This document shows positions 1 to 64,000 of a DNA stretch of 64,000 bases, in pieces. Every line of letters starts with the position of its first letter. Positions within the stretch are counted from its first letter, which is position 1. The stretch is from Eledone cirrhosa (lineage: Eukaryota). Position numbers and translations under genes: made by a program. The DNA is taken from contig OZ024743.1 in the NCBI GenBank assembly GCA_964016885.1, positions 86,366,001 through 86,430,000 on the forward strand, given 5' to 3'. Below the pieces are notes generated by a model. The model had not been told where the DNA came from and did not search any database. It was given only the letters and a program-made list of their open reading frames with translations.

Positions 1-318
1 GGTCATGTAAATTATTATTAACTTCGTATCAGTTTTTAGTTTTGTCGGAGAAAATGAACTTATTTTTAGAGGATTTGAATATTGAAATATCATTAGATAG
101 TTTAGATTGAAAAGGTTTTTTTTGCCCGTTAAACTCTTGCCTTTCTTGAGGAGATTTTTCAAATATTTCACAGGACGTTTTTCGTATTCGTCTTATTCGG
201 GAAACCTCTGGTAATGAGGTAATTATATTGTATTGTTTATTATACATTAAATTTAGCTCTGGTACTTACATATGACTTACTTCACTCCTATGACTTTTTC
301 AATTTTCAACGGAAACTT

Positions 319-320
<2 letters not shown>

Positions 321-400
<80 letters not shown>
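321..400. repeat. (TA)n microsatellite
   Basis: Pure TA run; generates spurious YI/IY ORFs. Confidence 0.98.
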
Positions 401-404
<4 letters not shown>

Positions 405-589
405 GAGGTAAATATCTCACTGAGTACTAAGTACCCATAGAGATATATAGGGTGTCTATAATATAATTGTTGTTCTATGGTACTAATTCGAGATACCAGA
501 ACTATAAAAATTGATGAGCAGAACAAACAAACATTAAACAATCCTTTAAATAAATTAAAAAATGATTTAAATATCTACCTGTTCATAAT

Positions 590-668
590 GCTATTACCGG
601 CGGTTTCTATCTACAAAAGATTGGAAATTCAGAGAATTTCCAACGGAAAGTAGATTTCATCAGATAGC
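590..668 (-). ncRNA. Type I hammerhead ribozyme (Penelope-like element remnant)
   Basis: Minus strand: GCTAT-CTGATGA-[stem II ATCTAC..TTGGAAATTC-TCT-GAATTTCCAA..GTAGAT]-GAAA-CCGCCGG-TA-ATAGC; complete core, GUA cleavage triplet, stem I GCTAT/ATAGC. Confidence 0.85.
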
Positions 669-1006
669 TATTTCCTTTCCTTCGATATGCAAATTGGGCT
701 ACTCAGCCGTTAATATGCATTAGGTAAGTATATACGTTCAATAATCTGGCAGGAAGGTATACGTTGCTGACGATAGCTAATAAGCTTGAAACTAGTACAT
801 CGTTCCTTTGTCAGTGTTGAACAAACGAGCAACGATGGTTGCTGGACACTACGGCTTAATACGGGATGTTTGTTTACAAACACACCGAGCATTATAATAA
901 ATGTTCGGTGAATCCATACGTACATATATATATGTGTGCATGTATGTATATATATATATACATACTACTGTACATCTGTATACATATATGTATGTACGTG
1001 TACATA

Positions 1007-1037
<31 letters not shown>

Positions 1038-1039
<2 letters not shown>

Positions 1040-1150
1040 TCGCTGAATGGTTAGAGAAATGGATTCGCAATCGTGAAGTTGTGAGTTCGATTCCTGGACC
1101 GGGCGATGCGTTATGTCCTTGGATAAGACACTTTATTCAGGTTGCTCCTT
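1038..1150 (+). mobile_element. tRNA-derived SINE fragment (CORE-like body)
   Basis: A-box-like TGAATGGTTAG, B box GAGTTCGATTCC, then TGTCCTTGGATAAGACACTT; related copy near 57645-57925. Confidence 0.65.
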
Positions 1151-1485
1151 CTACCTGGATTTGCGACCGATAGAGAGTAGTAGCAATTAGAAAGACCAAT
1201 GGAAACATTGTTTCCTCGGTCCGATTTGGCGATTTGTGTGTGTAGTTCATTGTTTTACGATCGTTTGAGAGGATTGATTGATAATGGTAGATCGATATAT
1301 TATCTAGTCGGTATTGATTATGTCACTACCTATTTCTAGTCTCGAAATCCCTGATCCTTCAACCCATCCTCCTCAGAAACTCTCCATTTTTTTAGGGAAA
1401 CTTATGCGACGACGAGAGCCTACTACAAAAACTGTAGCTTCCACGTCTTGTTGAAGCCATCTGTTCAAGTCTGCATTGAGTTCTA

Positions 1486-1671
1486 ATAACTGTTTCTACT
1501 TTTTGGCACAAGGCCAGCAATTACCCAGTGCATTACTGGTACTTTATTTTATCGACCCCGTAAGGATGAAAGGTAAAGTTGACCTCGGCGGGATTTGAAC
1601 TCAGATCATAAAGGGACGTAACTATGCTAGAAAGCATGGCGTCTGACCCTCTACCGATACTGCCAATTCAC
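1486..1671 (-). mobile_element. tRNA-derived SINE, dominant family of the window
   Basis: Reverse complement of TGGCAGTATCGGTAGAG..GAGTTCAAATCCCGCCGAGGT..CTTTCATCCTTACGGGGTCGATAAAATAAAGTACCAG..GCTGGCCTTGTGCC, which recurs many times in the window. Confidence 0.9.
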
Positions 1672-1731
1672 TGTCCTTGAGTTCTAATAACGTTATCAGC
1701 CCCACCATTAGCATGTGGATACCAGTATATA

Positions 1732-1831
1732 CAGGGTGTCCCCCAAAGATGTATACACACTTCAACAGCATTCTAATAAATATTGTTTGCACAGGTAATC
1801 AAAGTGTGTATATACTTTTTGGGGACACCTG
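1732..1831. mobile_element. 100-bp Tc1/mariner-type MITE
   Basis: TA-CAGGGTGTCCC...GGGGACACCTG-TA: imperfect ~30-bp terminal inverted repeats and TA TSD. Confidence 0.8.
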
Positions 1832-2019
1832 TATATATATGTGAACAAATAACAATCACCGAGGTTCAACTCATGTAACCTACCTTATATATTTTTTTGG
1901 ATTAACTCCCTTTCCCTTCTCCCCTTCTCTCTCTATCCCTTTTACTCACACCCTCGGTCTTCTACCCCCTCTCACTTCCGATTTCTCCGTCTTTCTCTCC
2001 CTCTCTCTCTCTCTGCACT

Positions 2020-2436
2020 AACTTTACTGAGAATAGTCATGGATTTACCTAGCTCTTCTGTTATTATGCCCCCCGGGCTTAAACCCAAGGGCTTTTTTTT
2101 TAACTTGATCCATTTTCTCTTCGGTTACTCACTTACATATGCCATAGTCCTGTCTTCCCCCTTCTATCGGTATGTTTACTTCGTTTTTTTTCTTCCTTTT
2201 TCTTCTTCTCCCCTTTTTTTCTTTCTTTCTCTCCCTTCGCAATCACTTCTTTCTCTCATGGCTTTTGATAGATAAAAGGATATGGGCGCGCTATGGATAG
2301 ATATTCTGTTTATAATGCGCCGAAACATCCATGATCCGTAGTTAACAGCTGACGAAGGGAAACTGTCCATCTCTTGTTTGTGTCGCCTTACCTTCGAACA
2401 CTCGTTATCAGTAACCACACAGCCTCGCCTTCCTCA
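2020..2436 (+). mobile_element. Penelope-like element 3' remnant
   Basis: Decayed GIY-YIG C-terminal motif (WI..L....PPGL), degenerate hammerhead halves (GAAAC..GTA, CTGACGA), ends at a TA run. Confidence 0.45.
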
Positions 2437-2484
2437 ATATATATATATGTTAATAAATGGAAGCTATCTTTATAAAACCATATT

Positions 2485-2543
2485 TATTTTATTATATATT
2501 TCAATGGTACCAACATTTTTGTACGCTCTCATCAGATAAAATA
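2485..2543 (-). ncRNA. Minimal hammerhead ribozyme (left arm)
   Basis: Minus strand: TATTTTAT-CTGATGA-GAGCGTAC..GTACCATT-GAAA-TATA-TA-ATAAAATA. Confidence 0.65.
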
Positions 2544-2593
2544 CAAAAGTTGGTTTACAGATAGTGACATATTCATCTGTAAACCAACTTTTG

Positions 2594-2654
2594 TATTTTA
2601 TCTGATGAGAACGTACCAACATGTTGGTACCCTTGAAATATATATAATAAAATA
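2594..2654 (+). ncRNA. Minimal hammerhead ribozyme (right arm)
   Basis: TATTTTAT-CTGATGA-[GTACCAAC AT GTTGGTAC]-GAAA-TATATA-TA-ATAAAATA; 8-bp stem I, palindromic stem III. Confidence 0.8.
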
Positions 2655-2791
2655 AATATGGTTTTATAAAGATAGCTTCCATTTATTAATATTATTGCTA
2701 TTATACTCCAGAAGAAATACTGTTGAGTGCTTCTAATCTGTTATAAACTAAATTTGTTGAATAATCAACAAATTAAATAACTCATTGTTTA

Positions 2792-3380
2792 TCTGTATAT
2801 ATATAAAGCTGTAGTTTTCTGTATGTGTGTATATGTGTGTGTGGAAAATTTTTAATGAGGGCTCATATATTCTAAACTATTTATGCGATTTCTTTGAACT
2901 TTTTTACAGAGCTTCTCCTTGCACAAAACCTGTACAAAATCGATATTGGAGCCTTTGGAGACATTAAAAAAGTTTCGGTTATTTGTGTGAATTTTCGTGA
3001 TTAAGTAAGACAAGAGTTATCTTTAAGTAAGATAAGAGTTATCTTTCGTAATTCGGCTCATTCGGATTTTAATTTACTCTTACGCTTCCTTGAGACTAAC
3101 AATATCATTTTGTATATTTCACAACCAGCAATTTCTAACAGATTACTAAGTTAAGTTATAGATTTGACATTGTATAATTTATCGTTTCAAGCTTGATGTT
3201 CATACATTAAGTGATGTCATAACTTTTACAATATTATGCTTTGTACATAATAGTGTCTATTATTCACTTCACTTCTCTAGTTCATGATGCGCTTTTACTG
3301 TTGTCAAAAATATTTATACCTAGACTGGATTTTTGTTGTTACATGGTATAACGGATGACACCGAGCTAACATATTAATTA
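2792..3380 (+). mobile_element. Possible non-autonomous Helitron-like element
   Basis: TCTGTATATATATAAAG start followed by a TGTG tract, resembling the element at 24586; 3' end unclear. Confidence 0.3.
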
Positions 3381-3799
3381 TTTCGCTGGAATAGTGCCTA
3401 AGGTATTCATGTTTACATAAAGTACGTTTTTCTTCTATGTATTCAAATTTACTTTGTTTAGTTTAATGAGGGGGGGGGGGGTAGTCCGGCATTCGGAAGG
3501 GAGGGGCCAAAGTGGAGAGGTCCATGTGTGTCGTGTATTGTTATGTGTGTACAGGTGGAGTGTATTTCATGGATGTGCATTATTGCTTCTGTGTGTGATT
3601 GGTGTATCGTTGGTGGTAGTGCGCACGCGTGTGTCTGTGAATTCTTATGTAGTTTATTTTATGTGTGCGCGTGCGTGTGTGTTTTGTATGAGTGTGTGCA
3701 TGTATACACGCGTGTGTCTGTGAATCTGTTTGTTATTTTTCGTGTGTGCATGTGTAAACATGTAAGTGTGTGTGCATGTTTATGTATGGGTATGTGCGT

Positions 3800-3990
3800 G
3801 TCGGGTCACTCCTGAGTGCTATTGGTAACATGTAACCCAGTGCAACCTGTAGCATGGTCGGGTCGTCGGCGACTAAACCGGCAATCCCCACCAAGTTTGC
3901 TTGGCGAGGAGAAGTTTGGACAGCCTGTAGGATGAAAAACAAAACCTGACAAATGGTGGAGGATTCATGAGAGTCAACGGCCATCCAATA
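3800..3990 (+). mobile_element. RTE-clade 5' UTR fragment
   Basis: GGCGACTAAACCGGCAATCCCCACC..GAGTCAACGGCCATCCAA, homologous to 12440-12633, 49310-49460 and 55068-55240. Confidence 0.75.
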
Positions 3991-4559
3991 GTGTGTATAT
4001 ATGTATATATTGTGTGGGTGTGTATATGTAGGTGTGTGGGGGATTGTTTGCGTATGCGTGTGTATGCATGCATTTAAAAAAAAAACTTTTAAACTTTTAA
4101 ATGATTCTTTTTTATTTCATTTTATCTTATTTATTTATTTGGAAAAACTTGCAGTTGAAAAACTTGCAGTTACCAATAATTTTTTTTCTGCGAGAAAGAC
4201 TCTGAAAAGGCTACGGTTGATAGAGCTACCGATCATCTTTCATTTGCTTGACATTGGATTGTTGGTACTTAGAGGTATTAGAGAGTTGCATGTGTATAGC
4301 ACAATCACATGCTGCTTTGATATTATTGTGCAGATATCGCTTGGCGATGAGGAAGCAGCAATGTATTCAGACTTAAAGAGTTGGAGGTATACAGTTGCTA
4401 ATCTCCACGCAGACGGTTTAAGGCTTACCTAACGTCATTGCCAGTTTCCGTAATAGAAACTGGTTTGGGCGGAGTATTTTGTAACTGAGCGGCCCTTTCA
4501 AATCTTTGGAGAGATCTAAAAACATTGTCTGTTATACCACCAGGGTGGTCGGAATGTTA

Positions 4560-5170
4560 GAATATTTCTTGACAGGAAATCATCCACAAATCCAAAACTG
4601 CTATTGTTGGCAGAGAATTGAGCGGGTATAATATTGATTTCTTTATTTATTTTATAATATTGATATAACTGTACTCTCTGAAACCCGTCTTAGTGGGGAA
4701 GATCATCTATCAGAGATGGGTGCTGAGTATACGTTATTCTGGAAAGGGAAACCAAATGGGGAGAAAAGGAATGGAGTAGTAGGTTTCGCTGTCCGAACAG
4801 AGATCAGAAAGTGGCTGGAGCAGCCACAAGGCATCAGTGATCGTATCATGCGCCAAAGGGTTCCTCTTTCAAGAGTATATTTCATGACTGTCATTTCAGT
4901 GTATGCCCCTACCCTGCATAGTAGCCAGGAATAAATCATGGCTTTCTACCAAGATTTACGAGGGTGTATAACATCGATTCCACATTCGGACAAGATCTTG
5001 CTCCTTGGAGATTTCAATGCACGTGTGAGTGTTTTAGGACGTCACAGCATGGAAAAGATGAATGCCAATGGGCTTCCAGCAGGAATTGAGGTGTGACGTA
5101 TGTGGTCGATTTCTTCTATCAAGAGTTGGACTTGTTAACCATCTGAAGTCTCACAAGCCAGAGAGAAATC
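4560..5170 (+). mobile_element. Internally deleted RTE (BovB-like) LINE: AP endonuclease joined to terminal C2H2 finger
   Basis: SETRL, YTLFWKG, GFAVR, ISVYAPT, LLGDFNARV motifs followed within ~70 bp by CDVCGRFLLSRVGLVNHLKSH. Confidence 0.8.
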
Positions 5171-5469
5171 GAATGTGTGTTGACGTGATTGTGGTCTGTT
5201 ATTATAATTGATTAGTTCATTAGTAACGTTAGTAGGATTAAATTGTTCGTTGTCGTATAGGTGTAATTAATTAATTAGTTGTGTTGGTGTGTGTATGTTT
5301 TGTCGGAGGTTGCGTACGCATTTGAAGATGGGGAGGGGGAAGATAGTGGACATGCAGGTGATATAGTCGAGTGCGGGGTGGATATAACGGCCGTATAGCT
5401 CGGGGATGGGGCCAGCGTATTGGGAAAAGATTTGGTGGAGGTATATGATATATATATATACAGTGTATC

Positions 5470-6130
5470 ACCTTACTGAGGTGTCAGGTGATTCCCGTGA
5501 GGGTGCCTGGTTATTTCAGCGCATTAGCCTCACCATCACCCGCGGTAATGCTACGAGCGTGTTGGCTTGCCTCAAATGTGTAGGCCGGTTCCCCCGAGAA
5601 GCCGCTCTCAACGACATGTTGAATAGAAGTCTGGACGCAGCTGGCTTTCCATCTCAATTGGAGCCAGCAGGCCTAGACCACGGAGATGGCAAGTGCCCCG
5701 ACGGAATCACCCTCTTCCCATTCGAAGGAGGTAGATCCCTCATCTGGGACGCCACGTGCTGCGACACGCTCCGCCTCCAGCTTAGTCGCTTCGGCCATAA
5801 ACCCCGGCATCGTGGCCCGCCTTGCAGAAGAACGTAAAATAAACAAATACCGGGGGTTGTCCGGCTGCTTCTTCTTCGCACAGGTCGCAGTCGTACTGCC
5901 GGGGGGGGGGGAGTCACGTGAGGTTGGGTGGCTGTTGCAGCGGGTGTCACTGGTCATCGTCCACGGGAATGCTTTTGCAATCTTGTTCGCGGGGCGCAGC
6001 ACTCCAGCCCACCTTGTCCTAGGCCCAAAGCCCAATTTCCCCCCTCACCCTCTCCTTTCTTCTGCGACATCAAAGCTCTTGGCATTCCCTCTCCTTCCCG
6101 TTCTTTTTATTATTATTATTATTGTTGCTG
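5470..6130 (+). mobile_element. Two tandem 3' fragments of CRE-clade (RLE-endonuclease) non-LTR retrotransposons
   Basis: [15 protein letters not shown], then [39 protein letters not shown]; (TAT)n after the 3' UTR. Confidence 0.8.
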
Positions 6131-6329
6131 TAAATAATATCATGTTTATACATAAATAACATTCCAAATGCGTAAAAAAACATTTTAAATTGCTCGCAAT
6201 TCATTCAGAAGGACATTACAAACATAATGTCTAAACCATGTGTAATAACACAATAATATAAATTCATTGAACAAAAATGATAAAGGGAAGAAAAAGGAAG
6301 GAAAAATGGGAGGGGGGCAATTCACCACC

Positions 6330-7990
6330 AAGTGTGATAATCAGCCGCACCTCACACCTTAGGGGTCCAAGCCAGACTCGTTCCAGTTGCGTTGGACCGT
6401 AGTATAATAGGGGATAGAGAGGCCTTCGTCTGTCCAGCAGGCCAGAGCTTGTTCCATCTCAGGGGCCAGGTCAGGTTCCACCGTCTAGCTGAGAACCTCG
6501 CTGACGAGAGCGTGACAGGAGGAGATAGAGAAGAGGTAGATAGATAAAGCTAGGTCCGAAGCTGATCGGAGGTCGAGGCCACCGAACCTCAATGGGAGTG
6601 TCACCTGTTGTCCGCCTGCGCTGTCGAAACAGACATTGCAGATGAGTTCCGCACAGCATCGAATGGTAGCGTCAAGTTCTCCGAGAAGATCTGCGTGGGG
6701 GTGGCAAGGTGCAGCGTGAATGTGAATTTGGGGAGGGCGAAACAGTTCCTCAAGAGGAAGGGCGCGGGATAAGCGTCAATGAAGCGCAGGCTCTCTGTCA
6801 ATCGGGACAAATCCGCATGCTTGGTCTCCAGGTATTCTCTTATGGCTTTCGGGAGAATGGGGGAGCCAAGAATGCATGCGGCGTCCTTGGGTATCAGTCG
6901 AGCCCCGGCTAGGATAGGGTGGGAGTAGAGTACGGTGTTGCGGAATTCGGCCTCTCCGTAGCTGATATTGGTCACCTCAGACTAGGTTGGGTTGATCTCA
7001 AGTCCAAGGAGCTTTAGAGTTGGGATGATTTGTCGAAGGTCCTCAACTAGCGTCTCAACCTGGCCACCCAGGGTCGCGTCGGCGAGATACCAGACGTTGA
7101 GGGGTGACCGGACCGACCGAGCTACCTCGTCAACTGCCAGAACGAATAGGAGCAAGCCGAGTGGGTGCCCCTGCTGGATATCTGTGGCGGAAGTAACCCT
7201 GTTGTCGGCGTCCATGGGGGAGCTAGGTCTTCCGTACGAAAGGTGAACGAGGGTGTAGATGGAGGAGGCTCGTCTGAGACATGTCTCTAGGACGTGATCC
7301 CGTCTAACTCTGTTGACGACGTTAGTCATGTCCAGCTTTACGAGAAGGTGGGGTGACGAGGGAGGTGTGTGCTCTACGATGTGTTTGGCTGCATGAGCAG
7401 CGGCCTCACAGCCGCACCTGATTCCCACTCCGAGCTGGACAGGGCTTAGCACCTCGCTCAAGTCGTCTTTGACTGTCTTGCAAGCTATCTTGGCTGCAAG
7501 TTATCGGAAGACGTTACCCACCGCGATGGGGCGGACGCCTCCATCATTCTTCCTCAAGGCAGTCAAGCTGGCTTAGAAGAAAAGATCGCGGCATGGCTGG
7601 GCAAGTTGGTGCGGAGGAGACAGTTGATGAGGGCTATTAATGACTGGAGCAGTCGGACCCCTGCTTCCGCCGCATGAGATGAAATGACCTCTCGGAGGTA
7701 ATCGGGGCACAAGCCGTCTACGCCGCCACTGCTGCTACCAGAAAAAGATCTTAGGGCGGCTACCACATCCTGGCTGGACGCTGCCAGGGAGAGATTGCTG
7801 CTTGGGGCCGGAGCGTCCCTGATGTCAGCAGGAGGGTCAGGATATTTGAGGCGGAGCGCTGACAAAACATCCGGTGTTGGTCGGAGCACAGCGTCAGTTG
7901 AGGCCAGCACACGAACAGCCACCGAAACGTCGCCCTCAATTAGTTTCAGGTTGACTCTGTCCCTCAGACGTTTTGTGCTGTCGTGTGTCG
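6330..7990 (-). mobile_element. CRE-clade reverse transcriptase relic (frameshifted)
   Basis: SSGGVDGL, RPIAVG, QLGVG..GCEAAAHA, LVKLD, QQGHPLGLLLF, WYLAD (decayed YLDD), ILGSP. Confidence 0.85.
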
Positions 7991-8382
7991 ATTGGGGGCG
8001 TTATTTAAAACATATTTTATTTGTAATGTTATTACAAATAAAATATTGCCAGCATATTTTAGTTTGATGTAAGGAATGTAGAGAATAATAATAATAATAT
8101 TAATAATAATAATTCCTTAGATCAAACTAAAATATGCTGACAATCTTTTAATAATGTCTTCCTTATGAAATTTGTGGCCTTGTTTTGCTTAACTAATGAA
8201 TATTTCCAGCTCTGCGCGCCTAACTTCTGCATGAACCCAGCCACCTAGCTGCTTTCTACTGCATATTGCACATTGAGCACATGCCTTTACGCTTTGGTTT
8301 CTAACTAATTCACCAATCTCTCCTCTCCTATCTCCTCTCCTATCTCCATCTCTCTCTTTAAGATTGGTTACTCTTGAACTGT

Positions 8383-9364
<982 letters not shown>

Positions 9365-9385
9365 CGTATATATATATATATATAA

Positions 9386-10223
9386 TATAAGATCAAAAGA
9401 TGGTTAAAGGAGTTCCATGTATTTTATTATGCGCATTTCAAAAACAAACATCATCATGCAATAATATTTGTGTTTTCATCAGATAAAACAGGAGAACATG
9501 ATATGAAGGCTAAAAAACACTTGTGGATAGTGCAGTTTTAAATCTACATATGAAAAGTGGTTTTAGATTGATGTGTGATATTGGGAAAAATATTTTATTT
9601 AGAGAGAGAGGGGGGGGGGGTGGAAAGGATGAAAAAGGGGAGGAGATGAGAGGGAGAGATGGGTGATAGAGAGAAAGAGATAGCTTTTATAACTGAGAGG
9701 AGATATACTGTCCCACACAGAGAGGTTGAAAACCGTTGGAAGATAATGTATAAACCCAAAAAATTTTTTGAAAATCAACGAAAGGAGGATATGTGCGAGG
9801 AAAAAGTATTTTATTTAGGGAGGGGGGCTGGAAAGGATGAAAAAAAGGGGCAGGAGATGAGAGTCAAGGTGGAGAGGGAGAGATGGGCGATAGAGAGAAA
9901 GAGATAGTTTTTATAACTGAGAGAAAGATACATTGCCTTACACAGAGAGGTTGAGAAACCGTTGGAAGATAATGTATAAATTAAAGGAATTTGAAAATTA
10001 ACGAAGGGAATTTATGTATGAAGATAGAGAGAAGAAATAATAATTGTGGATGAATATTCTAACGTCAAAAAAAGGGTATGTTGTGGCAATTTCAAAATTA
10101 ACGAAGAGAAAAATTATTAAGGTTTGTGTGTAGAAGGATTTGAGAAAAATAATGATTTGAGAAAAATAATGATTTGAGAAAAATAATTGCTTTATTGTAC
10201 TACAATAAAACTCACCTCCTACA
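9386..10223 (-). mobile_element. Penelope-like element 3' remnant with ~210-bp internal tandem duplication
   Basis: Hammerhead near the 3' end; 9620-9800 and 9830-10020 are diverged direct repeats; flanked by TA arrays. Confidence 0.55.
9422..9488 (-). ncRNA. Minimal hammerhead ribozyme
   Basis: TTTTAT-CTGATGA-[AAACACAAATATTAT..ATGATGTTTGTTTTT]-GAAA-TGCGCA-TA-ATAAAA. Confidence 0.8.
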
Positions 10224-10224
10224 T

Positions 10225-10262
<38 letters not shown>

Positions 10263-10263
10263 C

Positions 10264-10325
<62 letters not shown>

Positions 10326-10451
10326 GTATATATATATATATTTATATATATATACGTATACATATATATCTATATATCTATATATATATATATATATATA
10401 CGTATATACGTATATATATATATATATATACGTATATATATATATATATAC

Positions 10452-10539
<88 letters not shown>

Positions 10540-10656
10540 GTATATATATATATATATATATGCGTATATATACGTATATATATATATATATACATGCATA
10601 TGTATATATATATATATATGTGTATACGTATATATATATATATATATATATATACG

Positions 10657-10692
<36 letters not shown>

Positions 10693-10693
10693 C

Positions 10694-10746
<53 letters not shown>

Positions 10747-10764
10747 ATATATATATATGTATAC

Positions 10765-10823
<59 letters not shown>
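10224..10823. repeat. ~600-bp (TA)n array punctuated by TACG
   Basis: Direct inspection; source of the 220-232 aa YI ORFs. Confidence 0.98.
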
Positions 10824-10825
<2 letters not shown>

Positions 10826-10838
10826 GGAACGAGTAGGA

Positions 10839-10932
10839 CCCCGACGGCTGAGTTCAAGCCGTTTCGACGGCTAATTCTGGACTAAATGAACATTTTAATC
10901 CTGGTACATGAATAGCCGAGCTTCTCAGGGGG
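10839..10932 (-). ncRNA. Hammerhead ribozyme variant with full stem III
   Basis: CCCC-CTGAGAA(one core deviation)-[GGCTA..TAGCC]-GAAA-CGGCT TGAACTC AGCCG-TC-GGGG; GUC triplet. Confidence 0.65.
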
Positions 10933-11693
10933 TAATTCCATATATGGTAAAAGTGATTGTCACAAGGATTGGTAAAAAGTTTGTTGTTGAGACACATAAT
11001 TCTATCATGTCATTTTGTGGAGGGAAGGGGTAGCTGAACTTGCCAGTAGAAGAAAGAGGGAGAGGGAGTGAAGGAAACCCAGTCGTGCGTTGATAGTGCC
11101 AACTACAGCAGAATCCTAAGGATAAGAGGTCAAGAGAAGTATACTAGGGAGGGGGAGGGGGAGGACGTCGAAACAATAAGTAAATCAATATGGAGTAAAT
11201 ATATAGAAGAATAATAATGTTAAAAATATAAAAAAAACAAAACAATTTCTGGTTACTAATCCCCTACCACAATCATCAAGTCTCTCACTGGTACTGCTAA
11301 ACTATAGAAAAGTTTAATAGGTGGGACGGAATACTAAATACGAGATTGTAGTGAAAGAATTTCATGAGTTAGTAGTAATCAGCCAAATCTATCTTACAGT
11401 GACAGGTCAACAAGTAGGGGGCCAAAATACTAAAGAAACTACTACGAAATAATAATTCAGAGACCCGAAACTAATACGAAATAATAATTCAGAATCCCGA
11501 AAATGAATACTAATACGATATATAAGAGTACAGCTACGATACATAAATTCTAATACTACATAAGTGCTCGTACGATATATATGAACAATTTAATACGAAC
11601 AACATGCTTGACGGCACAGAGTTACATCCCTTTACGGAATAATAATATTAAGAAGCAGGAACAAAGTATCAATATAACATCGCTACGTTTATT

Positions 11694-11785
11694 CACACGT
11701 GACGCACGTTTCGTGATCGATCAGCTGAAGAACGGTCGGTAGTGATCGCATCCGACTCTGGAATCGATAACTCATCAGACATATG
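11694..11785 (-). ncRNA. Hammerhead ribozyme with long stem II
   Basis: CATATGT-CTGATGA-[ATCGAT..GTCGG..CCGAC..ATCGAT]-GAAA-CGTGCG-TC-ACGTGTG, followed by AATAAA. Confidence 0.85.
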
Positions 11786-11828
11786 GATTCCCGAATGAAT
11801 GGAATTGTCTCCGGGCAGGAATACATAC

Positions 11829-12085
11829 ATGGTGGCTGCCAACTCGTTTTCGAGTACGGCCACTACTTTATTTCCATGTAGGCGAACCCTACCGATGCGC
11901 TGAACGAGTGTGACTTTTTAGTCCAGCCAGCGACTTGAAAACTCTGGTACAAACACTACACTTGTGACAATTATTGACACATAGTGCTGGGCCCATGGTA
12001 CCATGTGACGACAAGTGCAGAGAGATCTCCAGATATAAAGCAATGCCTGTGCCGTGAAGCTTTTATAGTGAGCAAAGGCACTGCA
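11829..12085 (-). mobile_element. 5'-truncated bipartite non-autonomous RTE derivative
   Basis: Near-identical to 48890-49147 and 54649-54907; encodes remnant CSVCTRVFKSLAGLKSHTRSAH; (ATGT)n tail. Confidence 0.85.
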
Positions 12086-12112
12086 CATACATACATATGT
12101 ACATACATACAT

Positions 12113-12633
12113 GATGGCTGCAAACTCTGCTAAGAATATTGCAATCATTTGTCAGATTACAGAAAATGGTACACTTTTAGGCTACGGCCAGCCACACAAA
12201 CCTGTAATATCCTGAACAAGCAATGCCTGTACTTTGGAGGTTTTTTTCAGTGAGAAAGGCTTGTACTCGACCAATCCCAGTCTCTGCGCATCGAAAACAC
12301 TACCCAAAAAGGAGAACTGGTCAACATCATCGGATGCTTCCGAAACCGCAGGTTTTTTTTCAGCGTTTCCCTCTCTTAGAAAGGTGTTGTGACAACTGGA
12401 GGCCTTTCACTCCTAGGTGAAAAAAAAAGGTACTATTTGGATGGCCGTTGACTCTACTGAGTTCCTCCGCCATTTGCCGGGTGGGTCTTGTATTTCATCC
12501 CGCAGGGTGTCCAAATATCACCCTCCTCACCAAGCAAGCTTGGTAGGGTTGCCAGTTTAGTCGCCGACGACCTGACCATGAGACAGGTTGTACTGGGTTA
12601 CATGTTACCACTAGCACTCGAGAGTGACCTGGC
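12113..12633 (-). mobile_element. Diverged bipartite RTE derivative
   Basis: RTE-type 5' UTR at 12440-12633 and GCAGCCATCAT-(GTAT) 3' end at ~12113. Confidence 0.7.
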
Positions 12634-13059
12634 ATACATATATACACACGTGCACTCATGCATACAAACATAGATACATACATTTATAAATACATACATA
12701 CATACATAGTTACGTACGTATATACAGGCATACATACACATGCATACACACACACAGACAATTGGCAACATGCCCGTGAGAAGACGAAATTCGATCACAC
12801 AGCGTGGTATCTTTGACGTGTCGTTTTACCACGCATGCCTGGGTTCATCACAACTGAAGATGTAGAAACTGTGTTAAAACCCTTCCGATGTGCTGTACCG
12901 TAGAAACTGTTAAAACCCTTTCAACGGTCTGTACTGTAGAAGTTGCTTTGAAATATTTCAACCTGTAAATTATATAGGAAAACGCTATTTTGCCGGTCCC
13001 CGGTAAAGTAGACCCCCAGGCTATTTTGCTGGTAAGAGTATCAGATATCAGGCTTTGCA

Positions 13060-13432
13060 GCATAGAGTTACGACTCTTTACAGTCTGAATTAAAATCCCC
13101 CCGAGGTTAGCTTCGCCTTTCATCCTTACTGGGTCGATAAAATAAAGTACCAGTAATTGACTTTCCCCTCCCCCAAAATTGTTGGCCCTGTGCCTAAATC
13201 AGAAACCATTATTATGAAGGCAGTTATTATGGCAGTGGGTTGGCAGTATCGGTAGAAGGTCGGACGCCATGCTTTGCAGCATACATTCCTTTATACGGTC
13301 CTTTATGCTCTGAGTTCAAATCCTGCCGAGGTTAACTTTGCCTTTCATCCTTACGGGTCGATAAAATAAAGTACCAGTAATGCACTGGGGTAATTGCTGG
13401 CCTTGTGCTAAAAGTAGAAACAATTATTATTA
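13060..13432 (+). mobile_element. Two tandem SINE copies
   Basis: Two occurrences of CTTTCATCCTTAC.GGGTCGATAAAATAA.GTACCAG plus tail. Confidence 0.9.
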
Positions 13433-13663
13433 TGAAGGCAGTTAATGTTAACAGATTTAACACAGATTTAACGCACAGATTTAACACAGATATTTATTTT
13501 GACCACCAATTATTTAGACAATTTAAACCCTAAACCTGTCAAAGATCTACCAACTATATACAAGATTTTTGAGTACATTTTAGGCTACGAAAAGATTCAA
13601 GAACAGAAATTTTAGCTGCTTTACAGCTTCCCTTGTTTTCCATTTTTTTTTAGTAAGTTTGAC

Positions 13664-14376
13664 TACTCGGGTCACAAATAGTAGGTGGGGTTGGAAATCG
13701 GTAATTTTTCTGGGTTGTCTCCCTTGATTTAAAAAAAAAACAGAATTAGTCGTTTAGTTTACATATTGAGACCCCCCAACTAATCCTATTTATTTTATAA
13801 CGGATAGGATTTCTAGTAATGTTGCCGTGTATGTTTTTTAATGTATGAAGAAAATTAATTATCGCAGGAATGCTGCCACTTAAAATAAAATTTCGCCGGG
13901 TGTAGATTAGCAAAATTTAATAAGCAGGTGGGATGGGGAGGGTGGAATAAGAACAGGGCGACTGGAAAAAAATCTGAACATTTAATCTACGAAGGAGGGG
14001 GCGATTATTTGAGACACAAGAGTACTCACAGGCCTTGAATAATCGTCCCCTCACCCCTATATTAATTAATACTGTAGACCCCTCCACCACCACCGCTTAT
14101 CAAATTTTGCTAATCTTTCTCCAGCGAAATGTTATTGTAAGTGATTTATATTGATACAGCAGCTGGAGATTCTAATAATTTTATTTTACATTAAAAACGA
14201 CATTATATATGACAAAAAAAGAACATTATAAGAAATCGCATATTTACGAACTACACTTTACAATTACGCCCCTACCCCCTCGCGCGTTTATTCCTCCTCC
14301 CTTCTTATAAGAATTTAAGCAAATGTCTACCCCACCCGCTTATTCCACCCCCTTTATTATCTGGTACCCGAGAGTA
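13664..14376. mobile_element. Inverted pair of ~360-bp MITEs sharing a central TA
   Basis: TACTC(TC)GGGT.. and ..ACCCGAGAGTA termini; GATTAGCAAAATTT in the left copy is reverse-complemented in the right; third copy at 23267-23632. Confidence 0.7.
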
Positions 14377-14529
14377 AGTGACGATTTTTGTTATTTCATA
14401 AACTCTGTTTCCATCTCTCCCCATTAAGTTCTTTATTTATCAAATTCAAATCCCGTCGAGGTCAACTTTGCCTTTCATTCCCCCGGAGTCGATGAAACTA
14501 ACTACCAATAAAATACTGAGGTGGACCCC

Positions 14530-14560
<31 letters not shown>

Positions 14561-14973
14561 AATTACTGATCTTACATGGTGGTGGACTCCCCACAACCAT
14601 CACCACCACCACTTGTCTTGTAGAAACTAAATACCAGTAAAATACTGGGTGGTCTCCCCACCACCACCACCACCACCACCACCACCACCACCATTGATCT
14701 TGTGCTTTTGTCGGAAAGGATTAATTAATCTTTCCTTTGTTCTTCCTGTTTATCATGGGAAATATGTTACAGTTTAGTAACAATATTGTTGTTTTTTCCT
14801 GTCTTAATACGGACATTCTTCCTCACATAAGGGACATACCAGTTATATTTCACTATTATCTCTTGTCAACCCGTTACACTTCAGTAGTTAAGTTTAAATA
14901 TTCCCATGTCTAAACACACTTACACACACAGATGCAAACAAAAGAATATATATATATCATATATCATATATGA

Positions 14974-16954
14974 CACTAGGCAACAAAAAATAATTTTTTA
15001 GTCTGGTGCCTGGAATATTTCAACGAATTCTTAAGTGATTTTGCCTTTTTTGACTAAACCTGATAGAGTATGTATTTTATTCATACAAGAGGCATATAAT
15101 ATGAATCAATAAAGAGAGCGTAATACAAAACAAAACAAAGTACAAATAAAAATTCAAAATTGAAAATGCACATTGGCAACAATTTTGGTAAAAAATTCAA
15201 GGAATAACTTTGCGCTTCTTTGTGCACCGTGAATGTTGAGCAACAGGAGTATCTCGTTTTAAACACCAGTAATAGTCTGCCATCATCACAGCGTCCCAAC
15301 GTCCTTGATACCGAGTTTCCATCTCCTTGATGTCCTGATGGAATCGTTCGCCTTGTTCATCGCTAACATCTCCGAGATTTTCAGGAAAACAATCAAGATG
15401 ACTAAAAAGATAATGCGTTTTGATGCTCATATTCGCGCCAATATAACGAAAAGTTGATATCAAGTTGGTAACAAGGTCTTTATAGTTTTCACTTTTGTGT
15501 TTTCCAAGGAAATTTTGCACTATTTCTGCAAAGGCTAGCCAAGATAATGTTTCATTTTCGCTCATCGTTTTCACGAAATTTGTATCCTTCAAAAGCTTAC
15601 GGATCTGTGGTCCATCAAAAATCCCTGCTTTAAGTTTTTCAATCGTCAAGTCTGGAAATACACTGCAGATATACTTGAAACATTCCCCATTTTTGTCAAG
15701 AGCTTTGACGAATTGCTTGATCAATCCGAGTTTGATGTGCAAAGGGGGGAAAATGATCTTATCTTGCTCAACTAAAGGTTCTTCCAATATATTGGCAGCT
15801 CTACATGGAACCATATTTGTTCGAGGCGGCCAGTCTTTCTTAACATAACCAACTTAATTTCTTCATAATTTTCATTCAGAGTTGTTGAGTTGCCGAATGG
15901 GACAGAGCCATACACATTTCCGTTGTGCAACAATACACATTTTAAAGTACGCTTAGAGCTGTCTATGAAAAGACGCCATTCCTCAATGCCAAATTTATTA
16001 AGAAGCCCACTGACATATCTGCAGTAAACCAGCTCTTCCTACTTTGTGAAGAAAGAAAAGAACTCTTCATGCCGACTCCGATAAAAGGTTATACGGACAC
16101 CATTCTCTAGAAGATTCTTCTCTTTCAGTCGGGAAGCCCACAGTTCTGCAGAATTTTTTGGGAGGTTCAAGTCACGAACTAGATCATTCAGCTCTACCTG
16201 GGAGAATAGCTGAGGTAAAGTCTCAACTGAAAAGTCTTGATCTGTAGTGTCATCTTCAGGTGATGAATCTTCTTTGGTTGAGGGTAAAGTTATCTGAGGC
16301 AAGACATTGAAGACAGGAACAGAAAGCTCTTCACTGTGTGGAACCGGTCTAATAGCAGAGGCAAGATTAGGATAGACAAGCGTTTGTCCATTTTTCCGGT
16401 TCAAATTTAGGTTACAAAAATAGCAGTCGTCCACATGATTATAGGGTTCCCGCCATACCATTGGTATGGCAAACCTCATACTTTTCCTTGTCCCTTTAGT
16501 CCATTGTCGCAAATGTTCTGTACATTTTTTGCAGACACTATGCGGTGCCCAATATTTATCTTGGTTCCCAGCTTGACCCCAAAATATGCCATATACAAAA
16601 TCAATGATGTTTTTTCGATTTTCAGGTAATGTGTATTCTCCACAAACATAACAAAACACATTTGGAGAATTAATGCAACACTTACTTGAAGAGGACATCT
16701 TGCTCATTTTCTATTGCTTAGTTCACCACAACATCTAAAAAGTACGGAAAAAGAAAACAAAAACTTAGAATTTGAATAAGGTAACGAACACTGCGTACTG
16801 GACGTACACACATACACAGTGACTATAGGGATGATCAATAAGTTAAAAACTAGATCTGATAGGTCAAAAAGAAGGTTATATTTGGAATCAGGAGACAGAT
16901 TTTATATAGGAATGATGCCTACTTCCTAAACACCAAAAACCTTGTAGACCAGTG
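14974..16954 (-). mobile_element. Chapaev3-type (CMC superfamily) DNA transposon, both ends present, defective
   Basis: Termini CACTAGGCAACAA and (reverse complement) CACTGGTCTACAA; 3-bp flanks TGA/TAA; transposase motifs inside. Confidence 0.85.
15197..16707 (-). pseudogene. Chapaev3 transposase pseudogene
   Basis: FCYVCGE, WAPH..C, WREP..H..DCYFC, ELNDLVRDL, WRLFIDSSKR, PPLHIKLG, SDEQGERFHQDI; stop at 16039 and apparent internal deletion near 15848. Confidence 0.85.
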
Positions 16955-17256
16955 TAATACATATATATAATACATATATTATATATCATATATATAATAT
17001 ATATATATTATATGTCATATATATAATACATATATTATATATCATATATATATAATACATATATAATATATATATAATACATATATAATACGTATATTAT
17101 ATATCATATATATAATACATATATAAAATATATATTATATATCATATATATAATACATAATATATATATATTATATATCATATAATACATATATAATATA
17201 TATATTATATATCATATAATACATATATAATATATATATATTATATATCATATATA
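16955..17256. repeat. AT-rich minisatellite (TATATAATACA/TATATCA units)
   Basis: Direct inspection; a similar motif flanks the transposon on the left. Confidence 0.9.
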
Positions 17257-17686
17257 TGGGTTAATATGTTTCGGTAAACACACATGATAATCTATATATA
17301 AATTTCTGCGATTCTGTTACAACACGTAAAGAGAGAGTAGTTTGACTACCTCATACTACTCCTCTCTCTTTACATCTGTTGCCTACGTGAATGTATGTGT
17401 GTGTAAAAGGAAGGCAGGGTAAGTGTGTCTGAGTTTGCACGTTTATATTTATATTCTCATAGATATAAATGTATGCATATGCACATACACACACATACAC
17501 ACATATACACCTACACACACATACACACATATACACCTACACACACCTACACACATATACACATATACACATACACACACACATACACACATACACACAT
17601 ATACACACGTCAGCGTATGGAAAATATTCTAGTGCATAAAAAAAGTTGTTTTAGTTACACAATATAGTAAAAAAAAACTATAGCCA

Positions 17687-18050
17687 TCTTCTTCTTCTTC
17701 TTCTTCTTCTTCTTCTTCTTCTTCTTCTTCTTCTTCTTCTTCTTCTTCTTCTTCTTCGCCCACTTATTCCTGAGAGGGTCGTAGGGGCAGAATCCTCAAA
17801 TACTCCTTCCAGCAGGTCCTGTCAGAAGCAACCGTCTCCCACTGATCCGACTGGACCCCCAAACGAGACCAGCCAAGCTCATGGATGTTATCTAACCATC
17901 TTCCTTGAGGTCCACCCCTGGGTCTCCTGCCAGTTGGTTTTGTCCGTAAAATCTGTCCAGCAATTCTTTCCTGAGACATTCTAACCACATGCCTGTAGTA
18001 TCGGAGCTGTGATCCTGCGATCTCTCAATTCGGAGAGGTAGCGGCTCTAC
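17687..18050 (-). mobile_element. RTE LINE 3' end with (GAA)n tail
   Basis: GRRPRGGPQGRWLD..ASDR..W; homologous to 46690-46966. Confidence 0.85.
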
Positions 18051-18367
18051 AGCCGTCAATTGCAATCGTATAGGACTTGGTGACTTGGTAGTATACGTTC
18101 GCTAAGGGTTTTAGGTAATTATGTGAGTTGACACAGACACCCTCACGACACTTCTAGATACAACAGAATATCTAGGATATGGCAGCTGGAAGGGATGAGA
18201 CGACTACACCAGCAGTGAGCTGGTACTTTCGATCGAACCTTCCTCCTTTGGTCCAGCGCAACATCCATGATATGACAGCTGAAGAGAGTGAGATAGATAG
18301 ATAGATTGATAGAGAGAGAGAGAGAGAGTGAGAGAGATAGATAGAGAGATAGATAGATATAGATATA

Positions 18368-18472
18368 TTTCTTTATTAGCCACAGGGGCACAAAAGAAGG
18401 GGACAAATACAAAGGGGGAAGTTTACATACAATAAAAACGTGTAAAATGTTATCACAAATGGAATTTAAAAA
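18368..18472 (-). mobile_element. ~105-bp 3' stub of a Tx1-family element within (GATA)n
   Basis: TTTCTTTATT.GCCAC.GGGGCA..GGGACAAATACAAAGGGGGA.GTTTACATA matches the 3' ends at 30278, 36160 and 40048; GATA repeats on both sides. Confidence 0.85.
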
Positions 18473-19044
18473 GATAGATAGATAGATAGATAGATAGGGA
18501 GAGAGAGAGCTGCAGAAGTATTGGGTTTATACTTTCTTTATCGACTCTGAAAGGATGAAAGGTAAAGTGGACCTCGACCTCGGAAGAAATATCCAACACT
18601 AACGATTCTGCCAAATCGACTTCCTTACAGGATACACTATATATGTGTAATGTACATAAAACACCTCCCCCTCCCCCAGGTCATACGTACAGGTTTTCCA
18701 GCAGGCCCGTTGCCAGGCTTTGATACAGTGGGTGAGGGGAGGGGCTCAGGACATTCTGAGTAAACACTTTTAATTCCCTGCAGATTATTTACTAGTTTCT
18801 TTGGTTAAGTTTACGATATCCTTTTATTTAATTTATTATTTTATCTTTGTTCTTGTTTTGAGAAGAAAAGTTAGAAAAGACTTCAAGGAACTTATTTGAG
18901 GACGTTTTTTTTTATAAACATATAAACTCTATTTTCTAAATTTGACGATGTACTGTTGAAAAGTTGGGGGGGGGGGGGGGGGGGTGCCATCCAATACCAT
19001 TCCCACTTCTCGTGAACGGTTTCTAGTTAAGTCCATATCGACTT

Positions 19045-19752
19045 AGCCTGCGCATCGGCGTTTCCCTGAGGCTCGGCCTCCGGATCTGCCAGCCACACCA
19101 ATGTCGCTGCGGTCCCACCGTGGACTTTTCGGCCTCCACCCGCTTTCCTGACGCCACAGTTCCGACCGCCTTCCACGCCATGCTGCTCTCAACGAGGTCA
19201 TTAAGCGTGGCTTGGACGCTGCAGGCTTCCCTTCCCAGCTCGAGCCGGTGGGGCTGGATCGAGGGGACGGCAAAAAGCCAGATGGCATGACCATCTTCCC
19301 ATTCCGCGGTGGCAAACCCCTCGTCTGGGATGCCACTTGCACCAACACTTTCTGCAGCCGCAACCTGGTGCAGTCTGCGACTGACCCAGGTTCTGCTGCA
19401 CGTCGGACTGAGGGGGCAAAACTCCTCAAATACCGGTCACTCTCCGACAGGTTTGCGGTCGTACCCCTGGCAGTGGAGACTTCTGGTGTCCTCGGCCCCA
19501 GGGCTACCTCCTTACTCACCGCCATAGGCGCTGAGCTGGCCAGCCGCAGGTGTGAGCCCCGCGAGTTGGAGTGGCTCTTCCAACGCGTCTCCCTCGCCGT
19601 CCTCCGGGGAAACGCCTTCTCCATTCTGTCCGCCGGGGCTGTGGGTGGACCCCATCACGTACTGTTGTAGTTGTTGTAGAAGAAACGGGAGCTAAATTGT
19701 ATAGTGATATTAATGTTAGTCCAGTACTGACTGGTATTAGCAACAAAACGCT
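19045..19752 (+). mobile_element. 5'-truncated CRE-clade element, open RLE endonuclease frame
   Basis: RHAALNEVIKR..GDGKKPDG..WDATC..AKLLKY..PLAVETSG..FQRVSLAVLRGNA; short 3' UTR ends at TACA repeats. Confidence 0.88.
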
Positions 19753-19878
19753 TATACATACATATATAGACGGTAACTCGGCTCTCTGACTCGACTCCTT
19801 ATGACCGGTTGGGTGGAATATTGCCCTGTCGTAAGTCGGGGATTACTTGTAATACATATTTTGTAATACGTATTTTTT

Positions 19879-20020
19879 ACTGAAGAAATTTTAGGCTGAT
19901 AGTGGGGTTTAAAACCCTCTAAAAAAAGGATGAGTATTGACATACATGAACGTCAATACTCATCGTTTTCCATTTTTAGAGGGTTTTAAACCCCTCTATC
20001 TGGTTAACATTTCTTAGTGT
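19879..20020. repeat. ~140-bp fold-back element / MITE
   Basis: GGGGTTTAAAACCCTCTAAAAA..GATGAGTATTGAC / GTCAATACTCATC..TTTTTAGAGGGTTTTAAACCCC. Confidence 0.75.
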
Positions 20021-21265
20021 GGCGCCGGATGGCATGAGGATCCCTTGGTTTAATCAAGAGGTCAAAGATGCCATCCGAGCATAGGAGGCCTACAAAGCTT
20101 GCTTGGAAATAAGTTCTTCTTTCATTTGCGGTACAAGCAGGCACAAATAATCACAACAGAGGCTTGAAAGGCGTCCAAAGTTAATATGTGGGAGGACTTT
20201 GGGGTTAAGCTGGAATCCGACTCTAGATCAGCAAACCATCCGCCAACTTCGTAATAAGAAGCCCTCCTCCACACCTGATATCAAGAACGCGTCTTGGGTA
20301 CTCCTTTCTTCAGAGAGGTGCATCCTCGCGGGGTGAAGAGAATACTTTGCTGATCTCCTAAACCCGATCACAACAGCATCTTCGGGTGTACACGAAGTGC
20401 ATTCCATATCCCTTTCCACGAGCTGACACATATAGTAATGAATGCCCGTCTGTCTCCGTGTGCCTTCCACGTGTGCCTCTGTGGAGTGATGCATGACTGT
20501 GTATATATTTACATTGATGCATGTGTAGATGTGCATGCATGTGCGTGTGTCCCTGGGTGCGTGTGTGCACATGTATATTTATTTTCCTTTTGATATTCTT
20601 TCACACAATGTGCACTGAACAATGTCTTGCCTCTACCCACAGTGTTTTAGCAACCTCTCCAAACAGTTTTTCTTTTTGTAGAGGTTTTCTTTGAGGCCTT
20701 TTCTGTGGTCTTTTCAGGCGATGGCCTCATACCGTAATTCTTCATTTCTTTGATTCCTTATGTGTGTTTCCAAACACTGACCTCGTGCCATTCTCATCAC
20801 CTCATTGGTTCTTTCTTTATAGCGCAGATCCCCTTTAACGATGTCTAGGCAGCTTACAAGTAGACCCCACCTTGGCACAGTATGACCTGCCTCCATTGTG
20901 TCCACTCACTCTTCCGTGACGGACTGGTGACAGGCGGAGGCCGCCCTGGTGCAACACCACACTCTTTCATGTCCAATCACGCACAACCCTACCACATCCA
21001 CACCACACACAGCATCTCTGCCTCACCGCGTACACGCCGACATGTCTATGGCAAGCCAAAACACCACACCCCGCAACTCACATCGGCCATCGCTCCGCAC
21101 CGCCGCCTCGTCGCTGTGCTGCCCCCCCCCCACCTGTCACACATCCAGGGCGTTCCTCTTCACTAAACCACCAATGAAAACAACATAAATTGACCACCAT
21201 ATGAACGCGAAACGTTACAGACATGTCCATGCTTTATATGTTCATTCTGTCATTACAACTGCAGA

Positions 21266-21353
21266 GGTCTGACGAACTTTTGATTCCAAAGTCGGGCCAG
21301 ATCGATACAGATCAAAAAATCTTGAGCTGATCAATAGCGAAACGCGCGTCACC
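21266..21353 (+). ncRNA. Hammerhead ribozyme
   Basis: GGT-CTGACGA-[long stem II]-GAAA-CGCGCG-TC-ACC, followed by AATAAA. Confidence 0.7.
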
Positions 21354-21487
21354 GTTCAATAAACATAACAATTCGTCATTCTATTATTATATTACACTCT
21401 GTTTAGCTCTACACCTCGCCACTGGCGTGAAGCTAAACATCGAGTGTTCACAGGGTGAACGTACAGTAACTTCACGTTACACTCCGT

Positions 21488-21609
<122 letters not shown>

Positions 21610-21693
21610 GTATACATAAATATATATATATATATACATATATATGTGTGTGTGTGTATGCATATATACTATATATGTGTGTGTGTGTGTGTA

Positions 21694-21753
<60 letters not shown>

Positions 21754-21869
21754 TATATATATACATACATACATATACATATACATATATATATACATAT
21801 ATATATATAAATGAAAAGTATAGAAATTGTTGTAGCGAGAAGCTAACAGTATTCCATAACATATATATA

Positions 21870-22230
21870 CATATTGAAATTTTTGAAATTATTATTTAAA
21901 AGACGATAATGTTTTCTAAAAGCTGGTACAATGCGGTACAAAGAAGTAATGCTTTACCCAGTGTATTTTAGCATGATATTTCAGAGCTAAACCTCCTTTT
22001 TCAGATGCAAAGCTGAAATAGTTCAAGACAAAACAAACGACCGATCTCTGAAGAGAGGATTATAGCCCTGAAATATCATGTTAAAACACAGTGGGTAAAA
22101 CTTTTTTAATTTTTTTTTAATCTTTGTCATCCTTTTTTTCTACTGCATCGTTTTTTTCTACCGCACTGTACTGACTTTTAAAAAAGTATATCGTCTTTTA
22201 ATACATATTTCACAATGATTCGTATTAACT
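21870..22230. repeat. Diverged ~360-bp inverted repeat with hammerhead-like core
   Basis: TTTACCCAGTGT.TTTTAGCATGATATTTCAG vs CTGAAATATCATGTTAAAACACAGTGGGTAAA; AAAAGACGATA vs TATCGTCTTTT; CTGAAGA..GAAA in the right arm. Confidence 0.75.
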
Positions 22231-22326
22231 ACACTATTTCTATTATTTAAATGGTTTTAAATACAAAAAAAAAAAAAAAAATCAAGTCAAATTATTCCAG
22301 TTTTCTCTACAAGAATAAAACAAATA

Positions 22327-22496
22327 CAATGAAATTCCGTTATAACTAAATTAACGGGATATAAAAAGATTCGTTGTAACGAGATCGACCGAAACAAATC
22401 GAGCGTTTGTTTGTTATTACCTCGGGGATTGAAAACAAATTTCGTTATACTGAAAAAATCGTTATAATGGTATTCGTTATAACGGAATTTTACCTC
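22327..22496. mobile_element. pogo/Tigger-like MITE
   Basis: TA-CAATGAAATTCCGTTATAAC ... GTTATAACGGAATTTTAC termini with internal CGTTATA repeats. Confidence 0.7.
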
Positions 22497-23266
22497 TATT
22501 CAATGGTCAAAATTTCTAAGGTGTGTATATAAATTAATGATCTTAAACCTACTAATTAGAATACGTAGAAAGAATATATAATTCTGTTATTTAAAAACTG
22601 AAGATTTCTCGTTGGGAGATTAGAGTTGCACACCTTTTGCTCAAACTTGCCCTATTTAGTGTGACACCAATACTAGGAATGTTGTTGTACCCGTGACATA
22701 ACTGAAGGGTCCTCTCGACTCTTTGTTTGACAAATGTTCTATGCCTTGATGCCCTTCATAACGCCAGCCATTTTACATGGTATACTGGGTGCAGCTTTTA
22801 TGGTATCAGTACTAAAGATATGGCAGTATCGGTAGAGGGTCGGACACCATGCTTTGACACAGAGTTACGGCCCTTGCCATTCTGAGTTCAAATCCCGCTG
22901 CGGTTAACTTTGCCTTTCATCCTTACAGGGTTGATAACATACAGTACCAGTAATTGCTGGCCTTGTGCCAAAAGTAGAAACAATTATGTCATTAACGTGA
23001 TTAAAGAGTCATATCAACAGAGTGTACTAGGTGTATTTTATCGTGGTCCCAACACCGTTGACTGAACTGAAGAGCCCTGTCTACCCTATAGGGTGGGATG
23101 GGGATGATGATCTGTCTCAAGTCAGGCATGTCTAAAGAGAAGGGAGGGGGATTAAAGACCTATGTCAAAGGTTAGTGACAATAAGTAAGGGGGAAGGGAG
23201 GACAACAGGTACGATGTCTTAATGCAAGACACGTGGGATTGGGTAGTGAATTTAGTAGGGTGATGT

Positions 23267-23632
23267 ATTCTCGGGTTCCAAATAATGGGGGAGGGGGGTA
23301 AAGCGGATGGATTGGAAATTCGGTAATTTTTCTAGGTTGTCTCCGTTGATATTAAAAAAAACAACACAATTAGTCGTTTAGTTTACATATTGAGACCCCA
23401 ACCCATTTATTTTATTTATGTTATAACGGATGGGATTTCCAATAATATACTTTTTTTGTCATATATAATGTTTTTTAATGTATAAAGAAAAATAATTGTC
23501 GCAGGAATGCTACTACTTAAAATAAAATTTTGCCGGAGATAGATTAGCAAAATTTAATAAGTGGGGGAAGGGAATCTGAAAAAATTAATAAGCGGAGGGG
23601 AGGGGGGGGGGATTATCCGAGTGTAAGAGAGT
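23267..23632 (+). mobile_element. MITE, same family as 13664-14024
   Basis: Shared AATTAGTCGTTTAGTTTACATATTGAGACCCC and TATTCTC..GAGAGTA ends. Confidence 0.75.
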
Positions 23633-23815
23633 AAGAGAGGAAAGGTGTGGAGGTGGCCTCGGAGAACAGAAGCTAGAGGAGATATGACGAGTGGAGAGGG
23701 TGGCGGTGGTGATAATGAGGGATACACCAATGGTGAAAATAGTTACTGTTTATCGTCCTTGTATTGTCCCTCAACAACTTGGGCCCTTGTGGCCAATAAA
23801 ATGAATCATCATCAT

Positions 23816-24510
23816 AAAATTGTTGGCCTTGTGCCTAAATCAGAAACCATTATTATGAAGGCAGTTATTATGGCAGTGGGTTGGCAGTATCGATAGAAGG
23901 TCGGACGCCATGATTTGCAGCATACATTCCTTTATACGGTCCTTTATGCTCTGAGTTCAAATCCTGCCGACGTTAACTTTGCTTTTCATCCTTACGGGGT
24001 CGATAAAATAAAGTACCAGAAATGCACTGGGGTAATTGCTGGCCTTGTGCCAAAAGTAGAAATAATTATTATTACGGGGTCGATAAAATAAAGTACCAGT
24101 CACACACTGCGGTCGATTTAATCGACCCCCCCCACAAATTGCTGGCCTTGTGCCTATATAAGAAACCATTATTATTTACATGGATTGGCAGTATCGGTAG
24201 AGGGTCGGACGCCATGCTTTCCAGCATAGTTACGTCCCTTTACGATCTGAGTTCAAATCCCGCCGAGGTTAACTTTGCCTTTCATCCTTACGGGGTCGAT
24301 AAAATAAAGTACCAGTAATGCACTGGGTAATTGCTGGCCTTGTGCCTAAAGTAGAAACAATTATTTACATGAAAGGTTGTGGATTAGTAGTATCAGCAGC
24401 CATGCTTAGCAGCATAGAGTTACGGCCCTTTACTTCTGAGTTCAAATCCGGCCGAGGTTAATTTTGCCTTTCATCCTTACAGGGTCGATAAAAAAAAGTA
24501 CCAGTCACTT
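23816..24510 (+). mobile_element. Cluster of 4-5 tandem SINE copies and fragments
   Basis: Repeated SINE core in the same orientation; another copy at 22821-22985. Confidence 0.9.
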
Positions 24511-24585
24511 GATAATGGTAATGGCGATGATGATCTCTATAATCATGTTTATAATGTTTATTCACGAATGTGTGATCAACAGTAA

Positions 24586-25423
24586 TCTATATATATATAT
24601 AAAATAGACTCTGTGTGTGTGTCTGTTTCCGCATAACTTCTACAACTTGCAACCGATTTTCTTCAAATTTGGCACAAACATGCGTTATCCTCCTCACCTT
24701 CATACGAACTCATTACATTTGTGTCTACTGCGCCTTCTATAAGAGAAAAACCTACTTTGAAAAATCATTTTTGTCAATAACTTCTACAGTTTACATCCGA
24801 TTTCCTTTAAAGTTGGAACAAACATGCATTATGTTCCCGACTTTATTTCGAACTCATAACATTTTGTTTAGTGCATCCCCTGGATTAGAAAAAAACGAAT
24901 CGAAAAAAACCGCATCGTTATAACGCCTACAGTTTGCGCCCGATTTCCTTCAAATTTGGAACAGCCATGCCTCATGTACCAAACATTATTTTGGGCTATC
25001 CTATTTTTCGAGTTATCTAATTCGGGCCCTGTGTGAGAAAAACTAAATTAAAAAAAAGTATCGACGTCAATAACTTCTACAGTTTGTGGCCGATTTTATT
25101 CAAATTTGCACCGATTATACATTGTGTTCCGTTTAATATTTTTTACTCATAAAATTTTAGTTGTTCTGCCTACTGTAGCCCCTAGCAGCGGAAAATCAAC
25201 TCAAACGGCCACCTCAATTGCATGGTTTACTGCTTGGTTCATGCGGGTTTATCGACTTTTCCCCACTGGCATAGCACGTGATACACAGATGTTTAGTATA
25301 AAGGGCGCATTTCATAAGACATCGGTTGTACCAGAAAAAGCTTAATTGGTGAAAAAGTCAGAATGGATCTATTGAAAAAGTCCCCGCCAACGGTTAGCAA
25401 CAATAACACCGGGTGTTACTGGT
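24586..25423 (+). mobile_element. Non-autonomous Helitron-like element with ~145-bp internal tandem repeats
   Basis: TCTATATATA..AAAA start, TGTGTCTG, four ATAACTTCTACAG..CCGATTT..CAAATTTG units (~24632, 24778, 24920, 25070). Confidence 0.6.
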
Positions 25424-25577
25424 TTATTTTTTCCACCAAAGAAGTAAGACACAAACTACAGCCTATGTTTCCACTCCATGTGCGCAACTCACAAACATAT
25501 TTAATTTTTTATTTATACGTGTTACTACACTTTTGAAGTTAAACTTTTCCAATCCCATGCAACGTTAGGCTCCACTG

Positions 25578-25670
<93 letters not shown>

Positions 25671-26625
25671 TATATGTGTGTGTGCGTGTGCGTATATATA
25701 TATATATATATATATATATCATGACCTGTTAGCAACTACGAAAGCGGACGGAAACTACCGAAGCCGTTGTTTATGATTTATATAGTAAGCTATGTACCTA
25801 AGACGAAGGCTCTAAATAAAATATAAATACATATACGTTCTTACACATATATGAGTGCATACATACATGCACACGCATAAACATATGTACATATACATAC
25901 ATGTAAATACATATACATTTACACACATACATGAGTGCATACATACATATATAGATATACATACATACGTACACACACATACATATATATATATAGACAC
26001 AGACACACACACATGCATACATACATAAGTACATACATAGATACATACATACACATATGTACATATACACACATACATACATATATACACATGCATACAA
26101 ACCTACATACATACGCACTTACACTCAAACAAACATACACACACTCGCATACATACATACACACACACATACATACACACACACAACATTTTCCTATAGT
26201 GTATATCTTCTCTATATAAAATTCTTCGTCTTTCTGTCTGTCTGTTCCTATGCATTCTCTAACGGCTGAACCAAATCAAATCAAACTTTACAAGGTTAAT
26301 AGTATGAGACCCCAGGAGTGTCAACATGTAATTTTTATTTTCATTTGGATTAAAACAATAGGACGTCACATTTTCTATATGAATATGTATGTATCTGTGA
26401 GTGTGTGTGTGTTTGTGCGTTCATTAGGTGCGTTATTAAATACACACACATCTACACATACATGAATTATACAATGAATATTGTTTACCCTAAGGTGCTT
26501 CAAGATTAACAAATTTTCATTTCTAAATTCTATTATCATTACAATTTTGATATTTAAAAAATAAAATATAGATATTTTGAAATAATTATGAGAAAAAAAA
26601 ACATATCTTCATATTTATTGTTTAA

Positions 26626-27170
26626 CTAGCAGAGGTACCCGGCGTTGCCCGGTATAACTCTCAATGGAGTAGTTGTTCAAATGAACAGAAAGACGTATAG
26701 AAGCAACAATTTATAGGTGTTGGCCCTAAAGAGGGCATTTGAACGTTCACTTTGAAATATCTCTGCGGCGGTGCTGCCAGCAAAGACGAATCCGATGGTA
26801 ACAATTTAAAGTTGGTGGACCTGAAGAGAACCTTGGATCGTTCAATCTTAAAAGTCTCAGCGGCGGTGCTGCCGGCAAAGACGAATAACAATTTATAGTT
26901 GGTGGCCCTGAAGAGGACCTTTTAACGTTCACTTTGAAATATCTCAGCGATGGTAATAATTTAAAGTTGGTGGACCTGAAGAGGGCCTTGGATCGTTCAC
27001 TCTTAAAAGTCTCAGTGGCAGAGTTGTCAGCAAAGACGACTCCGATTAGAGGTGGTGGCCCTCAAGAAGTCCTTCACACCACTTTGGAGTGTCGTATTTG
27101 CTTTGCTTGTTATTTGAGATTGTAACCTAGAAAAGCATGTAACAGTCGGTGGTCACAAAAAGGGCCTTTG
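26626..27170 (-). mobile_element. Helitron 3' terminus with internal tandem repeats, abutting the Tx1 array
   Basis: Minus strand CCGGGCAACGCCGGG hairpin followed by CTAG|T; repeated TTGGTGG.CCTGAAGAG..CGTTCAC units at 26700-27090. Confidence 0.7.
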
Positions 27171-27171
27171 T

Positions 27172-30100
27172 AGGCGGTAGTAAGTGACGGACGCTATTGG
27201 TCCCTCGCAGGACTCTGCCTCTTCGTTCGAGAGACGCGGCAGGCCGTCGAGGTATGGACCGAAATCCACGCCCCCGCCCGGACCCTCGCCTCCCCCGAAC
27301 AATCGGGCAAAGTGCCTTTGAAAGGCCTCGCACATCTGCTTAGGCTCCCGGATCACCCGTCCATCTTCGTCTTGCAACGACCGGATGGTGGATCGATTTC
27401 CACTCTTAGCTTCTGTCACGCGGGCCCATCCAACGGCTTTGGCCCCCTCATTACCTAGAGCACGTATTTTACTTCGAATGACGCAGCCTTCGTGCTTTGC
27501 ATCGAAAAACTGGTTCAAGGCCGTCCTCGATGCCAGCACTCTGGCCACATCTTCGCTCTTGATTGCCTCTTCTAATTTACCTGTTAATTCTTTCTCGTTT
27601 CTATTCCTATCGGCAGCTAACATCTTGCTATAACTTATTGATTCTGTTCTAATCTCTCTTTTGAGAGATGCCCACCATCGGTTGTTGACGATTGCACCCG
27701 TCAACCTCTCCTTAACTAATCTGCTAATCCGGTTTCTGTAAGTCTCTTTTGCCGGTAAAGACAAATTAAGTTTCCAGTAACCGGGACCCTGTCTATGTGT
27801 TTTCTCGAGATTGACCACGCAGGTCACTAATTTGTGATCCGTGTAGCCAACCGTGCGCATTTCTGGACAGCTTAATATGTCCCTATCCTTACTTCTAACT
27901 AAGAATCTATCTAAGTACGATCTAGATTGACCACTGTGGTTTCTCCAAGTCCAGGTAGGCACAGTTGGAAAATCTAGTCGATATCTATCGACCAAGTTAA
28001 AACGGTCGAGTAACCCCTTGAGGCTGTTACACCCCCCCTCTATTAGGACATGCTCCTGCATAGTCCCAACGTGCATCCAGGATGTCATTCCAATCCCCCG
28101 CTAGAAGCAGGGAACGCGACGTTCCCAGAAAAGTCTCCAAACGCTGGAAGAAGTCGGGCCGTTCAGCTCCGAAAGGGGAGTAGACGGCGACCAGTCTCAA
28201 GACCGCACTTTCACTACTGCCAACGTCTAGCACCAACAAACGACCCTCCGGGTCCGAGTGCACAACCTGTACGGCAAGACCCAGGTGTTTTTGCAGCAGT
28301 ACGACAACCCCACCCCCACCTCCAGGTTGACAGAGAGATGCATGCACCTCAAAGTCATCGAAGGTGGGGGCCAGCTGCCGCACGACGCTGATTCGAGTCT
28401 CACAGATAACCATTACATTTATACTACATGATCTGGGGTCATTTAGAAGCTTTGCTTGCTTCCAAGTTGAGCCCAGGCCACGTGCATTCAAACATCCTAC
28501 TCTTAACACATCCATGTGGGCGGCAGAGCCAAAGGAGAGTGTAGAGACCTACCTTTCCGCTTCCCGGGGTTCGGGTTGCACGACTTCCATGGGGTCGGGG
28601 GTGTTGGGTGAAGGGGTGTCTTGTGGTGGTGTGGGGTCGTCAGTGTGTGGTGGGGTTGGGGTGTTTGGAGTTGTGTTGGGGAGGGGAAGGGGAGGGGGAA
28701 AGCTTTTTAGTAGGACGCGGTTTATGGGTTTGACAGAGGGTGGTCCTACGTCCTCCTTAAAATCCTTTTTTAGTTTTTGGTAGAGGTTTATTGGGATCTT
28801 TATTAGTTTTAAATGTGGGTAGTTTTCTGACGAAACAAAGTTTACACCTTCGGTTTGTACCGAAGGATTATTGTTTATGAGCTCATTTAATTTATTATTG
28901 TTTTTGTTGATGTAAGTATAGTGTAATGTCTTTTTTTCCGATGGTGTGAGTGTTTCGAAGAGGGGAGGGGCAGGTTTGGTTTTGTTTGTTGCTGGAGGGG
29001 TGTTTTCTGTTTTGTTGGATTGTGTTGAGATTTGGGTGGGGGTTGTTTGTCCTTGTGTGTTTTGCACATGTTTTCTTTTTTTCCTTTTAATCTGTCTGAA
29101 GGACTCCGTTTCTTCCTCCGAATTCGTTGGGTTATCTTCAGTGTTGGAGGGAAGAGGTATGTTTGCTGGTAATGTTTCCGTGTTGGTTTTCTTTGTGGGG
29201 AGATGGATGTCACTATGTTAGACTGTGTTGTGTGTTGTGGCTGCGGTGGTTGTGTTGTTTTATTGAGTGAGAGGTTGGGTGGGCCTGTATTTTGTTTTGG
29301 GGTAATGTGTTGTGACTGTTTGTGTTGTGGTGGTGTTGTGGTTTTACTGAGGGACGGGTTGGGTGGGACTGAGTTTTGTTGTTTGTTTATCTGTTGTTGT
29401 GGTGGTGGTGGAGCTGGTGTTGGTAGCAGGGTTTTCTTTTTGTTGAGTTGGGGACAAGCGGCCTTCAGGTGCCCTCTGCCTGCACAGATATGGCAGGTTT
29501 ATCTGCACAGATATTCAGGTTTTTTTGTACTGTTGTTGATGGTCCGAAACTTGACCGTTCGGCTTTCAATGTCTTTCGTGAATTCTTGAGGCATTTTTAC
29601 CGATAAAATACCATTCTCTCCTTCACTTATGTATTGTTTGGCGTCCGTGATCCTTCGTACCACATCTGAAATGTTTTCCGCTATATAAGTCAAAGATTTC
29701 TTTGTTTTCTGTGCAAATGAAATCTTGTCGTCTGCTTTGTTTTCTGATATGGTGTTATTTTCAAATGTTATTTTTGTGTTTGTTGTGTCTTTGTTTGTGT
29801 TATTAGTATTGTCATGCAATTTTTCAAATTTTTTTTTTTCGTTGTTGGAATCCAAGTCCAGATTTGTGTTTTCGTCATTTTTTTTTTTTCTCCGCAGATT
29901 CGTCTGTTTTTATTTTAATTTTTCCTTCCTTCTCTATGACGTTAGTTGGGAAGGAAGGGGGGACTAAAGCGTGCGAGCTTACAACTCTTACCGCTGTCCC
30001 CCCACCACTATTTTCGTTCGCTGCGTTTAACATTTCTGTTAGACGATTGAAATTTTTTTCACAAAATTTTTTAAAACAGGTTTTTCACCTCTAGGAGGGG

Positions 30101-30263
30101 TAAAGATGAGCTGACCCACCGCCTGACAGTTCAGACGGAGGGTCAAGCTACACAATTGTATCAAAATTAAGTTTGAACTCACAAAATTTCCTCAATAAAT
30201 TTGAACAAAACTTCTGTGCGAAGTGAATGACATCCACACTGTAGAACAGACGACAGCTAGATT
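27172..30263 (-). mobile_element. Tx1-clade element copy A (family 1): 5' end intact, two internal deletions, 3' end lost
   Basis: Nearly identical to copy B; lacks B 34913-35345 and B 31536-32612; stops after YYRL. Confidence 0.93.
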
Positions 30264-30491
30264 ATTAATAGATAGATTTCTTTATTTACCATAAAGGCAT
30301 AAAAAGAAGGGACAAATACAAAGGGGGAGTTTACATATAATCGAGTAAAAAGGGTGTAACATGAAAATAATCGAAAATAACCTCAAAAGGGAGGGGACGT
30401 GATGGGGGTTGCACACACCCCCGAAAAAGTGTGCAATCCTTTGCCCGGGGAGCACATGGAGAAGGTGCTCCCCTCTCCTTTACTTCTTTAC

Positions 30492-33400
30492 CTACAGGAT
30501 GGTATACAGAGAAGGCCCATTTACACGAGCCATTCTCGCCACTATCACCCACCTTTCATAAAACTGCCTGTGGCCAAGCACCTCTCTCTCCATTCTTATC
30601 CTTCTTCCGAAGTGATATCGGAAGAAGTAGACCAGACTATGGCCAGAGAGGAAGTTGCCTGACCTCAGACCTTTCAATCGTGTCCACCAAACAACCTCTT
30701 TCAACATGGCTATTACGCACAGAAAAACCGCCTTTGCTTCCTTTGTGAAGAGGGGAGGCGGTTTGATTGTCATCACGGACTCGGCGGTCAATTTAATCGG
30801 CGCCACCCGCGACAGCAGTCGTTCGGCGTAGCCCCACAGATCAGCCACGCCCGGACATTGCACCAATGCGTGCGCAACGGTTTCTTCGTGACGCACGCAT
30901 CTAGGGCAAATCTTTTTTGAGGGATCCCTGCCCGGGCGCCCGTGTCTGTAGAGCCTCTCTCGAACGGGTAGAGCCCCCCGGTAGCACTGCCAGGCCAGTG
31001 ACTTCTGGAAGTTGTCCATTGGTCCTGGGCCGAAAGTCCTACCGAACAGGCTGGCCAGTTCGTCTTCTTCCATGTCCAGCGACTCTCCAAGGGTGTCATC
31101 GCCCCTGCTAGCCACCAGCCCTCTATAGAATGATGAGGTGGATTCTCCACCGATGGCCTGGCCCGCTTGCCAGAGAGCCCTGAGCGCCTGAGCACACTCA
31201 GTGTGCCAGTCTCCCAGTTTTCCGGATCTTTGCTTGACCCAGGACTGTAGCTCGGTGAGCGAGACGAGTCTCGGAAAGGCTCGTTTCACGAACGGAGCCC
31301 ATACCGGTTGACCAGTGAGGAATACCTGTAGGTGCCGTAGCCTTAATGCGTGCCTACGCATCATCAACCACGGCACCCCCAGCCCTCCTTTCGAAGGTTG
31401 TTGGCAGCAGATGGATCTTCTCACCATAGGAGGACGCTTCTTCCAAAGAAATTGGAAGAGCATGCGTTCCATGGTGGTGAGTGTTTCCTTAGGGCAAGGC
31501 ACGACAGTCAGGCGGTAGTAAGTGACGGACGCTATGTAAATGTTCGCCACCTCCGCCCGGCCTTTTAGGGACAGCTTACACTTGGCCCATTTCTGGGTTA
31601 GTGCAAACACCTTGTTCGTAACCTCGTTCCAGTTCTTTTCCACCTGGAGGTCCGGTCCAAACCAGACCCCAAGCAACTTTACCGGGCCCTCCGTCCAGTG
31701 TCCGACGACACCGTCAGGAGGCATCGGTCTGCCTCTCCACGTTCCGAGTTGCAGCCCGATGGATTTTTCCCGGTTCAGTTTCGCTCCTGACAACCTTTCG
31801 TACTCCTCCAGTAAGGTACCGATCGCCTCGATCTCCGAGTCGGTTGATACTATTACTGTTACGTCATCGGCGTAGGCCGACACCGCTTTGCTCAATCCTG
31901 GTTCCAGGGGGATACCCTGCAACAACTCCAACTTCCTCAGTAAAGGCTCGAGAGTCAATACGTACAGAAGGGAGGAGAGAGGGCACCCCTGTCGAATGGA
32001 TCGTGTGATTTCGAACGGTTTCGAAAGGTAGCCGTTCACCTTGATCCTAGAACAGATGTGGTTGCTATGTAGGGCAGTGATCCAGCCTCTGAAAACAGGA
32101 CCGAACCCAGCCGCCGCTAGCACCGCATCCAGGTAACCATGGTCGACCCTATCGAAGGCCTTAGACTGATCCAAGTTGATCAGGGCCCCACCGAAGCCGG
32201 GTTTGTTGCCAACCCTCTCTATGATGTATCGCATGAGGTGGAGGTTATCGTGAATGGACCTGGATGGGATAGCACATGTCTGCGCATCTCCCACCAGGCC
32301 ACCCACGACAAGCGCCAACCTCTTTGCTAACACCTTGGCCAAAATCTTTAACTCTGTGTTTAGCAGGGTTATGGGCCGAAAATTATTTATACTATCCCCC
32401 TTGTTCTCGTCCTTCCTCACCAGCGTGACTACGCCCTTGGCTACAGAACAAGGAATTCTCCCGTTTTGCTGCCAATTGCAGTAGACCGCTTCGAGGAGTT
32501 CGGAGAAGAAGACCGGCATTGCTAAATAAAGTTCGTAAGGTATACCATCGAGACCTGGAGATTTGCGTCTGCTGCATTGGCTCAGCGCATCTCCGATCTC
32601 ATCAGCCGAGATTGGTCCCTCGCAGGACTCTGCCTCTTCGTTCGAGAGACGCGGCAGGCCGTCGAGGTATGGACCGAAATCCACGCCCCCGCCCGGACCC
32701 TCGCCTCCCCCGAACAATCGGGCAAAGTGCCTTTGAAAGGCCTCGCACATCTGCTTAGGCTCCCGGATCACCCGTCCATCTTCGTCTTGCAACGACCGGA
32801 TGGTGGATCGATTTCCACTCTTAGCTTCTGTCACGCGGGCCCATCCAACGGCTTTGGCCCCCTCATTACCTAGAGCACGTATTTTACTTCGAATGACGCA
32901 GCCTTCGTGCTTTGCATCGAAAAACTGGTTCAAGGCCGTCCTCGATGCCAGCACTCTGGCCACATCTGCGCTCTTGATTGCCTCTTCTAATTTACCTGTT
33001 AATTCTTTCTTGTTTCTATTCTTATCGGCAGCTAACATCTTGCTATAACTTATTGATTCTGTTCTAATCTCTCTTTTGAGAGATGCCCACCATCGGTTGT
33101 TGACGATTGCACCCGTCAACCTCTCCTTAACTAATCTGCTAATCCGGTTTCTGTAAGTCTCTTTTGCCGGTAAAGACAAATTAAGTTTCCAGTAACCGGG
33201 ACCCTGTCTATGTGTTTTCTCGAGATTGACCACGCAGGTCACTAATTTGTGATCCGTGTAGCCAACCGTGCGCATTTCTGGACAGCTTAATATGTCCCTA
33301 TCCTTACTTCTAACTAAGAATCTATCTAAGTACGATCTAGATTGACCACTGTGGTTTCTCCAAGTCCAGGTAGGCACAGTTGGAAAATCTAGTCGATATC

Positions 33401-33929
33401 TATCGACCAAGTTAAAACGGTCGAGTAACCCCTTGAGGCTGTTACACCCCCCTCTATTAGGACATGCTCCTGCATAGTCCCAACGTGCATCCAGGATGTC
33501 ATTCCAATCCCCCGCTAGAAGCAGGGAACGCGACGTTCCCAGAAAAGTCTCCAAACGCTGGAAGAAGTCGGGCCGTTCAGCTCCGAAAGGGGAGTAGACG
33601 GCGACCAGTCTCAAGGCCGCACTTTCACTACTGCCAACGTCTAGCACCAACAAACGACCCTCCGGGTCCGAGTGCACAACCTGTACGGCAAGACCCAGGT
33701 GTTTTTGCAGCAGTACGACAACCCCACCCCCACCTCCAGGTTGACAGAGAGATGCATGCACCTCAAAGTCATCGAAGGTGGGGGCCAGCTGCCGCACGAC
33801 GCTGATTCGAGTCTCACAGATAACCATTACATTTATACTACATGACCTGAGGTCATTTAGAAGCTTTGCTTGCTTCCAAGTTGAGCCCAGGCCACGTGCA
33901 TTCAAACATCCTACTCTTAACACATCCAT
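30492..33929 (-). CDS. ORF2 (1145 aa): AP endonuclease, reverse transcriptase, C-terminal CCHC domain
   Basis: LNARG, GDWN, YLDR, TDHK, GPGYWKLN, KSPGLDG, FRPITLLN, KAFDRV, RQGCPLS, YADD, CPRC..EETVAHALVQC. Confidence 0.97.
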   Translation of the reverse strand: MDVLRVGCLNARGLGSTWKQAKLLNDLRSCSINVMVICETRISVVRQLAPTFDDFEVHASLCQPGGGGGVVVLLQKHLGLAVQVVHSDPEGRLLVLDVGSSESAALRLVAVYSPFGAERPDFFQRLETFLGTSRSLLLAGDWNDILDARWDYAGACPNRGGCNSLKGLLDRFNLVDRYRLDFPTVPTWTWRNHSGQSRSYLDRFLVRSKDRDILSCPEMRTVGYTDHKLVTCVVNLEKTHRQGPGYWKLNLSLPAKETYRNRISRLVKERLTGAIVNNRWWASLKREIRTESISYSKMLAADKNRNKKELTGKLEEAIKSADVARVLASRTALNQFFDAKHEGCVIRSKIRALGNEGAKAVGWARVTEAKSGNRSTIRSLQDEDGRVIREPKQMCEAFQRHFARLFGGGEGPGGGVDFGPYLDGLPRLSNEEAESCEGPISADEIGDALSQCSRRKSPGLDGIPYELYLAMPVFFSELLEAVYCNWQQNGRIPCSVAKGVVTLVRKDENKGDSINNFRPITLLNTELKILAKVLAKRLALVVGGLVGDAQTCAIPSRSIHDNLHLMRYIIERVGNKPGFGGALINLDQSKAFDRVDHGYLDAVLAAAGFGPVFRGWITALHSNHICSRIKVNGYLSKPFEITRSIRQGCPLSSLLYVLTLEPLLRKLELLQGIPLEPGLSKAVSAYADDVTVIVSTDSEIEAIGTLLEEYERLSGAKLNREKSIGLQLGTWRGRPMPPDGVVGHWTEGPVKLLGVWFGPDLQVEKNWNEVTNKVFALTQKWAKCKLSLKGRAEVANIYIASVTYYRLTVVPCPKETLTTMERMLFQFLWKKRPPMVRRSICCQQPSKGGLGVPWLMMRRHALRLRHLQVFLTGQPVWAPFVKRAFPRLVSLTELQSWVKQRSGKLGDWHTECAQALRALWQAGQAIGGESTSSFYRGLVASRGDDTLGESLDMEEDELASLFGRTFGPGPMDNFQKSLAWQCYRGALPVRERLYRHGRPGRDPSKKICPRCVRHEETVAHALVQCPGVADLWGYAERLLSRVAPIKLTAESVMTIKPPPLFTKEAKAVFLCVIAMLKEVVWWTRLKGLRSGNFLSGHSLVYFFRYHFGRRIRMEREVLGHRQFYERWVIVARMARVNGPSLYTIL

Positions 33930-33962
33930 GTGGGCGGCAGAGCCAAAGGAGAGTGTAGAGAC

Positions 33963-35864
33963 CTACCTTTCCGCTTCCCGGGGTTCGGGTTGCACGACTT
34001 CCATGGGGTCGGGGGTGTTGGGTGAAGGGGTGTCTTGTGGTGGTGTGGGGTCGTCAGTGTGTGGTGGGGTTGGGGTGTTTGGAGTTGTGTTGGGGAGGGG
34101 AAGGGGAGGGGGAAAGCTTTTTAGTAGGACGCGGTTTATGGGTTTGACAGAGGGTGGTCCTACGTCCTCCTTAAAATCCTTTTTTAGTTTTTGGTAGAGG
34201 TTCATTGGGATCTTTATTAGTTTTAAATGTGGGTAGTTTTCTGACGAAACAAAGTTTACACCTTCGGTTTGTACCGAAGGATTATTGTATATGAGTTCAT
34301 TTAATTTATTATTGTTTCTGTTGATGTAAGTATAGTGTAATATCTTTTTTTCCGATGGTGTGAGTGTTTCGAAGAGGGGAGGGGCAGGTTTGCTTTTGTT
34401 TGTTGCTGGAGGGGTGTTTTCTGTTTTGTTGGATTGTGTTGAGATTTGGGTGGGGGTTGTTTGTCCTTGTGTGTTTTGCACATGTTTTCTTTTTTTCCTT
34501 TTAATCTGTCTGAAGGACTCCGTTTCTTCCTCCGAATTCGTTGGGTTATCTTCAGTGTTGAAGGGAAGAGGTATGTTTGCTGGTAATGTTTCCGTGTTGG
34601 TTTTCTTTGTGGGGGAGATGGATGTCACTATGTTAGACTGTGTTGTGTGTTGTGTCTGCGGTGGTTGTGTTGTTTTATTGAGTGAGAGGTTGGGTGGGAC
34701 TGTATTTTGTTTTGGGGTAATGTGTTGTGACTGTTTGTGTTGTGGTGGTGTTGTGGTTTTACTGAGGGACGGGTTGGGTGGGACTGAGTTTTGTTGTTTG
34801 TTTATCTGTTGTGGTGGTGGTGGTGGAGCTGGTGTTGGTAGCAGGGTTTTCTTTTTGTTGAGTTGGGGACAAGCGGCCTTCAGGTGCCCTCTGCCTGCAC
34901 AGATATGGCAGGACGGCCTTCTCCCCTCCACGCTAATGTTTATATACCCGTTGTCCTCTAATAGGATTCTGTCGGGTATTTGGGCGATGCGTTCAGGCTT
35001 CATTTGTACTACCAGCTCTATACCTGTTCCACTGAACGCATTGCCTGTGGTTTTCCCAATGGAAATCACGTTGTCATTCACTGGATCGATGAAGCCAGCT
35101 ATGAGCCAGCAGTAGTCCACATCTGGCATCATTGCATCCAGCCATATGCGTTGAGTTCTTTTCCCCATATAAGATGGATAAAAGGTGAAATTTTTCGAAC
35201 GAATCGGCGACAAAGCACATTTTTTTGCCGCCGATTCGTTCTTCATGATAATTGCTAGGCTTCCATACAGTCTGTCTTTTCTTATGAAAGTGGTTTCATT
35301 AAGTACTTCTGTGAGTACTGTTTTGATATCTGCTTGAGAAGGCTGTTCAGGTTTTTTTGTACTGTTGTTGATGGTCCGAAACTTGACCGTTCGGCTTTCA
35401 ATGTCTTTCGTGAATTCTTGAGGCATTTTTACCGATAAAATACCATTCTCTCCTTCACTTATGTATTGTTTGGCGTCCGTGATCCTTCGTACCACATCTG
35501 AAATGTTTTCCGCTATATAAGTCAAAGATTTCTTTGTTTTCTGTGCAAATGAAATCTTGTCGTCTGCTTTGTTTTCTGATATGGTGTTATTTTCAAATGT
35601 TATTTTTGTGTTTGTTGTGTCTTTGTTTGTGTTATTAGTATTGTCATGCAATTTTTCAAATTTTTTTTTTTCGTTGTTGGAATCCAAGTCCAGATTTGTG
35701 TTTTCGTCATTTTTTTTTTTCTCCGCAGATTCGTCTGTTTTTATTTTAATTTTTCCTTCCTTCTCTATGACGTTAGTTGGGAAGGAAGGGGGGACTAAAG
35801 CATGCGAGCTTACAACTCTTACCGCTGTCCCCCCACCACTATTTTCGTACGCTGCGTTTAACAT
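33963..35864 (-). CDS. ORF1 (633 aa): nucleic-acid-binding protein with zinc knuckle
   Basis: CHICAGRGHLKAAC (CX2CX4HX4C), P/T/Q-rich linker, KRKKRK basic patch; directly upstream of ORF2. Confidence 0.93.
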   Translation of the reverse strand: MLNAAYENSGGGTAVRVVSSHALVPPSFPTNVIEKEGKIKIKTDESAEKKKNDENTNLDLDSNNEKKKFEKLHDNTNNTNKDTTNTKITFENNTISENKADDKISFAQKTKKSLTYIAENISDVVRRITDAKQYISEGENGILSVKMPQEFTKDIESRTVKFRTINNSTKKPEQPSQADIKTVLTEVLNETTFIRKDRLYGSLAIIMKNESAAKKCALSPIRSKNFTFYPSYMGKRTQRIWLDAMMPDVDYCWLIAGFIDPVNDNVISIGKTTGNAFSGTGIELVVQMKPERIAQIPDRILLEDNGYINISVEGRRPSCHICAGRGHLKAACPQLNKKKTLLPTPAPPPPPQQINKQQNSVPPNPSLSKTTTPPQHKQSQHITPKQNTVPPNLSLNKTTQPPQTQHTTQSNIVTSISPTKKTNTETLPANIPLPFNTEDNPTNSEEETESFRQIKRKKRKHVQNTQGQTTPTQISTQSNKTENTPPATNKSKPAPPLFETLTPSEKKILHYTYINRNNNKLNELIYNNPSVQTEGVNFVSSENYPHLKLIKIPMNLYQKLKKDFKEDVGPPSVKPINRVLLKSFPPPLPLPNTTPNTPTPPHTDDPTPPQDTPSPNTPDPMEVVQPEPREAER

Positions 35865-36107
35865 TTCTGTTAGACGATTGAAATTTTTTTCACAAAATTT
35901 TTTAAAACAGGTTTTTCACCTCTAGGAGGGGTAAAGATGAGCTGACCCACCGCCTGACAGTTCAGACGGAGGGTCAAGCTACACAATTGTATCAAAATTA
36001 AGTTTGAACTCACAAAATTTCCTCAATAAATTTGAACAAAACTTCTGTGCGAAGTGAATGACATCCACACTGTAGAACAGACGACAGCTAGATTAGCTAG
36101 ATTATTA

Positions 36108-36157
<50 letters not shown>
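36108..36157. repeat. (GATA)n microsatellite at the B/C junction
   Basis: About 12 TAGA units. Confidence 0.97.
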
Positions 36158-36158
<1 letters not shown>

Positions 36159-39100
36159 TGTTTCTTTTATTTGCCACCAGGGCATCAAAAGTGGGACAAG
36201 TACAATGGGGGGAGTTTACAAAACAAGGCGTCCTCAATAAGGAGGAGGCAATAACAATATATAAAAATAAAATAAAATATAAAAAAATAAAATTTATAAC
36301 AAAGTCCTCAATAGAGAGGAGGCGCCTTGCGGGGTCGCACACACCCCCGAAAAAGTGTGCAACCCTTCTCCTCAGGAGCACAGAGAAGGGGTGCTCCCTT
36401 GGTCTTTCATCTTCCTCACCTATAGTCTGATGTAGAGTGAAGGCCCATTCACACGGGCCATTCTCGCCACTTTCACCCATCTTTCATAGAAACGGCTGGG
36501 GTGCAGCACCTCTCTCTCCATCCTGATCCTTCTTCCGAAATGATATCGGAAGAAACGGACCAGTTGTTGGCCAGAAAGAAAGGTGTCTGACCTCAGTCCT
36601 TTCAGACGCGTCCACCATACAACCTCTTTCGCCATGGCTATTACGCACAGAAACACCGCCTCTCCTTCGTTTTTGAAGAGGGGAGGCGGCTTGATCGTTA
36701 CAATAGACTCGGTGGTCAACCGGATCGGTCCCACCCTTGACAGCAGTTGTTCGACATAGCCCCACAGATCGGCTACGCCCGAGCAGTGTACCAATGCGTG
36801 TGCAACGGTTTCCTCGTCGCACACGCATCTGGGACAGATCTTTTTCGATGGGTCCCTACCCGGGCGCCCGTGTCTGTAGAGTCTTTCTCGAACGGGCAGA
36901 GCCCTTCTGTAGCATTGCCAGGCCAGGGACCTCTGGAAGATATCCATGGGTCCCGGGCTGAATGTCCTACCGAACAGGTTGGCCAGTTCGTCTTCCTCCA
37001 TGCCTAGGGCTTCTCCGAGGGCGTCGTCGCACCTGCTAACCACCAGCCCTCTATAGAATGACGAGGTGGATTCTCCACTGACAGCCGGGTCCGCCTGCCA
37101 GAGAGCCGTGAGCGCCTGGGCACACTCGGTGTGCCAGGCGCCCAGTTTTCTCGGTCTTTGCTTGACCCAGGATTGCAGCTCGGTGAGTGAGACGAGTCTG
37201 GGAAAGGCTCGCCTCACAAACGGGGCCCACACCGGTTGACCGGAGAGGAATACCTGAAGGTGCCGTAGCCTTAATGCGTGTTTACGTATCATTAGCCACG
37301 GCATCCCCAGCCCTCCTTTCGAAGGGTGTTGAAAGCAGATGGACCTCCTCACCATAGGAGCCCGCTTCTTCCAAAGGAATTGGAAGAGTGCGCGCTCCAT
37401 TTTGGCGAGCGTTTCCCTTGGGCAAGGCACAACGGTCAGGCGGTAGTAGATGACGGACGCTATATAAGTGTTTGCCACCTCCGCCCGACCTTTCAGGGAC
37501 AGTTTGCACTCTGCCCACTTCTGGGTCAGTGCAAACACCCTGTTCGTCACCTCACTACAGTTCTTCTCCACCTGAAGGTCTGGTCCGAACCAGACCCCGA
37601 GCAACTTCACCGGGCCCTCCGTCCAGCGCCCGACGGCGCCATCGGAGGGCATCGATCTGCCCCTCCACGTGCCGAGTTGCAGACCGATCGACTTGTCCCG
37701 GTTCAGCTTAGCCCCTGTAAACCTTTCGTACTCCTCCAGTAAGGTACCGATCGCCCCGATTTCCGAGGCCGTCGACACCATTACTGTTACGTCATCGGCG
37801 TAGGCTGACACCGCTTTCCGCAATCCCGGTTCCAACGGGATGCCCTGCAACAACTCCAACTTCCGCAGCAGTGGCTCTAGAGTCATTACATACAGAAGGG
37901 AGGAGAGAGGGCACCCCTGTCGGATGGACCGCGCGATTTCGAACGGCTCCGAGAGGTAGCCGTTCACCTTGACCCTAGAGCAGATGCGGCTGCTGTGCAT
38001 GGCATTGATCCAGCCCCTGAAAACGGGTCCGAAGCCTGCCGCCGCTAGCACCGCATCCAGGTAACCATGGTCGACCCTATCGAATGCCTTAGATTGATCC
38101 AAGTTGATCAGGGCCCCACCAAAGCCGGGTTCGTTCCCAACCCTCTCTATGATGTATCGCATGAGGTGGAGGTTATCGTGGATGGACCTGGACGGGATAG
38201 CACATGTCTGCGCATCTCCCACCAGGTTGCCCACGACAAGCGCCAACCTCTTTGCTAGCACCTTGGCCAAAATCTGTAACTCTGTATTTAGCAGAGTTAT
38301 GGGCCTGAAATTATTTATATCGTCCCCCTTGTTCTCGTCCTTCCTCACTAGCGTGACTACGCCCTTGGTCACAGCACAGGGAATTCTCCCGTTCTGTTGC
38401 CAGTTGCAGTAGACCGCCTCGAGGAGATCGAGGAACAAGTCCAGCATAGCTAGATATAGTTCGTATGGAAGACCATCGAGACCCGGGGATTTGCGTTTGC
38501 CGCATTGGCTCAGCACGTCCTCTATCTCAGCGGCTGAAATCGGCTCCTCGCAGGACTTCGCTTCCCTGTCCGAGAGACGCGGCAGGCCGTCGAGGTATGG
38601 ACCGAAGTCCACGTCCCCAACCGCCCCCCGCCCCTTCCGAACAATCCGGCAAAGTGCTTTTGAAAAGCCTCGCACATCTGCTTAGGTTCAAGGATCACCC
38701 GTCCATCCTGGTCTCGCAAAGACCGGATAGTGGATCTGCTCCCTCTTTTGGCTTCTGTCACGCGGGCCCAGCTAACAGCTTTGGTCCCCTCGTTTCCCAG
38801 AGCACGTATTTTGCTTCGAACGATGCAGCCTTCGTGTTTCGCGTCGAAGAACTGGCCCAGGGCCGTTCTCGACGCTAGCACTCTGGCCACGTCGCCGCTT
38901 CTAATTGCCTCTTCTACACTATCTACCAACTCCCTTTCCTTCCTATTTCTATTGGAGGCTAACTCCTTACTAAATTCTATAGAGACTACTCTAATCTCTC
39001 TTTTGAGAGATCCCCACCACCTGCTGTTGACGATGGCGCCCGTCAACCGCTCCTTAACTAAAGTGCTAATCCGGTCCCTGTAAGCCTTACTTGCCGGTAA

Positions 39101-40036
39101 GGACAAGTTGAGCTTCCAGTAACCGGGTCCCTGTCTATGAGTTCTGTCAAGGTTGATCATGCAGGTCACTAACTTGTGGTCTGAATAGCCAACCATGCGC
39201 ATTTTTGGACAACTTAAAAAGTCCTTATCCTTAATTCTAAGAACCTATCTAGGTACGACCTAGATGATCCGCTACGATTTGCCCAAGTCCAGGTTGGCGC
39301 AGTCGGAAAATCTAGTCGATATCTATCGGCCAGGTCAAATCGACCGATTAACCCTTTGAGGCTATTACACCCCTCTCTATCGGGACAGGCCCCTACGTAG
39401 TCCCAGCGTGCATCTAGGATACCATTCCAGTCCCCCACTAATAGCAAGGAGCGGGACGTCCCTAGAAAAGTCTCCAGACGATGGAAGAAGTCCGGCCGCA
39501 TTGACCCGAAAGGGCCGTAGGCGGCTACCAACCTAAACGCTCCGCCTTTACCACTGCCAAGGTCCAGAACCACTAGTCGACCCTCCGGGTCCAAATGTAC
39601 CATCTGTGTTGCGAGACCCAGATGTTTTTGCAGCAGAACGACAACTCCACCCCCACCTCCGGGCTGACAGAGAGATGCGTGCATCTCAAAGTCATCAAAG
39701 GTGGGGACCAGCTGTCGCACGTTGCTGATCCGGGCCTCGCAAATAACCATCACATCTATACGTTGTGACCTGAGGTCATTTAGAAGCATTGCTTGCTTCC
39801 AAGTTGAGCCCAGGCCACGCGCATTTAAACAGCCTACTCTTAGCATAGCCATGTTGGTGGTGAAGAGAAAAGGCACTTACCTCTCTGCGTCCCGGGTATC
39901 GGGCTGCACAATTTCCATTAGGGTGGGGGATGGGTTGTTGGGTGGGGTGGTGGTTTGTGGAAGTGTAGGGGCATCAGTGTGTTGTGTGGTTGGGGAGCTT
40001 GGAGTTGTGTGGGTATTTGGGGAGGGGGTGGGGTAG
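36158..40036 (-). mobile_element. Tx1-clade element copy C (family 2): 5'-truncated within ORF1, ORF2 with two frameshifts
   Basis: ORF2 split across 39214-39876, 38522-39202 and 36420-38675; ORF1 tail ..QPDTRDAER* at 39877; abuts the 3' end of copy D. Confidence 0.93.
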
Positions 40037-40310
40037 TTTATAGATAAGTTTCTTTTATTTGCCACTAGGGCATCAAAAGTGGGACAAGTACAAAGGGGGG
40101 AGTTTACACAAAAAGGCGTCCTCAATAAGGAGGAGGCAATAACAAAATATAAAAATAAAATAAGATATAACAAAAAATAAAATGTTTAACAAAATCCTCA
40201 ATAGAGAGGAGGCGCCTTGGGGGGTCGCACACACCCCCGAAAAAAGTGTGCAACCCTTTTCCTCAGGAGCACAGAGAGGGGGTGCTCCCTCGTTCCTTCC
40301 TCTTTTCCAC

Positions 40311-43300
40311 CTACAGGCTTATGTAAAGAGAAGGCCCATTCACACGGGCCATTCTCGCCACTTTCACCCACCTTTCATAAAAACGACTGGGGTGCAGCAC
40401 CTCTCTCTCCATCCTGACCCTTCTTCCGAAATGATATCGGAAGAAACGGACCAGTTGTTGGCCAGAGAGAAAGGTGCCTGACCTCAGTCCTTTCAGACGC
40501 GTCCACCATACAACCTCTTTCGCCATGGCTATTACGCACAGAAACACCGCCTCTGCTTCATCTTTGAAGGGGGGAAGCGGCTTGATCATTACAATAGACT
40601 CGGTCAACCGGATCGGTCCCACCCTTGACAGCAGTTGTTCGACATAGCCCCACAGATCGGCTACGCCCGAGCAGTGTACCAATGCGTGTGCAACGGTTTC
40701 CTCGTCGCACACGCATCTGGGACAGATCTTTTTGGCGGGGTCCCTACCCGGGCGCCCGTGTCTGTAGAGCCTTTCTCGAACGGGTAAAGCCCCTCGGTAG
40801 CACTGCCAGGCCAGGGACTTCTGGAAGTTGTCCATAGGTCCCGGGCTGAATGTCCTACCGAACAGGCTGGCCAGTTCGTCCTCCTCCATGTCTAGGGCTT
40901 CTCCGAGGGCGTCGTCGCACCTGCTGCGTACCAGCCCTCTATAGAATGTAGCGGTGGAGTCTCCACTGATAACCGGATCCGCCTGCCAGAGGGCGGTGAG
41001 CGCCTGGGCACACTCAGTGTGCCAGGCGCCCAGTTTTCTCGGTCTTTGCTTGACCCAGGATTGCAGCTCGGTGAGTGAGACGAGTCTGGGAAAGGTTCGT
41101 CTCACAAACGAGGCCCACACCGGTTGTCCGGTGAGGAATACGTAGAGGTGCCGTAGCCTTAATGCGTGTTTACGCATCATTAGCCACGGCATCCCCAGCC
41201 CTCCTTTCGAAGGGTGTTGACAGCAGATGGATCTCCTCACCATAGGAGCCCGCCCCTTCCAAAGGAATTGGAAGAGCGCGCGCTCCATCTTGGTGAGGGT
41301 TTCCCTTGGGCAGGGCACTACGGTCAGGCGGTAGTAGATGACGGACGCTATATAAGTGTTCGCCACCTCCGCCCGACCTTTCAGGGATAGTTTGCAACTG
41401 GCCCACTTCTGGGTCAGTGCAAACACCCTGTTCGTAACCTCCGCCCAGTTTTTCTCCACCTGGAGGTCCGGTCCGAACCAGACCCCGAGCAACTTCACCG
41501 GGCCCTCCGTCCAGCGTCCGACGACGCCATCGGAGGGCATCGGTCTGCCCCTCCACGTGCCGAGTTGCAAACCGATCGACTTGTCCCGGTTCAGCTTAGC
41601 CCCTGTGAACTTTTCGTACTCCTCCAGTAAGGTGCCGACCGCCTCGATTTCGGAGGCCGTCGACACCATTACTCTCACATCATCGGCGTAGGCTGACACT
41701 GCTTTCCGCAATCCCGGTTCCAAAGGGATGCCCTGCAACAACTCCAACTTCCGCAGTAGTGGCTCGAGAGTCAACACATACAGAAGGGAGGAGAGAGGGC
41801 ACCCTTGTCGGATGGACCGCGCGATTTTGAACGGCTCCGAGAGGTAGCCGTTCACCTTGACCCTAGAGCAGATGCGGCTGCTGTGCATAGCAGTGATCCA
41901 GCCCCTGAAAACGGGTCCGAAGCCTGCCGCCGCTAGCACCGCATCCAGGTAACCATGGTCGACCCTATCGAACGCCTTAGATTGATCCAAGTTGATCAGA
42001 GCCCCACCAAAGCCGGGTTCGTTCCCAACCCTCTCTATGATGTATCGCATGAGGTGGAGGTTGTCATGGATGGACCTGGACGGGATAGCGCATGTCTGCG
42101 CATCTCCCACCAGGTTGCCCACGACAAGCGCCAACCTCTTTGCTAGCACCTTGGCCAAAATCTGTAACTCTGTATTTAGCAGAGTTATGGGCCTGAAGTT
42201 ACTTATTTCGTCCCCCTTGTTCTCGTCCTTCCTCACTAGCGTGACTACGCCCTTGGTCACAGTACAGGGAATTCTCCCGTTCTGTTGCCAGTTGCAGTAG
42301 ACCGCCTCGAGGAGATCGGGGAACAAGTCCGGCATAGCTAGATATAATTCGTAAGGAAGACCATCGAGACCCGGGGATTTGCGTTTGCCGCATTGGCCCA
42401 GCACGTCCTCTATCTCAGCGGCCGAAATCGGCTCCTCGCAAGACTTCGCCTCCCTGTCCGAGAGGTGCGGCAGGCCGTCGAGGTATGGACCGAAGTCCAC
42501 GTTTCCAACCGGCTCCCCGCCCCTCCCGAACAGTCGGGCAAAGTGCCTTTGAAAGGCCTCACACATCTGCTTAGGCTCAAGAATCGCCCGTCCATCCAGG
42601 TCTCGCAAAGACCGGATGGTGGATTTAGTTCCACTGTTGGCCTCTGTCACGCGGGCCCAGCTAACAGCTTTGGCCCCCTCGTTCCCTAGAGCACGTATTT
42701 TACTTCGGACAACGCAGCCTTCGTGCTTCGCGTCGAAAAACTGGCTCAAAGCCGTTCTCGACGCTAGCACTCTGGCCACGTCGCCGCTTCTAATTGCCTC
42801 TTCTACTCTATCTATTAGCTCCCTTTCCTTCCTATTCCTATCCGCAGCTAGAACCTTACTAAATTCAATCGAGACTACTCTAATCTCTCTCTTTAGAGAT
42901 ACCCACCACCTGCTGTTGACGATCGCTCCAGTCAACCGTTCCTTAACTAACGTACTAATCCGATTCCTGTAGGCTCTACTTGCCGGCAAGGACAAGTTGA
43001 GCTTCCAGTAACCGGGGCCCTGTCTATGCGTTCTATCAAGGTTGACCATGCAGGTCACCAACTTGTGGTCTGAATAGCCAACCATGAGCATTTCTGGACA
43101 ACTTAAAAAGTCCCTGTCCTTATTTCTAACTAAAAATCTATCTAGGTACGATCTAGATGATCCGCTGCGATTTGACCAAGACCAGGTTGGCACCGTCGGA
43201 AAATCTAGTCGAAATCTATCGGCCAGGTCAAATCGGCCGAGTAACCCCTTGAGGCTGTTGCACCCCTCTCTATCGGGACATGCCCCTGCATAGTCCCAAC

Positions 43301-43746
43301 GTGCATCCAGGATACCATTCCAATCCCCCACTAAAAGCAGGGAACGGGACGTCCCTAGAAAAGACTCCAGACGCTGGAAAAAGTCGGGCCGCTCTGTCCC
43401 AAAAGGGGCATATGCGGCTATCAGCCTAAAGGCTCTACCTTCACCACTGCCAAGGTCCAGCACCACCAGTCGACCCCCTGGGTCCAAGTGAACTATCTGT
43501 GTTGCAAGGCCCATATGTTTTTGCAGCAGAACGACAACCCCACCCCCACCTCCGGGCTGACAGAGAGATGCGTGCATCTCAAAGTCGTCAAAGGTGGGGG
43601 CTAGCTGTCGCATGCTGCTGATCCGGGCCTCGCAGATAACCATCACATTTATAGATTGTGACCTGAGGTCATTTAGAAGCATTGCTTGCTTCCAAGACGA
43701 GCCCAGGCCACGCGCATTTAGACACCCTACTCTTAGCACAGCCATG
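40311..43746 (-). CDS. ORF2 of copy D (APE-RT-CCHC); likely start MAVLRVG
   Basis: Open frame with the same motifs as B ORF2; ATG aligned to the B start. Confidence 0.95.
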
Positions 43747-43769
43747 TTGGTGGTAAAGAGAAAAGGCAC

Positions 43770-45414
43770 TTACCTCTCTGCGTCCCGGGAAACGGGCCGC
43801 TCAATTTCCATGCTGGTTGGGGATGGGTTGTTGGGTGGGGTTGTGGTTTGTGGAAGTGAAGGGGCATCGGTGTGTTGTGGGGTTGGGGTGTTTGTCGTTG
43901 AGTGGGTGTCTGGGGGGGGGGGGGGGGGTGAAATTTTTTAGGAGGACGCGGTTGATTGGTTTGGCGCAGGGGGGGGCCCACGTCCTCCGTGAAATTTATT
44001 TTCAGTGTTTTGTACAAGTGCATTGGGACTTTTATCATTTTCAAATGAGGTAGTCCCACAGCAGTTATAAAGTTTGGCCCTTCGGTTTGGACCGAAGGGT
44101 TTGCTGAAATTGTTTTCCGTAATTCTTTGTTGTCTGTGTTCATGTATGTGTATTGTAATGTCTTTTTTTGTGTAGCAGTTAGTGTTGTGTGACAGGGAGG
44201 GGTGGTTTGTGTGTAGTTTGTGTTCTCTTGGGGGGGATTAAAGTTAACATCTGTGTCTGTGGTGCGTCTCCTCTTCTTTCTTTTTACTTGTTGGAAGGGA
44301 TCTTTTTCGTCTTGCGACGAAAGAGGTTCGTCTTCCTTGTTGGGTGGGAGGGGTATGTTTTCTGGTAGTGTTTGCGGTGTGCGTGTTTTTGTATTTGTTT
44401 TGGGTGGGGAGGGATTGGGTGGGACAGTATTCTGTGTTATTTTTTCACGTGTTTGTTGTTGTTGTTGTTGTGGTGGTGGTGGTGGGGTTGTTGGTTTTTG
44501 TTGTTGTTGTGGTTGTTTTTGTTGTTGTAGTTGGGGTGGTGTTGGTGTTGGTAGCAGTGTTTTTTTCTGTGTGAGCTGGGGACAGGCAGCCCTCAGGTGA
44601 CCTCTATTGCCACAGAGGTAACAGGAGGGACGCCTACCCTCCACAATAATGTTGAGGTGGGTACGGTCATCCAGCATGACGCGCTCAGGGATTTGGGCGA
44701 TGCGTTCTGGCCTTATTTGGGTCAGAACTTCGATGCTCGTTCCACTGAACGCGTCGCCGGATGCCTTCCCTATTGAGATGAGGTTGTCCTCGTCTAAATT
44801 GAGGAAACCGGTTAGTAACCACCAGTAGTTTATGTTTGGGGTGATGGTGGTTATCCATATCCTCTGGGTTTTTTTACCCATGTAGGTAGGGAAGAAGGTG
44901 TAGTGTGTGGACCGAATTGGCGACACAGAGTATTTTTTTGCCGCCAATTCGTCTTTCATCAATATGGATAAACTCCCATAGAGTTTATCCTTTTGTATGA
45001 AAGTGATGTCTCTCATCGCGTCTTTCAAGACTAACTGAGTTTCCGCTTGAGATGGTTGCGCTGGTTTCTTTGTTTTATTTAAAATTGTTCGGAATACGAC
45101 AGTTCGTAATTCCGTCTGTCTTTTTAGCTCCGGAGGTGAATGTATAGAAAACGATCCGTTTTCGCCAAAAGACACATATTTCTTGGCTTTTTCCAGCATT
45201 TCTTTTGCTTTTGAAATATCTTCCAGCACATAAGCGACTGATAATTTAGCCGTTTGTGCAAAAGATATTTTGTTTTCGTTTTGGATATTAGTATTGTTTT
45301 GTTTCTCGTCGTTTGAGTTGTTTTCATCTTTGTTGTTGTTGTTGTCTTTCTCGTTTCGTGTGTGGATACTTGTGACGTTTGTGTTGTTGTTGTTTTTGTT
45401 GTCTTTATTGTTGC

Positions 45415-45445
<31 letters not shown>

Positions 45446-45622
45446 GTTTTCAAATTCTTGTGTAGTTGTGGCTACATCTAGTGGTCGGTCAACAGGTGAA
45501 GACAATTCTTCCTCTCTCTGACCTCTGCCTTTGGCATCTGCTGCTGTGACAGTGGCAGGGGGAAGCTGTGAGTATGACTTCCCCTTTCCTTCTTTGATTG
45601 ATGGTGAAGATGCTTCAGCCAT
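43770..45622 (-). CDS. ORF1 of copy D (zinc knuckle); C-terminus frameshifted in G homopolymers
   Basis: CYLCGNRGHLRAAC; alignment to B and C shows the true end is ..SRDAER-TAA at 43770. Confidence 0.85.
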
Positions 45623-46380
45623 TTTTCTCAAAATAGGGTTTTTCGAAGTTTTTCGAAAGATAAAATGTTCACAATACTATTTCGCCCAAAGGCGCAGAAT
45701 ATTTTGAGAGACCGACCAGATCAAAATTTGACCTGGCAGTCCCTCTACAAAATGATACAAAAATGAAAGTTTACAGTTTACAATTTCCGTATGAATTTAA
45801 ACAAAAACTTACCGAGCGAGCTCAGCACATGTGTCCATCAGATAGAGAGAGATGATTGGTGGGGATTGTCTTCATGAGATAAGTTTTTGGGGGGGTCATT
45901 CCACTCTGGTTCCTCGGAAGAGAAGAGTCACTTCGAGTTGCTCAAGTAAGTAGATAGATGTAGCACTTAGAAAAACAAAATCCAGCTCTCCCGACAAGGG
46001 CCCGACAGCAATTCTTCCATCGGCACTTCAAGCACACTCAGTCATCTGCCTCTTTGTATAGACAACATAGCTGCCTTGCCACTGTGAGCTTATTACTACA
46101 TATGCTGGTACATACTGTCTGACTACAACTTGTCACTTTTTAATCGAATATGACATATTAAACACAGAGACTCCAGCACACCACAGAAGCCCTTTTTGAA
46201 CACTATATTCATTTATGGATACTACAATCATATTTTATATATACGATTCGAATAATTATATTGTTTTCCCTTTTTGCTGAAGTGAAGTAAAGTTCAACAA
46301 GAATTATTGGTATTTGTCGTGTTTATCATCCTCTTCCACAACAACAAAAAACTTCGCTTCATATATATGTACATATATAG

Positions 46381-46544
<164 letters not shown>

Positions 46545-46689
46545 TTATATGAAAATAAAACTAGAAGCTTTCACCGTATATTGACTACAGAAAATAGTCT
46601 AATATTAGGGCATATGAACCTCTATAACGGAGAAACAATTAGCATTAGCACGCGTGTAGGCCTTCCCCATATCTCAAATTGCCTGATAC

Positions 46690-46966
46690 TGTAGAATTGA
46701 GAGATCCCAGCTCCGATACTATGGGCATGTGTTAGAATGTCTCAGGAAAGGTCGCTGGAGAGATTTTACGGGCAAAACCAACCAGTAGGTGACTCAGGAG
46801 TAGACTCCGAGCAAGATGGTTGGATTACATCTATGAGCTTGGCTGGTCACGCTTGGGGATCCAGCCGGATCAGTTGGAGATAGTTGCTTCTGACAGAGCC
46901 CGCTGGAGAGAGTGCTTGAGGACTCTATCCCCACGACCCTCTCAGGAATAAGTGGGTTAAGAAGAA
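46690..46966 (+). mobile_element. RTE LINE 3' end with GAAGAAGA tail
   Basis: Homologous to 17760-18050. Confidence 0.8.
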
Positions 46967-47611
46967 GACTGTAGCTTACTTACAGCTAAGTACCTCTCGT
47001 GTAGTTGTCTCAACAGAAAAAGGCTATCGCTACTACCTGGCTGCATCTCACCTAACTTGATTATGCCCTAAATTAACACTTTACGATTCACATTACTCTA
47101 TATATACTATCATATTTTCAAAGAAAAAGCTTTACTTCACATAATATCAAATCTATGAGATTTTGATATTATTTATTTTGATTACAATACCTTAATATTG
47201 GTGTAAGCGGCCGGTTACAGCCGGTTTGAAGAGAAAGAGGTGAAAGAATTCTGCCCAGATATGGCCAGTTTAAATGCTAAAGGGTTAATTGTGTTATGGC
47301 CCTTTCAGCAACTTTCAGGACCTAATCCAGCAAATTGCTACCTCTGTAGTTACTTCTCTCAAGTGTATCTCTTTTGCCCTTGTAACAATTTACAATGATA
47401 CAGCTGCGCCAGTCATTGGATATGACACCATCCTGTACTACTTGTTTAACTATGCGTTTCACTAGCTCATATTCTACAATGACATACATACATAGCATAT
47501 CAGCCACTATACCAGATGGTCCAGTTCCTTCACATATTTAATTGCTTTAGCTATCACATTATAACTGATACATAAATACATACATACATATATACAAATA
47601 TACATATGGTG

Positions 47612-47886
47612 ATGTGAATAGCCTATACTTCTCACGCAAGGAAGGTGGCCGGGGTCTAAAATCAATATTAACAACATATGAGACCCGGATAGTAACACTG
47701 AAGCAACACCTTCAACAGAGGAAAAAGGTTGGCGACCATCTTGCTCAGGTTTATGAGCATGAAAAAAGAAATATCATTAGAATAGCGACTGATCTGGAGG
47801 AGAGATATGGAATAAAGCCTGATATAAATCTCTCACCCAGAGAAATCGGAAGATCCTATTCAATGTTCAAACAAGAAAAAAAAAAG

Positions 47887-47919
<33 letters not shown>

Positions 47920-48780
47920 CCAATTTACAGAGAAAGTTGTGCATGGATACTTGAGGCGTAAAACACAGACCATAGAGGGGATAAACCACTCAAAAAGCCT
48001 GGCATGGAGTTCCGACAAGTTTATGACATCACACCTTGAGGGATATCTCTATGCAATACAGGAACAAGAACTCCCTACCAAATATCTGTTGCACAAAAGA
48101 GGAGGGCCAGCAGCTGACAATAAATGTAGGCTATGTAAAACAAAGATCGAGGATGTAAGCCACATTGTTGCCAGCTGCGAAAGAATGTCATCTCGCTACT
48201 ACCTCCCCATGAGACACGATGGGATAGCTAGAACTATCTGGAACGCACTTCGGAAAACAAAATTAACAACAAACGAGGAAGAATATATTGAGACAGATGG
48301 CACTAAGGAATACTGGTGGAACCTGAAAATAAAAACTGCCACCAAATTAAAGCACAACCGGCCTGATATTGTAGTTTGGGACCACACATTGAAAACGTGT
48401 TCTGTTGTGGAGATCAGCTGCCCACTTGATGTAAACGTTGTCAGAAAAATACAGGAGAAGGAGGACATCTACGGACCATTGATGAGGAGCTTACAAATCC
48501 AGTATCCAAGATACACCTTTAGCTTCATACCCATCATTATTGGTGCTACGGGTTATATACCAACCCGCTTGGACCAAAGTATGACCGAACTTGGATTTGC
48601 GGACAAAAAGCGCAGCTCCCTAATTCATAGTCTACAAATGGCTGCGATAGCTGGCACCTTCAAAATATGCAAAACATTCTTGCGATTCAAGGGATGACAA
48701 TTTCTTTTCTTTTACAACCTTGCCACCAAGAAGGTGGCCGGTCAAAAAAATATACTCGAAATTAAGAGAAAGAGAAAATA
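47612..48780 (+). mobile_element. 5'-truncated R4/Dong-clade element (CCHC + RLE) within TACA repeats
   Basis: LYFSRKEGGRGL, AIQEQ, CRLC..HIVASC, RHD, NRPDIV, EISCP, K..IY; frame broken at poly-A 47875-47914. Confidence 0.9.
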
Positions 48781-48889
48781 TACGTACAATCATACATACA
48801 TGCATACATACATGCATACATATATATATATACATATATACATACAATCATACATACATACACATATATATATATATATACATATATAC

Positions 48890-49460
48890 ATGGTGGATGC
48901 CAACTCGTTTTCGAGTACGGACACTACTTTATATCCATGTAGGAGAACCCCCACCGATGCACTGAATGAGTGTGACTTTTTAGTCCAGCCAGCGACTTGA
49001 AAATTCTGGTACAAACACTACACTTGTGACAATTATTGACACACAGTGCTGGGCCCATGGTACCATGTGACGACAAGTGCAGAGAAATCTCCAGATATAA
49101 AGCAATGCCTGTGCCGTGAAGCTTTTATAGTGAGCAAAGGCACTGCACAAAGCCAGTCCCACTCTCTTAACCAAGATGATATTTACCAAAAAGAAGAACA
49201 AGTCAACATCATTGGATACCATCAGAGTTGCGGGTGTTATATCAGAGTTTTCCTTCTCCTAGAATTCTGCCTTGACAAAGGCTAAGGGGTCATCTCTCCC
49301 GGTGATTTTGGATGGCCATTGACTCTTAAGAGCTCCTTTGCCCTTTGACAGGTTTTGTTTTTAGTGCTGCAGGATGTCCAAAGTCACCCTCCTCACCAAG
49401 AAACATTGGTGGGGTTGCCAGTTTAGTCACCAACAACCCGACCATGTGACAGGTTGTACA
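48890..49460 (-). mobile_element. Bipartite non-autonomous RTE derivative
   Basis: RTE 5' UTR joined to a C2H2-coding 3' end; near-identical to 54649-55240. Confidence 0.88.
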
Positions 49461-49607
49461 TATATACATACAATCATACATGCATACATACATATACATG
49501 CATACATACATACATATACATACATGCATACATACAGGCATACATATATGCATACATTTGTGCATACATACATACATGCATACATATATACATACATACA
49601 TATATGA

Positions 49608-49733
49608 TGGCTGCCCCCTCGTTATCGAGTATGGCCATTGCTCGAGACCCCCCCCCCAAAAAAAAAACATAATAATAATAACAACAATAATAATAACGAC
49701 AACAACAACAACAACAACAATAATAATATACAC

Positions 49734-49801
<68 letters not shown>

Positions 49802-52800
49802 AACATATCTACACACACGCACACACACACACACGATAGCAATTAACAGCGCTGCGATCGAATGTGGCTTTTTAGCCCAGCCAATGATCTAAAATGTCTT
49901 GCACAGATTTGGCAACCAAAACACCACTGGGAATAGTCGGCTGTGGTTGGAATTCATGTACTTTTGCATGTCGCTTTAGCCCTCCTGCTGATTTACATTC
50001 TCTACCACATGTTTGGCAAGCATGATGAGTAGCATCTCCAACAGCAGCCTGGTAGTCAACCACTGGTCTTACTTTATGACTGCGAAGATGACTTTCGAGT
50101 CCAGCTTTGCTTAGGCAGAGTCTCGCACAGATACTGCATGTCAGCACCATAGGAGGACCCTCGTCGTCTGGAAGTGTAACAGCAATGCCCCTCCTCACAT
50201 CCCGCTTTACTTTCTCGTATGCGATTCGAGATGCCTCAAAGGCAACTTTTCCCTCATATACAGTCTTTCTCCATTTATTACGATCACCAGCAATATTTTC
50301 CCATGTATCAGCAGAGATGTTAGCGTCTTTCAGAGAGGCTTTCAAGGAATCCTTATACCTCTTTTTTTGGTTTATGTGGAGGTCGTTTTCCTTTAACTAA
50401 CTCTCCATAAAAGAGTTGTTTTGGTATTTTAGAATCCTTCATCCTGGCAAGGTGACCACTCCAACGGAGTCGTTGCTTAAGCACAAGAGCTTCTATACTT
50501 CACACAGAGAGCTTTCCAAAATCTCGACATCACTGATGTGGTCCCTCCAGTGAATGCAATGGATCCGTCTGAGACACATCTGATAGAAACGCTCCAATTG
50601 CTTAAGGTGGTGCCGATATGTGACCCAGGTCTCGCAGGCATATAGAAGAGAAGAGAGCACATATGCCTTGTACACCTTTACCTTTATCTTCTTGTATATG
50701 TCTCGCCAAACCCCAGAGTCACTTTTCTAGCTTTCCGAAAGCATCACTTGCTTTCCTAATCCTGAGTGGGATTTCATTATCAAGGTTGGTGTATCGATTG
50801 ACAGTGCTTCCCAGGTAGACAAACTGATCAACCACTCCAAGTCGTTTACCATACACATAGATATTTGGTTCATTGTACTGCTTACCAGGGGCAGGTTGGT
50901 ACATGACGACGGTTTTCTTGATACTAGGGCAGTGCAAGCTTCAGAAAATGCATTCAAAATGTGCTGCATATCACTCTCTTTGTGCGCTACAAGATCGCAA
51001 TCATCGGCATACAAGAGGTCTCTTATGATTGATGTAAATACTTTTGTTTTTGCAGCAAAGCGCCTGATGTTAAATATGCTGCCTGAGGTTCGATATCGGA
51101 TGTAAACACCATGCTCTCAATTCCTGAATGCAATATAGAAAACCATTGCAAAGTATATGGCAAACAGGGTCGGTGCTGGAATATCTCTCTGTTTCACTCC
51201 ATTTTTTTACTGATATAGGCTCCGACATGTTACCTCCGACATTAACCCAAACCTTCATGTCGTCATGGAAAGACCTAACCAAAGCAAGGAACTTATCAGG
51301 GCAACCAAGTTTCTGGAGAACCTTCCATAATGCATTTCTGTTAACAGTATCGAAGCTTTTGTCAGATCGATAAAAACTTGATACAGATCCAAACCTTGTT
51401 CCATGCACTTCTCCTGGAGCTGTCTAGCTAAGAAGATCATATCAGTAGTGCCGCGTCCAGCACGAAAACCAGATTGACTTTCAGGAAGAACACAATCTGC
51501 AATGTGTCAGTAGACGGTCCAGAAGAACCCTACATAAAACTTCCCCTACTACAGAAAGCAATGATATACCTCTGTAGTTCCCACAATCATTCCTGTTACC
51601 CTTTCCCTTGTACAAGACCACCATTACTGCATCCCTCCAGTCTTCAGGTACCGATTCATTAGCCCATATCCTGCCAAACAAAGAGTGAAGATGTTGCAGG
51701 AGTCTCTCACCACCATATTGTAGGAACTCTGCATGTATGCCATCCATACCTGGAGACCTTCCACTGGTCAGCTTCGAGATAACTACTGCAACCTCCACAA
51801 GCGTCGGAGGTTCTGCGATAGCTGCTTTCACAGGATTTTCTGGAATGAGATTGAAGAAATCTTCATTGACGACAGACGGCTGATTCAAAAGTTCATCAAA
51901 GAGCTCTCACTACCTTCGTAGAATTCCCTGTGAGTCACGAAGAAGTTCTTTGCCATCCTTGCTGCGAAGCGGTGTCACCATAGAAGAAGACGGTCCATAA
52001 ACTTCACGCAAGAGACTGTACAACAGCTTTATGTTATTGGAATCTGACGCAGCTTGTATCTCTTCGGCCTTCTCACTCCACCACTGATCCTTCATCTGAG
52101 AAAGACTCCACCTAACACGTGATTTCACATCCTTGAGTTCCTTATGCAACATATTCTTCTGCGATTTTGCTGTCAAGCTCGCTTCTTATCAGCCAACAAG
52201 TCTTCTATATGTACATCATTCTCATTAAACTAGTCTTGATGTTTTCTCTGCACCAATCCCAGAACATGACTGCCTACATCATAAACCGACTTTTTAAGGG
52301 TCGGCCAATCCTCACCAAGATCTGCAACCTGCATCTCTTCTCGCAATGTCCTCTTCGCATTTTTATCCTAAGACGAGCAGCATTCAATCTTCTGGGCAGG
52401 GTAACACCAGGAGCCTGGATTTTACGTTTAGTGATTAGTTTCACTTTTGCGCGTACCAGGCGGTGGTCCGTCCAGCGCTCAGCTCCACGAAGAACATGAA
52501 CACACTGCACATCCCGTCTGTCACGCATCCTGACTAGGACGTAGTCCAAAAGATGCCATTCCTTAGATGCAGGATGCATCCATGTAGTCTTAAATTTGTT
52601 CTTTTGTTGGAACATGGTGTTGGTAACATACAGATCCAGCTCCTCACACATCTGCAGCAAGAGCATACCATTGTTGTTGCACTTTCCCACCCCATGCCTT
52701 CCAATTACATTCCATGTGTTAGAATCCCTACCCACTCTAGCATTAAAGTCACCAAGCACGATGACTTTGTCTGCCTGAGGGATATTTCTTAAAACACCTT

Positions 52801-53700
52801 TCAAGGCATGGTAAAAGGACACTTTTTCTTCATCGATAGAATTCATAGTTGGAGCATACACACTCACCAGGGTCGCATATCTTCCTTTGTCCAGCGGAAT
52901 TCTCATGGACATAAGACACTCACTAATCCCCACTTGGAATTCTTCTAATTTATCCACAAGAGCAGTCTTAACAGCAAGTGCTACCCCAGCCTCTTTTCTG
53001 GTTCCTTCATCTCTTCCTTTCCAGAAGAATGTATATTCTCCACAAAATTCTGTAAGGTGACCATTTCCAGCTAACCACGTCTCAGATAAAGCCACGATGT
53101 CAAGATCGTAACGTCGAAGCTCCTTTGCAACAAGAGCGGTCCTTCGTTCAGGACGTTCCAAGGAATCCCTGTCAAGCAGCCAAGACTAAATGCCTTGTTT
53201 GGCTCTATTACAGTGGCACGATGACGAGCGGGCCCAGGCTGTGATAACCTGGGGCCCCTGCCCCTATTGCCAATTATCTCTTTTGTTCCAGAACCCTTAT
53301 TGCCAATTACCTCTTTTATATTGTTTTGGAACATCATTGAATTGGGAAAAGAAAAAAAAAGTAATAATAATAGTAACAAAAATAATAATAATAATACACT
53401 ATTAATAATTATTAATTAATGCAATCGTGCAATGCCTGTGCGGGAAGAATATTTTTAAAGTGAGGAAAGACTGTGCACTGAGCCAATCCCACTCTCTGGG
53501 CGACAGTAGCTATAACCCGAAAACAAGAAAAGATCAACATCATCGGTAACTACTGAGACGCAGGTTTTATATCGGAGTTATCCCAGTTTCCTGAGTTGCC
53601 TTCTCCGAGAAGAATGTCCTGACAAGGGCTAGGGGTCCTTCACTCCCAATGGTTTAACTGCGCGATCGGGTGTCCGGCCCGACTAATTCTATGTCCCCGC
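49608..53700 (-). mobile_element. Near full-length decayed RTE (BovB-like) LINE with three C-terminal C2H2 fingers
   Basis: ERRTALVA..SVYAPT..GDFNARVG..TDH; SPGMDGI, YADD, FVYLGS; CSICARLCLSKAGLESHLRSH, CQTCGRECKSAGGLKRHAKVH, CQICARHFRSLAGLKSH; many frameshifts; microsatellites in both UTRs. Confidence 0.92.
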
Positions 53701-53741
53701 GCATAAAAAAACTCTCTTATTGACACTCATACGTACGACAT

Positions 53742-53941
53742 NNNNNNNNNNNNNNNNNNNNNNNNNNNNNNNNNNNNNNNNNNNNNNNNNNNNNNNNNNN
53801 NNNNNNNNNNNNNNNNNNNNNNNNNNNNNNNNNNNNNNNNNNNNNNNNNNNNNNNNNNNNNNNNNNNNNNNNNNNNNNNNNNNNNNNNNNNNNNNNNNNN
53901 NNNNNNNNNNNNNNNNNNNNNNNNNNNNNNNNNNNNNNNNN
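53742..53941. other. Assembly gap (200 N)
   Basis: Run of N. Confidence 1.
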
Positions 53942-53999
53942 ATAGCGGCGATGAATTAGTTTTGCGAGGTTTTTTATATGAAATCGTGTGTCGAAACAG

Positions 54000-54353
54000 A
54001 TATTGTTATATTTGGGGAGGGTCATATTTGCGTAATATTGCCAGAATTAATAACAGAACACACTCACTGTTTGGTTGGTTTTCGCTTCTCGCTGTCTTTT
54101 ATATATATATATCTGCGATCTAACTTACTCGGTCCTTATGTAAACTATATATATGTGTTTGTGTCTATATTGTATCTGTATTATTTTTGACCGCCGGTCA
54201 GTCAATGGCAGCATTGAGGACCGAGTAAGTTAGATCGCAGATATATATATATAAAAGACAGCGAGAAGCGAAAACCAACCAAACAGTGAGTGTGTTCTGT
54301 TATTAATTCTGGCAATATTACGCAAATATGACCCTCCCCAAATATAACAATAT
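54000..54353. repeat. Perfect 137-bp inverted repeat with 80-bp spacer
   Basis: 54000-54136 is the reverse complement of 54217-54353; related single copy at 63120-63275. Confidence 0.95.
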
Positions 54354-54398
54354 ATATATATATATATATATCTATATATCTCTATATATCTATATATA

Positions 54399-54497
<99 letters not shown>

Positions 54498-54648
54498 TAC
54501 TGTCATTACTGATACAAGATTATGTCAACTGTTGACTTTCGAAAGAGTTCGTATAATTAAAGCCGTTCGTGTTACCGTTCAGTATTATTATAATTGCTTT
54601 ACAGCATAGAGCTATGGCCCTCCACGCTCCGAGCTCATATATACATAC

Positions 54649-55240
54649 ATGGTGGCTGCCAATTCGTTTTCGAGTACGGCCGCTACTTTATATCCATGTA
54701 GGAGAACCGCTACCGATGCGCTGAACGAGTGTGACTTTTTAGTCCAGCCAGCGACTTGAAAACTCAGGTACAAACACTACACTTGTGACAATTATTGACA
54801 CATAGTGCTGGGTCCATGGTACCATGTGACGACAAGTGCAGAGAGATCTCCAGATATAAAGCAATGCCTGTGCCGTGAAGCTTTTATAGTGAGCAAAGGC
54901 ACTGCACAAAGCCAGTCCCACTCTCTTAACCAAGATGATATTTACCAAAAAGAAGAACAAGTCAACATCCTTGGATACCATCAGAGTTGCAGGTGTTATA
55001 TCAGAGTTTTCCTTCTCCTAGAATTCTGCCTTGACAAAGGCTAAGGGGTCATCTCTCCCGGTGATTTTGGATGGCCATTGACTCTTAAGAGCTCCTTTGC
55101 TCTTTGACAGGTTTTGTTTTTATTCCTGCAGGATGTCCAAAGTCACCCTCCTCACCAAGAAACCTTGGTGGAGTTGCCAGTTTAGTTGCCAACGACCCGA
55201 CCATGAGTCAGGTTGTACTGGAATACATGTAACCAGTAGC
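54649..55240 (-). mobile_element. Bipartite non-autonomous RTE derivative
   Basis: Same family as 48890-49460; TACA flanks. Confidence 0.88.
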
Positions 55241-55669
55241 ACATACATACATACATACATACGTCCATACATGCATACAAAATTTTATAAACGTAGATGC
55301 ATACATATATCTGTATATCTGTGTTGTATAGTTTATACACAGACACACACACGCACGCACACACACACACACACACACATGCACGCACACACACATATTT
55401 GCTGACCAAACTATTTCAGAAAAATCATATTGTGGTATTTAGGTTAGTAAAGGCGTTTTTACAAATTAAACCGGATGCCTTAGATTGTAAAAAAAATGCT
55501 TTCATTTTAATATTGTTCCCAACTCCCTCGTAAGCCACACCATTTCCCCAGACGCTTATTGTTGAAAATGATTCTTCCTTACACCACCTTTGTCACCTTG
55601 ACACAGAATGTTTGTGCGTCTGTGTGTATGTGTATTGTGTCTCTGTGTGTATTTGTGTATGTTTGTAGG

Positions 55670-55890
55670 GCGGTGGATTGGCAGTATAGGTAGAGGGTCG
55701 GACGCCATGCTTTGCAGCATAGAGTTACGGCCATTTACGGGCTGAGTTCAAATCCCGCCGAGGTTAACTTTGCCTTTCATTCTTACGGGGTCGATAAAAT
55801 AAAGTACCAGTAACGTACTGGAGCCGATTTAAAGGATTCCCCCCCCCCAAAAAAAAAATTGCTGGCCTTGTGCCTATATAAGAAACCATT
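55670..55890 (+). mobile_element. Full-length SINE
   Basis: tRNA-like head with B box GAGTTCAAATCC, core and tail. Confidence 0.92.
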
Positions 55891-56126
55891 TGTGTATGTT
55901 TGTGTGTGTGCTTGAACATTTATGAGTGATTTTGAGTGTTTGTAACTGTGTGGTGTGTGTGTATGTGTGTATGTGTGTATGTGAGTGAGTGTATCTGTGT
56001 GTGAGGGAATGTATGTGAGTGTGTGTATGTGCATATGTATGTGTGTTTATGTATGTGTGAATGTATGTGTGCTTATGTGTATGTCAATGTGTGTGTGTGT
56101 ATGTTTACACTGATAACAGTAGGAAC

Positions 56127-57612
56127 ACAAGCCACCAATATCAATAACAACAACAACACAACAACAACACCACAATATCAACACCACAACAACAACAACC
56201 ACAACATCAACACCACTACACCACCACAACAACACCACCACAACAACACCACCACCACAACAACACCACAACAACAACACCACCACAACAACAACACCAC
56301 AACAACAATGCAACAACAACAACACCAACACAACAACAACACCACTACAACACCACAACAACACAGCAACACCACAACACCACAACACCACCACCACAAC
56401 AATACCACCAAAACACCACAACAACACAGCAACAACGCCACAACACAACAACAACAACACCACAACACCACCAAAACACCACAACAACACAGCAACAACA
56501 CCACAAGAACACCACAACACCACAACACCACAACAACACCACCAAAACACCACAACAACAACACAACACCACCACCACAACAACACCACTACAACAACAT
56601 CACAACAACACAACACCACCACCACAACAATACCACCAAAACACCACAACAACACCACAACACAACAACAACAACAACAACAACACCACAACAACAACAC
56701 CAAAACACCACAACAACACAGCAACAACACCACAACAACACCAAAACACCACAACAACAACACCACAACACAACAACAACAACACCACAACAACACAACA
56801 ACAACACAACAACAACAACAACACAACAACACCTCCACAACAACAACACCACAACAACACAACAACAACACAACAACACCACGACAACACAACAACAACA
56901 CCACAACAACACAACAACGCAACAACAGCAACACAACAACAACAACACCACACCAACACCACAAAAACAACACCACAACAACACAACAACAACACAACAG
57001 CACAACAACACCACGACAACACAACAACAACACCACAACACCACAACAACACAACAACGCAACAACAGCAACACAACAACACAACAACAACACCACATCA
57101 ACACCACAAAAACACCACAACAACACAACAACACAACAACAACACCACCACAACAACAACCACACAACAACAACACAACAATAACGCCACAACACTACAA
57201 CAACAACAACAACAATACAACAACAACACCACGACAACCACACCACAAAAACACCACAACATCAACACCACAACAACACCACCACAACAACAACACAACA
57301 CAACACAACACCACCACCACAACAACACCACCACAACAACACAACAACACCACCACAACAACAACCAAAACAACACAACAACAACACCACCACAACAACA
57401 CCACAACGATAACACCACCACAACAACAACACCACAACAATAACAGGAAATACACCACTACAACAACACCAACAGCAACAATAAGTCACAGCAACAATGT
57501 TCACAACAGCAACAACACCACACGTTTAACAAAGACAACACTTCAACAACCACAACAAAAACATCATCAACAACAACAGCATTAAAAACATGAACATCAT
57601 CAAGAACAACAA
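56127..57612. repeat. ~1.45-kb cryptic (CAA/CAC/CA)n low-complexity array
   Basis: Plus strand almost exclusively C and A. Confidence 0.97.
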
Positions 57613-58199
57613 AACTGAGCAAGAGAGCCTCTACGTGGGGTGAAGTGCGTGGCTTAGTGGTTACGGTGTTCGGCTCACAATTCCCTGCGACGCGTTGTGT
57701 TCTCGTGTCAGGCGCTTTATTTCACGGTGCTCCAGTCCACTCAACTGGAACTAAAAATAAGTTATACCAGTGATTCAAAATGTCGGCCTTGTCACGCTAA
57801 ATCTCTCCTAGAATTACGATTTGGAATGCTCAGTCACTAACATGTTAATTTCATAAGCAGGTCGTTCCGTTGATAGAGCAGCTAGAATACTCATTGTCGA
57901 AACCGACGATGGTGCATTCAAAACCAGTTTTGTTGAACTTCTGAGAAATTGAGTCACCGATCGTGTTATAGATGTAATTGAGACATCTGCCAGATTACAG
58001 TTATCAAACAAAGCTTTTTGTTATTTCCTAATACGCTGGAGATCAGTAATTCAAACTTACCAACAAAAGCAAAAAATTTTACAAAATGTTATTATTCAGA
58101 TAAGGATATTATTCATGCTGTATTGTTATATTTTGAAGTGAAACTTAACTGGGGCGTGTGTTCTTATTGGCAGCATGACCCTCACAGCGTATGATTTCT

Positions 58200-58612
58200 T
58201 AATTTAGGCACAAGGTCAGTAATTTTTGGAAGGGAAAAGTCAATTATATCGACTCAGGTACTCAACCGGTACTTTATTTTATCAACGATGAAAGGAAAAA
58301 TTGACCTCGGCGAGATTTGAACTTTGAATGTAATAAGCCGAACTAACCAGTGCAAAGCATTTTTTCCGACGTTCTAACCAATGCACCATCCTTACCTAAC
58401 AAATAATGGTTTCTGATTTAGGCACAAGGCCAACAATTTTGGGTGGGGGTAAAGTCGATTAAATCGACCCCTGTGTGTTACTGGTACTTTATTTTAGGGA
58501 CTTCGTAAGGATGAAAGACAAAGCTAACCTCGGTGGGATTTGAACTCAGACCGTAATGGGTCGTAACTTTATGCTACTAAGCATGGTGTCCGACGTTCTA
58601 CCAATACTGCCA
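58200..58612 (-). mobile_element. Two tandem SINE copies
   Basis: Reverse complement of SINE core and tail. Confidence 0.85.
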
Positions 58613-59149
58613 AAATAGAAGAAAATCAAAACGAAGAGGAGACAGGGAAGAGCAAGAATAGTTATTGAGAAGGTCACAGATTTAAACACCAACCAGACAG
58701 GTCAGAGATAACAACCAGACAGGTCAGAGACAACAACCAGACAGGTCAGAGACAACAACGAGCTCCTTTATACGATCCTAATAATATTTATTAGTTTAAG
58801 TTGTTTTCTTTTAGTTTTTGAATAGATTTTCGTGTGTTCATTTTGTAATAATTATAAGTATTGGTTGACATACAGAATATGAAAGGGTTGTATGTAATGT
58901 GAGAACCACGATTTAGTTCATATCTGGGCTGTATTATGAATATCTAAGAAAATAAATGGTTTATAACTGTTGAATGCAAATAACGAACGACTTGGAAGTG
59001 TTTATCGGTGTATTGTTATCATTGACAGAAACTTTATCTTCGCTTTACATTTATATACAATTGTACATCAAAGCTTAGAGAATGATCTAGAATAAGCTTA
59101 TTGATTTGTCTTGCTATTATTTCAATCTGCTTAGGTATAGCGTCAGACA

Positions 59150-59785
59150 ACAAGCTTCGCGGCATAGAGTGACATCCCTTTACGTTCTGAGTTCAAATCC
59201 CGCCGAGGTTAGCTTTGTCTTTCATCCTTAAGGGGTCGATAAAATAAAGCACTAGTATTGCACTGAGGTCGATTTAATCGACTTCCCACTCCACCAAAAG
59301 TTCCTGGTCTTGTGCCTATAGTAGAAATCATTATTTTAATCTATTTTTCGGGAGATAGGTTAGCGGAATCGTTAGATCATCGGACAAAATATTTTGTAGA
59401 ATTTAGTTATGGCTCTTTACGTTCTCAGTTCAAATCCTGCCGAGGTCAACTTCGCCTTTCATCCTTTCGAGTTCGATAGTACTAGTAAAGAACTGGAGTT
59501 GATTTAATCGACTCCCCCCACCCCCAATTGCTGGCCTTGTGGTTATATTAGAAACAATTATTTAAATCTGTTTTGTCGCTCATTTTAGGCTGTGTTGGAA
59601 AAATAGAATATCATCGTCTGACTGCGGTGTTAAATAACTGATGTTTACCCAGAACACTGTTAAACCTTTCATACAAAACCACCTGAAACCGCCCTGCTCT
59701 CTGAGTTCACATCCCACCGAGGTCAACTTTGTCTTTCATCCTTTCGAGGTCAATAAAAAAGTACCAGTCTAGTACTGGTGTCGAT
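59150..59785 (+). mobile_element. Three SINE copies or fragments
   Basis: Three B-box plus core occurrences. Confidence 0.85.
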
Positions 59786-60409
59786 TCTTCCTCTACATCT
59801 CTTTCTCATTTCCTCTCTCACTCTTTCTATCTTTCCCGGGAAGAACCCAGCTGTACTCAGACCCGGAGAGGGATGGGCTCCGCCAGGCTTTAAATGCCCA
59901 AGAAACGCCGTATGTCAATGCGGCGCCCCCTATAACCCCCCCCCCCCCCAGGAGTTAAGGGAACATACCATACCAATGATTTAGTAAAAAATATCTTTAA
60001 AAAACCTGTTTGCTAATTCAAATGTTTATCGTATCTTTACTAGTGAACAGAAAATTGTGAAAATTTGTAGTACTAGAGTAAAAAATTTAATTTTTAATGC
60101 GGTAAAGTCACAGTGCGGTTTTCTACTTTTCAAGAATGTTTTGCTAATGCGGTTTCATGTGGTACAGGATGTTGAGAGTTAATCATATCATATCTTCCAC
60201 AATCTCTTACTGTCACAGTTGTAAAAACAGACAGTTCAACAGGAGAATTTTATGACTTTACACAGTGGTGTAGCTAGAGTGTGTGCCGCCAGGTACAGTC
60301 TTTGAGGTTGTCTCCCTCTCCGCATACTAAAATATACACAACAGACCTAAAGGTACCGCCTCCTCCCCTAGCAACGTTATTGATTTAACACAAGGTTTAT
60401 ACAGAGCGG

Positions 60410-60755
60410 CGATGGTCTTTCTTCATCTGAAGTACAGAGCTATCATAACTTTTACGACGATGTCCATCGTAGCACACTGCTCCAGATGAAGAAAGACCAT
60501 CACAGCTCTGTACTCTAAATGAAAGATATTTGTAGCTCCTTACTCCAGATGAAGAAAGCCCATTACAACTCTGTATTGTAGAGGAAGAAATACCTTCGTA
60601 ACTCTGTACTGCAAATAAAAGACAATCGCAGCTTTCTACATCACACCAGGCGAAGTAAGGTCATTATATCATCCCTGTATTCAAATGAAGAAAGAGTACT
60701 GTGATTCTGTACTCCAAATGAAAAAGACCGAGGCAGCTCTATACTGAAGATGAAG
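60410..60755. repeat. Degenerate ~35-bp minisatellite, first unit inverted
   Basis: GATGAAGAAAGACCATCACAGCTCTGTACTCCA units; GATGGTCTTTCTTCATCTG at 60411 is the reverse complement. Confidence 0.75.
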
Positions 60756-60777
60756 TACTGGGATCTTAAGTATAGAG

Positions 60778-61126
60778 AAAGTCGATTATATCGACCCCAG
60801 TCCATTACTGGTGCTTTATTTTTTTTGACCCCGTAAGGATAAAAGAAAAAAGCTAGCGTTGGCGCGATTTGAACTCAGAACGTAACTCTCTGCTGCGAAG
60901 CATGGTGTCCGATGCTCTACCGATACTGCCAATATGGGATCGATATAATTGTGTCTACTTTTGGCACAAGGCCAGCAATTACCCAATGTATTACTGGTAC
61001 TTTATTTTATCGACTCCGTAAAGACGAAAGGCAAAGTTAACCTCGGGGGGATTTGAACTCAGAATGGCAAGGGCCGTAACTCTATGCGTCAAAGCATGGT
61101 GTCCGACCCTCTACCGATACTGCCAA
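60778..61126 (-). mobile_element. Two tandem SINE copies
   Basis: Reverse complement of SINE head, core and tail. Confidence 0.88.
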
Positions 61127-61759
61127 TTTACCACCTGGGATCGATATAATGACACAGGTTTACATCGCAAATTGACTGGAGATCAGATACAGCAACACAT
61201 GGTGTGTTAAGCAATTGGCAGCCGTAAAGGCCAAGCCATAAAGCGTTGAGGTGACCCTTCAGTCATGACATGACACCTCTAGTGCTGGTGCCACGAAAAA
61301 TGCACCCAGTACACACTCCAATGTGATTGATGATAGAAAAGGCATCCAAGTGTAGAAAACTTGCCAAGCAATGGGTCGAGGGGAATGTTCCGTTGTGCCA
61401 AAGACGAGGGAACCACTTTAGTGTTGCTGTCACAATGAAATGCATCCTATACAGTGCGTGGAACGTAGGTAAGCCGTCGAAACGACTTGAGCTCTGCCGT
61501 CGGGGGTCATACTTTTTCCTATTACCCACTCTATTACCCTAAGTTTTGAGTACTCTGGTGCGTTATGGTCCATCTGGTTCCTTACCACAACTCCTTCGTT
61601 ATATATATATATATATGAAAACGGAGAAAGAGACGATTATTAGGAAGAAAAATATTTTTTTTCCTTTTTTGTTTCTCTCTCTCTTTTTTCTGGGTTAGAA
61701 AATGATTAAAACGAAATGTTTTACTTTGTGTGAAGTGTCAAGGTATTAGTTGATTTATT

Positions 61760-62811
61760 ATTTAACGATGGCATTTATTTATCTATTTATATATTTAATA
61801 ATTGTCTATTACCGGTTTCAGCATTTTTATGCATTATCAAATGATAGTGAAATGTATTAGTGTGGTGTCGCACATGTTAAAGAGAAGGTGCAGGAAGAAT
61901 AATGTTATTTACAAACAAGGTTTATGAAGTGAAAAGAAAAAAGAAAAAAGAAAAAAGAAAAAAGAAAAAAGAAAAAAGAAAAAAGAATAAAGAAAAAAAA
62001 ACGGGCATAATGTAGGGCATAAAGAGTCAACGTGGAAGAAAAAATAATGTTATTTACAGGCATAGTTCTTGAAGTTAAGCAGATCAAAATGTGTTAATAT
62101 AGCAAGAGTGCTTAGTTGATCCATAATTCCATGATGGAGGCAAATGGTGGACTGAGGTTTGATATGATTTCCCTCTTTAGAGAGTTAATATGCAGGGGGA
62201 AGCAATTCTTGCTGGATGATATTTAATTTATTTAAGAAAAAGGATTAGGTAGGGTGTGAGGGAGGTAACTCTTGTAAATGTTTGATTGTTTGTTACAGTT
62301 GTAGATTGGTCCGATTTTTAGAGCATTAAGTAGAGGTTGGAATTTGTTAATGAAATATGTTTCCTTATTGGTACGTTGGATGAAAGTAGCGTTGTCTATG
62401 AATTTGTAAATGGGGAACATTTTTAAGTTTGGATGTTGGTTGTGAGCACAATTGGCGATATGTTCACTTTCTGTATTCCTGTATTTTAATTTGTGATTTA
62501 TGGACGGTCATACGTTGACGGAGGGTGTTTTTTGTCTGTCCTATGTAGTGCTCTTGACAACCTGAGCAGGTCAAAACATAGATTAGGTTTTCAGATACAC
62601 ATGTAAAGTTGTGTTTAACTGTGAAACGCTGTCCTTGTTTAAAATGGAATGTTGAACCTTCTATTATATTTATGCATATGCCACAGTTGGGCCTTCCGCA
62701 TTTTGTTACTGTAGGGTTCACTCTGAGGGTTTGTTGGATTTTGGCTTGTGTGAGGATGTTTTTATGGATTTAGGTTGTCTTTTGCTCTTTATGATGTTGT
62801 GTGTTTGGAGG

Positions 62812-62815
<4 letters not shown>
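61760..62815 (-). mobile_element. Penelope-like element 3' part with GIY-YIG endonuclease relic
   Basis: KCGRPNCGIC..FTC...NLIYVLTCSGCQEHYIGQT..LRQR..H..E.YFINKFQPLLN; degenerate hammerhead at ~61805-61845; TA array at the 5' break. Confidence 0.88.
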
Positions 62816-62870
<55 letters not shown>

Positions 62871-63321
62871 ATACACACGCGCGCGCTCTCTCTCATACAC
62901 ACATCACGAAATAAAAAAGAAATGATTCATACACATATTTTCCAAAAATAACCCCTCTCAAAATTCTTGATTGAACGCTATCACTAATACTATACTCTGC
63001 TTTTTTAATTACCCACCACAAAAAAAAAACATGTGACAAACAAACTAAAACGCACACACACACCACGTGACAAAAGCAAACAAAAGAGCTTTGACAATAT
63101 ATAAACAACTATCCGGTTATCAAACCAACCAAACGAAAATGTATGATAAATTGGAGTGAAAACCAACAGGTGCATGTGTTTTTATTGGTAACATGACCCT
63201 CCCAAAGTATAACAATATCTGTTTCAACACACGTTTTCAGATAAGAAATCTCGTAAAACAAATTCAATAACGAAATACACATACACACACGCACATAAAC
63301 ACGTGCGCGCGCGCACATACA

Positions 63322-63425
<104 letters not shown>

Positions 63426-64000
63426 AATATATATATTAGTTTTTCTTTCTTTCCCCACCTTTTCCCTTTTTCTTTTTTAAATGTATACAACTGAATATGA
63501 AGTTTTAAATCAATAAAACTCACATGAAGTTTCTGAAGATATCTATAAATGGCACAACTGGTAAATTATCCAGTCTTGACATTAATTCTAAATACCACCT
63601 CTTTTACAGCTCCGATATGAGAACTCTTGTAGCTGTTGCTTGCGATATTTTAAACTGTTCAAATACTTATGAATAAGATTTGATTTCCATGTAACATCTT
63701 AAGTTTGGTTTTATTACAATTGATCTTGATAAAACCAAACTTATTGAAATTTTTAACCTTAAAAAAAAACGTATCTTCCTTCTTATCAGAAAAAAAAACG
63801 TTATCTTCCTTCATATATCTGGCAACATGTTGAACTAAATTGATTACAAGATTGGCAATATAATTCATAAGTTCATCGTCATCGTCGTCGTCATCGTAAT
63901 CACCACGATCACCATAACCACCACCACCATCCAAGTTTTCTACACTTGGATACCATTTCTATCATCAATCACATTGGCGTGTGTACTGTGTAATAGGAAA

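Follow-up and report, generated by a model that had tools for sequence, protein, structure and literature searches.

Non-LTR elements of a known kind in the Eledone cirrhosa genome have their second open reading frame bracketed by a conserved donor motif and an acceptor-like sequence, an arrangement that is real and apparently undescribed. A 5′ splice-site motif stands at the ORF1/ORF2 boundary, is conserved across families and holds its place independently of the ORF1 reading frame; an acceptor-like site lies at the end of ORF2. Comparison of copies makes it well supported that the boundary sequence is a selected 5′ splice-site motif, and selection very probably acts on the U1-pairing sequence. 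Partial splicing from this donor to the ORF2-end acceptor, which would remove the ORF2 of about 3.46 kb, is a reading that the sequences leave evenly poised.

Four tandem elements and their relatives

The window (the whole 64,000-nt stretch of contig OZ024743.1 that was analyzed, from a genome of 3.0 Gb) carries four related non-LTR elements, D, C, B and A, lying head to tail on the minus strand with (ATCT)n repeats between them. Their features, in window coordinates, are as follows.

27196..30262, minus strand: element A, a copy of the B family; ORF1 frameshifted, 3′ part of ORF2 missing (ORF2 stops near 27196); donor at 28552
30275..36105, minus strand: element B, a full-length L1/Tx1-type non-LTR retrotransposon with both ORFs open and (ATCT)n flanks
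33963..35864, minus strand: ORF1 of B, 633 aa, CCHC knuckle visible in the sequence, ending Arg-stop
33961..33969, minus strand: 5′ splice-site motif of B, in phase 2 and overlapping the ORF1 stop, with 33966 as the first intron base
33930..33960, minus strand: inter-ORF spacer of B, pyrimidine-rich, predicted to pair with the donor region
30492..33929, minus strand: ORF2 of B (APE endonuclease, RT, zf-RVT), wholly within the putative 3475-nt intron 33966-30492
30492..30517, minus strand: acceptor-like site of B, a pyrimidine run plus the ORF2 TAG; top score of the 255 AGs 3′ of the donor
30275..30491, minus strand: 3′ UTR of B and putative last exon, 217 nt, containing an out-of-frame stop, a purine-rich run, hairpins and a poly(A) signal
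36152..40033, minus strand: element C, 5′-truncated (about 150 nt of ORF1 left), ORF2 frameshifted; donor 39880, acceptor 36420, alternative CAG 36427
40040..45853, minus strand: element D, of full length, with an open ORF2 and with C-run frameshifts in ORF1; donor 43773, acceptor 40311
45745..45812, minus strand: candidate GT-AG intron in the 5′ UTR of D, 68 nt, retained in aligned related copies

All seven sites proposed by the sequence-only reading of this DNA were recovered on the minus strand: donors at 28552, 33966, 39880 and 43773 (the coordinate being that of the first intron G) and acceptors at 30492, 36420 and 40311 (that of the G of the ORF2 TAG). Its description of four copies, each with a donor on the ORF1 stop, stands only in part. 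The motifs are present in all four, but A and B (99.2% identical over 2.3 kb) represent one family, so that there are three independent sequences rather than four, and the ORF1 frame of D reads through the donor site; in this assembly, D ORF1 has two extra C-run bases relative to copy L200 and a frameshift upstream of the donor. B alone among the four has both ORFs open, and about 910 3′ ends in the genome are identical to its own over 25 nt.

Pfam recognizes Exo_endo_phos, RVT_1 and zf-RVT in the ORF2 of both B and D (zf-RVT just below the cut-off) and gave no match to B ORF1, in whose translation the CCHC motif is found. A separate upstream ORF1 with a zinc knuckle, as expected of the Tx1 clade, is present; relatives of this ORF1 occur in Octopus sinensis, O. 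bimaculoides and Argonauta hians, those from Octopus being annotated as CCHC-type. Element 3′ ends adjoin (ATCT)n or (ATT)n and copies are stacked in tandem (judged by eye, uncounted); placement in Tx1 rather than L1 fits such microsatellite targeting, the Tx1 label itself being given by resemblance. Kibi, Koshi and crocodilian Tx1 are likewise animal L1-like elements inserted in microsatellites, as described in the available part of PMC4494074, although the (ATCT)n and (ATT)n targets seen here differ from those given there. Thirteen recently active L1-Tx1 families are reported from Octopus vulgaris in the accessible portion of PMC13282606; neither excerpt mentions splicing of Tx1 RNA, and the letters “splic” are absent from the second. 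Rfam returned nothing at gathering score, and a word-index search with ORF1 gave no matches.

Further families were gathered by protein and pattern searches of the genome, in which the ORF2 start motif occurs in 10,998 copies. The comparisons below use 23 real copies with both ends, hand-picked from about 120 loci at one or two per subfamily; they represent about 15 subfamilies whose ORF2 DNA is 68–97% alike. The longest open frame or the homologous C-terminal peptide gave the donor phase, which is less sure in the decayed copies L211, L219, L224, L225 and L246.

The donor motif at the ORF1/ORF2 boundary

Conservation of the donor holds up well beyond the window, with (A)G|GT(A/G)(A/G)GT present between ORF1 and ORF2 in 22 of the 23 full-length copies, the one exception carrying a G-to-A change. 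The motif sits 37–59 nt 5′ of a conserved Arg codon near the ORF2 start. Its positions −2 to +6 are 87–100% conserved, against 39–74% for positions −10 to −3 and 35–65% for +7 to +11, and the consensus recurs in 47 of 50 copies of an ORF1-anchored sample drawn mostly from one family. In 77,421 nt of ORF2 body the observed donor 7-mers turn up nine times, a rate of about 0.008 per 70-nt window; the set was taken from the copies themselves, which share an origin, and we therefore rely not on this chance figure but on the persistence of the motif in divergent families.

The relationship between the donor and the ORF1 frame varies, with the donor in phase 2 in 14 copies, phase 1 in eight and phase 0 in one, and shifts at least four times on the ORF2 tree. 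Its extreme is a phase-0 family (L203–L206 and L226) in which ORF1 continues for 12 codons beyond the donor, which argues that the motif is no by-product of the stop codon; the donor is likewise kept in families where motif and ORF1 stop do not overlap. Among 37 distant L1-like elements from metagenomes (22–32% identity range), a donor at the ORF1 end is absent, three showing a loose match elsewhere upstream, and the trait thus appears limited to a lineage.

The inter-ORF spacer is about 80% C/T in all ten families measured. Folding predictions pair it with the donor region (mean z −1.24, with 8 of 23 copies below −1.65), and as a weak lead from this modeling, such pairing could limit splicing. 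Many 5′ UTRs contain donor-like motifs as well.

The ORF2 end and the stop rebuilt by joining

A plausible acceptor, weaker than the donor as judged from sequence, lies at the end of ORF2. Of the 23 copies, 20 close ORF2 with TAG; three copies of the F clade have TAA, with an AG 7 nt later. When the AGs 3′ of the donor are ranked by a crude pyrimidine score, the ORF2 TAG comes first in B and also in L204 (264 AGs). One to four AGs equal or exceed it in L229, L187, D and L230 and eight in C; 12 equal or exceed the ORF2-end site in L209 and 23 in L217, and in the abundant F family (L047) the acceptor is poor, with 197 of 261 AGs scoring as well. The pyrimidine run before the TAG is coding sequence (Gly-Pro-Ser-Leu). 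Behind the TAG lies a purine-rich run that falls within the top 1% of ORF2 windows in eight of ten families, and that we take to resemble an exonic enhancer. Two further candidate features of this region were set aside: a conserved hairpin across the acceptor (mean z −0.36, against −0.33 in controls) and a coding frame in the 3′ UTR, where by eye the T-runs are variable and the frames differ.

Joining the sites in silico excises putative introns of 3475 (B), 3461 (C) and 3463 nt (D). ORF2 is removed and ORF1 ends R-stop in B and C, as the sequence-only reading had predicted. In D, the early stop is absent at 40311, and joining there adds R and 78 further residues, a 79-residue tail; the alternative AAG at 40318 would end Ser-Leu-stop. 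The suggestion that the TGG of D is one change from a stop does not survive the comparison in the sense of decay within one copy, since TGG is common to the D-like copies L196, L198–L200, L207 and L208. Across the survey, conservation of the acceptor is correspondingly partial: a TAG with an early stop is found in 14 of 23 copies, and the pattern fails in the D-like copies, E3, L246 and F.

Read in the donor's own phase, 14 of 23 copies reach a stop within four residues, compared with 10 of 46 cells for the other phases (label permutation over copies, p 0.011). Collapsed by lineage, the association is 7/10 (p 0.024), 6/10 (p 0.26) or 8/13 (p 0.025), and on these sequences we regard the link between stop and donor phase as marginal. 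It is most consistent for phase 1, where all eight copies have the early stop, by different sequences, and only 4 of the 15 others have a phase-1 stop. Purines after a T often suffice to create a stop. The advance prediction that a phase-1 stop after the TAG should accompany a phase-1 donor held in E2 (L227–L229) and failed in E3 (L230, L231, L233, L243 and L244) and L246, all of which are phase 2; the E2 stop therefore probably predates the E2 phase shift.

The nine copies that fail with the TAG (D, L196, L207, L219, L047, L052, L230, L243 and L246) would gain 28–113 residues. All nine are phase 2 and, as was noticed post hoc, have another AG 7 or 20 nt upstream; splicing to that AG would leave ORF1 in frame with the final codons of ORF2, and translation would end at the ORF2 stop. 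Such an upstream AG is absent from seven of the nine phase-0 and phase-1 copies, and the pattern may reflect an ancestral Ser codon; an early stop is reached in 23 of 23 copies only when either of the two AGs may be chosen. Among database ORF1 proteins, all from families outside this survey, none has a spliced-type C-terminus. Two of them, P0070 from Argonauta and P0067, known from protein alone, end Gly-Lys, which is compatible with a phase-1 donor.

Possible ORF2 splicing, known parallels and rival explanations

LINEs require ORF1 protein in large excess over ORF2 protein, and are usually viewed as making one bicistronic RNA for which splicing is only a liability. In the mechanism that we propose, U1 would bind the boundary donor and splicing would proceed to the ORF2 stop TAG, or to an AG 7–20 nt upstream of it, with the purine-rich run behind the TAG assisting acceptor use. 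Splicing would be incomplete, perhaps damped by a hairpin over the donor, leaving unspliced full-length RNA for ORF2p translation and as the copying template. The spliced mRNA of roughly 2.4 kb (for B, about 2,356 nt from 5,831, with ORF1p unchanged) would yield near-normal ORF1 protein in excess over the enzyme, and would itself escape copying into the genome, ORF2p preferring its own mRNA. Slightly more tentatively, an octopod LINE lineage may have evolved a retrovirus-like switch, in which the whole of ORF2 is a retained intron, the spliced RNA is an ORF1-only mRNA, and donor phase and downstream stop have co-evolved, keeping the ORF1 C-terminus short. If so, this would be a non-LTR answer to ORF1p:ORF2p stoichiometry beyond inefficient re-initiation alone, and would place one step of LINE activity in cephalopods under host control. 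A conserved, frame-independent donor points to programmed spliceosome use by a LINE, convergent with copia, and supplies one testable junction per family for any octopus RNA-seq set.

Drosophila copia makes Gag from a spliced subgenomic RNA. In Arabidopsis, the Ty1/copia element EVD produces a spliced short RNA, shGAG, and its structural protein in excess over the catalytic one, as set out in the available part of PMC5580714. The same excerpt describes a conserved U1-type donor where the structural gene ends, a feature shared with the elements studied here, and a new stop just past the junction, which in these elements would follow in 14 of 23 copies with the main AG. However, EVD is an LTR element, whereas these are non-LTR; its small intron is coupled to premature termination, whereas here the intron would comprise all of ORF2 and the RNA would retain its normal 3′ UTR; and splicing has been demonstrated in EVD, whereas here we infer it. 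Human L1, with its SpIREs, also provides a LINE RNA with conserved splice sites (PMC5860796, in part), but as described in that portion the donor lies in the 5′ UTR and the promoter or ORF1 is lost, a dead end, whereas the sites here flank ORF2 and leave ORF1 intact. The accessible text of PMC1636488 notes introns in other non-LTR transcripts and calls their importance unestablished. Within the full-text literature (subscription papers, Repbase reports and supplements lying outside it), we found no description of splicing that removes ORF2 in Tx1 or other LINEs.

The sequence-only reading had also envisaged a route to ORF1-only progeny. The precedent is HAL1, ORF1-only L1 derivatives that arose several times and are not ascribed to splicing in the available part of PMC5753468; these exist as ORF1-only copies, whereas here ORF1 joined to the 3′ UTR was found nowhere in genome searches, which counts against the half-L1 route. 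For B, none of 914 matching 3′ ends is processed (910 TAG and four non-TAG, the latter being three point changes and one short 5′-truncated insertion). The same holds for ten non-TAG matches to C/D (all point changes or small deletions, from an uncounted total), for the 50 inspected of 53 E-type matches and for four F matches, and the H pattern has no match in the genome; diverged copies escape these exact-pattern searches, which do not extend to families G, I and E′. An ORF1-anchored search likewise gave no processed copy among 52 (from 71 places), 50 of which continue into the ORF2 start and two of which have deletions into ORF2. This absence says little about splicing itself if, as we assume, an RNA lacking ORF2 also lacks the cis-preference described for human L1 in the excerpt of PMC5860796. 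In contigs from four runs of unrecorded kind that were aligned to B, the predicted joint is not among 15 inspected of the 85 joints, and one such contig crosses the B acceptor unspliced; these contigs weigh neither for nor against splicing.

The main rival to ORF2 splicing is that U1 snRNP binds the donor without any splice across ORF2, either preventing premature polyadenylation within ORF2 or directing how the full-length RNA is processed in the nucleus, such that the look of an acceptor is a by-product of coding sequence and a purine-rich UTR. We judge this unlikely, though it sits well with a donor far more invariant than the acceptor, with a family (F) that keeps the donor and has almost no acceptor, with the donor-like motifs of the 5′ UTRs and with the failure of genome searches to find processed copies; a dual role for U1 is, moreover, described for EVD in the available part of PMC5580714. 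It leaves unexplained the rank of the TAG among AGs, the purine run and the early stops of all eight phase-1 copies.

Unlikelier still is a role for neither sequence in splicing, the donor being a boundary motif for ORF1 termination and ORF2 re-initiation, or an RNA structure, and the ORF2 end simply inherited. The motif does adjoin the ORF1 stop in most families, its region is predicted to fold with the spacer (at the mean z given above), and human L1 keeps a conserved, seldom-used donor for a non-splicing reason according to the accessible portion of PMC5860796; the conserved block, however, coincides with the positions that pair with U1, whatever the reading frame (L204 has its stop 12 codons further downstream), and the acceptor hairpin is no better than shuffled sequence.

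That the donor is spliced elsewhere (to the first ORF2 codons, with a 40–60-nt intron and a fusion as the product; to a site some 450 nt inside ORF2; or to one further along the 3′ UTR) we consider improbable, even though the AG that follows the ~80%-pyrimidine spacer would fuse the two ORFs in frame in most families of phase 1 and phase 2, one of the five top-ranked AGs lies at +440 to +466 in nine of ten families, and the 3′ UTR of F contains a strong AG at 170 nt. The fusion introns would be 39–61 nt, which is likely too short to splice, and the phase-0 family has no in-frame AG, while E3 has CGA at that position. A fused RNA, with ORF2 still encoded in it, should be copied in cis; nevertheless, the spacer is present in 40 of 40 ORF2-start copies and in 50 of 52 ORF1-sampled copies, one of them with a partial deletion.

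Candidate alternative splice sites around the ORF1/ORF2 boundary

One family of related genomic copies (L203-L206, L226 and L237) carries an intact ORF2 without an ATG; the homologous start place is occupied by ATA, which the ORF1 stop codon overlaps. At the end of some spacers, the pyrimidine-rich stretches between the two ORFs, a textbook acceptor lies immediately 5′ of the ORF2 ATG (L209, L213, L224 and L229), and joining of this acceptor to a 5′ UTR donor could generate an ORF2-only RNA from these loci; none of 40 sampled genomic copies matched such an RNA (5′ UTR donor joined to spacer acceptor).

In most families other than D, donor-like motifs can also be made out in the 5′ UTR; element D contains, 40 nt into its 5′ UTR, a candidate intron with a good pyrimidine run:

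45812-45745, minus strand: 68-nt candidate intron with GT-AG ends, 5′ UTR of D

This stretch is still present in the aligned related copies (L200, L031 and L274).

An ENA record (P0067) holds a 2209-nt contig with ORF1 only, a length near the size predicted for the spliced RNA (~2.4 kb); the C-terminus of its protein resembles the unspliced form.

The ORF2 end and 3′ UTR

Deletions of 7 nt, lying between the upstream AG (a candidate alternative acceptor) and the ORF2 TAG, recur in L261, L265, L274, L284, L286, L292, L295 and L037, a recurrence that the search pattern itself favours; they are probably microhomology slips.

Elements B, C and D have in common two predicted 3′ UTR hairpins, which are likely to serve recognition by ORF2p:

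30275-30490: 3′ UTR stretch with the predicted hairpin pair, B
36152-36400: 3′ UTR stretch with the predicted hairpin pair, C
40045-40290: 3′ UTR stretch with the predicted hairpin pair, D

Insertion targets and other features of the window

The insertion target varies with lineage (loci including L187-L190, L220 and L047-L106): B-E use (ATCT)n, families F, G and I use (ATT)n, and family H uses a longer tandem repeat.

Two further kinds of feature were noted:

26705-27074: imperfect tandem repeat, 68-95 nt units, downstream of element A
15197-16710, 5673-8000, 19023-19654 and 49872-53185, minus strand: ORF fragments

Histone stem-loop matches in the tandem repeat are weak and fall under the gathering score. 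The ORF fragments resemble, by appearance, other decayed mobile elements.
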